Virus record (IMG/VR): IMGVR_UViG_3300043409_001877
Location: 64,001-128,000 of that record
Strand: one strand, 5' to 3'
DNA: 64,000 nt
From: a virus
Numbering within the stretch: the stretch's first letter is position 1; every line of letters begins with the position of its first letter. Shown piece after piece: positions 1 to 64,000 of the stretch. A program made the position numbers and the translations under genes. The notes under the pieces are model-generated. The model had not been told where the DNA came from. It was given only the letters and a program-made list of their open reading frames with translations, and did no database searches.

Positions 1-1533
1 ATATAATGTGTGTGATGGTTTATCTATGGTATTAGTAGTTGCTCGGTACCCATAACTTAGTCTACAATCAACACTAAAAATATTGGGTATATCTAATTTA
101 GAACCAGCAGCCCCATAAACACTATCATCTCTAATTAAATAAGATTTTGGGTTTTCATTTTTAAATGATGTAAAAAATACGTGTGAAACTAAAAAATATA
201 AATCAAATAAATCAGTGGCTATAAGTGGCGCTACGGTTAATCTTCTAAAATCAGCGTTAAATTGTGAGTCAATATTTTTAACAGAAGATAATACAGTAAT
301 AGCTTCTTTTAACGCTTTTTTATCAGCAATACTACCACTTAAAAAATTGGCTTTTAATTTTGAAAAAGCTATGAATGCTTTTATTATTGATTTTTGAGAG
401 TTTGGATAAAAATTTGGGTCTAATTTTTCTGGGTGTTTTTTTAACCCATTTGTTGCATTACTTAACTCTGTCTTAATATCATCTATTTTATAATTAAAAT
501 TACCAATATAACCATTTCTATAAAAAGCTGTAAATTCAATATCATTTGAATCATATGTTTTTATTGGTTTAATTATACCAGAATGTCCACCAGCAATAAC
601 GTGTGGTTTACCATCGTTTTTTAAATCAGTTGTACCACTTAAATAATCACCAAACATAACTTTATTATAGTGATTTAAGAATTTATTTTGTATACCGTAA
701 CCAACTGGTGGCATGGCAGACTTGTGTGGTATTGAAATTTTTTCTACAATATCTACTTTACCACCGTTTGTAATGTCGTACCCAGTTTTGATATCAAAAT
801 CAGTTTCAAGATCAGATGCGTTAGTTTGCATAAAATCACCATAAACACTTCTGTTTAAAATCCTAACGGATGGGTAATACAATCTTTCCAATACTGGCAT
901 TACACCACCAGTTGATCCGTATAGTGTAGGTCTCCTATATAGATCAACATGATTGTAAATATCATTACCTGTTTGTGTTGGATCATATTTTACTTTATCT
1001 TGTGTATAGTTTAAAGGAACCCCGTTAATTCTAGAAAATAAAGTTTCACTATTTTGCGGTAATATTATATTATTTCCAGATTCACCAAGAGTAAAATAAA
1101 ATAACCCTCCCAAGTATAGTGCAATTGGATACGGTATTTCAATTAATTCTTGGTTTTTATTAAAAATTGTATGTAATTTTTCTGGGGGTAAGCACCGATC
1201 TTTACCAACTAGTTGAGACATATATGTTTTAATAAACATCATTCCAACTTCTGGAAAAAAATTACTTTGATTATTATTAACTCTATTTGTGAATACGTCT
1301 GGTAATATGGATGTATTTAAACTACAATACCCGCCATACACTGGGGCATTATTTTCGCCAATACCTACATTAATATTATTATATTTTATATCGTTAGCTA
1401 GTTCATTTGACTCCGCAATAAATTTATCAGTAAACGTGGTTACTGATTTAAACCAAGGTTCTAAACCATCTTTTTTATCTAAGGTAATACTAAAGTGATT
1501 ACAGTATTCTGTTATATTAGTTTCTAAACTCAT
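1..1533 (-). CDS. Large hypothetical (probable structural/baseplate) protein, 3' end runs off the window
   Basis: ATG at 1533-1531 directly after the upstream stop (TAATAATG). Reads MSLETNITEYCNHFSITLDKKDGLEPWF...IPYPIALYLGGLFYF. Absent from the ORF track, consistent with no stop before the window edge. Confidence 0.75.
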   Translation of the reverse strand, partial: MSLETNITEYCNHFSITLDKKDGLEPWFKSVTTFTDKFIAESNELANDIKYNNINVGIGENNAPVYGGYCSLNTSILPDVFTNRVNNNQSNFFPEVGMMFIKTYMSQLVGKDRCLPPEKLHTIFNKNQELIEIPYPIALYLGGLFYFTLGESGNNIILPQNSETLFSRINGVPLNYTQDKVKYDPTQTGNDIYNHVDLYRRPTLYGSTGGVMPVLERLYYPSVRILNRSVYGDFMQTNASDLETDFDIKTGYDITNGGKVDIVEKISIPHKSAMPPVGYGIQNKFLNHYNKVMFGDYLSGTTDLKNDGKPHVIAGGHSGIIKPIKTYDSNDIEFTAFYRNGYIGNFNYKIDDIKTELSNATNGLKKHPEKLDPNFYPNSQKSIIKAFIAFSKLKANFLSGSIADKKALKEAITVLSSVKNIDSQFNADFRRLTVAPLIATDLFDLYFLVSHVFFTSFKNENPKSYLIRDDSVYGAAGSKLDIPNIFSVDCRLSYGYRATTNTIDKPSHTLY

Positions 1534-1535
1534 TA

Positions 1536-4370
1536 TTAAATATTGTTAAATTTTGCGCTATTTATTTTACCAGTATATGTTACAGGATTAAAAACCTCAA
1601 TAGCTTCAGATAGTTTTGAATTGAATGTTAATGCTGGAACTTCAGTATTACCGTATTTAACAGTTCTACCAAAATCAATTGGTAATGGTGTTGATTTTAA
1701 TTTAGCATTTAAATTCTTAATAAACCCTTGAAATGGATTTGAATCTTCTTGACCCACTTCAACAGTCTTTACGGTTTCGGCTATTGGTATTAATGTTTCA
1801 AATTTATCGCAATAATATCTTAAATTACTTGTTAGGTCTGGGTATTCATCTAAATAATTTATTTTCTGTTTACTAGACATAGAATAATATAACGGTCTAA
1901 CATCTTTAAATGATATTAACTCATACAAATAAGAGTTAATTATATTATCTGACACTAATTTATTTTTATTTTTAATTGAATTAGTAAAATCAGCTTGGGT
2001 ATATTCCGTTGCATATAAATTAATGTTTTTGGTCACCATATCAAAAAAAATAGCATCAGACGGTGCTTTTAATCTTAAGCCGTTAATTGCTAAATTACCT
2101 AGGTTGGTGTATGTGTTTGTTGCACCATTAATATCAGTAATATCACCTTTTTTGGTTATCTTATATAATTCGCTGGCTGTAACAAATTTAGCGTTGCTTG
2201 AATCCATTTTATCAAAAACTAATTCTTCAAGCAGCGCTAATTCAAAATCAGCTAATTTTTTTGAAAACCCATCCGCTAATCCATTAGTACCTAAACCACG
2301 ATAATACATACCAGAGTACGTAGCGTATAAATTATATTTGGTTATCATTTCACCCAATAATTTATCAGATTGTTTTTTATTTAAATAAGCGTCTAAATCA
2401 TTTTCACCTAACCCAAGAATTGTTGATAGTCCAGTTTTTTTTGTTGCTATATTTGTAATGGCTTTTGGGTTATTTAATACTGTAATTCTATTTAAAGCTA
2501 AATAAATTTCTTCAACAAAGGCAACCTCAAACCAATCTTTATTACCATCATCTATACCAGGATAAGTTAAAATATTCCTTTTAACTTCTTTTTTTTCCCC
2601 GTTATTGTTAAATGTTTCTACTTTGTTTTTAAAGTAATTAGGAAATGGTGTAAATATTTTTTGTTTTTTATCATTTTCAATATAATCAGTAAACTTAGCT
2701 TGTTTTTTAGTTCTAAGATTATCAACCTGTAATTGTTTTATAGCGTTATTAGCGGTTATTTCTAATAATATTAAAAATGTCTGCATGTTGTTAGCTACAA
2801 TTCTTAAAACATTATTCATGTTTGGTTGATAACCTAAATGCTCACCAAGATCACTAATTTGGTCATCAACAAAAGATTCTTCAATAGTTGATTGTAATTC
2901 ATTTAATCTAATTAAAACTAATGATATTACCCTATCATAATTATCAATAGTATATATTTTTTCATTTGCTGTATTTTTTATAGCAACATTTTTATCATTA
3001 TAATCTAAACCAAAAAATAATGTATGCTGTATTAAATCTTTATTACCCGTTGGTTTGTATTTATTATTATATAAAATATCAACATCTTTTACTACTTCAC
3101 TAAAAATTTCACTTGACGTGTTGTTTTTAGCACCACTAGGCAATTCAACAGTATCAATTGATTTTATTAATTCATTTAGTGTGCTATAGTTATTTATTAA
3201 TTCGATTGGTGTTGTATCTGTTAAAAATTCAACTCCAGGTTTTGGTTTATATTGGTTATTATCTTCTACTGTACAATTATTTTCAAACCAATTTCTAATA
3301 TTTCTATTATATTCCTCTACCTTATATTTTATTTCTGATACTTTATCATTTGATGCGCTAGAAGTTTTTGTTTGAATTGAAGCATCTTGCAAAACTGATG
3401 GTGCTATTTTTTCAACAGCACCAGCTAAATCAAACATTGTGGGGTTATTTAATATTTCGTAATGTTTATAAGCCTCTGGATCATTACCAACTAATTCTTT
3501 AATTTCTTTGTTTTGTTTTTCGTATAAACTATTTAATATTTTCTGACCAAGATATTCACCACTATCCAAAAGAAACATATATGGTGCAACATATGCGTAT
3601 ATCATTAAGAATGTGTTGAATATTGAAAACACTTCGCTTTGAAATTCAGCAGTTACATTATAATTACCAGTCTCTGGATCGAATCTAGTATTTGATTTTA
3701 ATAAAACTAAAGAGGTCTCCACCGCCTTACCATAATAACCTTTATAAGTTAATAAAAATCTTGGGTATGGGTACGTAAAAAATATGTTATATGGATTGTC
3801 GTTTTCATTACCTCTTTCAAATAACATTCTACCTTGAACATCAGTGAATTGAATTGTTACTATTGGTATGTGCCCAGCATTTATGGATATTCCAATATCT
3901 GTGATACCAAAAGTTTCTGGGTCTAATATATATTTAGAATTTTCTTTATCATTTGCATCATCACTAGTAAAAAAATCAGTCCATTCGGTTGTCATTTTAC
4001 CTTTTAAGTCAAACGTACCATCTTTTCTTCTATTCTTTAATGGATTTAAAAAATTAATAAAGATGGGTTGCGACTCAATTGTTTCAGACTTAACCCCGTC
4101 ACCACCAACAATAACTGATCTCTCACCTCTTTTAATAACTTTAAGAGATGAATAAATAACTAAATCTTCTTGTTTAACATATCTGTCAATAATCTGATTA
4201 TACTTATTAACAACTTTGTTTGGATCAATTACTAAAACACCTTGGGTATTTCTTTTTTCTGAACTAAATTTTTTAAGATAGGGATTAGTCGCTACAGTTG
4301 ATTTTGGTGGATTAGCTCTTTGAAATAATATTTTTTCTCCCGTTTCAAATATATTATTGTTACTCTCCAT
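1536..4370 (-). CDS. Large baseplate-region structural protein (944 aa)
   Basis: Long ORF in the tail operon after the LysM gene. N-terminal beta-rich segment (FGITDIGISI...FTDVQG...YKGYYGKAV) resembles hub-like domains. Function by position only. Confidence 0.55.
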   Translation of the reverse strand: MESNNNIFETGEKILFQRANPPKSTVATNPYLKKFSSEKRNTQGVLVIDPNKVVNKYNQIIDRYVKQEDLVIYSSLKVIKRGERSVIVGGDGVKSETIESQPIFINFLNPLKNRRKDGTFDLKGKMTTEWTDFFTSDDANDKENSKYILDPETFGITDIGISINAGHIPIVTIQFTDVQGRMLFERGNENDNPYNIFFTYPYPRFLLTYKGYYGKAVETSLVLLKSNTRFDPETGNYNVTAEFQSEVFSIFNTFLMIYAYVAPYMFLLDSGEYLGQKILNSLYEKQNKEIKELVGNDPEAYKHYEILNNPTMFDLAGAVEKIAPSVLQDASIQTKTSSASNDKVSEIKYKVEEYNRNIRNWFENNCTVEDNNQYKPKPGVEFLTDTTPIELINNYSTLNELIKSIDTVELPSGAKNNTSSEIFSEVVKDVDILYNNKYKPTGNKDLIQHTLFFGLDYNDKNVAIKNTANEKIYTIDNYDRVISLVLIRLNELQSTIEESFVDDQISDLGEHLGYQPNMNNVLRIVANNMQTFLILLEITANNAIKQLQVDNLRTKKQAKFTDYIENDKKQKIFTPFPNYFKNKVETFNNNGEKKEVKRNILTYPGIDDGNKDWFEVAFVEEIYLALNRITVLNNPKAITNIATKKTGLSTILGLGENDLDAYLNKKQSDKLLGEMITKYNLYATYSGMYYRGLGTNGLADGFSKKLADFELALLEELVFDKMDSSNAKFVTASELYKITKKGDITDINGATNTYTNLGNLAINGLRLKAPSDAIFFDMVTKNINLYATEYTQADFTNSIKNKNKLVSDNIINSYLYELISFKDVRPLYYSMSSKQKINYLDEYPDLTSNLRYYCDKFETLIPIAETVKTVEVGQEDSNPFQGFIKNLNAKLKSTPLPIDFGRTVKYGNTEVPALTFNSKLSEAIEVFNPVTYTGKINSAKFNNI

Positions 4371-4680
4371 AATATTCTAATCTTTGTTTTAACTTTCTCT
4401 CATATTCCCTAATAGTTGTATCTAATGGTAATGGTATTCTTAAAACTTGACCATCTTTTATATTCCATTCTAACCCACCATATTCTGGGTTTGCCATTAA
4501 TATTAACCAACTATAATAAGGTGCGCCATAATATTCCTGACTAACTTTATCCAATCTGGTTTTATTAATATCATATCTAATAATTTGGTCGGAGCTTTTT
4601 TCGTCCAACTTAATAAATGGTGGTGAAATTGCACTCTCATCACTATTTAATCGTTTATATCTATTGTAGTAACCAGCCAT
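4360..4680 (-). CDS. LysM-domain baseplate wedge protein (gp53/tail X-like)
   Basis: RLDKVSQEYYG..YSWLILMANP...IKDGQVLRIP is a typical baseplate LysM pattern; located downstream of the tube-initiator-like gene. Confidence 0.8.
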   Translation of the reverse strand: MAGYYNRYKRLNSDESAISPPFIKLDEKSSDQIIRYDINKTRLDKVSQEYYGAPYYSWLILMANPEYGGLEWNIKDGQVLRIPLPLDTTIREYERKLKQRLEYYGE

Positions 4681-7600
4681 TATTCTCCTTTGTTATATTT
4701 ACTTAGCTCTGTTTCAGTTGCTTGTTCAACAACTTCAGGGACTTCGCTTTGGTTTATAATATTAAACACATTTCTATATTTTGTAAAGATCTTATAGTTA
4801 TCTAATACCGATTTTTTAACATCAACCGTATCTTTTAGTACAAGTGTATAATCAACCTCATTACCACGTGTTAAATTACTTTCAAAGAACATTGGGTTAT
4901 CAAGTATGGTTTCACCACTATTAGTCTCGGTTATTATTTTAACAACAGAATCGTTAACCTTTTTTATATTTTTAGTATAATCGGTATTAAGTGTAGTTGT
5001 TTTTTTGATAGCATCATCTCTATATTTGTATATAGCTTTAAATGTACTTGTTAATGTTTTTTCTATTTTTCTGTATCTAGAATTTATTTGTCTGGTGGAT
5101 CCGCTGGTAACCAATTTTTTTGGTTTATCTGCTGCTTTTATTAATTTTAAAATATTTTCTTTATCATTATCATCCAATGTGGCAAAGAATCCAACAAAAA
5201 ACATGTCAACTAAACCAGAAACTGGTATTGGTTTTGATTTTGTTGCTGCAACCAAACTATTTAACCCTGGGCTTAAATCTTTTACTAACTCCGAATTAAT
5301 TTCAACCCCATATTTAATAAATTTATTAATTTCAGTAAGGTATCGTTCTGTTGTTGTACCACCAACTGAAGAAGTATTTATTGTATAATAACTAATAGGT
5401 GTGTTTAGTAAAGTATTTTTATTTGCACCATAATAAAATAAATCTATTGCTTTAGGGTCTAATGCTAAAAGTTTCCGAGCAAACTCGGTAGTTTCATCAC
5501 CATACATTATATCTAAATCAAATTTCTTAGATAAAAAGTTGTCGTTAACCATAATATCCAACATTTTATTTGAAAAATCAAAAACTTCGTAGTTTATTTT
5601 CTCAAAAGTATATGTCATGTTATAATAATCCGAATATGTACCAGGTACTGGTATTGGTGACGCTCCAGGTGCTGGGGCTGGTGGTTGTATGCTTTTAACA
5701 GTTGTCTCACCAACACCACCAGCTTTATCATATACCGTATTTAAAGTAATTCCACTCACACCTAAAAGAAAATTTGGGCGCAAAGAAGATGTTTCTGTTG
5801 AACCTGTTATAACTCTATTCTCTTTAATTGCAGTTGATTCAACTAAATAGTTATCTTGAGTATAACCAGATGGTACTAGTTTTTTAAACTCAGCGTCTTT
5901 TGTAATTTGTTTAAAGAAGTAAGGGCCGTTACCCATTGACAATAAATTAATTTTATCAGCGTCACTATTTTCTCTATTATAAACAAAATCTCTAACTTTT
6001 TTTAACGTGATTGTTCTTGTTAACCCCGTTTTAAGCGTCTCAGCTGTTCCGAGTAACATTTTTTGATACTTTTGGTAAGGATCGTAGCCAAACACGGTTT
6101 CAGCTGAATACTCCCCTTTACCTATTTTAAAATCATTAGGTATAACTTCAAATCTCTCAATTTTTGTTTCATCCGTTCTTAAATCATATCCTTCTGTAAC
6201 AACAGACAAAGCAGATAATAATACACCAAATTTAGCTGTATTTTCTTCAGCTGAAGTTAAAATGGTATCAATATGATCTGTAATTGTTGCTGTGTAATCC
6301 ATTAATTTACCCACAAGATAATCAGAGAAAATTGCTTTATACGGAACTTCAAAATATTTTAAATACTCGTTATAGGCTTGTTTAGAGCTAGTATCGTAAT
6401 GCCAAAAATGGGCTATATCTAATTTTAACTTGGCAGACATTTCGTTAGATAAACCATTAATCATAAAATCAATATTTTTACGATGGTTACTAAAATCTTT
6501 TAAGAAAATACCAGCAACTTCTGGTTCTGCGTTTACACCATTAATTTTACCGCCATTTAAATTACCAGGATTAAAACGTGTTGCATCATTAAAAGTGCCA
6601 CTAGTGCTTACAACAGTTTTACCATCTCCAATTTTATATAAATTATTTTGAGGGTATAAATGTAGTTTTAATGGTGCAATAGACTCAGTACCTAACGTTT
6701 GATTGTTAACTGCTGCTAATTTACCAAATTCTGAAAATTCAACATAATTTCTTTCAGCCGCCTCATTTTTAAATACTTCATATAAATAATACTTACCACC
6801 AGATGATGTACCATCTGTTCCAGATGTACTAGATGTGCTAGATGTTCCTGAGCTACTTGCTGTACCAAACGTACCGAATTTATCATCTTGATACGCAAGT
6901 TTACTTAAATCATCAAAATACCCTGTATCAGAGTTAGATGAACTACCATCTGTTCCTCTTGCTGAAGATGTTCCGCTTGATCCGCTTGCTGAAGATGTTC
7001 CGCTTGACCCATCAGTTCCACCCGATCCATCAGTTCCAGATAACCCAAGTGGGGCTGAGTTTACTGTTACTAGCGTTTTGTTGTAATTTTTATTTAAAGC
7101 TAATTGTAATAGTAAAGTATTCTTATCGTAGGGTGTGTTAAATTTAAAATTATTGGTTACAATTTTACCGTAAGTTTTATACAAGTCTTGAAATAATTCA
7201 TAATACGATATCTCGTAAGAATTAAAATATGTTTTACTCATATATTTGTCGGAAGTTGTTGAGTTACCTGTGGTTGTTCCAGTTGTGGCATCACCATTCT
7301 CATTTATATTAGGTCTTGTTTTACTAAACTCTAATCTAAATGGTTGCTCACCATAGTTTCTCCAAATAACTTCATTCCAATGCGTTGTACTTGTAACTGG
7401 CGCACCCGATCCGTTTAAAGTATTTTTAGCACTAATATTAAGTTCATCGTCAGCTTTTCTAACATAAAATTTACCACCTTCAGATACAATATCGTATGGT
7501 TGGTAAACTGTACCTGAACTAAAAGTTTTAGCACTTAATATATCATTATTATAAGCTCCACCAGCTGTTGTTGGTTGTCTTCTCTTGGTTATTATACCGA

Positions 7601-10600
7601 TTGTACCGTAAGGTATATCGCTTTGGAAATCTTGAGGTACAATTCTTTCAGCAGCCGCAACAATTGGAATTAAATCTAATGTGTTGCTATCAAAATAACT
7701 TCTTTCTAAGTTAATTAAATTTCTTTCATCTTTATCGTTATTAGCAAATGTTCTTTCATCATATATGTCAGTATTCGCATAATAGTTAAACGATAGAGCG
7801 TTTTGTAATTCATCAACATGTTTTCTTAAACCAGATCCACCAATATATTTAAAACTTAATTGAATATCTGCAATCATTGGTTGAACTCCAATACCTTCTG
7901 GATTTAAATCCCAAACTAATGGTTCGTAAGAAATATTTAAATTACTAATAACAATTTTAGTGTTGTAAAAATCACCAATTCTTAATATACATATTGGTGG
8001 TTTACCAAATGCAGTATTATTAGCGTCACAACCATCACTATCATCTTTCTTTATTGTTTCACCTGGTCTTAAACATTGTTGTAAGAATGTTAACCTGGCA
8101 TTTAAACCTTCTGGTGTCATAGCGTGAAAAGCTGGACTGAAGTATTTTAGTTTTTGTTTTAAACTATCATAAACAATAGGTGCATCTTTCTTTAATAATT
8201 CAAAATAATCACACTCATTTATTAATTTATTTAATATTCTTTGTGCAATTTCTCTCTTGGTTACATTTCTATCATTAGTTGGTACATCACCTGGGGGTGT
8301 AGTATATTCATCTACTGGTTCTGGCACAACTTCTACCTTTGGTGGTGCTGGTTCTGGTGCGTCAACTATAACACTAATTTGAACACGTCTAGCATGTGAA
8401 GTAACAATTGATAAAGCACCACAAACAACATCTTCATAAGGTCTATTTAATTTTGCCTCTACTGAACCTATTTGTGTTTTTGGTATACTTGGTAATAAAT
8501 TACTAGCTTTAACTTTTTCAGCTATTTTATCACTCTCAAAACAACAGTACGTTAAATTCGTACCATTTATATCACCAACTGGTGGTGCGGACACTTCAAA
8601 ATATTTATTACTACCTGCTGTTGTCTTTTTATAGTTTTGGTAAACATTTTCTTTATTACCTTCTTCAAATATACTTGCAGCAAGTACAGCATTGGGGTTA
8701 CCATTAAATAATATTTTAGACCTTTTACCATTACCTTTATCACGGTATACGGTAAAATAGGTTGTTGTAGCAAAACCTTCTGCACTATACATATAAGCCT
8801 CTGTAATTTCATCTGTCCCGTCTTCACTAGCATATATCTTACCTACTTTAACTAACACATTAAGAATTAACCATACAGAAACTGATATAATTCTTCTTTT
8901 AGCTAAATCCTCATTATATGTTGATGTTGAGGAATCTGGCCCTAATGGTGAAGCGTATGCATCTAAGGTTATTGTTAAATCAAATTGTTTGTATTTGGCA
9001 TCACTTAAGTCTTTTTCAATGTCTTTGTATTGTTTATTAAAACCATACCAATTACCTTTATCAACACCAACATTATTTGGATCTTCACTAAAAAAATAAT
9101 TTTCTGCCGAACCACTACCAATTGTTTTGTTATATCTTATCCAAGCATCTGATACTGAACCTGGAAACACTTTAACTTTTTCAACACTATCAGATCCTGT
9201 TAATGTTCCATTACTTAATTTTTGATATTGATCAAAATAATCTGGGTATCTTTCAATTCTACCAGTGTCATATATCGTTGTTTTTTTGTTATATTTATCA
9301 ATCGGTAATGGCACATCATTTTCAAAAAATAAAGATCTACCATTTATTGACGGAACAGGTACTGCTTGGTCATTAGTGCTATCAACCTTGATTGTTTCTG
9401 GTTGTTTAGTTACTGTAATTTTTTCAATTTTCTTTTTAATTGCTTCGTTAGGTATTTTTACATTTAAACCAGCAATAACTTTTTTAAAGTAATCAATATC
9501 AGATTGTGAAAACTGATTCCAAATTCTAGCCAATTCAAATATATCAAACTCAACACAGCCAGCCCAAAATGCCGCTAATATTTCATCAATTTCACCATCA
9601 GTTAATTTGGCTAATTCTTTTTGTGTTAATAGATTTAAAATAGATGGATGATCTACAACAATTTTCCAACTAAGTGAACCACTTCTTTCTGAGTTATTAT
9701 ATGTATAAATTGGTTCTGGTCTACCTAAGAATTGATGTGTTGTCCAGTTTGCGGTTGTATCATCAGTAAATGTAATATCGTATGGTGGGAACCACATAAC
9801 TCTACCACCGTTAAAACCTTTTTCACAATTTGGTAAATCGGTAAATTGGGCAGTATCTCTCCATGCTAAATTCTCCAAAGAGAACATGTATTTTCTGGCT
9901 CTTTTTTCACTAAAAGCCTCAGTTTGTGCAGCGGCAAACCCCCCTTTTTCTCTTCCATAACCATCATTAACGTTTAATTCCGATGGGTGTATATTTAAAT
10001 TACCATATCTATCTAATACGGAGTTTCTTTCACGTCTAATTAATTCTTTGTATCTAACCAAATCTGTTATTTTAGAATATGGTCTAGCTTTAGTCCATAC
10101 TCTACAAAGCTCAGCTTGGTAATACATTGAGTCTTCATTTCTTTTACCGCTAACATCTAAACCAGGTATAAGATATCTATAGCCTATAACCTCACCCTGC
10201 TTATTAAATTTATCAATTTTAACAGGCGCTATAGTTGCATTTCCTCTTGATGTAAAATCATAACCATCATAAAATTTAGTCAGTGTTTGGTCAATTGGTG
10301 AACCAAAACCATTAATACCCTTTTCAAGTAATTGACTTGTTTTATAAAGAATAGAACATTCTCTAAAAGTATTTCTACGATTCTTAATATAACTTAGTTT
10401 ATTATCATCCGTAAATTTAACATTTATGTGTTTACCTAATTTAGTTTTATAATCATATACAACATCTATTGCGCTTGAAGACTTCCAAACAAAATCAGTT
10501 TCTAATGAACCATATTGTGAAACCTGATCATAACCAGGTTCTTCATATACTGATGTTGTATTTGTACCAGTATCAACTTGGTGAGTTATAACTCTAATTA

Positions 10601-12332
10601 ATTCTTCGTTACTTTTAACTTGATCACCATCAGCATCTTGTAATAAATAAAAAGGGTCTTCGTTTCTCGTTTTATTACCAATATAATAAAATCCAGTTGG
10701 GGCTTTTCCAGAACCAACACCTAGAAACCCTGTAATACCTTTAAAAAATTGAGCAATTTTAGATCCAACTTCAAATACACCACTTTGATAATCTATTAAA
10801 TAATCTGGTTGGTACTTATTCCTTTTAATGGTATTAAATAAGGCATATTTTTGACCGCTACCAGTGTGATTTAAATACCAAATATCTTTATCACTTCTGG
10901 CTGTTTTACCAATTAAATCGGCAACAAACCTACCTATTGCGGTTTTAGCTCCTGAATCGTATTCAGTTGTATTACCAAAACATTTTGGTGTATAATCAAC
11001 ATTGATATCTTTAATAAATGAAATTGGTGATGTAATACCAGCTAAACTAGCTAAAAATTCAGCACCTTTACCAATAATATTACTTGGTACTGTAATATCA
11101 TAATTAGCTTCAAATAATGGTTGTTTACCAGTTAATAAATTAAGAGCAGTTAAGGGATTTGTCATCGCCTCATCTAAATAAGTTCTACCAATAGTTTCTC
11201 TTTCAATAGCTCTTTTAATTCTACTCTCAAGATTAAATTTAAGTTCTAGAGCCGCTATATTCATTAATAACGTTTCATTTTCTAATATTGGTGTTGCACT
11301 ACTATTTAAAAAATAAGAAATAGGATCTGTATTATAACCACTTATGATTGATATAGGTGATGTTGTTGTTCTTAATGATAAAAAAGAACTTGGTGTGTAT
11401 TCTTCTGGATTAATAAATGTGTAAACACCAGAATTAAACGCATCAATATAAGGTTTTGTAAATGGGTCTGGTTGTAAACTTATTATTGTTGATTCGAATG
11501 TGTTATATTGAACAGGCATATACCTGTTTTGTTGTAAAGCTAAATCTAAGGTAACAAGAGCTGTTTGATTAGAATCAATACTAACACTAGTTGAATTTGG
11601 TACGGATAAATCATTAATAATCGTTAATTTATTAATCGTATCTAATAAAGATGTGTAAGTATACGCCCCATCACTTAAATCAAAGTAGATTGAATTATTT
11701 TCCGAAGGATCATTACTATCATATGGTTTATTTTTCTTAAGTAATTTAGCTCTTTCAATATTTGCTGCCGTATCAACCGTACCTGGATCAAAAACAGATT
11801 TATCACCTATAACAGTATCTAAACCTCTACCAGCTAAATATTGCTGTGTTAATCCAGCATTACTTGTTAAATTACCAATACCAGTTGTGATATCATTAGG
11901 TGTTTTAATATTTTTATTTAAAATGGTTTGTCTTGGTGTTACAGAATCAGCTACAACGTCACCAGGGTTAATAACATTAAAATCGTTTATAACGGTATCT
12001 AGACCTCTACCAGCTAAATATTGTTGTGTTATTGCTGAACTACCAGTCAAATCACCAATACCTGTTTTGATATCATTAGGTGTCTTTAAATTTTTATTTA
12101 AATCTTTTATCCTTGGTGCAACAGAATCTGTGACAACATTACCAGGATCTTTTAATGTAACTGAAGCTTTATCTGTTTTAATTATAGCATCTTTACCTAA
12201 AGCGTCTAAATATGCGGCATACATAGCCGCACCACTTAAATCAACTAAACCTAATACAATATCTGGTGGAGTTTTTAAGTTAAGCTTTAAAACTTCTTTT
12301 CTATAATCTTCTGATAATATTTTAAGACCCAT
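4680..12332 (-). CDS. 2550-aa multidomain baseplate/tail-tube-initiator-like protein with OmpA-like domain
   Basis: FLGRPEPIYTYNNSERSGSLSW and PPICILRIGD...ISNLNISYE...PMIADIQLSF resemble tube-initiator (gp48/54, CIS-tube) halves. FFEND...AYASP...YNEDLAKRR...RRVQI resembles OmpA-C. Lies between tape measure and LysM genes. Confidence 0.65.
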   Translation of the reverse strand: MGLKILSEDYRKEVLKLNLKTPPDIVLGLVDLSGAAMYAAYLDALGKDAIIKTDKASVTLKDPGNVVTDSVAPRIKDLNKNLKTPNDIKTGIGDLTGSSAITQQYLAGRGLDTVINDFNVINPGDVVADSVTPRQTILNKNIKTPNDITTGIGNLTSNAGLTQQYLAGRGLDTVIGDKSVFDPGTVDTAANIERAKLLKKNKPYDSNDPSENNSIYFDLSDGAYTYTSLLDTINKLTIINDLSVPNSTSVSIDSNQTALVTLDLALQQNRYMPVQYNTFESTIISLQPDPFTKPYIDAFNSGVYTFINPEEYTPSSFLSLRTTTSPISIISGYNTDPISYFLNSSATPILENETLLMNIAALELKFNLESRIKRAIERETIGRTYLDEAMTNPLTALNLLTGKQPLFEANYDITVPSNIIGKGAEFLASLAGITSPISFIKDINVDYTPKCFGNTTEYDSGAKTAIGRFVADLIGKTARSDKDIWYLNHTGSGQKYALFNTIKRNKYQPDYLIDYQSGVFEVGSKIAQFFKGITGFLGVGSGKAPTGFYYIGNKTRNEDPFYLLQDADGDQVKSNEELIRVITHQVDTGTNTTSVYEEPGYDQVSQYGSLETDFVWKSSSAIDVVYDYKTKLGKHINVKFTDDNKLSYIKNRRNTFRECSILYKTSQLLEKGINGFGSPIDQTLTKFYDGYDFTSRGNATIAPVKIDKFNKQGEVIGYRYLIPGLDVSGKRNEDSMYYQAELCRVWTKARPYSKITDLVRYKELIRRERNSVLDRYGNLNIHPSELNVNDGYGREKGGFAAAQTEAFSEKRARKYMFSLENLAWRDTAQFTDLPNCEKGFNGGRVMWFPPYDITFTDDTTANWTTHQFLGRPEPIYTYNNSERSGSLSWKIVVDHPSILNLLTQKELAKLTDGEIDEILAAFWAGCVEFDIFELARIWNQFSQSDIDYFKKVIAGLNVKIPNEAIKKKIEKITVTKQPETIKVDSTNDQAVPVPSINGRSLFFENDVPLPIDKYNKKTTIYDTGRIERYPDYFDQYQKLSNGTLTGSDSVEKVKVFPGSVSDAWIRYNKTIGSGSAENYFFSEDPNNVGVDKGNWYGFNKQYKDIEKDLSDAKYKQFDLTITLDAYASPLGPDSSTSTYNEDLAKRRIISVSVWLILNVLVKVGKIYASEDGTDEITEAYMYSAEGFATTTYFTVYRDKGNGKRSKILFNGNPNAVLAASIFEEGNKENVYQNYKKTTAGSNKYFEVSAPPVGDINGTNLTYCCFESDKIAEKVKASNLLPSIPKTQIGSVEAKLNRPYEDVVCGALSIVTSHARRVQISVIVDAPEPAPPKVEVVPEPVDEYTTPPGDVPTNDRNVTKREIAQRILNKLINECDYFELLKKDAPIVYDSLKQKLKYFSPAFHAMTPEGLNARLTFLQQCLRPGETIKKDDSDGCDANNTAFGKPPICILRIGDFYNTKIVISNLNISYEPLVWDLNPEGIGVQPMIADIQLSFKYIGGSGLRKHVDELQNALSFNYYANTDIYDERTFANNDKDERNLINLERSYFDSNTLDLIPIVAAAERIVPQDFQSDIPYGTIGIITKRRQPTTAGGAYNNDILSAKTFSSGTVYQPYDIVSEGGKFYVRKADDELNISAKNTLNGSGAPVTSTTHWNEVIWRNYGEQPFRLEFSKTRPNINENGDATTGTTTGNSTTSDKYMSKTYFNSYEISYYELFQDLYKTYGKIVTNNFKFNTPYDKNTLLLQLALNKNYNKTLVTVNSAPLGLSGTDGSGGTDGSSGTSSASGSSGTSSARGTDGSSSNSDTGYFDDLSKLAYQDDKFGTFGTASSSGTSSTSSTSGTDGTSSGGKYYLYEVFKNEAAERNYVEFSEFGKLAAVNNQTLGTESIAPLKLHLYPQNNLYKIGDGKTVVSTSGTFNDATRFNPGNLNGGKINGVNAEPEVAGIFLKDFSNHRKNIDFMINGLSNEMSAKLKLDIAHFWHYDTSSKQAYNEYLKYFEVPYKAIFSDYLVGKLMDYTATITDHIDTILTSAEENTAKFGVLLSALSVVTEGYDLRTDETKIERFEVIPNDFKIGKGEYSAETVFGYDPYQKYQKMLLGTAETLKTGLTRTITLKKVRDFVYNRENSDADKINLLSMGNGPYFFKQITKDAEFKKLVPSGYTQDNYLVESTAIKENRVITGSTETSSLRPNFLLGVSGITLNTVYDKAGGVGETTVKSIQPPAPAPGASPIPVPGTYSDYYNMTYTFEKINYEVFDFSNKMLDIMVNDNFLSKKFDLDIMYGDETTEFARKLLALDPKAIDLFYYGANKNTLLNTPISYYTINTSSVGGTTTERYLTEINKFIKYGVEINSELVKDLSPGLNSLVAATKSKPIPVSGLVDMFFVGFFATLDDNDKENILKLIKAADKPKKLVTSGSTRQINSRYRKIEKTLTSTFKAIYKYRDDAIKKTTTLNTDYTKNIKKVNDSVVKIITETNSGETILDNPMFFESNLTRGNEVDYTLVLKDTVDVKKSVLDNYKIFTKYRNVFNIINQSEVPEVVEQATETELSKYNKGE
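6799..7045 (-). repeat. Ser/Gly/Thr low-complexity repeats (SGTDGSSGTSS-type) in two blocks
   Basis: Direct repeat GCTGAAGATGTTCCGCTTGA at 6961 and 6988; SGTSSTSSTSGTDGTSSGG block nearby. Confidence 0.8.
11725..12285 (-). repeat. Three ~60-aa (180-nt) tandem repeats at the N-terminus of the 2550-aa protein
   Basis: CAGCTAAATATTG at 11831 and 12011 (period 180). Peptide KTPNDI.TGIG.LT....TQQYLAGRGLDTVI occurs twice, plus a degenerate first copy. Confidence 0.85.
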
Positions 12333-12365
12333 TTTTTTATTTAAATTCTATTTTTATATTAATTA

Positions 12366-15300
12366 TTAAGCGTATATTGGTGTTATAGGATCGTGAGTTC
12401 CACTCCTGTAATTACCAAAACCACCGCCATCAGCTTGGGATATACCTTTTAATCTAGCACCAAACATATCTGAAGCTCCATTAAATTGATCATGTGTTAT
12501 AAATCTACCATCTGGTGTTTGTAATGTTATACTACCTTCATGTCTAACAACACTAGAACTACCAGAGCCACCACCAGAACCACTACCGCCACCCATACTA
12601 GACATGGCTTCTTGAAAAGCTTTTTGTTGAATAAATTGATCCATGTTATTTTTAAATGAAGTGGTATTTAAGTTACCACTTTTATCATAATCACCAATAT
12701 TAGACATAGCGTCTTTAGCGGCTTTTTCGTGAATGAATTGAACCATATCACCTTTACCAAAATTACCAGTATATAAGTTACCATTTGAGTTTATAGCAAT
12801 CTGACCATCATCAAAAGCCCCCATTTCTCTAGCAGCATCAGCAGCATCAATAGCAAGTGAGGTTGCGGTTCCAACTCCAGGTGCAACCAAATCTAATAAA
12901 CCAGCGGCACCAGAAGCAACTTGTAATCCAGCACCAGCCCAATCGCCTTCCATAGCATCTTTGACAGCAAAACCAAGACTAACTAATGTACCAATTATTG
13001 GTATATGTTTTAATATCGTTTTACCAGCAACACCCATGGCGGCTTTTTCGCCAGCCATACCAATTTTTAAACCAACTTTACCCATAGTAGCCCCACCATG
13101 TGTAATCATGGAACCGCCTAACTTAGATAAACCTTGACCCACAACTTTACCACCAACTTTTGTAGCTAAACCAGGAGCCATTTTAGCTAAATTAATAGCG
13201 CCTTTACCAGCCTTACCATATTTTAATAAACCTTCACCAGCTGTTTTTGTGCCATCATCTGGTGGTAACATTTGTTCTTGTATACCAGAACCCTTGTACA
13301 TTGCAGCTAAAGCACCTGTCTTGTCAGAGTCAATTGCCTCTTGTTTCATTCTCATAGCCGAAGCTCTCATTTTCTTACCACCAAGAGCATCTGGCAATGC
13401 ATGACTAATACCCTCCATTATGGTAGCTATACCAATTTTTAAAAATGGCATTATACCTTTTAATACCGCAACTAATACATCAGTAAATAACACTTTAAGT
13501 GTTTGCCCAACATTCTTTAAAAAACCATCTTTATCAGCCCAAATAGCTGATATTTTTTCAAATATACCTTTAGCCCAATCAATTACTTTTTTGAAACCCT
13601 GAGTTAAGCCTTCGCTACCCATGATATCTTCGCTTATGAATTTAGCTAAACTAGTACCAGCTTTTTCGACCATTGCTAAGAAACTATCAAAATCTTGACT
13701 ACCAAATAATTTTGTGAATATACTTGAAAACCCCATGATAAATCTATCGTAAATCATTTCCAATCTTTCCATCATATTTTTACGACCAATTGCCGCCTCT
13801 TCATTTTTCTTTCTTGAATCTAGTATGGCTTTTAAACCATTCTTATCAGTCATGTTTGCTAATAAAGTTTCAACACCAGCGGAGTTTCTGATTACATATT
13901 GACCTTTCTCATTTAAACTCACTAAATTAGCTAACGCTGGTCTATCATCTTCAGATATCTGCATAAGATTAAATCCAGATTTTTGTAGCATAGCCATTTT
14001 ATCAGCAATCTTTCTTTGTTCAATAGCTGTTTGTACTGCTTCTTCATAGTTTTGACCTAAAGTTTCAGACGCTATTTTTAATGATTTTCTTTCTTCTGGT
14101 GGAATAAAATAATTTCCTTTGGAGTCTTTTTTAACAATTTCTGAAACAGTCGCTGCAAATTTTTCAGCCAAAGCTGTTGGGTCATTCATTGATTCAAAAG
14201 CTAACTGCATAGGGTCGCCAAAACTAGCAGCAAATTTACCACCTAATGTTTGCATTCTAGCGGCAGCTTCAACAGCTTTTTCTGGGTCAAAAAACGCATC
14301 AGCAAATGCTTTAGTTGATGCTACGATATCAAATCTAATAGCTGTCGCTTTTGCGGCTAACTTTGTTAAATTTTCTAAACCTTTACCAAAACCAATACCC
14401 GTTAAACTTTTAACTAACCCATCGTATGTTTTTAATACTTTAGTTGTATTAACATTATATCTAGCAGCTAAACCTCTTGCTTTATCGGTTAGGTTAATTG
14501 TTTTTTCAAGTGAAATACCTATGTTTTCAAAACTAGCCGCCATTTCGGAAGCCGCATCAACACCAAGACCTGTGCCCAAACCTAATTCAACTATTTTTCC
14601 AATTTGGGCTTCATTGAACATCATGTTTTTACCAGTTATTTCACTAAATTGTTGCATAACAGTAACAACATCTTTCATGCTACCACCAAACTTCATGGCT
14701 GATAAAGTTAACCCAACCATGTTATTCATTAAAACTTTTGATTCAATAGCTGTTAACCCTATATCGGCAGATAAATTACCAACAGCGCTTTGCATTTCTA
14801 AGAATACATTGAAAGCTGCTTTAAGTGGAGCTAAAAATAATCCAATTATTGTTTTACCAATTGTAAGTAATCCACTAATTATTGAACCAATAACGGGAAC
14901 TGCGCCAACAATACTACCAATACCATCTATAATACCATCAGCCGCTGCACCAATTTGACCACCCTTGGCGCTAAGTTTACCAAGAACTGGTATTGTTTGG
15001 CGCATCTGTTTTAAACCAATTAAGTTTTTTTGATTTTTAATTTGGATTGCATTGTATTGTTTTTTTAATGATTTTGCTTCGGAATCTTTGCCGAGTTTTT
15101 GCGCTTCATGTATCTTTTTTTGTATTCTGATTAAATCTTTTTCAGTTGAGGCTATATCTTTTTTTGCTTTCCTAACTTTATCAGTTTGAGACATTATCTT
15201 AGCACCAGAACTAACCATCCTTTTCATTACGTTAGCACCCTTATAATCGGATTTTAACATATCTCTTTTGGTTCCAAAGATATCCATTTGTTGTTCAGCA

Positions 15301-15413
15301 ATTTCTTCCTGAATTTCTTTAAGACGTTCCATGGATATAACGTTGTTCCTAAGTGCCTCTTCCCAAACACCAGCACCAGTCATTAAGTTATTAAATAAAT
15401 CTCCTTGAGCCAT
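12366..15413 (-). CDS. Tape measure protein
   Basis: 1015-aa Ala/Gly/Lys-rich helical protein with hydrophobic stretches (IPIIGTLVSLGFAV..GDWAGAGL); downstream of tube and chaperone genes. Confidence 0.8.
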   Translation of the reverse strand: MAQGDLFNNLMTGAGVWEEALRNNVISMERLKEIQEEIAEQQMDIFGTKRDMLKSDYKGANVMKRMVSSGAKIMSQTDKVRKAKKDIASTEKDLIRIQKKIHEAQKLGKDSEAKSLKKQYNAIQIKNQKNLIGLKQMRQTIPVLGKLSAKGGQIGAAADGIIDGIGSIVGAVPVIGSIISGLLTIGKTIIGLFLAPLKAAFNVFLEMQSAVGNLSADIGLTAIESKVLMNNMVGLTLSAMKFGGSMKDVVTVMQQFSEITGKNMMFNEAQIGKIVELGLGTGLGVDAASEMAASFENIGISLEKTINLTDKARGLAARYNVNTTKVLKTYDGLVKSLTGIGFGKGLENLTKLAAKATAIRFDIVASTKAFADAFFDPEKAVEAAARMQTLGGKFAASFGDPMQLAFESMNDPTALAEKFAATVSEIVKKDSKGNYFIPPEERKSLKIASETLGQNYEEAVQTAIEQRKIADKMAMLQKSGFNLMQISEDDRPALANLVSLNEKGQYVIRNSAGVETLLANMTDKNGLKAILDSRKKNEEAAIGRKNMMERLEMIYDRFIMGFSSIFTKLFGSQDFDSFLAMVEKAGTSLAKFISEDIMGSEGLTQGFKKVIDWAKGIFEKISAIWADKDGFLKNVGQTLKVLFTDVLVAVLKGIMPFLKIGIATIMEGISHALPDALGGKKMRASAMRMKQEAIDSDKTGALAAMYKGSGIQEQMLPPDDGTKTAGEGLLKYGKAGKGAINLAKMAPGLATKVGGKVVGQGLSKLGGSMITHGGATMGKVGLKIGMAGEKAAMGVAGKTILKHIPIIGTLVSLGFAVKDAMEGDWAGAGLQVASGAAGLLDLVAPGVGTATSLAIDAADAAREMGAFDDGQIAINSNGNLYTGNFGKGDMVQFIHEKAAKDAMSNIGDYDKSGNLNTTSFKNNMDQFIQQKAFQEAMSSMGGGSGSGGGSGSSSVVRHEGSITLQTPDGRFITHDQFNGASDMFGARLKGISQADGGGFGNYRSGTHDPITPIYA

Positions 15414-16051
15414 TAATTAAATTTGATTAAATATTTTGCGCCACTTATATTAGTTATGTCAGATATCTTATATGAAGTTTTATTAGCTGTTAATTCATTT
15501 ATGGAATTAGTAATACCAGCAGCATTTTTAGATGTAAAAAAAGATAGGTTAATACTCATTTCTAATAATTTATTACTTGACATAACTGAATTAATAGATA
15601 TTTCATCGGAAAATAAAAATTCAATTTCTCTACTAGATTGTAAAGATAATTTATTATTAATTTTAAAATTTCTACCATGTTCTGGTTTATAACCAGAAAT
15701 AGCGGTAAATGTTGTATCATCTAAATCATCAGTTAAAACATTATATCTTTTTAATAATCTATATATTGGAAAAACATATGACTCATAGTCACTTGGTAAT
15801 TGAATTAAATCACCAACAATAACTCTATCAGAACTACCAGAAAAAGCAGATTTAATGTTCTTTTCAGCACTTTTTGCATACGCACCAGCTGAACCTAATC
15901 TTGTTAAAGTAGTAGCAGCATTGCCACTTTTAGCTATTGCATCAAAATCCTGTTTAGTGTATTGTCCAGGTTTTTCGTCTATTTCATTGATTGTACTAAA
16001 ATCATTATCCTCGATCATTTTAATACGCTGTTTTATTTTTTCTATTGACAT
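15413..16051 (-). CDS. Hypothetical protein
   Basis: 212-aa ORF coupled to the tape measure start; preceded by the ACTATTTAT motif. Confidence 0.65.
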   Translation of the reverse strand: MSIEKIKQRIKMIEDNDFSTINEIDEKPGQYTKQDFDAIAKSGNAATTLTRLGSAGAYAKSAEKNIKSAFSGSSDRVIVGDLIQLPSDYESYVFPIYRLLKRYNVLTDDLDDTTFTAISGYKPEHGRNFKINNKLSLQSSREIEFLFSDEISINSVMSSNKLLEMSINLSFFTSKNAAGITNSINELTANKTSYKISDITNISGAKYLIKFN

Positions 16052-16086
16052 GAGCTTTTATTGTTTATTATAAATAGTTTTAAATT

Positions 16087-16112
16087 AAAAAAACCCACGA
16101 AATTGTGGGTTT
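16087..16112 (-). terminator. Intrinsic terminator after the chaperone/frameshift ORF
   Basis: Minus strand AAACCCAC-AATTTC-GTGGGTTT followed by a T run. Confidence 0.75.
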
Positions 16113-16116
16113 AGTT

Positions 16117-16365
16117 TTATTTTCTTTTAGAGTTAGCTTTTGCTTGTTCTCTTTCTCTATGGTCTTTAACTTTTTTGTTTTCATCCATTAGAATATCAAT
16201 AAAAGCCCTTCTTTCGTATACTGGCATATGTAGTATGTCAGCGTAACTAAAATTACCGTGTTTTATAAGAACATAGAATTCGTAAAGAACGTCTTTCTTA
16301 TAAGTCGAGGTAGGGCCAAAGAAACTTTGAGGTAATTGGAAGTTCACCAAAAAAAAATTCACCAC
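16117..16365 (-). CDS. Tail assembly chaperone extension (lambda GT-like), probably reached by frameshift
   Basis: Overlaps the 3' end of 16298..17050 in the +1 frame with only weak GTG starts. FSYADILHMPVYERRAFI resembles T-type extensions. Confidence 0.6.
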   Translation of the reverse strand: MVNFFLVNFQLPQSFFGPTSTYKKDVLYEFYVLIKHGNFSYADILHMPVYERRAFIDILMDENKKVKDHREREQAKANSKRK

Positions 16366-17050
16366 TAGGTGCTTGTATGTTAATGTCCAAATCTAAACCA
16401 GGTTCATTGTCGTTAATGTACTTTCGTAATTGACCTGAGTCGCTAACTGGCATTTGATCAATGAATCCTTGAATCTGTGCTCTGTCCCTTGTCCCTTCAA
16501 TTTCAGTGATCTGTGCAGCTAATCTCATTGTTAATAACTGTGAAATAGCATTGGTACCTAATTTTCTACGTCTAGCTTCATCTTCTTTAACTAATTTATC
16601 ATCTTCATCAGCTGTTAAGTATCTGAATTTAATTTTCTTCTTAGTTTTAGGTAAAAAGAAATCACATTCCCCATTTTCGTCAGGTTCAAGTGTAATCTCT
16701 TTTGAAATGAATTGACTTAAATCAATCTCTGTTTCAAATTTACTACCAGTCTTAGGGTCTGTAAGTTCAACTGGGTACATTTCACCGTAACCCGTAGCTC
16801 TTAAAAAGAATAAGATTGCATTTTTATCCCCAGAAAGCATTTGACCTGGTTTAATATCCTGATCGATAACTTTTCTATCCAATAAAACATCAATAACTTT
16901 ACCATTCTGTAAAAGGTTTGGTGAGGTTAAGATATTTTCATCAGCAGCGGTCAAATAAGCCACTTTAACGGTTGATTTTTTATTTTTGTAGAATCTACCT
17001 TGGGAAGGTAAACTAATCACGTCATGCGCTGGTTCCATCATTGTATCCAT
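16298..17050 (-). CDS. Tail assembly chaperone / T4 gp26-like baseplate hub assembly protein
   Basis: LPSQGRFY...VAYLTAADENIL...GDKNAILFFLRATGYG...LPKTKKKIKFRYLT...FLWP pattern; between tube and tape measure genes. Confidence 0.75.
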   Translation of the reverse strand: MDTMMEPAHDVISLPSQGRFYKNKKSTVKVAYLTAADENILTSPNLLQNGKVIDVLLDRKVIDQDIKPGQMLSGDKNAILFFLRATGYGEMYPVELTDPKTGSKFETEIDLSQFISKEITLEPDENGECDFFLPKTKKKIKFRYLTADEDDKLVKEDEARRRKLGTNAISQLLTMRLAAQITEIEGTRDRAQIQGFIDQMPVSDSGQLRKYINDNEPGLDLDINIQAPSGEFFFGELPITSKFLWPYLDL

Positions 17051-17181
17051 AATATTTGTATTTATATTTTAATTATAATCTTTTATTAAATAGTGTAAAC
17101 TATATTTTTTATTTTTTTACCGTTTATTTGGATTTTGACGTTACACCCAAATATAAGTACTTATAATAATAATAATTAATT

Positions 17182-17580
17182 ATGGCTAAAAAGAAAGGTA
17201 AAATAGGTAAATTATTTAAAAAAATGAAAGGTACGTCAAATCTTGAAGTATCTTTTGCTGATTTGCTTGATAAATTGGGAGTTAAATATGAGCAACACTT
17301 TGTATTTAAAAAAAGAGAATATGATTTTTTATTGAATGATCATAATATATTAATTGAAACACATGGTTGTTTTTTTCATTGTTGTAAGGAACATAACCCA
17401 GAAGCTAAATACGCATTCCAAAGAAAAAATTTAAAGAATGATCAATACAAAGTAAAATTGGTTAAATTTGATAAAACCTATACTTTATTGGTAATTTGGG
17501 AACATGAGATAGAAAAGAAAAAATTACTAACCGAAAAAATAAATACCTTTATTGAAAAGTATACGGTACTTAATGGATAA
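17182..17580 (+). CDS. DUF559/Vsr-like PD-(D/E)XK endonuclease
   Basis: SNLE...YDF...LIETHGCFFH...ND..K...LLVIWEHEI matches the Vsr/DUF559 layout. Confidence 0.75.
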   Translation: MAKKKGKIGKLFKKMKGTSNLEVSFADLLDKLGVKYEQHFVFKKREYDFLLNDHNILIETHGCFFHCCKEHNPEAKYAFQRKNLKNDQYKVKLVKFDKTYTLLVIWEHEIEKKKLLTEKINTFIEKYTVLNG

Positions 17581-17621
17581 AAAAAGACCCGCTTGCTGAT
17601 CTTACGGTAAGCAAAACGGGT
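17579..17621 (-). terminator. Intrinsic terminator after the tail tube gene
   Basis: ACCCG..TTGCT-loop-AGCAA.CGGGT stem followed by T7 on the minus strand. Confidence 0.6.
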
Positions 17622-17648
17622 ACTGTTATATAAAATTTTAAAAAAGTA

Positions 17649-18137
17649 TTAGTAAACTAAGATACATCTATCAGGTCTTAGAGTTACCGTGATTTCAGCG
17701 ATATCTTCAGAGCTATAATCTAATGAGCCAAAGTCAGCGTTTGTGATAAACGTTCCTTGTAGAATCCATTTTTCAACAACAACACCTGTCGGATCTAACA
17801 TCTCCAATTCAATATCTTTCTTATAACCTGCTGCATAACCCATACGTCCTGTAACAGACTCGGCATGTAAACGCACCCACTCCATTAAAGCTTGAGCGGC
17901 TGAAGGGCCTATAGGATCTTTAAAAGTTACATCGATTGATTCCCAGTTAAATCTACCTGCAACATATGTTGAAGTATTTAAGAATGGTATCTCAACTTCA
18001 CCAATAGTAATCTTTGGTCTTGAAGATGAAATTACAAACCACTCGTTAATACCTAGTGAACTCGGAAATCTTAAAATAAACCTGTTCTGCTTTTTTGGTT
18101 CGTAAGGAACAGGCATTTTCATTAATAAATTAGCCAT
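17649..18137 (-). CDS. Tail tube protein (T4 gp19-like)
   Basis: EPKKQNRF...YVAGRFNWESIDVTFKD...YKKDIELEMLDPTGVVVEKWILQGTF...LDY...EITVTLRPD; immediately downstream of the sheath gene. Confidence 0.92.
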   Translation of the reverse strand: MANLLMKMPVPYEPKKQNRFILRFPSSLGINEWFVISSSRPKITIGEVEIPFLNTSTYVAGRFNWESIDVTFKDPIGPSAAQALMEWVRLHAESVTGRMGYAAGYKKDIELEMLDPTGVVVEKWILQGTFITNADFGSLDYSSEDIAEITVTLRPDRCILVY

Positions 18138-18261
18138 AATTTTGTATTTTTTTAATTTGTGTTATTTCTTTATATAAATATCTAGCAATATTGCTTTGTT
18201 CTGATACTTTTTTATTTATTTTTGCTTTTATTATAAATAGTTCAATATTTTTTTTAAAACG

Positions 18262-18293
18262 CTTGACTTTACAATTTATTTTTCCTAATATTG
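18262..18293 (+). promoter_or_regulatory. Host-type promoter TTG-N20-TAATATTG pointing into a non-coding segment
   Basis: TTGACT 18263-68 and TAATATTG 18286-93; same architecture as the promoter at 23323. Confidence 0.5.
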
Positions 18294-18430
18294 TATAGGG
18301 CCTTTAGTTATGGTTCTGTTTAATGGTTCTTTATATAATAACAATATTAATAATAAATACTTTAATAAACATATAAATAGGCCCTATATTATATAGGAAT
18401 TTTTTATTGATTTTTCAAATTTTAATTTAT

Positions 18431-18467
18431 AAAAAAACCCAGTTTTTACGCTGGGTTCTTTATTTTT
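18431..18467. terminator. Bidirectional intrinsic terminator downstream of the sheath gene
   Basis: AACCCAG-TTTTTACG-CTGGGTT flanked by A7 on the left and a T-rich tract on the right. Confidence 0.75.
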
Positions 18468-18494
18468 ATCTTTTTTTTAAATTAAACTACTCAA

Positions 18495-21400
18495 TTATAA
18501 GTTATCGAAAGATACACTTGTAGGTGTTACTACGAATTCTAATTCAATAAATTCTAATGTAGGTGTTGGTTTAATATAAATTTTACCTCTTAAAGTATTT
18601 CTATCAGTATCTTCAACATCATTTACCAAAGAAACTCTAAAGTCAGTTAAACCTCTTTCTTTTCTGATATTATCCAAGATAGGATTTACCAATGATAAGA
18701 ATTGACTTCTAACTTGTGCATCATTTGGATCAAATAATAATCTATTAGCTACAGCTACAATTAATTTTCTTGCTTGTAACAATAATCTTCTGATATTTAA
18801 TCTATTCATTGCACTATCTTTAACTTGTAAGTTTCTATTACCCCAAATTACAGTTCCAACGTCAGAGAATGTAGCGATAGGGTTAATTCTACCTGGATAT
18901 AATATATCTCTAGACTCTTGATCTAATTGAATACGAGCTCTAATACAACTTACTAAACCTCTATTGTAACCTGCTGTTGCAAACCAAGGGTGAGCCACAT
19001 TATCAGTGAAAGCTAAATTCTTAACAACTTCAGCTGTTGGTGGAATAAACACGTTAGCGTTATTCTCAACATCAGAAATCTGAATCCAAGGATAGTATAT
19101 TGCTGTGTAATTCGAATCAATTTCAGTTGCTGTTAATTCGTCAATAATATCAGCTGGATAAAGCCAATCTTCACTATTAGAAGGATTAGAGTTACCAATT
19201 AATTTCATATCTGGTAATGTTGGTAAGTAAATTGAGTCCATTCTCTTCTCTTCAACAATCTCAATAGTATCTCTAACTAAATCAGTGTTATTGATTATGT
19301 CAATACCTGGAGTTGCTAAGATATTAATTGTAGTTTGTTCAGGATTTTCAAATGTCTTAACACCATAAATTGTAGCATAATAATCTGAAGTACCAAACGT
19401 ATCATTATATTCTACACTTGTAAATGTATCAAATCCGCTTTGAACAAATCCAGTTCTACCAATTTTATATTCGTCAGTATTTGTTCTTTGATCTCTATAA
19501 ACATCAAAACCATCAAAACCACCAGAGAATAAAGCTGTGAACTTTCTAGTCTTCATATCGTAATATGGGTGTGTTGGTGTTGAAGCGATTAATACAGGGT
19601 CAGTAAATGAACCATAACCAGTTGCAAATACAACATCACCACTAGCATCTACAATTGCACTAGCGTTAATGTCCATATGGAAACCTTTTGTTTTTGTATC
19701 CCAATCTAAACCATCATTATATGTGTTATCACCAGGAGTTGCTGATCTCTTACCCTTAAAATTTAATAAATCTTTATCAAAACCATATTCAGTATCTGTA
19801 AAACCTAAGAATACTTTTCTAATTTTATCACCAGTTGAATAAATTGGTAATGCAAATGGCGGGTTAACAATTAATTCACCAGGTGCGTAATATTTTGTTT
19901 TGTAAGGTAACTCTGGAACACCAATATAACTAGAATCAGTTGAACCAGTACCAGTAGCTCTAAAATCATAACCTTCAAAACCAGAAGCAACTCCATCAAT
20001 TGGAGCGTTTTCAGCCATTTCAGCAACAATATAAGAACTCTTTAAAGGATATTTGTTATCAATTGTACCAATTTTTCTACCAATGTAGCTATCAGATGTC
20101 TCATCCATAGAAACACCTAAGAATCTTTCTAAGTAAACTGGTGTTTTATCAGAATCACCAAATGATCTTAAATAAACATCAAATGTTTTTTTATCTAAAT
20201 CAACATTACCTATTGAAACTTTAATTTCTGTATTAGCGTTACTACCATCAGATATAGAAATAAATCTAAATAATCTTTGTGGTAAACCACCTCTTAATTC
20301 AGAAACAAAGAAAGGTGTTGCTGGTGATTGGAATTGGAATTTATAATGATCCCAATCGTTTACAGTTAATAATTCATAATGTAAACCTTTAATTTCACCA
20401 AAAGTCCAACCTTTTCTCAATATTGAATCGTAAACATCCTCAACAAATAAGTAAGTATCTTTATCAGAAGCTGTAGAACCTAATACGTTTTTAATGTAAT
20501 TCTTTTTATTCTTATCTAATGAAACAGAATAAACAAAATCAGTTCCACCAGTTGTTGTTCCTGTAATATCAAATGTAGCAAAAGGATTCGATCCCGCTGC
20601 TGTAAATTGATCGTAACCAACTGTTGTTGAATCAACGTGGTAACCTAATTGATTAACAATGTAAGTACCTCTACTTTTTAATGTAGAAACTAATTTTTTG
20701 TGATATTTTTCATTAGGTGTTGCTGTAAACTCATAAGTTCTTAAGGTAGTTGTACCTGTAATAGTGCTAACACCAGACGTACCAATGTCGTAGTTATATA
20801 AAGCAAAACCGTAACCAGTATAAGTGTCAGTTGTCTCATCATAACTAAATTCATTAATTAAAATGTTATCAGTTCTATCACTAGTCGGAATACCAAGTGG
20901 TAATTCATAACCATCAACAAATACAGGATTTGCAGGCCCAGAACCAGTTAAAGTTTGAGCGTTTCTATCAGTAGTTAAATCAGTAACCTCAGTTGAATCT
21001 AAAATACCCCAATAGAATGCGTTATTTTTATACCAATCCTTAGTAGTATAACTAAGTGTTGAAAAGAATCTGTAGTAAGCTGTGTCGAATTTAGTTGAAT
21101 CAATACCGCTTAAAGTAGCAATATGATCAATTAATTCAGTAGAAGTGCCCGCAAGTTGGAATGGATTTTGAACTCCAGCTGTAATCGTGGTATCAATTTC
21201 AAAATCAAATGTAACATCACTTGATGTAAACTCCAATGTAGTTTTGTCAACAGTACCGATTGTTCTGATAGCATAAGACATACCGCCTTCATAACCAGAA
21301 AGACCTAATACACGTGTCACGTATAATTGGTTAGATTGACCCAAGTAAGATTTTGCTATGTATGGTAATTCATACTTAACAATTTGAGTATTTTTAAATT

Positions 21401-21590
21401 TTTCTGGGCTTGTACCTCCAAAAGATAATTTAAATTCATCATAATTTCTGATGAACATTGGTTGGAATGCAGGCCCTTTCTTAGTTTCACCAACTAATCC
21501 TAGGGTTGTAACACCGATTGTTTCAGTTGTGAATGTTAAATCTTTTTCCGATGTATAAACACCTGGTGATGCATAAACTTTGTTTGCCAT
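18495..21590 (-). CDS. Tail sheath protein (T4 gp18-like)
   Basis: SPGVYTSEKD N-terminus, YYPW, PWFATAGYNRG, INPI..F...GTVIWGNRNL, RLNIRRLL, and the C-terminal KPT.TLEFIELEF. Confidence 0.95.
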   Translation of the reverse strand: MANKVYASPGVYTSEKDLTFTTETIGVTTLGLVGETKKGPAFQPMFIRNYDEFKLSFGGTSPEKFKNTQIVKYELPYIAKSYLGQSNQLYVTRVLGLSGYEGGMSYAIRTIGTVDKTTLEFTSSDVTFDFEIDTTITAGVQNPFQLAGTSTELIDHIATLSGIDSTKFDTAYYRFFSTLSYTTKDWYKNNAFYWGILDSTEVTDLTTDRNAQTLTGSGPANPVFVDGYELPLGIPTSDRTDNILINEFSYDETTDTYTGYGFALYNYDIGTSGVSTITGTTTLRTYEFTATPNEKYHKKLVSTLKSRGTYIVNQLGYHVDSTTVGYDQFTAAGSNPFATFDITGTTTGGTDFVYSVSLDKNKKNYIKNVLGSTASDKDTYLFVEDVYDSILRKGWTFGEIKGLHYELLTVNDWDHYKFQFQSPATPFFVSELRGGLPQRLFRFISISDGSNANTEIKVSIGNVDLDKKTFDVYLRSFGDSDKTPVYLERFLGVSMDETSDSYIGRKIGTIDNKYPLKSSYIVAEMAENAPIDGVASGFEGYDFRATGTGSTDSSYIGVPELPYKTKYYAPGELIVNPPFALPIYSTGDKIRKVFLGFTDTEYGFDKDLLNFKGKRSATPGDNTYNDGLDWDTKTKGFHMDINASAIVDASGDVVFATGYGSFTDPVLIASTPTHPYYDMKTRKFTALFSGGFDGFDVYRDQRTNTDEYKIGRTGFVQSGFDTFTSVEYNDTFGTSDYYATIYGVKTFENPEQTTINILATPGIDIINNTDLVRDTIEIVEEKRMDSIYLPTLPDMKLIGNSNPSNSEDWLYPADIIDELTATEIDSNYTAIYYPWIQISDVENNANVFIPPTAEVVKNLAFTDNVAHPWFATAGYNRGLVSCIRARIQLDQESRDILYPGRINPIATFSDVGTVIWGNRNLQVKDSAMNRLNIRRLLLQARKLIVAVANRLLFDPNDAQVRSQFLSLVNPILDNIRKERGLTDFRVSLVNDVEDTDRNTLRGKIYIKPTPTLEFIELEFVVTPTSVSFDNL

Positions 21591-21698
21591 ATTTGTTAAT
21601 TTTTAATTTTTTTTTATTTACCTTGTTACTAACAATAAATATCTGTGTTTTTTTCAAAAAACAACAAATACACTTTACTTTCTAAAATAATTTATTTA

Positions 21699-22760
21699 TC
21701 ACCTCTTTAATTTGATAGTTATTGGATGATTAGCAGAACCAACCGCTTTAGATTGCCCTGTGATTTCATAAGTACCAGTCTCAAAACCACTAACACCTAA
21801 CCCCGCTAATTTTGATATTTTTGTCCCAGAATCAATAGTTAGAGCTTTACCCTTATCATCATAAGCGATCCCACTTAAAGACATTCCTTTTAAAATAGGC
21901 CCGCCAGAAATAAATGAAATAACCACCAATTCTAATGTTGGTGAAATATAACCCAAAATAGTAGAAGTTTTTGCTTTAGTAACATTTCCACCACCCTCAA
22001 CCATAGTAAATGTCCTATTTATTCCAGGAGTTACCTCAAAATCCTCAGGATCCAATATAAAACCTTGTAACATAAAAGAATATACTTGAACATAAAATCT
22101 TTTATTGTCTAAATCCGTGATTTTACTCTCATCTGAGGTGTCTTCTAAAACTATTGGTATATAATGACCATTTACTATTGTGTAAGCTTGTCTGCTTTGG
22201 AAATTCTTTAATATGATTGTATTAAATTTATTAAGGTCTTGTTGTCTATAAGCAAATATTCTTACATCATATGAAATATCAATTGGTACTGGTTGTGGTA
22301 TTGTGTAAACATCAACACCTTTTCTATTACCATCCCAAGTAGGAACTTCAGCGTAGGTATAATTCCTACCTTGAGGTACATTATATATTAGGGCTGGGTT
22401 TGATCCTGGTTTAGTATCTGGTTGTCTTACTATATTTACAAATGGTATTTTAACATTCTTATATTCGTCAGAAAATTTCCATGTTTTTGAAAACTCATTC
22501 CATTTTTGAATACCCATCATAAATACAGGCACTCTTTCACCATTTAATGTTAAAGCCATTGTATCAGTTACAAACTCCTTAAAACCAGCATCTAAATCAA
22601 TATGCATAACACCTCTTGGTAAATAAGCATCTTTATCGATTATCATATCCTTCATGTTTTCAGCGGCAGCACTTTCCATTCTGAAATTTTCAGTATATTC
22701 GGTACTTTGCCTATCCCTAGTTAGGTTTATCTTTTTTTTATATTTTCCTGGTAAAGCCAT
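21699..22760 (-). CDS. Tail terminator / sheath stabiliser (gp15-like)
   Basis: Immediately upstream of the sheath gene; PQPVPIDISYDVRIF motif typical of tail-completion proteins. Confidence 0.6.
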   Translation of the reverse strand: MALPGKYKKKINLTRDRQSTEYTENFRMESAAAENMKDMIIDKDAYLPRGVMHIDLDAGFKEFVTDTMALTLNGERVPVFMMGIQKWNEFSKTWKFSDEYKNVKIPFVNIVRQPDTKPGSNPALIYNVPQGRNYTYAEVPTWDGNRKGVDVYTIPQPVPIDISYDVRIFAYRQQDLNKFNTIILKNFQSRQAYTIVNGHYIPIVLEDTSDESKITDLDNKRFYVQVYSFMLQGFILDPEDFEVTPGINRTFTMVEGGGNVTKAKTSTILGYISPTLELVVISFISGGPILKGMSLSGIAYDDKGKALTIDSGTKISKLAGLGVSGFETGTYEITGQSKAVGSANHPITIKLKR

Positions 22761-22762
22761 TT

Positions 22763-23284
22763 TTATAAACCGTTAAATTGATTTGGGTCAACTGTTACAC
22801 ATTGTACGGTGGTAAAATAACTTCTAAAACCATACATAGTACTTGCATTATCCACATTTATTTCACCATCATCAAACACTTCAAAATATTTCATATCTTT
22901 TTCACTGGTTGAATAACCAATAATATCACCATACGATATTTTAACATTTTTATCACTTAATTCTTTATTTAAAACAGTAAAAACTAAATTACCATGTTCT
23001 TGATATCTTAACGAACCATTATCACCATATGTTTTATTTTCAGCATCATCTAATTTAGGTAATACGTTCAACTCAACGGGAGATAAAAATCTAATTTCAC
23101 GTGATTCACTCTCCCCATAAACATCATCACTGTTACTATTAACTCTATCTATTCTATATAAAACAACCCTAAAATTAGCATCTTCATTAATTACCTCCAT
23201 AGCCATATCCAGATCAGTTTGATAATCAATGTCATCATAATACCTAGAAAGTCGTGTGATTGGTATGCGATTCTTACGTTCCAT
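22763..23284 (-). CDS. Neck / head-closure protein (gp14-like)
   Basis: VVLYRID...DDVYGES...F..PVEL...GDII pattern; adjacent to the terminator-like gene. Confidence 0.6.
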   Translation of the reverse strand: MERKNRIPITRLSRYYDDIDYQTDLDMAMEVINEDANFRVVLYRIDRVNSNSDDVYGESESREIRFLSPVELNVLPKLDDAENKTYGDNGSLRYQEHGNLVFTVLNKELSDKNVKISYGDIIGYSTSEKDMKYFEVFDDGEINVDNASTMYGFRSYFTTVQCVTVDPNQFNGL

Positions 23285-23321
23285 TTAGTTTTTTTATATA
23301 AATAGTCTAATAAGAACCTAT

Positions 23322-23353
23322 ATTGACTTTTAAATAAATATTTCGTATTATTG
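23322..23353 (+). promoter_or_regulatory. Host-RNAP promoter TTG-N20-TATTATTG
   Basis: TTGACT 23323-28, 17-nt spacer, TATTATTG 23346-53; 9 nt upstream of ATG 23363. Confidence 0.6.
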
Positions 23354-23362
23354 TAATAAAAA

Positions 23363-23869
23363 ATGAGAGATCAGATATTAGAATATTGTGAATTTGAAAA
23401 TAACGTTAAAGAATTATTTATACCTAAACAATTTGATGATTGTTTATTGGGTATTTGTCATAGAATGGATGAGTCATTTACAACAGCATATGATTTAAAC
23501 AAAATCATAGTTAAAATTATGAAAAAGAATAGTTTAACGTATGATGAGGCTATTAGAAACTTTAATTTAAACATCTTGGATAAAAATCCAACAATATCAT
23601 TTATTTTAATAACAGATCAAAATCAGGATTTACTTTCTGAGTATAATAATAAAATGTTATTCTTAGATGGTTTTGATGACAATTCTATAATTGGAGTTAG
23701 AATTAAATCTGGGTGTAATATTGTGGCTGCGTATGACGATAGTATGTGTATTCAGTCATTAATAGATGGTGAGGACATGGATGAAACGGATGCTATTGAG
23801 TTTTTTGAATACAATACTCGTGGTTCATTTGTCGGGAATGACACACCAGCCATTGTAACATTATTTTAA
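23363..23869 (+). CDS. Hypothetical phage protein with an internally duplicated domain
   Basis: Two copies of FDD..(L/I)G...AYD....I.......D(E)AI..F..N. Confidence 0.7.
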   Translation: MRDQILEYCEFENNVKELFIPKQFDDCLLGICHRMDESFTTAYDLNKIIVKIMKKNSLTYDEAIRNFNLNILDKNPTISFILITDQNQDLLSEYNNKMLFLDGFDDNSIIGVRIKSGCNIVAAYDDSMCIQSLIDGEDMDETDAIEFFEYNTRGSFVGNDTPAIVTLF

Positions 23870-23870
23870 T

Positions 23871-25652
23871 ATGAACATACCAATAGAAAAAAAAGCATTA
23901 GATATATTAAAAGAATACAAAGGTAATAATGATTATATTTTAGGCATACAAAATGATTATTTTAAAGCCAAATCATTCATACCAACAAAAAAACAATCAG
24001 AATATATTGTAAGATTTGGTAATATCGATTCAGTTGTTGTTAACAAATATGTTGAAGTACAAAGGTCTTGCAGAGAATTTGTTCAAATTCAATTATGTTT
24101 ACTATCACAACCAGAAAAGATTTTTATAAATAAGTTACTTTCTAGAAGAGGCGATTTACTTCATATTTGGGGATGTTTTGGTGATGATTGCAAAAATTAC
24201 CAAGGGATATTCATCGCAAAAGAATGTATTAAAAAAAATAAAGAAATCCCTAATATTGATTTTAGTAAGTATGAGCGTGATCCTAAACCTCACCAAATTA
24301 CAGCGATTAATAAATTATTAATTAACGATAAGTACATACTAGCTGACGACATGGGTTTAGGTAAAACTACGTCTTCTATTATCGCAGCAATGGAAGGTAA
24401 TTTTAAAAAGATATTAGTTGTTTGTCCAGCCTCATTAAAACTTAATTGGAAAAAAGAAATTATGAATTACGATAGGGTTGAAAACATATCTATCGTGGAC
24501 TCTGGTGATTTTAGAGTTAATAAATGGACTATTGTTAATTATGATATTCTTAAAAACTTTCACCACCTACCACAAAGAGGTGTTAAGATGTCTGACTTAC
24601 CAGTGTCCCCAATTGACTTTCATAAATTTGATTTAGTTATTGCGGATGAAGCGCATTACCTAAAAAACTCAACATCTAATAGAACCAAGATATTTAACGA
24701 TTTTGCTTCTAGAATTGAAAATCGTTGGCTTTTAACTGGTACCCCCATTACAAATAAACCTATTGATTTTTATAATTTATTATTTTTATGCGACTCACCA
24801 ATTGCAGCCAATTGGGTTCATTATGTTAGACGTTATTGCGCTGGTAGGCAATTCAACAGAAAAGGTACAAAGCAAAAATATTGGATGACATCTGGGGCTT
24901 CTAATTTAGATGAGCTTAGAGATTATGCTACTGACGTTATGTTAAGGAGAACTAAAAAAGACTCAATTGATTTACCACAAAAAACAATCAAGCCAGTTTA
25001 TTTACCAATGGAATATTCAATCAGCTATAACACATATTTAAAGGAATACCAAGACTGGGTTGATAGTACCGAAGGACAGGAAGAGAAACCAAAGATTAGT
25101 GATCACTTAACTAAATTAATAAAAATACGTCAGTTACTATCAAACGATAAAATTGAACACACTATCAAATTAGCTGAAGATTTAATTGAAAACGACAAAA
25201 AGGTTATTATATTTAGTTGCTTTACCCAAACAATAAACGCAATACACGAACACTTTGGTAAGAGTTCTGTTATTATTGACGGTTCTGTTTCATCAAAAAA
25301 TCGTGATCTTGCCGTTGAAAAATTTCAAAACGATGATAAGATTAAAGTATTTTGTGGTAACATAGTTGCCGCTGGGGTTGGTTTGACATTAACAGAAGGT
25401 AGTATTGTTATCTTTAATGATTTAGATTGGGTTCCAGCTAATCACGCACAAGCTGAAGATAGAGCGCACAGAATGGGTCAAGATAAACCAGTTCATATTA
25501 TATATCCACTGTTTGATGAAACTTTAGACGTTTTAATGTTCCAATCGTTACAAAGAAAAATGAAAATTATTACTCAGGTTATGGGCGATAGTACAGAAGT
25601 TGATGATACTTCTGTTGGGCGTGAAGTTATTGGTAATTTAATGAAACATTAA
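23871..25652 (+). CDS. SNF2-family helicase/translocase (HARP/SMARCAL1-like)
   Basis: LADDMGLGKT, VVCPASL..NW, DEAH, LTGTP, GVGLTLT, QAEDRAHRMGQ. Confidence 0.93.
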   Translation: MNIPIEKKALDILKEYKGNNDYILGIQNDYFKAKSFIPTKKQSEYIVRFGNIDSVVVNKYVEVQRSCREFVQIQLCLLSQPEKIFINKLLSRRGDLLHIWGCFGDDCKNYQGIFIAKECIKKNKEIPNIDFSKYERDPKPHQITAINKLLINDKYILADDMGLGKTTSSIIAAMEGNFKKILVVCPASLKLNWKKEIMNYDRVENISIVDSGDFRVNKWTIVNYDILKNFHHLPQRGVKMSDLPVSPIDFHKFDLVIADEAHYLKNSTSNRTKIFNDFASRIENRWLLTGTPITNKPIDFYNLLFLCDSPIAANWVHYVRRYCAGRQFNRKGTKQKYWMTSGASNLDELRDYATDVMLRRTKKDSIDLPQKTIKPVYLPMEYSISYNTYLKEYQDWVDSTEGQEEKPKISDHLTKLIKIRQLLSNDKIEHTIKLAEDLIENDKKVIIFSCFTQTINAIHEHFGKSSVIIDGSVSSKNRDLAVEKFQNDDKIKVFCGNIVAAGVGLTLTEGSIVIFNDLDWVPANHAQAEDRAHRMGQDKPVHIIYPLFDETLDVLMFQSLQRKMKIITQVMGDSTEVDDTSVGREVIGNLMKH

Positions 25653-26801
25653 GAATGAATATTGGACATCCCCTCTTTGAGCACCAATATCACCTTCACC
25701 TTTAGGTGCTACCATTATATTATACTCTAATGGATTACCTTTTGGTTTTGCTAAAAACTCATCATACGTTAAAATAGAATTAACATCAACACCATATTCA
25801 TCAGACAACCTTTGTTTAAGAGTTTGAGCACCATTTTCATCTTTATAAATTAACTTACCTTTATCATCCACTTGATAACTAGGGTTTTTGCCTGATGTTG
25901 TTTTAAGGAATAAATCATCAAACATACTTTTTGGTACAGTAACAGCTTGTTTTTTACCTTTAATATCTTTTATTTTGTTAAGCTCTCTTTTATTAGCGTC
26001 TGTTGAAAAGTTTACAATCATATCATCATCATTGAAATTAATGATATCACCCATTTTAGTATAAGCATATGATTTTATGTTATAACCTTCAGCTTTTAAA
26101 TTTTTTGTAATATTAAGGGCGATTTGATGATATTTCTTAGTAAAAAAATCACCCGCATCATTCCATCTAAATTGTATTTCTTTAGTTGGGTTTTTTAATG
26201 CGATTATTTCAAGCTCATGCTTTAATAATTTTTCAAATCTTTCAGGATAATTTAATAATAAATTTAATATTCTTGTTTGTTTAACAAACACATCTGGAAA
26301 CATAACATAACTACCTTTTCTAGCATAACAAATCATAGCACACGTACCAGCACCAGGACAAGTGTTTACAATATAAAACTTTTGGTCATCAATATCATAA
26401 ACTAAACCACGTAAAGCTGGAATACCAATATTTACAGAAAATGAGTTATCTGTTTTAGATTTCTCCATCTTCATATTAATACTCAATAAATCATTTGGCA
26501 TTGCTGTTATCTTTTTAATGAACCCATCAACATCAATACCACCCTCTTCATCAAACGGGATAGTTTTTGCGTGAATGTATGGTTTATCTAAAGCTAATTT
26601 TTCACGATCAGACGGTTTTTCTTCACTATTCTTAACAATACCGTTTAAATATTCTTTTAGACCATTTGGGTCGATACATTTTTTAGATACATCACTAAAT
26701 TCATTCCAGTCAATTTCGCTTAAAGTAAATGGATTATCTAAAATACCAGCATTTCTTCTAATTTTATTTAAAGTTTCGTTTAAAGTTATTTTTTTATTCA
26801 T
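25638..26801 (-). CDS. Gp88-like Cys-cluster (radical-SAM-like) protein
   Basis: TCPGAGTCAMICYARKG, RWNDAGDF and YAYTK are characteristic of phage Gp88-like proteins. Confidence 0.7.
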   Translation of the reverse strand: MNKKITLNETLNKIRRNAGILDNPFTLSEIDWNEFSDVSKKCIDPNGLKEYLNGIVKNSEEKPSDREKLALDKPYIHAKTIPFDEEGGIDVDGFIKKITAMPNDLLSINMKMEKSKTDNSFSVNIGIPALRGLVYDIDDQKFYIVNTCPGAGTCAMICYARKGSYVMFPDVFVKQTRILNLLLNYPERFEKLLKHELEIIALKNPTKEIQFRWNDAGDFFTKKYHQIALNITKNLKAEGYNIKSYAYTKMGDIINFNDDDMIVNFSTDANKRELNKIKDIKGKKQAVTVPKSMFDDLFLKTTSGKNPSYQVDDKGKLIYKDENGAQTLKQRLSDEYGVDVNSILTYDEFLAKPKGNPLEYNIMVAPKGEGDIGAQRGDVQYSFLMFH

Positions 26802-26808
26802 TGATGCA

Positions 26809-26828
26809 ACTATTTATCTATAAATATC
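26809..26828. promoter_or_regulatory. Crossed pair of putative late-promoter motifs serving divergent genes
   Basis: ACTATTTAT (+, 26809-17) and GATATTTAT (-, 26828-20) form the inverted repeat TATTTAT-CT-ATAAATA. Confidence 0.55.
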
Positions 26829-26834
26829 TATCTT

Positions 26835-27923
26835 ATGAGAATAAATCCAGAAGAAAAGCAAAAAATATACAAACAAGCCAAACACAGGCTTGGCGCTCCA
26901 ATTAGAAAAATTCAATTGGAAGAGGAGCAAATGGATAGTTTGTTAGAAATTGCTACTGAAGACTATGTTGAGTACATTCAAAATTATATTACTGAACACC
27001 AATGGCCCGCTTTAATTAGTTTGGATATTACTGAAGCTGATTTAACAAGAGCTTTTATCACTAGAGGGCAAGACTTTGTAACTCAATACACTTATTCTTA
27101 TTCTAAAATTGTTGGTTTGGGTGCTGGTGAAGGTGGTTTTGTTCTCAAAAAGGATTATGTTGAACTTAAAAGAAATGTTCAGATATATGAAATACCAGCT
27201 AATCGTGAAATTAATGAGGTATTATGGTTTACACCATCAACAATAGACCAATCAATTATCGATCCATTTATTGGTGTTTGGAGTAATAACTTTGGTGGTG
27301 AGTATATTGGTTTAGGTAGTTATTATATTATGCCAGCTTTTGATATATTAATGAGAGCAGCTGATAGAAATTTAAAAAATAGATTAATTAAATCAGAGTT
27401 AATTTATAAAGTAACCAATGCTCCAGATGGTAAGAAGTTCTTACATTTAATGAACACCCCAGGTAGTAATTTTGATTTCAGAGGTTCATTATTTGCACAA
27501 GGTAAAGTATGGTATTGGTATTATGATATTAATGGTAATAAAGATGAGTGTTTACAAAAAAATAAAGATATTATTAAATCACCAGCTGACGTTCCATTTG
27601 ATAATATGTCATTTGATGATTTAAATGAACCATCTAAAGTGTGGGTTAGACGTTATTTTATCGCTTTAGCTAAGGAAACATTAGGTAGAGTTAGGGGTAC
27701 TTTTGGTGGTAAAATACCAGTCCCTGACGCAAATATGGAAATAGAATATCAATCACTATTATCAGAAGGTAAAGATGAAATGGTTACATTAAAAAAAGAA
27801 TTGGAAGAAAGATTGGCTAGATTAAGCCCTCTTGAAATTCTTAAACGTGTATCAGAAGAGGCTACTTATGTTAATACATCATTAAAATTTAGAGCATTCC
27901 AAAAACCAATTAAAATTATTTAA
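26835..27923 (+). CDS. Neck protein (T4 gp13-like adaptor)
   Basis: LGAPIRKIQLEEEQ N-terminus; WVRRYFIALAKETLGRVRG.F C-terminal motif. Confidence 0.75.
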   Translation: MRINPEEKQKIYKQAKHRLGAPIRKIQLEEEQMDSLLEIATEDYVEYIQNYITEHQWPALISLDITEADLTRAFITRGQDFVTQYTYSYSKIVGLGAGEGGFVLKKDYVELKRNVQIYEIPANREINEVLWFTPSTIDQSIIDPFIGVWSNNFGGEYIGLGSYYIMPAFDILMRAADRNLKNRLIKSELIYKVTNAPDGKKFLHLMNTPGSNFDFRGSLFAQGKVWYWYYDINGNKDECLQKNKDIIKSPADVPFDNMSFDDLNEPSKVWVRRYFIALAKETLGRVRGTFGGKIPVPDANMEIEYQSLLSEGKDEMVTLKKELEERLARLSPLEILKRVSEEATYVNTSLKFRAFQKPIKII

Positions 27924-27926
27924 TAT

Positions 27927-28256
27927 ATGGCAAATTATAGAACAAGAATTGATTTAAGTAGACAGGCTGAAGTAAAAGAATTAACTTACGCTGAATTGTC
28001 TGATAATATTGAAGAGGGTAAAACTATCCTATATAAAAAAGAAGATGGTGCTCTTGGTGTCGCCTCAAAGTATAGTGGCGTAATCTACACTGGTTACACT
28101 GGTGGTGATGTTATGCGTGGTTTAACAATACCAGAATTACCAGCATCATTTCCTGGTGCGAATAAAGCTCACGTGTTATCCATGGTACAATTTGGTGTCG
28201 TTCCTATTATAAGGTGGGCTCTGGTTGATACTGATGGCGATTTTAACGAATTATAA
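27927..28256 (+). CDS. Small structural protein, paralog of the N-terminus of the next gene
   Basis: Shares DLS.QAE...GL..P..P..FPG..KA..L...W.LVDTDG.FN with 28262..29929. Confidence 0.7.
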   Translation: MANYRTRIDLSRQAEVKELTYAELSDNIEEGKTILYKKEDGALGVASKYSGVIYTGYTGGDVMRGLTIPELPASFPGANKAHVLSMVQFGVVPIIRWALVDTDGDFNEL

Positions 28257-28261
28257 AAAAT

Positions 28262-29929
28262 ATGTCAATTACAGGTTCAACATTAGATTTAAGTAAACAA
28301 GCGGAATTAACAACATTAACAGACGGTCAGTTAGATGATATTGCTGATGGTAGTGCTATTATATACAGAAAAGAAAGCGAAAATGCTGATAATTTAATAT
28401 TTGGTTTACTTGAATCATACCCAGCCCTTGGTTTTGCTAGTAAAAACGGTACTATTACGGATTTACCATACCCTGGCACAGAAATTAAAGGCTTAATAGT
28501 TCCACCAATACCAAACACTTTTCCTGGTGATGACAAAGCCTATGCATTAGGTCTTGTGGAGGTTTTTGGTGAATTTAAATTAAAATGGGTTCTGGTTGAT
28601 ACTGATGGTAATTTTAATAGAGTTCCACCTTCATATTATTATACAACACGCAGTGCGGCTGTATGTTATAATTATGTTGCCACTTTAAACGATTTATTTC
28701 TTAATGGATCATTACTAGTACAAATTTACGGATGGGATGTTAACACACCCAAAAAGTATAGTATAGATGGTGGTAGTACATTTAGTGGTATTGTCACAGA
28801 ACAGTACGATGGTGGTAATTTATCTTATTTTACCATATCAAATTTAGGAACAACAAACCCAACAGGTCAAACAATTGATTTAGTTATTACCGATTCTGAT
28901 GATAATATATTATACCCAAACGAGTATTCGGCAACAGGAACAACTATTATCGCCTCACCCGTATATGAAGTTTTAAGTTCATTTGAAGGTTTAGATAATA
29001 ATGGTTCATTTGATGTTAATTTAATTAAACTCCAAGATAATTCATTAACAAGCGATGGTGTAATGGAAGTAGTAGTTACCGATATTCAGATTGGATGTCA
29101 ATATTATTATGAAATTTGGGATTACAACACTTCTACGCTTTTGTTTTATCGAGATTATTCAACCTCAAAAACCTATCAATTTGGTGTCTATACTGGGTCT
29201 ACAGAATTATTTGCCATTGTTTCTAAAAAAACACCAGGTATAATTACCATAGAAGGTATTGATAGTAATGGTGATACGTTTAAAGATATTGAACACTACT
29301 CATTACTGTATTCAAAAGGAGATCCAAATCCAGCTAATTTTGTTAATGTAACACCTGAAATGGGTTACACCGATATAAATTACACGCCAAGTGAAGCCAA
29401 TGGTGTACAAGAATTGTACATGCAAAGATATGGATATGATTGTATTTATAAAAAAGTAACAAACTTTACACAAGTTGATAATTCAGTTACAACAACTCAG
29501 ATGTTAATGTTAGATTATACTGGTGATTCCATCAATAGCTTTATATTTGATTCTCCAGTTATTGGAAATATAACTGTTAACACACCATTAAACCCAAATA
29601 CTTATTTTAACCCAGTTCAGATAAAAGCGGCTGCTTTTGGCGGTGGGTCTTCTATAATACTTTCGTACACTTTCTTAGGTTCCCCATCAACAGGTGATAC
29701 TAATGAAATATTATTTTATGATGCGGTTAGTGGTCAACCAATATTAACCGCTGGAGTCCAAACAGCAACTACAACACCTGGAGGTTATGTTACAATTGAT
29801 CTTAAATACCTAACTTATTGGACTAATAACTCAGGGCAGTCAATTATGATTAGATTCAAGTATACAAATGTTACCACATCTGGTGGTAGAACTTATTATT
29901 CCGATTTAATACACATAAAAAATGATTAA
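28262..29929 (+). CDS. Putative fibre/appendage structural protein
   Basis: Thr/Ser/Tyr/Gly-rich beta-type composition, YSIDGGSTF motif, in the neck operon. Confidence 0.6.
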   Translation: MSITGSTLDLSKQAELTTLTDGQLDDIADGSAIIYRKESENADNLIFGLLESYPALGFASKNGTITDLPYPGTEIKGLIVPPIPNTFPGDDKAYALGLVEVFGEFKLKWVLVDTDGNFNRVPPSYYYTTRSAAVCYNYVATLNDLFLNGSLLVQIYGWDVNTPKKYSIDGGSTFSGIVTEQYDGGNLSYFTISNLGTTNPTGQTIDLVITDSDDNILYPNEYSATGTTIIASPVYEVLSSFEGLDNNGSFDVNLIKLQDNSLTSDGVMEVVVTDIQIGCQYYYEIWDYNTSTLLFYRDYSTSKTYQFGVYTGSTELFAIVSKKTPGIITIEGIDSNGDTFKDIEHYSLLYSKGDPNPANFVNVTPEMGYTDINYTPSEANGVQELYMQRYGYDCIYKKVTNFTQVDNSVTTTQMLMLDYTGDSINSFIFDSPVIGNITVNTPLNPNTYFNPVQIKAAAFGGGSSIILSYTFLGSPSTGDTNEILFYDAVSGQPILTAGVQTATTTPGGYVTIDLKYLTYWTNNSGQSIMIRFKYTNVTTSGGRTYYSDLIHIKND

Positions 29930-31508
29930 GACCGAACTAGAATATGGCACATATTATGATTTTATCGTAACAAAAGACGATAGAGTATCAACTAGAGATT
30001 ATAATTCTTTAAAGTTATTTTATATTGATGTAACTGAAGATCTTTGTACTACAATTGGTCTTAAACAAAGTGAAGATGTTATATTAAAAAACATATCATT
30101 AAATGGTTATGATAATTATTTCATACATTTTGGTAATGGTACAATCGATCCAGAAATTGAATATGTTGTATCAAAAGACGATACGTTTTGTTTACATGAA
30201 GTATCTGGCTATACTAAAAATTTAAATTACGATATTATACCAAAACTAGGGTATAATCAACTTTCTGGTGGTTTTTATCAAGGGTTTTTTAAATTACATG
30301 AATACCCAGTTGAGTTTATGCCAAATAGAATGAGAAAAGGGTGGACAACAAATATGATGTTACATTTACCAACTCTAGGTTATGGCGTTAACGCTACTAG
30401 TGGTACAACATTAAATGATGTGTTTAATAATCCAGGCTTTATTTATTATTTGGGTACTAGGGCTGAAAACAAATATTCAGATTTAACACCTATTGAGGTT
30501 AATATATTAAAAAATGATTACTTATTTACGTTTGTTGATATTGATAATCAGTACACTAGAATTGGCACGTACCAATTAGATGGTATACCATATGAAGGTT
30601 ATTTTTACATTAAAGATGGTATACCTCACGCTGGTAGAAATGAATTAGATTTAACCATAACAGGTGATACTCAATTAACTTATTTCAATAAGTATAAAGA
30701 TGTTATCGATAATTCTTTTGGTGTTAGGATAACCCCAGATGGTAGAATTGGTTATAGAAAAATATACGCTACAGACCCTTGTTATACTGGCGCAACACAA
30801 GAAGTTAGCGGTATTACTACCAATTCATTTGTTGATTTTACTCAGGACTGCGATAACTTTACCATGGGTAAAATTATAACAAAATATTTTACAATTGAAG
30901 ATTCATATACTAAATGTTCGGTAATTTCAGACCAAGAACAAATATTAGTAAACGAAGGTAGTGACGTACCAGATGATTCAACTTACATATTATTTCAAGA
31001 TGGGAATATTTGGTCAGCTCAAGATGATAGTTTAATAATTTACTCTAGCAAACCAAAGGACAAGTATGTTTATGTTACAGTAACATTTGAAAGGGATTTT
31101 AGTTATGATACAAAGTGTGATTTAACTTATGGTGATTATAAAAACGGAACATTAACAATTAGTTTAAATGGTTTTACGGTTTATAGGAATCGTAATTTTA
31201 AAGAGGTAATACCGCATGAATTAGATACCGAAGCAAAATACCAAGAAGGTGTACCATTTAATATATCATTTGGTGGTGGCTCCCAAGGTTTATACGAGGC
31301 AATTTATTTAGACCCGAATAAAACAGTAGATGGTATTATTGATAAATTCTTCGCTGGTACATTTAATGGTGGTGTTAAATTTATTGAAATGTATTCTGTA
31401 CCTTTGTATATTACAGAAGTTAGAGATATTATACAAAATAACTTACAAAATTACAATTTGTACCGACCAAAAGGTGGTAGAAGAGTATTTATAAAAAACC
31501 AAATATAA
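29922..31508 (+). CDS. Structural protein with a possible LamG/ConA-like domain
   Basis: YVYVTVTF...LTISLNG...ISFGGG...F.GGVKFIEMYSVPL...EV resembles a LamG C-terminus. Confidence 0.55.
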   Translation: MIKTELEYGTYYDFIVTKDDRVSTRDYNSLKLFYIDVTEDLCTTIGLKQSEDVILKNISLNGYDNYFIHFGNGTIDPEIEYVVSKDDTFCLHEVSGYTKNLNYDIIPKLGYNQLSGGFYQGFFKLHEYPVEFMPNRMRKGWTTNMMLHLPTLGYGVNATSGTTLNDVFNNPGFIYYLGTRAENKYSDLTPIEVNILKNDYLFTFVDIDNQYTRIGTYQLDGIPYEGYFYIKDGIPHAGRNELDLTITGDTQLTYFNKYKDVIDNSFGVRITPDGRIGYRKIYATDPCYTGATQEVSGITTNSFVDFTQDCDNFTMGKIITKYFTIEDSYTKCSVISDQEQILVNEGSDVPDDSTYILFQDGNIWSAQDDSLIIYSSKPKDKYVYVTVTFERDFSYDTKCDLTYGDYKNGTLTISLNGFTVYRNRNFKEVIPHELDTEAKYQEGVPFNISFGGGSQGLYEAIYLDPNKTVDGIIDKFFAGTFNGGVKFIEMYSVPLYITEVRDIIQNNLQNYNLYRPKGGRRVFIKNQI

Positions 31509-31912
31509 TGATTTTTACAATTAGACAAAATTCAAAATTACCATCATTACGAATGAAATTATATCGTGATGGTAGAAATGATTATAATCGTTTCGAGGAT
31601 TTATTAGAAAACTCAGTTATAACCTTTGCGATGAAAGATGAAAAAACTGGCATTTATAAGGTTGCTAATAAAGAAGCTAAAATTATTTTAAAAGATCCTT
31701 GTGATATTAATAGTAAAAAAGAGTATTATATTGTATATGATTTTACAATTGACGATACCAATAAACCTGGTATATATTTAGGTCAATTCAAGGTAACTTT
31801 TTTAAATGATTGTATGCAAACAAACGGAGATTTAATAGTCCCTATTTCTGAGGAATTGTACATCCATGTTATTGATAGTTTTATCAAAAGCGACATAAAA
31901 TACATCAATTAA
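31508..31912 (+). CDS. BppU-N-like structural protein
   Basis: F.IRQN..LP.L...YDF...DT..PG.Y.GQFKV.F...L..P pattern. Confidence 0.55.
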   Translation: MIFTIRQNSKLPSLRMKLYRDGRNDYNRFEDLLENSVITFAMKDEKTGIYKVANKEAKIILKDPCDINSKKEYYIVYDFTIDDTNKPGIYLGQFKVTFLNDCMQTNGDLIVPISEELYIHVIDSFIKSDIKYIN

Positions 31913-31954
31913 AAAAATCACAAACCAGTAAATTTATTTTTATTGTTAATAAAT

Positions 31955-31986
31955 TTTGTTTTTATCTTGTTTTTTTACTATCTTTG
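31955..31986 (+). promoter_or_regulatory. Bacteroidota-type promoter TTTG-N20-TATCTTTG
   Basis: Exact match to the -33 TTTG / -7 TAnnTTTG consensus, upstream of the DNA polymerase gene. Confidence 0.75.
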
Positions 31987-32008
31987 TCCTAAAGTATACT
32001 AAAATAAT

Positions 32009-35000
32009 ATGAGTGAATATAAAATCCCTATTGAAGAAGTTGAGAAGTTTTTATTAGGTCATGATGATGAAAAGTATATCGTAAATATAGAATACGATAA
32101 CAAGACCAACTTAATTTATAAATTTAAACAGTTACCTGATGGTACAAAAACCACAGAAAAGGAACCACTTAAGGCGTTTCTATGGATGAAGAATTTAAAC
32201 ACTCTTAAAGAAAGGTTTAATTTCTATGACAACAATACCTTAAAAATTAAGTTAGCTAGAGAACAATATGGTATTGAAATCAAATCATTGGATCATGGTG
32301 ACCATGAAAGATTGGTAGATGGTTACAAATATTTACTAACTTGCGACCAGGGATATGATAGAATGTTAGAATTCTTTAGAAAGGGTGGTTTTTACAGGGG
32401 GATATACGATAAAACAAACGATATTAATACAAATTTTATAATTTTACCACCCGTTGAACAGTACTTGGTATCAACTGGTAAGAGATTATATAAAGGTTAC
32501 GAAGATTATAACGATATTGAAAAGTTTGTATTTGACTTAGAGACAACTGGTTTAGACCCTGAAACATCAAGGATATTCTTAATTGGTTGTAAGACAAATA
32601 AAGATTTTGAGGTATTATTTGACTGCGAAACTGAGGGTGAAAATGCTGATGCCACTGAAGTTGCAGCTATTGCTAAATTCTTCGCTGCAATAGATTATAT
32701 AAAACCCGCTATCATTGGTGGTTATAACAGCGCTAACTTTGACTGGAATTTTATTTTTAAACGTTGTGAAAAGTTAGGTGTGGATATTGAATCTCTGGCT
32801 AAAACATTAAAAGAAGATTCTAAAATTACAAACAAAGACCAGATAATTAAATTAGGTGGGGATGTTGAAAAGTTCACTCAAACAAATATGTTTGGTTACT
32901 CTGTTATTGATATTATACATGCAACACGTAAAGCCCAAGCCATTGATTCTAGTATGAAATCAGCGGCTTTAAAATATGTTTGTAAATATAATAAAATTGC
33001 AAAAAAGAATCGTGTTTATATTAAAGGAGATAAGATTGGTTCATATTGGAAAACCAATAAAGATTATTATTTTAATAATATAACTGGGTTATATTGCGAA
33101 AAAAAACCAAGTATTATTACTATGGATGTTATTACTAGGGATTATGTTAAAAACAATCCCGATATGGTCTTTATTTTTGGTGATAATGATGAAAGAGAGG
33201 GTATGGGTGGTCAAGCTAATGAAATGCGTGGTGAGCGCAATTCTATTGGAATACCAACCAAGAAAAAACCAAGTACAACAGATGATTCGTATTATACTGA
33301 TTCCGAATTTGAATTAAATAAAAAGAAAATTAATTATTCAGTTAATTTAATTTTAACTCAAATTAATAATGGTAAAACAATTGTATTACCAAGTAATGGT
33401 ATTGGCACTGGGTTAGCACAATTAAAAGAAAAGGCACCCAAAACATTTTCTTTCTTAGAGGCTACCATAAAAGCTATGTATGATTATGTTAATAAATTTG
33501 AAGTTGTTAATGGTGAGTACATTGTTAAACGGTATTTAATGGATGATTTATGGGAAACCGCTGAAATTGATAATGTATACAACCAATCATCTTTCATGTT
33601 AGCCAAGATGATTCCAACAACATACCAAAGGGTATCAACTATGGGTACGGCTGGTTTATGGAAAATGATTATGATTACATGGTCATATGAAAATAATTTA
33701 GCACTACCAACGCAAGACGATAAACGTGACTTTGTTGGTGGTTTATCTAGATTATTAAAAGTTGGGTTTTCAAAGAATCTAAGGAAGATGGACTTTAATT
33801 CACTATACCCAGCTATTCAATTAGCTCATGATATATTCCCAAGTGTTGATATTACTGGTGTAATGAAGTCATTATTAAAATACTTTCACTCCGAACGTTT
33901 TAAAGCTAAAGATTTAGCTAAACAATATAAAAAACAAGGTAATCATCAACTTGAATCACTATATAAACGTAAACAATTACCTTTAAAGATATTCATTAAC
34001 TCAATGTTTGGTGCATTGGGTGCCCCAAATGCTTTCCCTTGGGCTGAAATAAACATTAGTGAACAGATTACATGTACCGCAAGACAATATCTTAGGTTGA
34101 TGGTTAAATTCTTTATTAAGAAAGGGTATCAACCAACTGTATTAGATACGGATGGGGTTAACTTTATGGCACCTGATAACGGTGAGAGTGAATTTGTTTA
34201 CATAGGTAAGGGTAATAATGATGAGGTTGAAGCTGGTAAAGAATATCGTGGTGTCTATGCGGTTGTAGCAGAATTCAACGATCTTTATATGAAAGGTGAA
34301 ATGGGATTGGGTTTAGATGGTATGTGGCCCGCAACTATTAATTTAGCCAGAAAAAATTATGCGTTATTGGAAGATGATGGTAGCATTAGTTTAACTGGTA
34401 ATACTATTAAATCTAAAAAAATGCCAGTTTACATTGAAGAATTTTTAGATAAAGGTTTGGTTCTTTTATTAAATGATAAAGGTTACGAGTTTGTTCAATA
34501 TTATTATAAGTACGTTGATTTAATTCATAACAAAAAAATACCATTGGCTAAAATAGCCACAAAGGCTAGGGTTAAAAAAACAATATCTCAATATACTAAT
34601 AGAGGTATGAATAAGAACAACAAACCATTACCAAAACAAGCCCATATGGAATTGGCTATTAAACACAACTTACAAGTCAATCTAGGTGATACATTGTATT
34701 ATGTTAATGTTGGCACTAAAAAGTCTCATGGTGACGTTAAAGAAGATAAAAACGGTAAGATATATGGTGAATTAATTGAAGCTTCTATTATTGAATCAGC
34801 ACCAGATACATTAGGGGAGTACAATATTGAAAAATATTTATCAATGTTTAACTCAAGGATTAAAGGTTTACTGGTTCTTTTTGACCTTGAGGTTAGAAAT
34901 AAAATATTAATAAACAAACCCGAAGATAAAAAAAGTTGGATGATGTCAGAACTAGAATTAGTTAATAATCAACCAAGTAAAGAGGGTGATCAAGATACTT

Positions 35001-35131
35001 TAGATGAATTATTTACACCATCTGACATGGAAATTGAATTTTGGGATAAATTAGAGTACCAACCAGATTTTTGGTTCCAAGAAAACATACTATTTACATT
35101 ACCTGGATTAGGAAAAGAAGAGTTAGTTTAA
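32009..35131 (+). CDS. polB: Family B DNA polymerase with an inserted macrodomain-like module
   Basis: ExoI FDLETTG, ExoII GYNSANFD, ExoIII YLMDD; polymerase motifs DFNSLYP, K...NSMFG, DTDG. Confidence 0.93.
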   Translation: MSEYKIPIEEVEKFLLGHDDEKYIVNIEYDNKTNLIYKFKQLPDGTKTTEKEPLKAFLWMKNLNTLKERFNFYDNNTLKIKLAREQYGIEIKSLDHGDHERLVDGYKYLLTCDQGYDRMLEFFRKGGFYRGIYDKTNDINTNFIILPPVEQYLVSTGKRLYKGYEDYNDIEKFVFDLETTGLDPETSRIFLIGCKTNKDFEVLFDCETEGENADATEVAAIAKFFAAIDYIKPAIIGGYNSANFDWNFIFKRCEKLGVDIESLAKTLKEDSKITNKDQIIKLGGDVEKFTQTNMFGYSVIDIIHATRKAQAIDSSMKSAALKYVCKYNKIAKKNRVYIKGDKIGSYWKTNKDYYFNNITGLYCEKKPSIITMDVITRDYVKNNPDMVFIFGDNDEREGMGGQANEMRGERNSIGIPTKKKPSTTDDSYYTDSEFELNKKKINYSVNLILTQINNGKTIVLPSNGIGTGLAQLKEKAPKTFSFLEATIKAMYDYVNKFEVVNGEYIVKRYLMDDLWETAEIDNVYNQSSFMLAKMIPTTYQRVSTMGTAGLWKMIMITWSYENNLALPTQDDKRDFVGGLSRLLKVGFSKNLRKMDFNSLYPAIQLAHDIFPSVDITGVMKSLLKYFHSERFKAKDLAKQYKKQGNHQLESLYKRKQLPLKIFINSMFGALGAPNAFPWAEINISEQITCTARQYLRLMVKFFIKKGYQPTVLDTDGVNFMAPDNGESEFVYIGKGNNDEVEAGKEYRGVYAVVAEFNDLYMKGEMGLGLDGMWPATINLARKNYALLEDDGSISLTGNTIKSKKMPVYIEEFLDKGLVLLLNDKGYEFVQYYYKYVDLIHNKKIPLAKIATKARVKKTISQYTNRGMNKNNKPLPKQAHMELAIKHNLQVNLGDTLYYVNVGTKKSHGDVKEDKNGKIYGELIEASIIESAPDTLGEYNIEKYLSMFNSRIKGLLVLFDLEVRNKILINKPEDKKSWMMSELELVNNQPSKEGDQDTLDELFTPSDMEIEFWDKLEYQPDFWFQENILFTLPGLGKEELV

Positions 35132-35175
35132 AACAAATAACATTTGCTAGATATTTATAGTAAATAAATTACAAC

Positions 35176-35706
35176 ATGGATAAGGATATTAATGAATTTG
35201 TAAGCGCTGATGGTGGTCTAATTAGTAGTAAAGTACCAAATGTTGACCCAAAAACAACAGCTGCTACAACTACCGATAAGAGTATGCGAATGAGGGCTCA
35301 ACCCTTTATGTACACAGTTTATAGACGTTTTTTTAGTGAAGGTGAATTACCTCACACCAAAAAAGCTGATGAAATGAAGAATGACCCAAAAGGGTTCCAT
35401 GATTATTTGAAATCAATTAAAGAAGGTGATGCGTTTGAGAGTTATTTCCAAAAAGATGATTCACCTGAGGCTAAATTAAAAGAAATTAGTAGATCTAAGG
35501 CTTATGATATGATGGAAACATTATTATCTAACAGAACTAACACTATTGATGTTATAAGAAAAACCCCAGTAACTATTGATGAGATTAAAAATAAAGAAAT
35601 TTTATTGGTTGATAAATTAACTAAAATAGCTGAAACCATCAAAGAATTAATGTCTGAAGATGAAAAGAAAGTTATTTTATCATACTTTGGTGAAAAAATA
35701 AGATAA
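35176..35706 (+). CDS. Hypothetical protein (possible head/internal protein)
   Basis: ORF preceded by GATATTTAT at 35150-58. Confidence 0.65.
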   Translation: MDKDINEFVSADGGLISSKVPNVDPKTTAATTTDKSMRMRAQPFMYTVYRRFFSEGELPHTKKADEMKNDPKGFHDYLKSIKEGDAFESYFQKDDSPEAKLKEISRSKAYDMMETLLSNRTNTIDVIRKTPVTIDEIKNKEILLVDKLTKIAETIKELMSEDEKKVILSYFGEKIR

Positions 35707-36173
35707 TGTCAAACTCTAAATTAATAGGTAAACAATTCCCCGTACCAGATAAGGTATTAAAGGAACTTGGTATAAATCTAAAGAAATTTTCTGATAAAAG
35801 AAATTCTAAAGGTTTTAACCGAGCTATCTTTATTTTAGAAAGACGTGCATGTACTTATGAACAATTAAAAAGAATTAAAAATTATTTTGATTGTGTTAAT
35901 GATGAAAATTACAATGATATTGAATATTTATTAAATGGTGGTGAAGTTATGAAAAAATGGGTTGATTTTACGTTAGACCAAGCTAGAAAAAGTGTTCACG
36001 GAACTAAAAGTGCTAGAAAAAACGCTGGAATGGAAAATCAATTTAGATCTGACTCTGAAGAAACTGTAAATGCGGTTACACCAGAATTAAAAAGTACTCC
36101 ATCATTTATGTCAACATCAGACTTAATGGAAGAATTAAATATAATAAAAGAAATAACAAAAAAATTAAACTAA
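35706..36173 (+). CDS. Hypothetical protein
   Basis: Translationally coupled ORF; TYEQLKRIKNYF...LNGG...W motif. Confidence 0.65.
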   Translation: MSNSKLIGKQFPVPDKVLKELGINLKKFSDKRNSKGFNRAIFILERRACTYEQLKRIKNYFDCVNDENYNDIEYLLNGGEVMKKWVDFTLDQARKSVHGTKSARKNAGMENQFRSDSEETVNAVTPELKSTPSFMSTSDLMEELNIIKEITKKLN

Positions 36174-36174
36174 A

Positions 36175-36441
36175 ATGGCAGACGCAGTTAGAATCCCAGC
36201 ATCAGAACAACTAAGAACAGTTGCAGTTGCGGAAAGAGAAGGTAAACTAATACCTATTAACGAATATAAACCAACATCTTTTGAATATGGGGCTTCAAAT
36301 CCAAACGCATTAAGTGATGGTGATGAAAAAGGTAAAGGTGAATTAGCTACTATTGGTAGTAGAACCGATATTATAACAAGAAACAGTTTATTTGGTGTGA
36401 ATCAGTATACTCAAACAGCACAATATACAACACCAGAATAA
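36175..36441 (+). CDS. Hypothetical small structural protein
   Basis: Coupled ORF; NPNALSDGDEKGKG motif. Confidence 0.65.
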   Translation: MADAVRIPASEQLRTVAVAEREGKLIPINEYKPTSFEYGASNPNALSDGDEKGKGELATIGSRTDIITRNSLFGVNQYTQTAQYTTPE

Positions 36442-36459
36442 CTTTACATTCATTTTTAT

Positions 36460-37017
36460 ATGACTATTATTGAAAATGCAGGTGATGATAAACTGGAAAT
36501 GCTAAGATATGCAATCAAAAACAAATATGCGATTACATTCTGGTATAAAGGTGTTAAAGTCAGCGATCCAAATAACAAAAAATACACGAAACAAAATTTT
36601 AGACGTGTAGAACCTTTTGCGTTAGGTAAAAGTGCCGCAACTGATAAATGGATGCTAAGAGCTTACCAATTTCAAGGTGTTACCAACACCAAGAACGATG
36701 CTTGGAAAACTTTTCTTGTAGATGAAATAAAAGACGGTAGTGTTCAAATAGTTTATGATAACACTGGGACTCAATTAAAAACAATTGATAGTCCAAGATC
36801 AAACTATAGAACGGATGGTTCAGATAAAAAAATGGCTGTAGGTAGTATTAAAGATTTTTTAAAGACCAGCGAACCAGCTGGTAATAAAGATCCTAAATAC
36901 GCTAACATAAAGTATAAGGGTGATAAACCTGAAATTGAAAATAAACCAGAAGAAGAGATTCAGTTAACTGAATCTTCTGGGTTTTTAAAATGGGTATTAA
37001 AATTAAATAATGGATAA
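36460..37017 (+). CDS. Stand-alone WYL-domain protein
   Basis: AIKNKYAITFWY...RRVEPFALG...WMLRAYQ...WKTFLVDEI matches the WYL layout. Confidence 0.7.
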   Translation: MTIIENAGDDKLEMLRYAIKNKYAITFWYKGVKVSDPNNKKYTKQNFRRVEPFALGKSAATDKWMLRAYQFQGVTNTKNDAWKTFLVDEIKDGSVQIVYDNTGTQLKTIDSPRSNYRTDGSDKKMAVGSIKDFLKTSEPAGNKDPKYANIKYKGDKPEIENKPEEEIQLTESSGFLKWVLKLNNG

Positions 37018-37573
37018 TAAAGATAAAGCTAGTATAATAGCGCAAGGTATTGCAAATGCTAGAAAAGTAATGGAAAAAGTTGAGGGTGGTTTAGTTAAAT
37101 CGTCTAATAACACAGTTAGAGGTTTAAGTGAATCAGATGTTGATCGTATGTTAGACAATGACGCTGTAAATTATATGACAGAAAGAAAAGTCCAACAACC
37201 AACTGCGGCTTCAAACATGAGAAATTTACATAAATCAAAAATGCCTGCGGATATCTTGAAATCGTTTCAAGAAAACCCAATCATTGATCCAACAGCCCCA
37301 GTGGGTATGGAGAGTATAATGCAAGAAATAACAAAAAAAGCAGCTCCTATGGAAGAAGTTGTTAAAAAAGTTATAACAGAAACCCAACAAGCACCTCAAT
37401 TAGATGCTAAATTAATTGAATTTATAATTAAAAAAACAGTAGAGGAAACCTTGGAACAAGTTAGTAAAAGAACAGCTATCGATGAAACGATTCAAATAAA
37501 AATTGGTGATAAAACATTTGGTGGTAAATTAACTGTGTTAAAAGAAAATAAAATAAACGAAAATAAAAAGTAA
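37010..37573 (+). CDS. Hypothetical protein
   Basis: Coupled ORF; SKMPADILKSFQENPI and IKIGDKTFGG motifs. Confidence 0.65.
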   Translation: MDNKDKASIIAQGIANARKVMEKVEGGLVKSSNNTVRGLSESDVDRMLDNDAVNYMTERKVQQPTAASNMRNLHKSKMPADILKSFQENPIIDPTAPVGMESIMQEITKKAAPMEEVVKKVITETQQAPQLDAKLIEFIIKKTVEETLEQVSKRTAIDETIQIKIGDKTFGGKLTVLKENKINENKK

Positions 37574-37577
37574 AATT

Positions 37578-37742
37578 ATGACAAAAGAAAAAGTATTAGG
37601 AATTGTAAGACACGTATTAACATTTGTTGGTGGTGTGTTAGTGGCAAAAGGTTTAGCTACAGACGTTATGTCTAATGAATTAATTGGTGCAGCCATGACA
37701 TTAGTTGGTGGCGTGTGGTCAATCATATCAAAAAATAAATAA
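37578..37742 (+). CDS. 54-aa two-TM membrane protein, holin-like (below ORF-track cutoff)
   Basis: MTKEKVLGIVRHVLTFVGGVLVAKGLATDVMSNELIGAAMTLVGGVWSIISKNK*: two hydrophobic helices, fills the gap between coupled genes. Confidence 0.75.
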   Translation: MTKEKVLGIVRHVLTFVGGVLVAKGLATDVMSNELIGAAMTLVGGVWSIISKNK

Positions 37743-37759
37743 TTAAAAAAATTAAACAA

Positions 37760-37948
37760 ATGAGTAATAACATAATTACATTTTGCAAACAAAAATGTTG
37801 CCCAGTAATTGAGATTCAAGGTAACGATATCATTTTAGGCGACAAAGAAGGGCCTGAAGGAATTACCACATGGAGTAAAAATCAATTTGCTGACTTTGTT
37901 GAGGCAGCTAAAGAAGGTAAATTTGATCAAATTATCAAACAAAATTAA
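37760..37948 (+). CDS. DUF397-like small protein
   Basis: CC.VIEI....IILGDK..P.....WS..QFADFV.AAKEGKF resembles the DUF397 layout. Confidence 0.55.
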   Translation: MSNNIITFCKQKCCPVIEIQGNDIILGDKEGPEGITTWSKNQFADFVEAAKEGKFDQIIKQN

Positions 37949-37968
37949 AAATAATAAATTAACTAATT

Positions 37969-38000
37969 AACGGTAATTATAACTAATTGCCGTTTTTTTT
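37969..38000 (+). terminator. Intrinsic terminator
   Basis: AACGGTAATTA-TAAC-TAATTGCCGTT followed by a T run. Confidence 0.85.
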
Positions 38001-38025
38001 GTTCCTATTTTTTTAGGATTTGCAC

Positions 38026-38056
38026 TTGTTTTTTTGATATAATTTTACTATTATTG
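38026..38056 (+). promoter_or_regulatory. Host-type promoter TTG-N20-TATTATTG for the glycan/nucleotide operon
   Basis: TTG 38026-28 and TATTATTG 38049-56, between a terminator and ATG 38076. Confidence 0.6.
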
Positions 38057-38075
38057 GGTAAAACATATACATATA

Positions 38076-39302
38076 ATGTCAAAAATTAAAATATTAGTAG
38101 CACCAGGTGATAGAGCTGGTTCAGGTAAATTTAGATGTGTAGATCCCCATGTCAATTTACAAAATAACTTTTCTAGCGATTATTTCGTTGATATTAATCA
38201 CAATATTGATTTCAGTGACGTTAATTACCTTAAAAATTATGACGTTGTGTTTATTCATAGAATACCACAACATAGAAATAAAGAAGCCGTTGATATTATT
38301 AACAGAATTAAAAAGTTAGGTATTAAGGTTATTGTTGATACAGATGATCATTGGAATTTAGACCCATCTCATGGCTTGTATGCTATGGCTAAAAGAGATA
38401 ATATACCTGGAACTATATTAGATTGTATTAAATTAGCTGATTTGGTTACCGTACCAACAGAAATTATTGCAAAAGAAGTTTCAAAATTCAATAAAAATGT
38501 TGTAGTTTTGCCAAACGCTATTGATCCAAATGAAGAACAATTTAAACCAAAACCGATTAAGTCAGATTTGATTAGATTTGGGTGGTTAGGTGGTTCATCA
38601 CATGTTAAAGATATTGAATTACTACGTGGAATTGGCTCTACTCAAAAATCTATCAGTGAAAAATCTCAGATAGTTTTATGTGGGTTTGATACTAGAGGAA
38701 CCGTACAATCGATCAATCCAAATACTAATCAGGTAGAACAAAGACCAATGAATCCACAAGAAACAACTTGGTTTATGTATGAATTATTTTTAACAAATAA
38801 CTATAAAAATTTGGAGCATGATAAAGATTATTTAACTTATTTGGTTAGCTTTGCCGATGACCCATCTTATGATTCAACAAATAAACCATATAGAAGAATT
38901 TGGACTAAAGCTATTAATCAATACGCTAATGGTTATAATAGTTTTGATGTGGCTTTGGCACCATTAAATGATAGTGATTTTAATAAGTACAAATCTCAAT
39001 TAAAAGTAATTGAGGCTGGGTTTCATAAGAAGGCTTTAATTGCTCAAAACTATGGCCCTTACACCATTGATTTGATTAACGCTATTAATAAAGGTGGTGA
39101 ATCTAACCCAGATGGTAATTGTTTATTAGTTGATACAGCTAAGAACCATAAACAATGGACTAAGTACGCTAAAAAATTAGCTGATAGCCCACAAATGGTT
39201 ATTGATTTAGGTGAAAAATTATATGAAACCGTTAAAGATAAATATGATTTAAATAATGTAACAAAATTAAGAAGTGAAATTTATAAAAATTTAGTAAAAT
39301 GA
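38076..39302 (+). CDS. Glycosyltransferase (GT-B / GT4-like)
   Basis: DTDDHW, VLPNAID, GWLGGSSH..D, DVALAPL...FN.YKSQLKVIEAG. Confidence 0.85.
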   Translation: MSKIKILVAPGDRAGSGKFRCVDPHVNLQNNFSSDYFVDINHNIDFSDVNYLKNYDVVFIHRIPQHRNKEAVDIINRIKKLGIKVIVDTDDHWNLDPSHGLYAMAKRDNIPGTILDCIKLADLVTVPTEIIAKEVSKFNKNVVVLPNAIDPNEEQFKPKPIKSDLIRFGWLGGSSHVKDIELLRGIGSTQKSISEKSQIVLCGFDTRGTVQSINPNTNQVEQRPMNPQETTWFMYELFLTNNYKNLEHDKDYLTYLVSFADDPSYDSTNKPYRRIWTKAINQYANGYNSFDVALAPLNDSDFNKYKSQLKVIEAGFHKKALIAQNYGPYTIDLINAINKGGESNPDGNCLLVDTAKNHKQWTKYAKKLADSPQMVIDLGEKLYETVKDKYDLNNVTKLRSEIYKNLVK

Positions 39303-39883
39303 TAACAATAGAAACAATCCAAGAAAACAAAAAAAAGTTTTTAACCACGGTAAAAGGTTATAACATTTGTACCAATGAGTTAATTGATAAATTATCTGAT
39401 ATGGGTCTTTTTGACGCACCAGCATCTACAATGCTTAGTTTACACAATGCATTCCCAGGTGGTTTAATTGATCACTCACTTCGTGTTACTGGTTACGCTC
39501 TTAAATTAAATGAGTTGTTACCAGACCATCTTAAACAAACTAAAGAGAGCGTTATTCGTGTTAGTTTATTGCACTCAATTGGTAAAGTTGGTTTATACAC
39601 ACCATGTAAAAGTGATTGGCATATTAAGAACCAAGGTAAGATGTATGAATTTAACGAATCGTTAACATCTATGTCTATTGGTGAGAGGAGTTTATTTTAC
39701 ATTATGTCAAATAACAACGGTAATATGATTACGGATATTGAATATCAAGCCATTACTAATTACGACAAAACAGCTTCAGATAAAATGTCTGAATGGCACA
39801 CATCTTCATTAGGTGAAATTTTAAAAATGGCTATTAAATTAGCTATAATGGAAGAAAAAACAAAATATACGACAAATGGATAA
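39299..39883 (+). CDS. HD-domain-like hydrolase (HD motif reads HS)
   Basis: APAS...HNAFPGGLIDHSLRV...LLHSIGK. Confidence 0.7.
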   Translation: MITIETIQENKKKFLTTVKGYNICTNELIDKLSDMGLFDAPASTMLSLHNAFPGGLIDHSLRVTGYALKLNELLPDHLKQTKESVIRVSLLHSIGKVGLYTPCKSDWHIKNQGKMYEFNESLTSMSIGERSLFYIMSNNNGNMITDIEYQAITNYDKTASDKMSEWHTSSLGEILKMAIKLAIMEEKTKYTTNG

Positions 39884-40463
39884 TTTAGATAAACTAAACA
39901 ATTTAAATGTTTACGATTACTTAACCGATGAAGAAAAAATTCAAATGGCTGAAGTATTAGATCAAATTGGTGGTATGAATGATTGGGTTTTTGACTCCAC
40001 AGATAATTCAATGAAACTTAAAATATCTATGGTTAATAATTCAAATAACCCTGATCCAATGTATCAAAAAATTGGTGATAGTGGTTTTGATTTTATGGCT
40101 AGTCTACCAGAAGGTGCTATTATTATAGCAGAACCTCTTAAAAGAGTGTTGATTCCAACTGGGCTACATTTTCAAATACCTATTGGGTTCGAATTACAAG
40201 TTAGACCTAGAAGTGGTTTAGCGTTAAAAAATGGTATCACAGTTTTAAATACACCTGGTACTGTTGATTCTGGGTATCGTGGTGAAATTAAAGTTATATT
40301 ATATAATACAGGTGATGAATCTTTTACAATAAAAAATGGTGATAGAATTGCGCAAGGGGTTATAGCACCAGTTCAAAACAAAAAAACAACCATATTTACA
40401 CGTGTTGAATCATTAGATGATTCTGATAGAGGTGTTGATGGGTTTGGATCAACTGGAGTATGA
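39876..40463 (+). CDS. dut: Trimeric dUTPase
   Basis: SGFD, IPTG, RPRSGLA, GTVDSGYRGEI, GDRIAQ, RGVDGFGSTG. Confidence 0.95.
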   Translation: MDNLDKLNNLNVYDYLTDEEKIQMAEVLDQIGGMNDWVFDSTDNSMKLKISMVNNSNNPDPMYQKIGDSGFDFMASLPEGAIIIAEPLKRVLIPTGLHFQIPIGFELQVRPRSGLALKNGITVLNTPGTVDSGYRGEIKVILYNTGDESFTIKNGDRIAQGVIAPVQNKKTTIFTRVESLDDSDRGVDGFGSTGV

Positions 40464-40744
40464 TAAAAGATTATTTCAAAATACAAATTGAGTCCTATCC
40501 TAGATTAACGGATGAGGTATTGGATCGTGTTGATTTTAAAACAGTATGGTCTGGTAAAAGAATGGTGTCAGGTGATAGGGTTTTATACGCTTTAGTATAT
40601 GTACCAAACACTGATGATTTGAAAGCAATTACCTTCTTAGAACGTGAATTAGATGAAATCAGTTCTAGATTTAATTTTGTAAGTTTTGAAAATGAAGGCT
40701 TACCTATATTATCATTTATAGAAGACGTTAAAAAAAGAAATTAA
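40460..40744 (+). CDS. Hypothetical protein
   Basis: Overlap-coupled 94-aa ORF. Confidence 0.6.
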   Translation: MIKDYFKIQIESYPRLTDEVLDRVDFKTVWSGKRMVSGDRVLYALVYVPNTDDLKAITFLERELDEISSRFNFVSFENEGLPILSFIEDVKKRN

Positions 40745-41490
40745 TGGGATCTGAATTAAATAAAATATTTGAAGAAATTTATTATATTAATTTAAAAAGT
40801 CGACCAGATAAATTAAAATTTATAGAAGACCAATTAAATAAAAATAATATTATTGCAACTAAGTTTGAGGCTGTTAATGCAAATGACGTTAAAAGATTTC
40901 ATGGTAAAAAGTATGAGTTAAATAAATCTAATTACGGTAAAGTGGGTTGTATGGAATCGCATAGAACAATATGGCTTGATTGTTTAAAACGTAACGTTAG
41001 CTCTGTTCTTATACTTGAAGATGATGTGCAATTTGTTGACAATTTCAATCAATTAATGAAAGAAAAATTAAAAACACTACCAAAAAATTGGAACTTCTTG
41101 GCTCTAGGTTATAATAGAAATAAATCATTTTTATATAAAAAAAATTTAATTAAATATAGAATGATAAACAATGATTGGGAAACTTTTGATGGTATAAGTG
41201 GTTCTGGGGCTTGGGGTTTAAAAAACAACATGATATCAAAATTATTAAGCGCAACTGATGATAATATTAAAGGTGAAAATTTTGATTTATTTTTAACCCA
41301 AAGTAAATTTTTTGAAGAAATAGATTTAATATTATACTCAACAATAGATCAACTTATAATACAAAAAACAATTGGGTTTAGTGATGTAAATAAATCAAAT
41401 AAAGTAAATGATGATGAAGTGAATGAAGTAAATCATAATAATGTAAAGTCACTTAATAATATGCTTTTAAAAGATTTTCAAACAGAATAA
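40744..41490 (+). CDS. Glycosyltransferase family 25
   Basis: YYINL..RPD, FEAV, GCMESHR..W, LILEDD, LP.NW.FL.LG. Confidence 0.85.
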   Translation: MGSELNKIFEEIYYINLKSRPDKLKFIEDQLNKNNIIATKFEAVNANDVKRFHGKKYELNKSNYGKVGCMESHRTIWLDCLKRNVSSVLILEDDVQFVDNFNQLMKEKLKTLPKNWNFLALGYNRNKSFLYKKNLIKYRMINNDWETFDGISGSGAWGLKNNMISKLLSATDDNIKGENFDLFLTQSKFFEEIDLILYSTIDQLIIQKTIGFSDVNKSNKVNDDEVNEVNHNNVKSLNNMLLKDFQTE

Positions 41491-41495
41491 AAAAT

Positions 41496-42176
41496 ATGGA
41501 TAGTAACGATATAAATATAACAGTTGTATATTCAACAAGAAAAATAGACTCTGATTATTTTGAACATGTTAAATCAACATGTGCGTCACCTAGTATGGAA
41601 ATATTAGCATATGAAAATAATGGTGAAAAATCTTTAACGGAAATATATAATGACGCTCTATCTGTTGCTAAACATGATATTATTGTTTTTTGTCATGATG
41701 ATTTAATTTTTGAAACAAAATATTGGGGTAAGAAAATATTTAAACATTTTAAAAGAAACCCAGAATATGGTATTATAGGTTTGGCTGGGACTAACAACTT
41801 AATTAGCGGTCAATGGTGGGCTATTAGAGAATCAATGCATGGTATAGTTAATCATAGCGATGGTATAAAAAAATGGACTAGCATGTTTTCAAAACCACAA
41901 GGTAATTTAATTAAAGAAATGATTGTGTTAGATGGGGTGTTTTTTGCTGTTGATCGAACAAAAATAAAACATTCTTTTGATGAAGATTTTAAAGGATTTC
42001 ACTTTTATGATCTATCATTTTGTTTCCCAAATCATTTAGATGGTGTTAAAATTGGTGTGATTACCGATCTTCTAATAACCCACATGTCTGTTGGTCACAC
42101 AAATCAATATTGGGAGGAAAATAAAAAATTATTTGAAGATAAATACAAAAACAATTTACCAATTAAATTAAAGTGA
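41496..42176 (+). CDS. GT-A / GT2-like glycosyltransferase
   Basis: SL.EIYN, VFCHDD, GIIGLAG, LDGVFFA, FDE..GFHFYD. Confidence 0.8.
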   Translation: MDSNDINITVVYSTRKIDSDYFEHVKSTCASPSMEILAYENNGEKSLTEIYNDALSVAKHDIIVFCHDDLIFETKYWGKKIFKHFKRNPEYGIIGLAGTNNLISGQWWAIRESMHGIVNHSDGIKKWTSMFSKPQGNLIKEMIVLDGVFFAVDRTKIKHSFDEDFKGFHFYDLSFCFPNHLDGVKIGVITDLLITHMSVGHTNQYWEENKKLFEDKYKNNLPIKLK

Positions 42177-42835
42177 AACTTATAACAGAATTAAAAGATA
42201 AACATAAAGGTGAGGATATATATGTAATCGCATCTGGGAAATCAATTGACTTTATTGATGATAGCTTTTTTGATGGTAAAATATTAATTGGTGTTAATCA
42301 AGCGTATAAAAAAATTTGGTGTGATTATTTAGTTAGAAAAGAAACAAAGTTTTTAAAACAAAGTATAGAAGAGGATTCAATCATTATTGTATCAGAATAT
42401 GATAGCGGAAATTTAAATTCAGGTAGTGGTAAACTAAACACTAATAAAATTGAACATGATAATTTATATTATTTTGAACATCTAGATAATGGTCACACTC
42501 AAATAGACACATCTGTATTTGGTACGGATAAAATAGTGGTTAGCTTCTCAACTATAACATCAGCTATTCATATCGCAGCTTACATGGGAGCTAAGAACAT
42601 TATCTTAGTTGGTCATGATTGTGGTACTATAAATAGTGAAATGACATTTAAAGGGTATTACAATAGCATAAAAGACACTCCATGGCAAGAGTGGAAACAA
42701 TATAAAGCTTGGTTAAAAGCTATTGAATCACAAACTGTCATAGTAAAAAATCAAATTAAAAAACATTACAATGCTAATGTAATTTCAATAAATCCTTTTG
42801 TATCATTAAATCTTGAAAATAATATCTATCAATGA
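42173..42835 (+). CDS. Maf/DUF115-like (nonulosonate transferase-like) protein
   Basis: LKDKHKGEDIYVIASGKS, IGVN, STITSAIHIAAYMGAKNIILVGHD. Confidence 0.7.
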   Translation: MKLITELKDKHKGEDIYVIASGKSIDFIDDSFFDGKILIGVNQAYKKIWCDYLVRKETKFLKQSIEEDSIIIVSEYDSGNLNSGSGKLNTNKIEHDNLYYFEHLDNGHTQIDTSVFGTDKIVVSFSTITSAIHIAAYMGAKNIILVGHDCGTINSEMTFKGYYNSIKDTPWQEWKQYKAWLKAIESQTVIVKNQIKKHYNANVISINPFVSLNLENNIYQ

Positions 42836-43464
42836 TAAAATATGTTATACCAGCCAGACGTAATTCAAAAGGATTACCATTTAAGAATAGAAAATTATTT
42901 GACTATACAATTAAAAGTATACCATACGAATTTTTAAATTCAGTCATTGTAACTACTGATGATGAGGTTATTATTGATAAATGTAAGTCGCTTGGTATAA
43001 ATTACGTTTCCAGAGATCCGTTATTAGCTTTAGATGAGACATCAACAAAAGATGTTATTATTGATTTAATAAATAGAGGTTTATTAATTAATGACGATAT
43101 ATGTGTTATGTTATATTTAACATACCCAGAAAGGACTTGGGATGATATCTCAAAAGCTATATTATTTATGGAGGATAAAGAGGGTAAAAGTTTATTATGT
43201 AAAAAAACCATAAAAAGTACACACCCATATTTATATATGTTTGAAGGTAAAAATTATACTGGTACTCAGTTAATTGAACATAATCTTTACAGAAGACAAG
43301 ATTACCCAAGAGTTTTTGAAATATCACATTTTATTAGTATATTTGAAATCCCTGAAGTATTTAATTTAAATGGTAATTTATATAATAAAAAAACCATCTA
43401 TTATCCTATAGGGGATGTTACAGATGTTGATACTAACGAAGATTTGAAAACTATAATATTTTAA
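42832..43464 (+). CDS. neuA: CMP-nonulosonic acid synthetase (cytidylyltransferase)
   Basis: IPARRNSKGLPFKN, VTTDD, LA.DE, RRQD, DVDT.ED. Confidence 0.85.
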   Translation: MIKYVIPARRNSKGLPFKNRKLFDYTIKSIPYEFLNSVIVTTDDEVIIDKCKSLGINYVSRDPLLALDETSTKDVIIDLINRGLLINDDICVMLYLTYPERTWDDISKAILFMEDKEGKSLLCKKTIKSTHPYLYMFEGKNYTGTQLIEHNLYRRQDYPRVFEISHFISIFEIPEVFNLNGNLYNKKTIYYPIGDVTDVDTNEDLKTIIF

Positions 43465-45359
43465 TGGGAGTTTTTATAAGAAATAAAAGTAAAAGAGTTA
43501 TTGGTGTTGATAAACCTAAGAAAATGGTTATTGATAATGAGGTAAGGGTTGAGGGTGCTATTGAAACTGTACTACCTGGTAAAAAGAGTTTAAAAAGTAA
43601 AATTGGTGAATCATCAAAACCAGCACCTATTTTACTTAGTTCTTTGGTTAAAAATGTTGAACCAACACCACCTCCAATTGTTAAAAAAACAGTAACTAAT
43701 TCTTTTGATAAAGGTGTTAAACCAGATGTAAGGGTGTTTACAAATAAAAATAATGATAGACCTAAAGAAGAAAAAAATATTATACCGCAAATTAACCCTA
43801 GTTTTGAGTTAAAAAGCGATTCATTACCAAATAAATACGCTTTAACAACAATATTAAATGATTCTTTTGCTGAATATTTTTATGTGTTTGTCACATCATT
43901 TTTAGAAAATAATAGATGGTTTAAAGGTGATATTATTATTATGTATAATGATGATTTTTCTTTTTTATCTGATAGTAGTATTAATAAAATATCAAAATTA
44001 TACCATAATATTGTATTTAGAAAAATAGAAACCACTAAAGATTATTTGTATGTTATAGATGAATTTAAAAAACGTGTAAACCCAGCATTTCATAGATTTA
44101 CAGCATCAATTCTAACTATAGAAACTTTTAATATTACAGGGTATGATAAAATATTATATTTAGATGCTGATACGCTAGTTATTAATAATATTAAAGAACT
44201 TTTTTTAGCTAAATCAGATATTGTTGTAACTAATGACACTTCCGATTATATAACCACCAATCAAATAAAATTAGCCAATGATTCAAATAGCCAATTAAAA
44301 TTAAACGGTGGATTTCTTTTAGTTGATAAAAAATTTATTGAAAAAAGTGACCATGTTATGAACATTTTTTCAGAATTTAATAAAATACCTGATATTACAT
44401 TTTTAGATCAAAGTATACTTAATTATTATCTTAAAAGATACGATGTTTTGTTTATAAACGCTAATTATAATTTATTAAAAAGATGTTTTAATGATTCTAA
44501 TAAAGAATTATTAAAAAAATACGCTACAGATATAAAGATAATACATTATGTTGGTGAAAAGCCGTGGCAAGTAAAACAAAAAGATTTTGAAAAAAACTAC
44601 ACTGAAATTGAAAAATTCTGGTTAAATTGTTATAATAAATGTAATGGGGTTATAGGTGTTTCACATCAAGAGTTAAATGTTATATCGTCTGGAATTAAAT
44701 TAGACGAACTTAGAGAGATTCTACCAGAAGTTAAAACTGGTAAAAATATGTCAGCTAATTGGGGTTATAAATTTAGTAATGTTTGTGATATAGATTTTTA
44801 CTTATGCTCCACAAATGAAGCTAAATTATTTGAAGAAATTAACAATGATTTATTTAAACCAAAAGTTAATTGGTTATTAACCACAAACGTATACAACAAT
44901 TTTAAAAAAATAAGAGGGTCTATTCCAAATAACATAGATCCGTTTTATTTTATAATGGATAGATCTGAGATTTTTAAACAAATGTTATATAATCGGTTAA
45001 ATAATAAAAATTTAAACATGCCAACATCAGGTGTTGTTATGTTATTTTTATCATCATTCATGGATGTTAAAAAAATTAATATTATTGGTTACAATTTATT
45101 TAACGTTAAAAACAATGACGGATCATTTAAACAATTTGGTAATAGTAAATTTATTAACCCATATGTTGATGATAAAAAACCACACTCAATTGAATGTGAT
45201 ATAACTTATATTATTTTATCTTTAAATAACCTAATAAAAAATAACGCAGAAATTAAATTTTATCAATCCGAAATTGTTAATGATGTTTATAACATGATTT
45301 TAGATGAGCTTGGTACTAACCAAATAATTAACGAAATAAAAAATAAATACAAGTATTAA
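43464..45359 (+). CDS. Fusion of a GT8 glycosyltransferase and a CstII/GT42-like sialyltransferase domain
   Basis: GT8: YLDADTLV, NGGF, DQSILN, YN, IIHYVGEKPW. C-terminal: PTSGVVM...IIGYN.F...HS..D. Confidence 0.7.
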   Translation: MGVFIRNKSKRVIGVDKPKKMVIDNEVRVEGAIETVLPGKKSLKSKIGESSKPAPILLSSLVKNVEPTPPPIVKKTVTNSFDKGVKPDVRVFTNKNNDRPKEEKNIIPQINPSFELKSDSLPNKYALTTILNDSFAEYFYVFVTSFLENNRWFKGDIIIMYNDDFSFLSDSSINKISKLYHNIVFRKIETTKDYLYVIDEFKKRVNPAFHRFTASILTIETFNITGYDKILYLDADTLVINNIKELFLAKSDIVVTNDTSDYITTNQIKLANDSNSQLKLNGGFLLVDKKFIEKSDHVMNIFSEFNKIPDITFLDQSILNYYLKRYDVLFINANYNLLKRCFNDSNKELLKKYATDIKIIHYVGEKPWQVKQKDFEKNYTEIEKFWLNCYNKCNGVIGVSHQELNVISSGIKLDELREILPEVKTGKNMSANWGYKFSNVCDIDFYLCSTNEAKLFEEINNDLFKPKVNWLLTTNVYNNFKKIRGSIPNNIDPFYFIMDRSEIFKQMLYNRLNNKNLNMPTSGVVMLFLSSFMDVKKINIIGYNLFNVKNNDGSFKQFGNSKFINPYVDDKKPHSIECDITYIILSLNNLIKNNAEIKFYQSEIVNDVYNMILDELGTNQIINEIKNKYKY

Positions 45360-45361
45360 AA

Positions 45362-46207
45362 ATGGGTAAAGTAAAAATTATTGCCGAAATAGGTATAAAT
45401 CACAATGGTGATATTAACATCGCAAAAGAATTAATAATGGTTGCAAAAGCCGCTGGTTGTGATTACGTTAAATTCCAAAAAAGAAATCCAGATGTGTGTG
45501 TACCAGAAGACCAAAAATTAAAAATTAGACAGACACCTTGGGGTGAAATGACTTACATTGATTATAAATGGAAGACCGAGTTTTCTAAAGAGCAATATTT
45601 AGAAATCGACAGATTCTGTTATGAATTAGGGATTAATTGGTTTGTATCAGTTTGGGATATAGATTCAGTTGATTTTATGAGAGAGATATCAAAAGAAACT
45701 AAAATGTATGATGGTACAATGAAAATACCATCAGCGTTAATTACTGATTTAAAGTTATGTGAATACGCTATGGTAAATTCTAATACATTTATCATATCAA
45801 CTGGTATGAGTACCGAAGAAGAGATTAGACAATGTGTTACCGCATGTACTCCAGATGTTATTATGCACACAAACTCAACTTATCCATGTCCTGTTGATGA
45901 ATTAAATTTAAACTATATTAATTGGCTTAAAGGATGGTACCCAGATAAAGAAATTGGTTATAGTGGTCATGAGTACGGTCTTGTAACAACTTTTGCTACA
46001 ATTCCTATGGGTGTCACTTGGATTGAACGACACATTACATTAGACAGAGGTATGTGGGGGTCTGATCAAGCATCATCAATTGAACCATCTGGTTTATTTA
46101 AATTAGTTAAAGGTATTCGTGATATAGAAAAAGCCCTATCACTACCAGTGGCACCAAGAGTGGTATTTGGTAAAGAATTAGAAAAACAAAAATCATTAAG
46201 AAAATAA
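45362..46207 (+). CDS. neuB: N-acetylneuraminate/nonulosonate synthase family (short form, no SAF domain)
   Basis: IIAEIGINHNGD, VKFQKR, KIPS, ISTGMS, HTNSTYP, GYSGHE, IERHITLDR...GSDQ. Confidence 0.93.
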   Translation: MGKVKIIAEIGINHNGDINIAKELIMVAKAAGCDYVKFQKRNPDVCVPEDQKLKIRQTPWGEMTYIDYKWKTEFSKEQYLEIDRFCYELGINWFVSVWDIDSVDFMREISKETKMYDGTMKIPSALITDLKLCEYAMVNSNTFIISTGMSTEEEIRQCVTACTPDVIMHTNSTYPCPVDELNLNYINWLKGWYPDKEIGYSGHEYGLVTTFATIPMGVTWIERHITLDRGMWGSDQASSIEPSGLFKLVKGIRDIEKALSLPVAPRVVFGKELEKQKSLRK

Positions 46208-46208
46208 G

Positions 46209-46901
46209 ATGAACATATTTAAAACAAATTATAAAGGGGTTTTAGTAGAATTACCAAAATCAATTCACGAACAAAGAACAGTGTCTAAGGTTGAAACCAT
46301 TAAAGACAGAATATTGATGGGTGACTACGAAAGAGTTGAAAGCGATTTTGCTATTAAGTATTACGATAATAATGACGTTGTTTTAGAGTTAGGTGGTTGT
46401 TTAGGTATTGTGTCATGTATAATGGCTAAAATTGTTAAAAATTTAGTAACTGTCGAACCAAACACTAATTTAAATGATATTATTAACAATCATAAAAAAA
46501 TAAACAACGTTGATTTTATATTAGAAAACACAATTGTTAGTAATAACAACACTGATATTGTAGAATTTCATGTGAACCCTTTTGTTTTAGGTTCTGGTTT
46601 ATATTCTAAAAGTAGTAATATTATTAAAACAAAAACAACAACTATTAGCGATCTTGAGAAAAAACATAATTTAAAATTCAATACACTCCATTGCGATATT
46701 GAGGGTTTTGAGTTTGATTTCTTAAAGAATAATATAAATGAAATAAAAACAAAATTTAATAAGATTATAATTGAAACTCATTACTGGATGAACCTTGCTA
46801 ATGGGTATGATGTTTTAGCGTTTTTAAACGGTAATGGTTATGAATTAATTAATCAACATCAAGGAATATTTTTTTTAAAACTAAAACATAATAATGGATA
46901 A
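46209..46901 (+). CDS. FkbM-family methyltransferase
   Basis: VLELGGCLG, VEPN, CDIEGFE, IIIETH. Confidence 0.85.
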   Translation: MNIFKTNYKGVLVELPKSIHEQRTVSKVETIKDRILMGDYERVESDFAIKYYDNNDVVLELGGCLGIVSCIMAKIVKNLVTVEPNTNLNDIINNHKKINNVDFILENTIVSNNNTDIVEFHVNPFVLGSGLYSKSSNIIKTKTTTISDLEKKHNLKFNTLHCDIEGFEFDFLKNNINEIKTKFNKIIIETHYWMNLANGYDVLAFLNGNGYELINQHQGIFFLKLKHNNG

Positions 46902-48810
46902 ACATAAAGACTTTTGGGAAAAATGTGATGAAACGTTTTCACATATTGATATATCTGGTCACTTAGGGGATATTAAACAATTACAACAATCATGGGAAAA
47001 TAATTTTGCTAATAAATATGATTTTACCAATAAAACTGTAATTGATTATGGTATTGGCGGTGGGTTATTTGGTAAATACCTTTTTGATAAAAAGAAAATA
47101 AAAAAGTATATTGGATTTGATATAGCACAAAGACAACTTAAACATGCCGCTATAAATTTAAAAGGTTATAAAAAAGAACTTTTTGATTCTAATGTAAAAT
47201 TAAATTTTAACGATTTAAATGCTGATATTTTTATTTGCCAAGCTGTTATACAACACTTCCCTAATGAAAAGTATATGATTAATTTTTTAAATGAACTTAA
47301 CGATTCTAATATTAACGAAATAATGTTACAAATACGTTATAGCAATAAAACAACGTTTAGTAATGATTATGATACAAGAGAAGGCGTTAGATTATCCTGT
47401 CAAACCAATTCAGATTATATATTAAAACATTTAAAAAACTATAAACTAGTAACTAATAAAAAATTAACCAACAAATCAAATTACGAATTTTTATTCTTTG
47501 AAAAAAAAAATAAAAAAATTTACGTAGACATTGATAACACGATTGCTGAAACCAATGGTATGGATTATGAAAATTCAAAACCAATAATGGATAGGATTAA
47601 TAAAATTAACAACCTTCATGATGATGGTAATACCATTGTTTACTGGACGGCAAGAGGTTCTGTATCTGGTATTGATTATTCAGAATTAACTAAAAAACAA
47701 TTTGAAGAATGGGGTGTTAAATATCACGATTTAAAATTTGGTAAACCAGCTTATGATTTATTTATTGATGATAAAAATATACATAGTGATACATTTTTTA
47801 AATCGGTTGATACAATTAATCACGATTCTAATTTATTTATAACATGCCCTTCGGTTAAAGTACCACATGGTGGTATTAGAGTCATATTAGAATGGGCTAA
47901 TAGATTAAGTAAATGGCATAACGTAACTTTATATATTGCAGATGGTGAAACTAACTGTAAATGGTTTGAAATAGATCCTATTGTAAAAATAGAGATTAAT
48001 AAAAATAACATTGTTGATTATAATTGCGTAATTATTACAAGCCCACATTCAATACACCTGCAAGATCTAATAACATCAAATCAAAAGTGTTTTATTTTTA
48101 TGCAAATGGCTGAACATTTATTCAACCCTAATGATACTGAATGGCTTAAAAAATGCACAGATTTTTACACATCAAAACACCCTTTGTTTTCAATATCTCA
48201 ATGGAATATTGATATGTTGAAAAATGAATTTAAACGTAGTGGTGAAATTTATTATATTGGGAATGGTGTTAATTTAGATGATTTTACTATAAGTGAAACT
48301 CCTAAAAAAGATAATATTATATTAATTGAAGGTTGGGAGCCAACTAACCCAAGTAAAGATATAGATAATTTAGCTCCAAGAGTAGCAGCTAAACTTAAAA
48401 AAATGAAATATAAAATTTTAGCATATTCTAATAGACCATTAAAAACTTTTGCTGAAATACCTGATGAATACTATCATAACCCTGATTTAAAAACAATGAA
48501 TGATTTATATGATAGAGCCACAATATTAGTTAAGGCTACTAAATACGATGCCAGAAGTTGTGCACCAATGGAGGCTATGACTAAAGGTACACCAACTGTT
48601 AGAGCTATAAATTATGGTGACGATGATTTAATTAATGATTTTAATTGCGTTAAAGTACTTTATAATGAACGACAATTATATGAGGGTATTATTAATTTAT
48701 TAAAAGATAAAGATAAATATGAATACATGTCTTCACATTGTTTAAATTATGTTAAAACGATTACTTGGGATTTTTGGATGGGTGAAGTTAATAAAATAAT
48801 AAGCAATTAA
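46894..48810 (+). CDS. Triple fusion: SAM methyltransferase + capsule-type HAD phosphatase + GT4-like glycosyltransferase
   Basis: VIDYGIGGG..GFDI..VIQHFP; YVDIDNTI..YWTARG..GKP.YDLFIDDK; PHGGIRV..GNGV..PMEAM..GTP. Confidence 0.75.
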   Translation: MDKHKDFWEKCDETFSHIDISGHLGDIKQLQQSWENNFANKYDFTNKTVIDYGIGGGLFGKYLFDKKKIKKYIGFDIAQRQLKHAAINLKGYKKELFDSNVKLNFNDLNADIFICQAVIQHFPNEKYMINFLNELNDSNINEIMLQIRYSNKTTFSNDYDTREGVRLSCQTNSDYILKHLKNYKLVTNKKLTNKSNYEFLFFEKKNKKIYVDIDNTIAETNGMDYENSKPIMDRINKINNLHDDGNTIVYWTARGSVSGIDYSELTKKQFEEWGVKYHDLKFGKPAYDLFIDDKNIHSDTFFKSVDTINHDSNLFITCPSVKVPHGGIRVILEWANRLSKWHNVTLYIADGETNCKWFEIDPIVKIEINKNNIVDYNCVIITSPHSIHLQDLITSNQKCFIFMQMAEHLFNPNDTEWLKKCTDFYTSKHPLFSISQWNIDMLKNEFKRSGEIYYIGNGVNLDDFTISETPKKDNIILIEGWEPTNPSKDIDNLAPRVAAKLKKMKYKILAYSNRPLKTFAEIPDEYYHNPDLKTMNDLYDRATILVKATKYDARSCAPMEAMTKGTPTVRAINYGDDDLINDFNCVKVLYNERQLYEGIINLLKDKDKYEYMSSHCLNYVKTITWDFWMGEVNKIISN

Positions 48811-48839
48811 TAATAAATTTAAAAAAAAATAATAAGCAA

Positions 48840-49508
48840 ATGTTAAATAGCAAAGAAATTAATAAAATAAAAGAAGATGTTTGTATTATTGCGTTAAAAT
48901 ATCTTGAACCATATTGGGAGCTAACCCAATTAGATATAATAAATTCTGGTTTATCAGTTATTTACGTTGATAGAGAAGGTGTTGGTTCTATGAGTAAAGC
49001 CTTCAACACATGTATACCGCAATTAATAGAAAAATACGGTGATAATTTACCCAAGTATTTATTTTTTGTTACAAATGTTGGCTTTAATATAAATACAGTT
49101 AATAGATTAGTTGAATCTATGGATAAAACAGGTTTTGGCGCTATTCACCCATCCCATGAAAGTGATCATGCGTCTCACAGAAATAATGGTACAAATGAAA
49201 TTGTAGAAACAAAATATATAGAATGGACAGCTCCAATTGTAAAGACTGAGCTTTTTTTAAAGCAAAAATTAGATGAAAATTATAGATATTGGTATTTTGA
49301 TTTAGTATGGAGTTATGACGTTAAACAAATGGGCTATAAAATAGGTGTTGATCATGGAACTTCGGTTAATCACACATATTTATTAAAGGAGAACAAAAAA
49401 CATATAATAACAAAATTAAGAAGTGAATTAAGATGGTATTGGAATCCAATTGAGGAAAAAACATTAATCTCAAAATACGGATTAAATTGGAAAAAACTAC
49501 TTTGGTAG
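48840..49508 (+). CDS. Divergent GT-A-like protein
   Basis: SKAFN, LDE.Y.YW..D..W, IGVD....V.H; sits within the glycan operon. Confidence 0.5.
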   Translation: MLNSKEINKIKEDVCIIALKYLEPYWELTQLDIINSGLSVIYVDREGVGSMSKAFNTCIPQLIEKYGDNLPKYLFFVTNVGFNINTVNRLVESMDKTGFGAIHPSHESDHASHRNNGTNEIVETKYIEWTAPIVKTELFLKQKLDENYRYWYFDLVWSYDVKQMGYKIGVDHGTSVNHTYLLKENKKHIITKLRSELRWYWNPIEEKTLISKYGLNWKKLLW

Positions 49509-49539
49509 AAAAATAAGAATAAAAAATAAGAATAAAAAA

Positions 49540-50181
49540 ATGACAACATTAGAATTACATGGAGTGGCATACGAATTAGCTTTTTGGAAAGAATTCGTTA
49601 AAACAGATCGTTTTATCACTGGGTGGGTTGGTAAAGAAAAAACCCCAGAATTAAATAATAAAGTAGCTGAATTTATATTAGCAAATAAAAACGATAATAT
49701 ACTAGATGTTGGTAGCGGTGCTGTATCATTATTAAACGGATTATCAAATAAATCAAATTTAATTGCAGCTGATCCGTTGGGTGAGCTATATCAGATAGTT
49801 TTTGATTATAAAAAATATAACATACCAGCTCCATTAACATATCCAGCGGAAGAACTTCCGTATGATAATGAATTTGATATTGTCCACATATCAAACGCAC
49901 TAGACCACAGCCAAGACCCAAAATTAGCTGTTGAAAAATTATTAAAATCAACTAAAAGTGGTGGATATTTAATCATTCAAGGGTTTGAATGCGAAGGTAC
50001 GTTTGAAAACTGGATTGGATTTCATCAATGGGATTTACAATATAAACCACATGGTTTAACATTAACTAATAAACATGGTGAAGAAACTATATTATTAGAT
50101 AGTACCGATATTACTATTGGAAGTAGTGATGATATTGGTGGTGGCAAAAGATGGTTAATATGCGTAGTAAAGAAGAAGTAA
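49540..50181 (+). CDS. Class I SAM methyltransferase
   Basis: ILDVGSG, AEELPY..EFDIV..NALDH, K.GGYL. Confidence 0.85.
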   Translation: MTTLELHGVAYELAFWKEFVKTDRFITGWVGKEKTPELNNKVAEFILANKNDNILDVGSGAVSLLNGLSNKSNLIAADPLGELYQIVFDYKKYNIPAPLTYPAEELPYDNEFDIVHISNALDHSQDPKLAVEKLLKSTKSGGYLIIQGFECEGTFENWIGFHQWDLQYKPHGLTLTNKHGEETILLDSTDITIGSSDDIGGGKRWLICVVKKK

Positions 50182-50612
50182 CTAAAATTATAATAGACTT
50201 TGACGGTGTACTAACCGATGGTAAAATTTTTTACACACACGATGGTAAACAATTTAAAGGTACAAATACTCGTGATGTTAGGGCTATAAGAGAATTAATT
50301 AGCCATGGTTACGATGTTACGATTTTAACAGCAAGTAATTGGTCTGGCTCTAAAGATTTTGCAAAAAAAACTGGGGCTGATGTAGTTATTTTAAAAGAAA
50401 AGATAAAATTTTTAGAAACATTTAATGGTGGTTATATAGCAATAGGTGATGATGTTTGGGATCACCCATTAATTGAATCTGCCAGTAGATTTTTTGCACC
50501 AAGAGATTGTGATAAGTTAATAAAAAACAATCCTAAAGTTGAAATATTAGATTGTGATGGTGGTAGTGGCGTAATAGCTGAGCTAGTTTGGTTATTATGT
50601 AATAATAAATAA
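50151..50612 (+). CDS. kdsC: KdsC-family HAD phosphatase (KDO-8-P/KDN-9-P phosphatase-like)
   Basis: IDFDGVLTDG, RD, IGDD..D, GG.GVIAE. Confidence 0.8.
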   Translation: MVNMRSKEEVTKIIIDFDGVLTDGKIFYTHDGKQFKGTNTRDVRAIRELISHGYDVTILTASNWSGSKDFAKKTGADVVILKEKIKFLETFNGGYIAIGDDVWDHPLIESASRFFAPRDCDKLIKNNPKVEILDCDGGSGVIAELVWLLCNNK

Positions 50613-50627
50613 ATGTAAATATATACT

Positions 50628-51374
50628 ATGGGTAACCAAAGAAGAAAGAAAAGACTAACCTCTGAAGAAGAATTTGAGGTTTTAAATGAAATTAACCACT
50701 CACATAGTGGTAACATTTTAGATAGAATAAAAGTTGATATCAAGTATAAAACACAGAACCAAAAAATTTTAGTAAACGAGATTAAGGATAAAGAGATTGT
50801 AATATGCTCTGGTTTACCTGGAACTGGTAAAACATTCTTATCATGCGCTGTGGCATTAGAGTTGCTTAAAAAAGACCCTAGGTACCGTAAAATCGTAATA
50901 GTTAAATCTGTTACAACATTAAGGGATGAAGAAATTGGATTCTTAAAAGGAACCATGAAAGAAAAGATGGAACCATTTATGTATTCTTTCTTACATAACT
51001 TTGAAAAAATAATTGGTAAAAGTAATGTTGAAGCTTTAAGAGCCGCTGGTATGATCGAAGAAATGCCAATAGCCTATATGAGGGGTATTAACATAGATAA
51101 CTCAATTACAATCATAGATGAGGCTCAAAATATCTCAATTGATAATATCAGGACAATTATGACTCGTTTAGGCGAAAACTCTAAAATGATATTCTTAGGG
51201 GATGAAAATCAGATTGACATGAAAAAGAAAGGCGAAAGCTCTCTTAATTTTATTATTAATAAATTCAAGAATTTTGATGAAGTTGGGACTATTAGTTTGG
51301 GTGAAGATGATGTCGTAAGAAACCCTTTAATAAAGAAAATTGAGCAAATTTTTAGAGAAAATTCAAATCAATAA
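50628..51374 (+). CDS. phoH: PhoH-family ATPase
   Basis: GLPGTGKT, IGFLKG, AYMRG, IDEAQN, TRLGENSK, GD..QID, DVVRNPLI. Confidence 0.93.
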   Translation: MGNQRRKKRLTSEEEFEVLNEINHSHSGNILDRIKVDIKYKTQNQKILVNEIKDKEIVICSGLPGTGKTFLSCAVALELLKKDPRYRKIVIVKSVTTLRDEEIGFLKGTMKEKMEPFMYSFLHNFEKIIGKSNVEALRAAGMIEEMPIAYMRGINIDNSITIIDEAQNISIDNIRTIMTRLGENSKMIFLGDENQIDMKKKGESSLNFIINKFKNFDEVGTISLGEDDVVRNPLIKKIEQIFRENSNQ

Positions 51375-51420
51375 TTTACTTTTTCTATTTTAACCATATT
51401 ATTGTTTAAAAGACAGTAAT

Positions 51421-52068
51421 ATGGTTATTGGAATTACAATTAATAATATCCTTAGGGATCACATCACACAATTAAAAAAGGTTTATTATACCGTCACAGA
51501 TGAGACGGCTATAGAACCTATAAACCCTTTTGATTTAGAGACTTCATTTCCAAACAAACAGTCAACTGAAATTGTTCAAGAATTTAAAGTTACTGATGAT
51601 ACTTTTTCAGAAGAATTAACATTAAACGAATTAGATGAAACTTTTAATGTATATGAATTTATATATAAAGAAGCTTCGTTTGAAATATTTGGTCGTTCAG
51701 AAGAATCTATTGACGGTTTAATCCGCATGTTAAAAGAGTGGGAGAAAAAATGGAAAGTTAAATTTGTTTTATTAAATAAAGAATCCCCAAGATCAAAATG
51801 TGCCACTCTATTTTTCTTATCTAAAAATGGATTTGATTTAGATACCATTTATTTCCCAACAAAAGATAAAGATTTTTGGAATAATGTTGAGGTTTTAATT
51901 ACAGATAACCCTAAAATATTAAAGTGCAAACCAAAAGATAAAACATCAATCAAGATAATTAATGATTTTAATCTTGATATAAAATCAGATTTTAGTATTA
52001 TTAGATTAGATAATAACACAAAAGAAATTAAGAATATAATAAAAACCATAAAAGAAAAAATTAAATAA
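51421..52068 (+). CDS. Degenerate HAD / 5'(3')-nucleotidase-like protein
   Basis: IGITINNILRD sits at the position of IGIDIDGVLRD; LITDNP near the C-terminus. Confidence 0.5.
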   Translation: MVIGITINNILRDHITQLKKVYYTVTDETAIEPINPFDLETSFPNKQSTEIVQEFKVTDDTFSEELTLNELDETFNVYEFIYKEASFEIFGRSEESIDGLIRMLKEWEKKWKVKFVLLNKESPRSKCATLFFLSKNGFDLDTIYFPTKDKDFWNNVEVLITDNPKILKCKPKDKTSIKIINDFNLDIKSDFSIIRLDNNTKEIKNIIKTIKEKIK

Positions 52069-52073
52069 AAAAA

Positions 52074-53150
52074 ATGGAAAAATTAGATGAAACGTTAAAA
52101 AACATTGATTTAGCGATTGAAAAAATTAAAAACAAAGAAAGCAAAATTGTTTTCTTATCACCAGACACAAAAGGAACTGCTAGAGCTAGTGTTGCTTACA
52201 TTTACAGACAAGCGTTAACTTTGAAAAATAATGGCTACCACGTTAGTATTTTACATGAGAAAAATGACTACATGAAACCAGGTTCTTGGTTAGGTGAAGA
52301 GTATGATGCTTTAGAGCATAGCTCAATTGAAGATAATAATTTAACTGTTGGGCCTCAGGACTACATTGTTGTCCCTGAAATTTTTGGTAATGTTTTTGAA
52401 CAAATCCAACAATTACCAATTGATAAAATTATTTTAGTACAATGTCACGATTATCTTTTAGATAGCTTCTCACCAGGTAAGTCTTGGTTAGATTTTGATG
52501 TTAACGAATGTGTTACAACATCAAAAACTTTAAGTGATATGATTGGAGAATTAGTTGGTATTGAAGGTGTTAAATTTGTTAATCCAGGTGTTCCTGAGTT
52601 CTTTAATAAATCAGACAAACCTCAAATGCCGATTGTGTCTATTCATTGTAGAGACCAAAGAAAAGCTGCTAAGATTATTAAAACCTTCTATTTGAAATAT
52701 CCGTTATATCGTTTTATTTCATTTAAAGATATGCATAGTATGGGCGAAAAAGACTTTGCTAAAAATTTAAAAGAATGTGCATTATCTGTTTGGATTGACG
52801 ATGATAGTTCATTTGGTACATTCCCGATTGAGTCTATTAAATCTAATGTCCCAGTAATTGGTAAAGTGCCTAATATCATCCCTGAATGGATGAATGACGA
52901 TAATGGTATTTGGGTTTATGATGAGAATCAAATCCCTGATTTAGTTTTTAATTACATTAAAAATTGGATGGAAGATTCTTTACCTGATAACTTGTTAAAA
53001 GTTGCTGACACATTAAAAGATAAGTATACTATCGAAATTTTTGAAAAAGCAACGGTTGAAATGTATAATGATTTATTTGAAAAGAAATTAACCAAATTAA
53101 ATACAATAAAAGAAAACTTAGAAAAAACTTTAGAAAAAAATGAAAACTAA
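52074..53150 (+). CDS. GT4-like glycosyltransferase
   Basis: IVVPE, SSFGTFPIESIK..VPVIG. Confidence 0.7.
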   Translation: MEKLDETLKNIDLAIEKIKNKESKIVFLSPDTKGTARASVAYIYRQALTLKNNGYHVSILHEKNDYMKPGSWLGEEYDALEHSSIEDNNLTVGPQDYIVVPEIFGNVFEQIQQLPIDKIILVQCHDYLLDSFSPGKSWLDFDVNECVTTSKTLSDMIGELVGIEGVKFVNPGVPEFFNKSDKPQMPIVSIHCRDQRKAAKIIKTFYLKYPLYRFISFKDMHSMGEKDFAKNLKECALSVWIDDDSSFGTFPIESIKSNVPVIGKVPNIIPEWMNDDNGIWVYDENQIPDLVFNYIKNWMEDSLPDNLLKVADTLKDKYTIEIFEKATVEMYNDLFEKKLTKLNTIKENLEKTLEKNEN

Positions 53151-53964
53151 TATAGACTTAACAGTAGTAATCCCTGTACATGCTGTTTCAGACCCAAATT
53201 TTAACCAATTATTAGATGCGGCTTTAATGAGCATTGAAAATAATGAAGTTCACCCAGAAAAAGTAATGATCGTAAGATGTGGTTGTGGTGATGTGAAAGA
53301 AATTGTTGATAATTTAGATAAATCTAAATACACATACAGCCTTGAAATTATTGAAAACACAACAGGTAAATCTTTTCAAAATCAAATGAATTATGCTGCC
53401 ACACAAGTGACAACAAAATACTTTAGTTTATTAGAATTTGATGACGAATTCTCAATCAATTGGTTTAAGAACGTAAAAATTTATAGTGAGGTTTACCCTG
53501 AAACTGAAATGTTTTTACCAATCATCACAGATGTTACAGCTGAAAACAAATTTGTTGGTTTAACCAACGAAGCTGCTTGGGCTTTTAATTTCTCAGACAC
53601 TTTAGGTCAGATTGACCATGAAGTTTTACTTGAATTCCCAAACATCAATCCCGATGGTATGGTTATCAATACAGAAACATTTAAAGCTATTGGTGGTTAT
53701 AAACCATCTATGAGATTAACTTTTAATTACGAATTTTTATTACGCTTCACAAACAACGGTAGAAATATCATGGTAATTCCTAAAATGGGTTACAAACACA
53801 TGAATATGCGTCCAACGTCATTATTTTGGGAATACAAAAACAGTTCGGATGAATCGGTTAAAGTGGAGCCAGATGAGGCTAGATTTTGGATGGAAACAGC
53901 AAAGAGCGAATTTTTTTACAAAGAGGATAGAAACATAAACTATGAGAAAAATGCTACAGCTTAA
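53140..53964 (+). CDS. GT2-like glycosyltransferase
   Basis: LTVVIPV, Q.NYA, LLEFDD, IGG, EFLLR, Y.H. Confidence 0.75.
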   Translation: MKTNIDLTVVIPVHAVSDPNFNQLLDAALMSIENNEVHPEKVMIVRCGCGDVKEIVDNLDKSKYTYSLEIIENTTGKSFQNQMNYAATQVTTKYFSLLEFDDEFSINWFKNVKIYSEVYPETEMFLPIITDVTAENKFVGLTNEAAWAFNFSDTLGQIDHEVLLEFPNINPDGMVINTETFKAIGGYKPSMRLTFNYEFLLRFTNNGRNIMVIPKMGYKHMNMRPTSLFWEYKNSSDESVKVEPDEARFWMETAKSEFFYKEDRNINYEKNATA

Positions 53965-53966
53965 AG

Positions 53967-54680
53967 ATGTCAAGACCAAAGAAAGACCGCAATTATTATG
54001 GTGTAGATCAAGAAGCTGCGGTTGTTATTTTCTTAAACGCTAAAACAGTAGCGGAAAAAGAAAAGATTTATAGAGAATTCTTACAAGAACCAATCAATAA
54101 AATGATTGAAAGTATTATTAGAACTTATAAATTATATAGACAATCCTATGAATTTAGAGATCTACATGCAGATACTTTATCATTTTTAATGACTAAATTT
54201 GATAAATTCAAACCAGAAAAGGGAAATAAATCTTTTTCATATTTTGGCACAGTATGTAAAAATTACTTATACAATGAGATGATGAAGGAGTATAAAAAAA
54301 ATACGTCCTTCATTAGCATTGATGAAACCGAACAAGATTTTTTAAAAAGAGACGATTTATTATATCGAATTGATGACGGAGAATTAGATTTAACAAATTT
54401 TATTGATAAATTAACATTTTCGATAAAAGAAGAATTAAATGAAGAGGGGTTAAATGACAACGAATTTAAAGTTGGTCACTCATTAGTTAAAATTTTAGAG
54501 GGATGGAAGGAATTGTTCACTCAAAATGAAACAAATAAAAATTCAACTAAATTCAACAAAAACCTTATTTTATTGTATATTAGGAACATGACGGGCTTAA
54601 ATACTAAAGAAATTAGAAATAGCATGAAAAGATTTAAATCTTTATATGTCATTTTTAAGGGTAAATATTTAGAAGAATGA
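53967..54680 (+). CDS. Phage RNA polymerase sigma-like factor (gp55-like late sigma candidate)
   Basis: Sigma region-2-like DL..D....L..KFDKFKPEKG.KSFSYF..VCKNYL; C-terminal helical element. Confidence 0.65.
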   Translation: MSRPKKDRNYYGVDQEAAVVIFLNAKTVAEKEKIYREFLQEPINKMIESIIRTYKLYRQSYEFRDLHADTLSFLMTKFDKFKPEKGNKSFSYFGTVCKNYLYNEMMKEYKKNTSFISIDETEQDFLKRDDLLYRIDDGELDLTNFIDKLTFSIKEELNEEGLNDNEFKVGHSLVKILEGWKELFTQNETNKNSTKFNKNLILLYIRNMTGLNTKEIRNSMKRFKSLYVIFKGKYLEE

Positions 54681-54704
54681 TATTTATAGTTAAACAATAT
54701 CATT

Positions 54705-55082
54705 ATGATACAGAATCAAAAGAAAAAAAAGGTTGACGTAACCGAAGAAAGCATGAAAGAACTCATGCAAGAAACATACAACGAGATTGTTGACGAGCGA
54801 AATAAAGCTCTCACAGCTTATAAAAAATTTAGTAAAGACATCAACGAAAACTCTGACATCGCACTAGTAGGTAAGATTACTAACGATTTACTTAAAATTA
54901 TTGATGGTACAATAGAAAAAAAACTAAGATTAATTAAAATACAAAGCGATGTTCTCTATAAAAACGGTAAAACAACAGGTGAAGCTGCACCGTCAATGAC
55001 TATAACTGAGGATGATCGTAAATGGGCTGAAGAGTTCATGAAAAGACAACCAGAAACTAATAACGAAAAAGAATACGAATAA
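54705..55082 (+). CDS. Helical hypothetical protein (possible terminase small subunit)
   Basis: Coiled-coil-like 125-aa ORF after the GATATTTAT motif; the TerS assignment is only a guess. Confidence 0.5.
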   Translation: MIQNQKKKKVDVTEESMKELMQETYNEIVDERNKALTAYKKFSKDINENSDIALVGKITNDLLKIIDGTIEKKLRLIKIQSDVLYKNGKTTGEAAPSMTITEDDRKWAEEFMKRQPETNNEKEYE

Positions 55083-55084
55083 TA

Positions 55085-57055
55085 ATGGGTCAACAAAGCG
55101 AAATTTTTACTAAATACAGGTCATTATTTAACAGTAATAGTGTTAAAAAGGGTGAAAGTGAGACCAGTAGAAAGTTAGACAATATGGATTTTGTTGACTT
55201 TTTATTTGAGATGGTTCGTGCAACCAAAGGTCAAAAACAATTTAAGAATATAATATTAAAAGGTAGTTTATCTAAATTAAAGAAAGCTGACGAATTAAAT
55301 GATATTATAATAAAACAACTATTGGCTGATTTTGGTTGTGATGAAACCTTATTAATACCCACAAAATACACAACGAAGGCTACTATTGGCGTTGAATTAG
55401 ATAAAGCTGAAGTTGACGCTTTTGGTTTATTGGGTGTTGATCCAGATAAAAAACCAGGTAATTATATTTACGAGGGTAATGACCCTAAGAAACATATGAA
55501 TTATGTTTTTTATAGGGCTCAAGGGGCTACAAGCAAAAACCCTTTAACTGTTAATTATAAAGATAGGGTTTTATATACGATATATTCCGTATCACCAAAT
55601 ACATTTATGTTTAAATTTGGTGAATTTTATGAAAATAGATTATTTGGAGAATGGCTTAAAGATTACGTTACTTTAATAAATCCGATATTTAATATGGTTA
55701 ATTTTACGGCTATTTTAATTGATTTATTGACTGGTGCAATATCTTTAAAAGCTAAAAAAAATAAAGACGAAATAAAAAAAGAAAGTGGTATCATTAAAGC
55801 TCTTCAAAAATTATTTGGTTTTTGTTCAGAAACGCCAACAAATAATGGTGATGCTTCTAAATCAGCTAATGATTTATTAAAAAATCAATTAGCCAATAAT
55901 CCAAAATCTAATGGTGATGGTCAGACTGGCACCCAGGTTGGTTTTGGTGACCTAAACAACAATAATAATACTGGTGGTCAAGAGGAAACGGATCCGTTTA
56001 ATTTTGATGCAACTGATTTGGATGAAATTGAAAGGGATGCTACTTTAAGATCTTCTGGTAAAATAAGATTCTCAACATGTGGTGATTTAGATATTGATAT
56101 TAACCCAGATGATATTATAGCTGGTTTAGATGAGTTATTTGCTAACTCTAATGCTAGTGAAATATATAGTTATGGTGACTCAAGTGTTGATAATCAATTA
56201 CCAAATACAAGTGATTTGCAAAACGCTAACATTGATGGTGCCCCTTATGACAATTCAAAAATAGACGCAAATGTAGATAAGGCTGCTGATTTTTTTGATA
56301 ACGCCTTAAACCAAGGGGCTCAAAAAGCCTTAGATGGTGGTGAGGATAGTATTAAAATTAACTTACCAAGCATGAATGCTGAATTACAGTTAAACATATT
56401 AAAAGCTATACCATACGCTTTAATGCGTTTAATTTTAACACCTAAATTATTACTAGTACCCAAATTACATTCTGTGTTAAGTGGTAACACAAGTAAACAA
56501 CCAGTAGAAGATTTCATTAAAAAAATGAAAATTACAATTTCTAAAATTGGGGAAAAAATAACTAATTTATTAATACAAAACATATTTGATTCTATTAAAG
56601 CCGATTTAATAAAATTAGGTAAAGATTTGATTAAAGAATATCTTAAACAACGAGGTCTTGATTTTACTGCGACTTATCAATCACTATTAATGTTATTAAA
56701 TTTATTTAAAGGTGGTGGTGGTGGTTGTGGTGGTGTGTTAGCTAAATTATTAAAATTACTTAACTTTGTACCACCAATACCTCAACCCCCAGTTCCACCA
56801 CCATTAATTTTAGTCGGTGGGGCTATGAAGCCTGGTATGAATAAAGTAGCCTTAGTTAACGGTATCAAATCAAAATTAACTGAAAAAGGTATTGAAACAG
56901 CACCAACATTACCAGATGGTACACCAAACAATATGATGATAGCAATTGAAGTAACTGTGGGTGAAATGTTAACACATATAAAGACAAGCTCAACAGTACA
57001 AACATTCGGTATAGGGCCTACAGGCCCTGTTGCTGGTTACGGACAAATACAATAA
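55085..57055 (+). CDS. Hypothetical structural protein (656 aa)
   Basis: Long coupled ORF in a motif-marked operon upstream of the spike-like gene. Confidence 0.6.
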   Translation: MGQQSEIFTKYRSLFNSNSVKKGESETSRKLDNMDFVDFLFEMVRATKGQKQFKNIILKGSLSKLKKADELNDIIIKQLLADFGCDETLLIPTKYTTKATIGVELDKAEVDAFGLLGVDPDKKPGNYIYEGNDPKKHMNYVFYRAQGATSKNPLTVNYKDRVLYTIYSVSPNTFMFKFGEFYENRLFGEWLKDYVTLINPIFNMVNFTAILIDLLTGAISLKAKKNKDEIKKESGIIKALQKLFGFCSETPTNNGDASKSANDLLKNQLANNPKSNGDGQTGTQVGFGDLNNNNNTGGQEETDPFNFDATDLDEIERDATLRSSGKIRFSTCGDLDIDINPDDIIAGLDELFANSNASEIYSYGDSSVDNQLPNTSDLQNANIDGAPYDNSKIDANVDKAADFFDNALNQGAQKALDGGEDSIKINLPSMNAELQLNILKAIPYALMRLILTPKLLLVPKLHSVLSGNTSKQPVEDFIKKMKITISKIGEKITNLLIQNIFDSIKADLIKLGKDLIKEYLKQRGLDFTATYQSLLMLLNLFKGGGGGCGGVLAKLLKLLNFVPPIPQPPVPPPLILVGGAMKPGMNKVALVNGIKSKLTEKGIETAPTLPDGTPNNMMIAIEVTVGEMLTHIKTSSTVQTFGIGPTGPVAGYGQIQ

Positions 57056-57065
57056 TATTATATTT

Positions 57066-57284
57066 ATGAAAAACGAAAAATTACAAGAGCTTATAGATAC
57101 ACATGGTAGCAAATCAAATAAAGATTTAGCTAATATTTTATTAACTTTAAAAGCTGATTTTGAAAATATAAAAAAAACAATTATTGAATTAACTGAAACT
57201 CTTGAAGAAGTTGAAGTAACTTACGATCACGTTTATAATGAACTGCAAAAAAGGTTAAAATTTAAAGATACGGATGAAAGCTGA
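57066..57284 (+). CDS. Small coiled-coil hypothetical protein
   Basis: ATG at 57066 preferred over the TTG start in the track; 72 aa. Confidence 0.6.
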   Translation: MKNEKLQELIDTHGSKSNKDLANILLTLKADFENIKKTIIELTETLEEVEVTYDHVYNELQKRLKFKDTDES

Positions 57285-58941
57285 TTACGTTATAGGTATT
57301 TGTGTTAGTAATGACGATCCTAAAAATTTAGGGCGAATAAGAGCTATCCCTTTAACTGATTTGGGTACAAACGCTTCGTCAAACCAAGTTAAAAATTATG
57401 TAGTACAACAAGACACTATGGCTGAGGCTTCTAAATTATACAAACCTTGGGTTATGACATACTCAACATCTGTTAATGGAGACGCTTACAGAGAAAAAGA
57501 TAAATTTTTATGTGAACCGTACTTACCTAAAAATATTGGTTTAATACCAAATTTTGGTCAACTAGTTAAAATACTAAAGTATGATGAAAACACACAACCC
57601 AATGAATTTATAGGGCCTTACACCATTGATCAAATCACATTAACAGAACAATTTTATGCTATTGTTAGTAACTTACAAAAAAATAATGATTTAGCAAGTG
57701 TAATACCTAATAAATCAAAAACATGGTTATCTGGTTATAAAAATGAACAAGTAATTGTTGGTGGTGATGAATTTATTGCACGTTTAGATTATATTGGTTC
57801 GGATAAAACTAAAAAAACAACATACCCATTCATACAATTATCACAATTTAGTAATAGTTCTAAAATGGTTTTATTAACAAAATCTGTGGACGTAACACCA
57901 GACCCTAGAATAGATTTTATATGTCAATTATATATTAATTACACACCAAAAACAACAGCAACTGATAAAAATATTATAGGTACAATTTTATTATTTGATG
58001 CTAAAGTGTTAAAAAATTCACAAGGTACTATTGGCTTAACTAAAAAAACAATTTTACCTAAAAATGAATATATAACAAGGGGTTCCGATAATTATTTAGT
58101 TAAACATTTAATAAATAGTAATGATTTTTCAAATTTTAAAGCTATAGTTGATAACATATTAAGATCCTACGAAAATAAAACTGAAGTAGCTTATTTTAAT
58201 ATGAATGTAACATCAAATACTCAAAAAATAGAAGATGCTAAACACACAATTATTGTAACCAATAAAATACCAGATAGCCCAAATAGTGGTGGGGCTACAT
58301 CACCCAGGAATATTGTCAGCGGATTAAAGAATTGGATATTTAGATTAAAACCAGATACTAATATTAATAATTACGTTGGTACTTTTACACAACCAAATTT
58401 ACCAAATAATAATATTGAAACAATTAAATATAATGATTTTGTTGCGTTAGATTCTTTTATAACAAAGTATAAAAATTTTATTCCGTATGGAGCTGAATTA
58501 AAAAATAACACCCCAAAATTTGAAAACCAGACTACCTTCTACCCTGAACCAACAAATGAAAAACAATCAACGTATATAACATATAGTGATAAATTTATAT
58601 TTCTAAGTAGCAAAAAAAATCCAGATAAAATAAGCACTACCAACAATACTGATGGATTATCATCTGAAGATGTGGCTAAGCTTTTAAATAGGATTGAGGA
58701 TCCTAATAAAGTAAACCCCGATAAAACATATGGGGTTATTCGTGGTGAAAGGTTAATAGATTTACTTAAAAATTTACTTGTGGCGTTTAAAAATCATGGG
58801 CATACGGCTGGAGTTCCAGTGGTTGGTTCTCTAGCTCAAACATCAATAATAGAAATTGATGCGATTTTAGAGAGTATAAACAAAGAATTAGATGTTAATT
58901 CAGATGGTATTATAATTAATCATAACTTTAGACATAATTAA
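57274..58941 (+). CDS. Baseplate central spike protein (gp5/gpV-like)
   Basis: N-terminal OB-fold motif GICVSNDDPKNLGRIRA; C-terminal RGE.L..LL......NHGH. Confidence 0.65.
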   Translation: MKADYVIGICVSNDDPKNLGRIRAIPLTDLGTNASSNQVKNYVVQQDTMAEASKLYKPWVMTYSTSVNGDAYREKDKFLCEPYLPKNIGLIPNFGQLVKILKYDENTQPNEFIGPYTIDQITLTEQFYAIVSNLQKNNDLASVIPNKSKTWLSGYKNEQVIVGGDEFIARLDYIGSDKTKKTTYPFIQLSQFSNSSKMVLLTKSVDVTPDPRIDFICQLYINYTPKTTATDKNIIGTILLFDAKVLKNSQGTIGLTKKTILPKNEYITRGSDNYLVKHLINSNDFSNFKAIVDNILRSYENKTEVAYFNMNVTSNTQKIEDAKHTIIVTNKIPDSPNSGGATSPRNIVSGLKNWIFRLKPDTNINNYVGTFTQPNLPNNNIETIKYNDFVALDSFITKYKNFIPYGAELKNNTPKFENQTTFYPEPTNEKQSTYITYSDKFIFLSSKKNPDKISTTNNTDGLSSEDVAKLLNRIEDPNKVNPDKTYGVIRGERLIDLLKNLLVAFKNHGHTAGVPVVGSLAQTSIIEIDAILESINKELDVNSDGIIINHNFRHN

Positions 58942-58954
58942 AATATTTATTAAC

Positions 58955-60463
58955 ATGGGAATATACCGCACATACTTTGACAAGAATAACACTATAATTA
59001 AAGATTCTGATGTTAACACTGGTAGAAACCAGGTTTCTGAGTTATATTTTGGTGAAAATATCAGCAGACTTTTGTTTTATTGTTCATTTGATGAGCTTAA
59101 AAATAAGGTAGATGGTAAAGAAATTATATTGGAAAATAATGTTAAACATTATTTAAAAATAAAAAATACATCCAATTTTGATATAACAGCTTATTTATCA
59201 GATAGTAATGATTTGGTATTTAGTGATAAATACAGATCATCATCTTTTGATTTGGAGTTAAGATCAATGAAAGAATTTTGGGATGAAGGTATGGGGTATG
59301 ATTTTCAGTTAAGCCCAATAGCAAGACCCCAAGATAGAGATTTTAGCAAAGAACCGTCTAATTGGTTTAACGGTACTTTAGCCAAAACATTTTTAAACCC
59401 AGGTGGTACGTTATCAGACAACATAATAGGTACACAACATTTTGATAAAGGGAATGAAGATGTTCTAATTGATATTACTAGTTTTGTTAATGACGTTCTA
59501 ATCAATGGTATAACCACAGGAATAACCACAGGAATAACCACAGGAATAACCACAGGAATTACAACTGGTATAACTACTGGTATAACTACTGGGTCTACAA
59601 TTACAACGGGCATAACCACAGGAATAACTACTGGTTATACAACTGGAATAACTTATAATTACCAAGGATTCTGTTTAAAATATACCGATACTTATGAAAC
59701 GTTAATTTTTGACGATTTAAGGTCTTATGTTTTAGGTTTATTCACAAAATACACACAAACGTTTTTTGAACCGTTTATAGAGACTGTTTATGACGATCAT
59801 ATTAACGACAATAGAGTTGATTTTTATTTAAATAAAGTGAATAACTTATATCTGTATGTTAATGTGGATGGTGGCATGAGCAATCTCGATCAATTGCCTG
59901 TGTGTAAAATAAATAATATCCCCTATACAGTTAAACAAAAAACAAAAGGTGTTTATTATGCTGAAATATTTGCATCTGGCGACACCTTTGATTCGTATGT
60001 TGAATATAACGATATCTGGTCTAACATTAAAATTAACGGTGTTAATAGACCAGATATTAGAATGAAATTTATACCTAAAGAAGATACCGATTATTATCAA
60101 ATAGGTTCTGATGTCATGGAACCAACAAGATACGGTATATCTTTAAGTGGTATTAAACGTGAAGAAAAAATAGGTCAGGGTGAGAAGAGAAAAGTCTACG
60201 TTCATTTAAGAAAACCATATACTGTCGAACAAAATGATGTTTTATCTAAAGTTTATTATAGATTATATATTAAACAAGGTGCTAATCAAGTTGAAATAGT
60301 TAATTGGCAAAATATTGATAAAACTTATAACTCAAATAGCTTTACTATTGATACAACATGGTTAGTTCCACAAGTTTATTATATCGACATCAAAGTTGAA
60401 AGAAATGGTGAACTCAACCAATATAATGAAGAGTTGAAATTCACAATAGTAAGTAAATTCTAA
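58955..60463 (+). CDS. Structural protein containing a (GITT)n repeat
   Basis: WDEG.GYD, F...T.T.FEPFIE motifs; preceded by AATATTTAT. Confidence 0.65.
   Translation: MGIYRTYFDKNNTIIKDSDVNTGRNQVSELYFGENISRLLFYCSFDELKNKVDGKEIILENNVKHYLKIKNTSNFDITAYLSDSNDLVFSDKYRSSSFDLELRSMKEFWDEGMGYDFQLSPIARPQDRDFSKEPSNWFNGTLAKTFLNPGGTLSDNIIGTQHFDKGNEDVLIDITSFVNDVLINGITTGITTGITTGITTGITTGITTGITTGSTITTGITTGITTGYTTGITYNYQGFCLKYTDTYETLIFDDLRSYVLGLFTKYTQTFFEPFIETVYDDHINDNRVDFYLNKVNNLYLYVNVDGGMSNLDQLPVCKINNIPYTVKQKTKGVYYAEIFASGDTFDSYVEYNDIWSNIKINGVNRPDIRMKFIPKEDTDYYQIGSDVMEPTRYGISLSGIKREEKIGQGEKRKVYVHLRKPYTVEQNDVLSKVYYRLYIKQGANQVEIVNWQNIDKTYNSNSFTIDTTWLVPQVYYIDIKVERNGELNQYNEELKFTIVSKF
59507..59653 (+). repeat. In-frame 12-nt tandem repeat encoding (GITT) x ~12
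   Basis: ATAACCACAGGA x4 identical, then synonymous variants plus GST and GYT interruptions. Confidence 0.95.
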
Positions 60464-60858
60464 TGGTATTAACGTATATAAACCCACTAAATAAAAATTA
60501 CTTAGGTGAATACACTTACGAGTTTCTTTTTTCAAAGAATGTGGAGATAAACTTTGGTGACGACTGGGATGTTAATCCTTCTGCTAGTGGTAGTTTAACA
60601 CCACCGCCAATTGATGACATTGAAATTGTCGCTTTGTTAAAAACAACTGAAATTGAATTAGATTTAGCTATAACATCAGATTATTTTTCAATGTACGATT
60701 GTGTTGAAAATGTTGTTGCTATGGGTTGGGAAAAAGAATCCCCTGAGAATGATATTAGATTAGTGTTTCACTTTGGTGAATCATTAGAAAGTGTTAAAAA
60801 TAAAATTTATAGTAGAGATAAAATAATGGAAATAGTAAAACAACCAGAAAATGAATAA
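60463..60858 (+). CDS. Hypothetical protein
   Basis: Coupled 131-aa ORF. Confidence 0.65.
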   Translation: MVLTYINPLNKNYLGEYTYEFLFSKNVEINFGDDWDVNPSASGSLTPPPIDDIEIVALLKTTEIELDLAITSDYFSMYDCVENVVAMGWEKESPENDIRLVFHFGESLESVKNKIYSRDKIMEIVKQPENE

Positions 60859-61525
60859 AAATCAATTTATAAACAAATTAAAAGAAGCGGTAACTAAAGG
60901 TGTTATGGATGTTGTGGCAGATCCACGTAAATTAGATCTAATAAATAAAAATTTAGATGCTTTAAAAGTAAAATTAACAGACATGGGCTTAGTTCAAGAA
61001 GAAATTGATGAAGCCTTGGATATGGGTAAAGATTACGATAACTCAACTGATTTTTACAAAGATATTATCGATCACTTGATGTATAAAAAATTTCGTCTCA
61101 GTTATTTTAACCCAGTTGAACATGAAAAACCTCGCTCATTGGAACCAGAAGATACCGATCCTCAATTAAAATTGGATTTTCAATCAGATAAAAAAGACGT
61201 TGAAGTGAAAAAAAACGAAACAAAACCAATATCTCAAATGTCGCAACAAGAATTCAGTGAATTTGAACTTAATATAACTGGTTATGGTTCTAGTGATTTA
61301 TTATATGTGATCAGCCGAATCAAAAATGCACTTGGAAAAGAATATACTGAAAATAATGGTATAGGAAATCCATTAAAAGAACCTTATATTTTATTACAAA
61401 ACTTAAATAAATCAAAAATAAATGAAGAAAAGTTTGTAGATTCAGAAATTTTTCGTATCATTGCAGAGTCGGAAACACCGAAAATCTCAAAACAAGAGAT
61501 TATTGATTATTTAAAAATTAAATAA
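60851..61525 (+). CDS. Hypothetical protein (possible head/internal protein)
   Basis: Coupled acidic 224-aa ORF. Confidence 0.6.
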   Translation: MNKNQFINKLKEAVTKGVMDVVADPRKLDLINKNLDALKVKLTDMGLVQEEIDEALDMGKDYDNSTDFYKDIIDHLMYKKFRLSYFNPVEHEKPRSLEPEDTDPQLKLDFQSDKKDVEVKKNETKPISQMSQQEFSEFELNITGYGSSDLLYVISRIKNALGKEYTENNGIGNPLKEPYILLQNLNKSKINEEKFVDSEIFRIIAESETPKISKQEIIDYLKIK

Positions 61526-61526
61526 A

Positions 61527-61643
61527 ATGAATACAACTAAAGAAACTGAAACACCAGTTATTACCCCAACGATCAATCCTACGCAGGATCCATCTAAGAT
61601 TAAATTTCCAAAGCCAGCTATAAAACCAAAACCTCAGGCTTAA
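61527..61643 (+). CDS. 38-aa Pro/Thr/Lys-rich micro-ORF
   Basis: MNTTKETETPVITPTINPTQDPSKIKFPKPAIKPKPQA*; ATG one base after the upstream stop. Confidence 0.55.
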   Translation: MNTTKETETPVITPTINPTQDPSKIKFPKPAIKPKPQA

Positions 61644-61646
61644 AAA

Positions 61647-61678
61647 TTTGCGTATTAAATAAATTATTCTTATCTTTG
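61647..61678 (+). promoter_or_regulatory. Bacteroidota-type promoter TTTG-N20-TATCTTTG
   Basis: TTTG 61647-50 and TATCTTTG 61671-78; identical architecture to the promoter at 31955. Confidence 0.75.
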
Positions 61679-61707
61679 CCCTATAAATAAAATTATAGGG
61701 CATTTTT

Positions 61708-62832
61708 ATGAGAAAAATAAACATAAACCTTGAGGGGTATTCGAATATCATCAATCCTGATATTCTTAAAAGAGTAGCAAACAGAAATCATACTATGGCT
61801 AAAATGCCATATTACGATAAAAAAACAGAACCGACCCAATTACATGAGGAACTTATAACTGAAAGTAGATTCAAGGAGTTATCAGATTCCTATTCTAATA
61901 CTTTCAATTCACCAAAGGATAGTATAAATCCAATGATGGTTATGATGCAAGCTGGTGGTAATGGTATGCAAATTATGGATATTGAAAAACCTAAAAGAAA
62001 AGAATTGTGTCGTTTAGTTGAAAAAATAATTAGAAACGACTTCAAGTTGGGTAAAGATGAACTTATTTTTGATTTAGAAATAGTTGATGTCGGTGGCTGT
62101 TCTTTCCCTGAAGAAATGGATACCGATAAAAAAGTGGAAGAGGATTTTGAACAAACTAATGATTTAGATGTTCTTAAGAAAAGAACCATAAACGCCCTAT
62201 CTCAAGGAGCCGCATTAAAATCACATTATATTTTTCATTTACACCATAATGAATTTGAAAAATTATGTCCAAGTGTTACACCCATTTATCAGAAAGCTTT
62301 AATAGCTAATGATTTAATATACTTTATGTTAAGCGATGATGATTTAAATGCTCAGTTAGCTTCTGGTGATGATTCAGCGAATGCTGGGTATTGCAAAATA
62401 AATTGGGAAGGTGATGTTCCTGTGTTAGAGGCTAAAGCTATCAGCGCACCAATATTAATTCATGAAATTACCAAATGTATAATTACATTTTTGTCAATCC
62501 CAGGTATCCAAAATATGGATCAAGAGACTATTGATGAAACTGATTTTGTTATGGCTGAACTTTGGGATATTAGATTTGGCCCTACAATTTGGGTTGAATT
62601 TCATGATTGTATTGATATTGATGATTATGATGTGAAAAAATTAATCATTATGGAGCTATTTAAGCTCGAATCTAAGACGTTTATTGACTTTATGACTAAT
62701 GTGTTTAATAATAAAGAAAAAGCCAAGAGAGAGGTTAAAAACATAGTTAAAGATATACGTAGAAAGATTGTTGATTATACTTTTGAACAAGACTTGGATA
62801 ATATTGATTTAGGGGATTTGGGTTTATTATAA
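61708..62832 (+). CDS. Conserved-looking phage hypothetical protein
   Basis: KRTINALSQGAA.K.HY.F, LIHEITK, E.WDIRFGP.IW motifs. Confidence 0.7.
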   Translation: MRKININLEGYSNIINPDILKRVANRNHTMAKMPYYDKKTEPTQLHEELITESRFKELSDSYSNTFNSPKDSINPMMVMMQAGGNGMQIMDIEKPKRKELCRLVEKIIRNDFKLGKDELIFDLEIVDVGGCSFPEEMDTDKKVEEDFEQTNDLDVLKKRTINALSQGAALKSHYIFHLHHNEFEKLCPSVTPIYQKALIANDLIYFMLSDDDLNAQLASGDDSANAGYCKINWEGDVPVLEAKAISAPILIHEITKCIITFLSIPGIQNMDQETIDETDFVMAELWDIRFGPTIWVEFHDCIDIDDYDVKKLIIMELFKLESKTFIDFMTNVFNNKEKAKREVKNIVKDIRRKIVDYTFEQDLDNIDLGDLGLL

Positions 62833-62863
62833 AATAAAAACTATTTATATGTAAACTTAATTA

Positions 62864-64000
62864 GTGAATATTACAGATAAAAGACAATTATTAGTCGAAT
62901 ACACAAAATGTGCGAAAGACCCGTCCTATGCTATTGAGAGTTACTTTGAAACTTTCGATAAAACACAGGAGGGGTTTGTTCCATTTAAATTATTTGATAA
63001 ACAAAAAACGTTAATAACAAATTACGAAGAAAATAGATTTAATCTAGTTTTAAAATATAGACAAGCTGGTATATCAACAGTTACAGCAGCATATGCCGCA
63101 GTAAAAACAGCTTTTGCGTTATCAGATAACCCAGAAAGGGTGTTAATTCTAGCCAATAAACAAGAAACCGCTGTTGAATTCTTAAATAAGATTACTAGTT
63201 TTATAAAACAATTACCAAGCTGGTCTAATGTTTCATTTATCAAAGCTTCTCAAAAACATGTTAAATTATCTAACGGATCTGAACTTAAAGCTGTAGCAAC
63301 ATCAACAGATGCTTTGCGTGGTTATACACCAACAATGATGATTTTAGATGAGGCTGCCTTTATCGAGGGTGGTCAATCTTTATGGTCAGCTTGTTTGGCT
63401 GCAATTGGTACGGGTGGTAAAGCATTTTTAATTTCAACACCAAATGGTTTAGATGAAATTTATTACGAAGCGTATGAAGGTGCTGTTAGTGCCACTAACA
63501 AATTCAAAATTACCCATTTAAGATGGTGGCAAGATCCACGTTTTAATAAAGACTTACGTTTGATTAAAACAAACGATATGATTACTTGGATTGAAAAACC
63601 TGAAAAAGAAAAAACGGAAGATGTTATTGAAGGTGCTAACGTATTACATTTTGATGTGATAATGAAATTCATTGAAGATGGTTATAGACCTCACTCAACA
63701 TGGTATGAGAATATGTGTAGGGATATGAATCTTAATAGACGTATGATCAACCAAGAATTAGAATGCGCTTTTATTGGTTCTGGTGATAACGTAATTGAAG
63801 GTCAGGTATTAAGAAAGCAAGAAGAAATGAACGTACAAGAACCATCATTTAAAGATAAAGAATGGGATAATAACGTTTGGGTTTGGCAAATGCCACAAAA
63901 AGGTCATAGATATATTTTAGCCCTTGACGTTTCACGTGGCGACTCTGAAGATGCTACTGGTTTGTGTATTATTGATTATGATACCTTTGAACAAGTATTG
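62864..64000 (+). CDS. terL: Terminase large subunit (T4 gp17-like), 3' truncated by the window
   Basis: GTG start at 62864; KYRQAGIST (Walker A), MMILDEAAF (Walker B), ISTPNG, QELEC.F, LALDVSRGDSED nuclease motif. Missing from the ORF track. Confidence 0.93.
   Translation, partial: MNITDKRQLLVEYTKCAKDPSYAIESYFETFDKTQEGFVPFKLFDKQKTLITNYEENRFNLVLKYRQAGISTVTAAYAAVKTAFALSDNPERVLILANKQETAVEFLNKITSFIKQLPSWSNVSFIKASQKHVKLSNGSELKAVATSTDALRGYTPTMMILDEAAFIEGGQSLWSACLAAIGTGGKAFLISTPNGLDEIYYEAYEGAVSATNKFKITHLRWWQDPRFNKDLRLIKTNDMITWIEKPEKEKTEDVIEGANVLHFDVIMKFIEDGYRPHSTWYENMCRDMNLNRRMINQELECAFIGSGDNVIEGQVLRKQEEMNVQEPSFKDKEWDNNVWVWQMPQKGHRYILALDVSRGDSEDATGLCIIDYDTFEQVL

Follow-up and report, generated by a model that had tools for sequence, protein, structure and literature searches.

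A two-cassette glycosylation island with a proposed nonulosonate pathway in an uncultured giant phage

A stretch of 64,000 nucleotides (the window) from an uncultured myovirus-like phage was analysed for genes of glycan synthesis. The genome of this phage is estimated at about 300 kb, and the available IMG/VR record comprises 141 kb (~47%). A genuine glycosylation island is located at 38076-50612 on the + strand. As a whole it is best explained as a two-cassette phage island with a proposed nonulosonate pathway, to which we assign a probability of roughly 60%. A preceding sequence-only reading had suggested a phage-borne set for nonulosonic acid synthesis (NeuB), CMP activation and transfer together with extra glycosyltransferases and methyltransferases, and this suggestion was supported by the domains and folds of the encoded proteins. 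Kits of this type are common in uncultured phages, and no paper describing a phage-borne nonulosonate kit was found in the literature.

Extent, layout and inheritance of the island

A tightly coupled gene run had been proposed for positions 42173-50612. Indeed, nine intact + strand ORFs are present, which either overlap by 1-31 bp or are separated by no more than 32 bp, and each carries the domain named before, as revealed by Pfam, PHROG and NCBIfam profiles (by Atlas features alone for 48840-49508). While the content of this span was confirmed, its left limit was not, because glycosyltransferase genes extend the island upstream to 38076. The hairpin preceding this position is the sole + strand terminator-like site within 37400-52200 and likely represents the 5′ boundary of the island transcription unit. 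The following features were assigned (all on the + strand).

37969-37994, +: terminator-like hairpin (11-bp stem, then a T run), directly upstream of the island
38076-39302, +: glycosyltransferase, conserved backbone of the lineage (phrog_7162, E 1.1e-42)
40744-41490, +: GT25-family glycosyltransferase (PF01755, E 9.8e-21)
41496-42176, +: GT2-like (GT-A) glycosyltransferase (PF13712, E 3.3e-26)
42173-42835, +: MptE/DUF115-like protein of 220 aa, cassette A (PF01973, 7.6e-7, below the Pfam cut-off)
42832-43464, +: putative CMP-nonulosonate synthetase (NeuA/PseF-like cytidylyltransferase), cassette A (PF02348, CTP_transf_3, 9.2e-6)
43464-45359, +: fusion of an unassigned N-terminus, GT8 (residues 130-369) and a sialyltransferase/MptE-fold C-terminal domain (375-631), cassette A
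45362-46207, +: SAF-less NeuB-family nonulosonate(-9-phosphate) synthase of 281 aa, cassette A (PF03102, 6.6e-57)
46209-46901, +: FkbM-family methyltransferase (TIGR01444, 2e-16, above cut-off; PF05050)
46894-47490, +: class I methyltransferase domain, N-terminus of a 638-aa fusion (Methyltransf_11, residues 51-125)
47500-47810, +: small HAD phosphatase domain, residues ~205-305 of the fusion, cassette A (PHROG 1238, 2.1e-27)
47821-48810, +: GT1/GT4 (GT-B) domain, C-terminus of the fusion (residues 313-638), cassette B (PF00534, 5.5e-5)
48840-49508, +: GT-A-like glycosyltransferase, cassette B (no Pfam match; Atlas features 0.97-0.99 to viral GT2/Glyco_tranf_2_5 clusters)
49540-50181, +: class I SAM methyltransferase, cassette B (Methyltransf_23, 3.2e-9)
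50151-50612, +: KdsC-like HAD phosphatase, cassette B (TIGR01670, 1.5e-17)

The island occupies a variable site with the conserved GT2-like gene on one side and phoH on the other. The GT2-like gene forms the left flank of this site and is syntenic in relatives possessing cassette A, cassette B or both, and the PHROG 7162 glycosyltransferase is kept in 25 of the NeuB loci and 10 of the KdsC loci (80 of each). Genes for tail sheath, DNA polymerase, helicase and PhoH surround the island. A dUTPase gene lies inside it, with DNA polymerase, dUTPase and PhoH around, and replication genes and island form one long operon.

Misassembly of bacterial DNA into the viral contig had been considered as an objection to a phage origin. 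The contigs of several near relatives of the NeuB had been assigned to bacterial or archaeal MAGs, but the NeuB sequences concerned fall inside the viral clade of the NeuB tree. Furthermore, the GC content (26-29% in the island stretch, 26-35% in the window) and the coding strand of the island are those of its flanks. About 22 independent IMG/VR contigs, complete genomes among them (one of 298,833 bp), share the flanks from the glycosyltransferase, dUTPase and GT2-like genes to PhoH. This synteny across independent assemblies contradicts misassembly, which is extremely improbable, and identifies the island as phage DNA.

Judged by the gene content of related phage loci, the island is composed of two separately inherited cassettes. 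Cassette A (42173 to ~47810) encodes two sialyltransferase-fold proteins, the CMP-synthetase, the SAF-less NeuB, methyltransferases and the small HAD phosphatase, while cassette B (~47821-50612) encodes GT4, GT-A, a methyltransferase and the KdsC-like phosphatase. The boundary runs through the 638-aa ORF (46894-48810; methyltransferase, HAD and GT1/GT4). Its residues 1-204 match stand-alone genes in five relatives (L005, L009, L010, L019, L020), and its HAD-GT4 junction was also seen in the independent contig L198. In other phages, only two of 80 KdsC (cassette B) loci contain NeuB, and the KdsC-like gene is absent from all 80 viral NeuB loci. Thus, the KdsC-like gene is not the conserved partner of NeuB. 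This partner is the small HAD, which is present in 72 of the 80 NeuB loci, at a distance of at most 100 bp in 35 and at most 1 kb in 49. Of these 80 loci, 53 also contain the CMP-synthetase. The KdsC-like gene co-occurs with a GT4 domain (47 of 80 loci), a GT-A-like enzyme (56) and a class I methyltransferase (47), and this cassette is elsewhere associated with Stealth-like and sulfotransferase genes. Cassette B probably forms an independent glycan-building set, working without NeuB in many other phages, and here its KdsC-like enzyme may have a different sugar phosphate as substrate or serve as a reserve for the small HAD.

A SAF-less NeuB and the predicted route to an activated sugar

The phage NeuB matches PF03102 with 193 bits (cut-off 22.1) over 236 of 241 positions. 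Since the protein matches the NeuB model of 329 positions only from 2 to 259, it lacks the SAF domain. Scores against the equivalog models NeuB_NnaB (TIGR03569; 189.4 bits, cut-off 399.65) and PseI (TIGR03586; 138.9 bits, cut-off 340.25) remained below threshold. Residues E25, K53, Q55, K129, S132, Y186, S213, H215, E234, H236 and D247 of the N. meningitidis NeuB are all matched and nearly all invariant among 21 viral homologues. The invariant positions include the metal ligands H215/H236 (H203/H224 in the phage protein), the catalytic E25/E234 (E9/E222) and the PEP-binding K53/K129 (K37/K121). A loss of catalytic residues, previously named as evidence against the pathway, is contradicted by this conservation, and the phage NeuB looks functional. 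E134 of the sugar pocket is replaced by L126, N184 is replaced by S172, and R314 is missing together with the SAF domain; substrate binding must therefore differ from that of the N. meningitidis enzyme. The loss of SAF and the E134 to Leu exchange are common to the whole SAF-less clade and are thus clade traits rather than decay.

The phylogeny proposed earlier as a check was calculated without B. thetaiotaomicron BT1714, animal NANS and the Prymnesium enzyme. In this tree the SAF-less clade is split from the NeuB/LegI and PseI equivalogs (SH-aLRT 100). It comprises phage and cellular proteins, the phage NeuBs forming a clade of their own (SH-aLRT 99). Phage and cellular members have in common the motifs KFQKR..P..C.P, TPWG, GYSGHE and WGSD and a C-terminal LRK tail.

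The small HAD domain contains HAD motifs I-IV (DIDNT, T, K, DD). Its best solved relative is PDB 9iqw, a 'capsule biosynthesis protein' (1.1e-13). With 32 bits against TIGR01689 (EcbF/BcbF), for which 162 are needed, it was assigned to PHROG 1238 and not to this NCBIfam subfamily. The domain is a candidate nonulosonate-9-phosphate phosphatase. Nevertheless, its family is not specific to nonulosonate pathways, since it occurs in 390 cultured phage records lacking NeuB. In cultured cyanophages this family is encoded beside genes of a sugar-nucleotide (heptose) pathway, which fits a phosphorylated route. The KdsC-like protein shows the DFDGVLTDG and GDD (GDDxxD) motifs and scores 64 bits against KdsC/YrbI (TIGR01670, cut-off 106.95) and 47.7 bits against the KDN-9-phosphatase equivalog (NF058599, cut-off 180).

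Directly upstream of the short NeuB, 44 of 80 cellular loci encode a phosphatase of the KdsC family, and the best NCBIfam match of the sampled proteins is KDN-9-phosphatase (161-169 bits). Because the cellular sister group of the phage NeuB adjoins KDN-9-phosphatase-like genes, a 9-phosphate route is supported and a phosphorylated intermediate is likely in the phage pathway too. It was also considered that NeuB uses an unphosphorylated sugar without any 9-phosphate intermediate, both HADs serving other steps, e.g. trimming of a sugar phosphate after transfer or another sugar-nucleotide pathway. The wide distribution of the small HAD family in phages without NeuB, beside heptose-pathway genes, its capsule-related structural relative and the origin of the KdsC-like gene from a NeuB-free cassette would fit such roles. 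However, the tight linkage of the small HAD to NeuB and the independent pairing of short NeuB with a different HAD (KdsC/KDN-9-phosphatase type) in the cellular sister clade speak against it, and we regard it as quite unlikely. Rather, a single function seems to be served by non-orthologous enzymes that replace each other, the small HAD in phages and the KdsC type in cells.

For the predicted cytidylyltransferase, the PseF model gave an E-value of 1.1e-11 (below the model cut-off), and the CMP-NeuAc synthetases 6ifd (1.5e-12) and 1eyr were the best PDB matches. The 220-aa protein matches PHROG 4603, 'alpha-2,3-sialyltransferase' (8.5e-8). Its AF2 model (pLDDT 80, pTM 0.84) retrieved CstII (E 1.8e-4, TM 0.50), MptE HPPK, a P. 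multocida sialyltransferase and Maf 5mu5 in Foldseek searches, which makes it a candidate CMP-nonulosonate transferase with a sialyltransferase-type fold. In the GT8 fusion (PF01501, 2.9e-16) the C-terminal 257 aa show an Atlas structure TM of 0.57-0.61 to MptE/Maf/WaaZ clusters. For the AF2 model of this domain (pLDDT 80), Foldseek returned MptE HPPK, ST6GALNAC2 (1.1e-3), CstII and Cst-I with E-values of 1e-3 to 7e-3 and TM of 0.39-0.51 (CstII up to 0.51). No sequence similarity was detectable between this domain and the 220-aa protein.

According to the proposed scheme, the SAF-less NeuB would join PEP to a host hexose-6-phosphate, most likely mannose-6-P to give KDN-9-P, or alternatively ManNAc-6-P to give Neu5Ac-9-P. 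The 9-phosphate would be taken off by the small HAD, and the cytidylyltransferase would form the CMP-sugar. The 220-aa protein and the C-terminal domain of the GT8 fusion may transfer this sugar to an acceptor, and GT8, FkbM and the class I methyltransferase could extend and methylate the glycan.

Identity and target of the sugar

KDN is the leading candidate for the sugar, although we rate its chance somewhat below even. The earlier argument for KDN had been built on the KdsC-like phosphatase and does not hold in this form, as this gene belongs to cassette B, which elsewhere almost always lacks NeuB, and the phosphatase linked to NeuB is the small HAD. The reported lack of NeuC and Pse/Leg genes in the window extends to the whole 141-kb record, in which NeuC, DegT aminotransferase, PseB and SDR epimerase genes were all absent. 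NeuC is also missing from five relatives that are each at least 92% complete, namely a complete close relative of 299 kb and four near-complete ones. Pse/Leg searches in the complete relative gave weak or distant matches only, and an SDR epimerase/dehydratase is encoded there 170 kb away from the island.

These absences and the lack of the SAF domain with R314, a residue reportedly indispensable for the activity of bacterial NeuB (PMC8208679), argue against an N-acylated nonulosonate, be it of the Neu5Ac type or a different amino sugar acid, that would be formed from ManNAc-6-P or ManNAc. Such a product is unlikely but has several points in its favour. In seven of 50 more distant phage records, an epimerase of the NeuC family is encoded no more than a few kb from a NeuB of the same type as here, so the SAF-less phage clade does not appear to be uniformly KDN-specific. 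Phage L064 unites NeuC, HAD, NeuB and CMP-synthetase, and it also encodes one SDR and one GDSL enzyme as well as another NeuB. In addition, the closest solved cytidylyltransferases are CMP-Neu5Ac synthetases, and cellular sister loci contain an aminotransferase and an SDR enzyme. With 47% of the genome covered by the record, ManNAc(-6-P) could be supplied by the unsampled half, or by the host.

No island protein contains a hydrophobic segment of the membrane-helix type, and the island encodes no flippase, polymerase or lipid-carrier transferase. According to this, the acceptor is probably cytoplasmic, and most plausibly it consists of phage proteins. A methylated KDN-type glycan on virion proteins is possible, and we put it forward tentatively, at about one chance in three; if true, this would be, as far as the literature found goes, the first demonstration of a sialic acid family sugar on a phage particle. 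Alternatively, the host envelope may receive the glycan, at the LPS core, the capsule or a surface protein, for receptor masking and superinfection exclusion. GT25 and GT8 are families typical of LPS-core enzymes, and some clusters among the structure neighbours of the GT8-fusion C-terminus have the WaaZ Kdo-transferase family in roughly one in four members. Soluble enzymes would suffice for this, because the attachment of core sugars takes place on the cytoplasmic side. We nevertheless consider an envelope target unlikely in view of the missing flippase, polymerase and lipid-carrier transferase, of a phage showing no sign of a temperate lifestyle and of an operon shared with replication genes. 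The position of the island between DNA polymerase, dUTPase and PhoH genes, the internal dUTPase gene and the soluble appearance of all enzymes would also suit a CMP-activated nine-carbon acid attached to the phage's own DNA, i.e. a nonulosonate hypermodification by soluble sialyltransferase-fold enzymes. However, no thymidylate-synthase-like hydroxymethylase is encoded in the 141 kb of genome (~47%), no paper on nonulosonate modification of DNA was found in the literature, and sialyltransferase- and Maf-fold enzymes are known to act on glycans and proteins. Modification of DNA is therefore very unlikely.

Comparison with known systems

The CMP-KDN pathway of B. thetaiotaomicron consists of the KDN-9-P synthase BT1714, the KDN-9-P phosphatase BT1713 and a CMP-KDN synthetase, and the pathway also occurs in Prymnesium parvum (PMC6200933). 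The phage resembles these systems in having a synthase of the NeuB family together with a HAD phosphatase and a cytidylyltransferase, with NeuC lacking in the 141-kb record, and in the KDN-9-phosphatase-like neighbours of its cellular NeuB sister clade. The B. thetaiotaomicron NeuB homologue falls into the score band of the short clade (it passes 1e-60 and fails 1e-78). In contrast, the conserved phosphatase of the phages is a HAD of ~100 aa (PHROG 1238) and not of the KdsC type, and the phage KdsC-like gene is part of cassette B, its score staying well short of the cut-off of the KDN-9-phosphatase equivalog. Furthermore, the phage NeuBs form their own clade.

With the N. meningitidis NeuB (1XUZ) and C. 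jejuni PseI (8H2C), the phage enzyme shares the NeuB TIM-barrel, the metal-binding His and the catalytic Glu and Lys residues. It differs from bacterial NeuB, LegI and PseI by the missing SAF domain and R314, the Leu and Ser exchanges at E134 and N184, a distinct beta2-alpha2 loop, scores of less than half of the equivalog cut-offs and its separate clade. Both candidate transferases model into the fold of CstII/Cst-I (GT42), animal GT29 and Maf (DUF115/MptE-like). Compared to known sialyltransferases, identity is 13-17% and TM is moderate (0.4-0.5), and this fold is also found in archaeal HPPK and SteA.

Mycobacteriophages reportedly glycosylate their virions by phage-encoded glycosyltransferases and host nucleotide sugars, and they are not known to make a nonulosonic acid. 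The proposed system would likewise decorate its target inside the infected cell by its own soluble glycosyltransferases, but this phage also encodes the predicted synthesis and activation of the sugar.

Gene layout and phage context

Nine plus-strand ORFs fill positions 42173-50612, with small overlaps and gaps of at most 32 bp. All domains named there by the sequence-only reading were recovered with Pfam, PHROG, NCBIfam and Atlas, with caveats for three proteins: the match of the 220-aa MptE-like protein (42173-42835) is under the Pfam cut-off, the KdsC-like protein (50151-50612) scores less than its NCBIfam cut-off requires, and the GT-A-like assignment of the 222-aa protein (48840-49508) comes solely from language-model features. 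At E ≤ 1, neither the 222-aa protein nor the N-terminal and C-terminal parts of the GT8 fusion (43464-45359) had any Pfam match. The island extends upstream to position 38076 and is preceded by a terminator-like hairpin.

37969-37994, plus strand: terminator-like hairpin preceding the island
38076-39302, plus strand: glycosyltransferase (GT), upstream extension of the island
40744-41490, plus strand: GT25, upstream extension of the island
41496-42176, plus strand: GT2-like gene, upstream extension of the island

No plus-strand terminator was found inside the island, and a sigma-70 promoter scan gave no information in DNA so rich in AT (105 sites vs 109 expected). Within the run of glycosyltransferase genes, a dUTPase/dCTP-deaminase-like gene (39876-40463) separates the GT at 38076 from GT25, and it keeps this position in relatives.

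The window covers bases 64001-128000 of the source record, which comprises 141,494 bp with a GC content of 30% and a CheckV completeness estimate of 47%. Profile searches revealed tail sheath, helicase, B-family DNA polymerase, dUTPase and PhoH around the island. The polymerase shares only ~27% identity with any cultured phage, and the island had no megablast match among GenBank phages. Since the complete genome of a close relative (IMGVR_UViG_3300042350_004528) measures 298,833 bp, the phage is a member of an uncultured ~300-kb lineage. Misassembly of the island is ruled out by its GC content and coding strand, which are those of the flanks, and by the order GT, dUTPase, GT2-like gene, cassette, PhoH, which was found again in ~22 independent IMG/VR contigs. 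Ten further contigs show a similar order with another cassette.

Two cassettes and their phosphatases

The island is composed of cassette A (42173 to ~47810) and cassette B (~47821-50612), since the KdsC-like, GT-A and methyltransferase genes are absent from NeuB loci and NeuB is almost absent from KdsC loci. In a tblastn comparison of the island proteins with 80 NeuB loci, the small HAD domain (residues ~205-305 of the 638-aa fusion encoded at 46894-48810) was detected in 72, mostly as a stand-alone gene for 96-108 aa, at a distance from NeuB of at most 100 bp in 35 loci and at most 1 kb in 49. Of the 80 loci, 53 also contained the CMP-synthetase (42832-43464) and 24 the MptE-like protein; the KdsC-like protein, the methyltransferase at 49540 and the 222-aa GT-A protein were found by tblastn in none. 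The KdsC-like protein as query matched 185 viral contigs. Eighty of them were fetched: the GT-A protein occurs in 56 of these, the methyltransferase in 47, the GT4 domain of the fusion in 47 and NeuB in just 2, with 35% identity. In other phages, cassette B is accompanied by Stealth-like, sulfotransferase, RgpF and WbsX genes.

According to these counts, the KdsC-like gene was rejected as the dedicated pathway phosphatase. The sequence-only reading had derived a KDN route from the combination of NeuB, CMP-synthetase and a KdsC-type phosphatase without NeuC. This logic is not supported as far as the phosphatase is concerned: the KdsC-like gene belongs to cassette B, and the partner of NeuB is the HAD. 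The two-cassette structure and the reassigned phosphatase are new from this locus.

The insertion site of both cassettes is flanked by the conserved GT2-like gene and phoH. Some related phages carry only A (the L003 type) and others only B (L199-L206); the two occur together in this phage and in the fragments L002 and L198. In the 638-aa ORF the final domain of A is fused with the opening domain of B. The HAD-GT4 junction of this fusion was confirmed in the independent contig L198, leaving the methyltransferase-HAD junction as the sole one lacking such confirmation. Fragment L002 stops at fusion residue 192 and L198 begins at residue 193; both originate from metagenome 3300009419 and show 92-97% protein identity to this phage. 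Their shared break points to variation between strains or to an assembly fault where the methyltransferase meets the HAD.

In a further phage with cassette B (L214, 9377-10420) a KdsC-like domain forms a fusion with a sulfotransferase, and the gene that follows at 10421-11152 is Stealth-like (hexose-1-phosphate transferase). This arrangement hints at a sulfated or phosphodiester-linked glycan as the product of cassette B.

NeuB type and the predicted sugar

NeuB (45362-46207, 281 aa, E 6.6e-57) aligned only with positions 2-259 of the 329-position NeuB model and therefore has no SAF domain. Residues E25, K53, Q55, K129, S132, Y186, S213, H215, E234, H236 and D247 of N. meningitidis NeuB each have a counterpart in the phage protein, and almost every one of them is invariant among 21 viral sequences. 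E134 and N184 are replaced by L126 and S172 in the phage protein, and R314 is absent along with the SAF domain. In a tree of 69 sequences (quick IQ-TREE, LG+G4, SH-aLRT only, references labelled by NCBIfam equivalog scores) all SAF-less sequences were separated from the NeuB/LegI and PseI equivalogs with a support of 100, and membership of the phage NeuB in these equivalogs was rejected. The phage NeuBs and nine contigs binned into MAGs formed one clade (support 99), the sister of which contains cellular short NeuBs of Hymenobacter, Flectobacillus, Bacteroidales, Chloroflexota, Streptomyces and others. The MAG-binned contigs within the viral clade (L082-L090), assigned to Planctomycetota, Magnetovibrio, Saprospiraceae, Thermoplasmatales, Woesearchaeota and others, are probably mis-binned phage contigs.

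Phage and cellular short NeuBs have motifs in common that are missing from the long forms. The beta2-alpha2 loop (residues 37-75, KFQKR.P..C.P..Q...R.TPWG..Y..YK) is basic, strongly conserved in the phage and cellular short forms and unlike that of long NeuB and PseI; in SAF-less NeuBs it may bind the sugar phosphate. Animal NANS may carry KFQK, GYSGHE and WGSD-type motifs as in the short clade. SAF-less NeuBs have been described as an unexplained 'environmental' group (PMC8208679). Relatives with 50-96% identity occur on at least 92 IMG/VR contigs, and a metagenome protein search with NeuB (E ≤ 1e-10) gave at least 8000 scored candidates, the best 120 of which are all of the short type (242-299 aa). 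NeuB matched no family of PHROGs, a collection derived from sequenced phage genomes, and homologues are present in only three GenBank phage records. The short type is also present in ~39 of 121 sampled Bacteroidota genomes. Fusions occur as well: a 910-aa chain of cytidylyltransferase and short NeuB in Streptomyces (L143, 6111-8843), and a 411-aa fusion of cytidylyltransferase and KdsC-like phosphatase in Chloroflexia (L096, 6699-7934).

The product is very probably some nonulosonate, to which we assign a probability of about 0.85. Synthesis via a 9-phosphate is rather likely, because the small HAD is tightly linked to NeuB, because its family is found in sugar-nucleotide contexts, and because the cellular sister clade couples short NeuB to another phosphatase. 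In the small HAD (PHROG 1238) the DxDxT, T, K and DD motifs are intact. Among solved structures its best match is a 'capsule biosynthesis protein', and in cultured cyanophages the family adjoins heptose-pathway kinase and nucleotidyltransferase genes. Directly upstream of cellular short NeuB a KdsC-family gene is located in 44 of 80 loci; in sampled cases its best NCBIfam match was the KDN-9-phosphatase model (161-169 bits vs a cut-off of 180). The two unrelated HAD phosphatases in one place look like the replacement of one function. A B. thetaiotaomicron control genome gave a match to the NeuB model at 1e-60 and none at 1e-78, which indirectly, from the whole control genome and not BT1714 itself, places this match in the score band of the short clade and not of the long forms. 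The KDN-9-phosphatase equivalog was found neither in the genus (1 genome) nor in the family (17 genomes) of a MAG labelled Bacteroides. In Bacteroidota and other bacteria (L146, 5319-8831; L099, 5079-8849; L098, 5168-8828) the short NeuB ends a conserved gene run: class III aminotransferase (HemL-like), SDR oxidoreductase with a weak PtmA-like match, KdsC/KDN-9-phosphatase-like protein, NeuB. This order suggests an aminated nonulosonate made via a 9-phosphate.

KDN specifically is a tentative assignment. Conversion of Man-6-P to KDN is the most economical reading, because Man-6-P is an ordinary metabolite of central metabolism that any host should supply, and because NeuC is missing from five relatives at least 92% complete, the close one included. 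The earlier reading had seen no NeuC epimerase and no Pse/Leg dehydratase or aminotransferase in the window; NeuC, DegT, PseB-type and SDR epimerase families are absent from the whole 141 kb of the 47% complete record. Two synthases of the KDN route have been characterised (PMC6200933). KDN is made less certain by a NeuC-family epimerase that 7 of 50 more distant relatives carry close to this type of NeuB, the additional SDR enzyme, GDSL enzyme and second NeuB of one phage (L064), the aminotransferase and SDR enzyme of the cellular sister loci, a weak DegT-like fragment in the island of the complete relative, which also has an SDR epimerase 170 kb away from it, and the half of the phage genome missing from the record. 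The L064 locus (4625-12813), from a more distant phage relative, comprises an SDR epimerase/dehydratase, methyltransferase, GDSL enzyme, NeuC-family epimerase, small HAD, short NeuB, CMP-synthetase, a divergent 250-aa second NeuB and another SDR. Judged from these genes, phage nonulosonate cassettes would thus be chemically diverse.

Transfer, acceptor and significance

The model of the 220-aa protein (pLDDT 80, pTM 0.84) matches CstII, Cst-I, Pasteurella sialyltransferase, Maf and archaeal MptE. For the GT8 fusion, the C-terminal 257 aa gave structural matches to MptE, ST6GALNAC2, CstII and Cst-I, and Atlas gave Maf, DUF115 and WaaZ-containing clusters. Because TM scores lie at 0.4-0.6 for both candidates, the models support a sialyltransferase-type fold, and transferase activity is putative. 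The two share no profile similarity, which rules them out as recent paralogues.

Hydrophobic segments of the membrane type are lacking in all island proteins. Scans of the island ORFs with Pfam, PHROG and NCBIfam revealed no flippase, polymerase or lipid-carrier transferase, which favours a cytoplasmic acceptor. The acceptors that we would consider first are phage proteins, with LPS-core synthesis at its inner face as a serious alternative. Phage DNA, also raised earlier, is an improbable acceptor with no support: the 141-kb record contains no thymidylate-synthase-like gene, and a full-text literature search yielded no paper on nonulosonate-modified phage DNA.

Animals, bacteria and some algae are known to carry nonulosonic acids as sugars on their surface. 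Full-text searches on this point gave no paper on their synthesis or attachment by phages. If the product is confirmed, large aquatic phages devote ~5-12 kb to a self-made acidic, methylated glycan, the entire SAF-less NeuB clade, common in Bacteroidota, gains a function, and a compact enzyme set for CMP-sugar synthesis is at hand. Furthermore, one genomic site would then hold different cassettes, as O-antigen loci do, a possible sign of an arms race over recognition.
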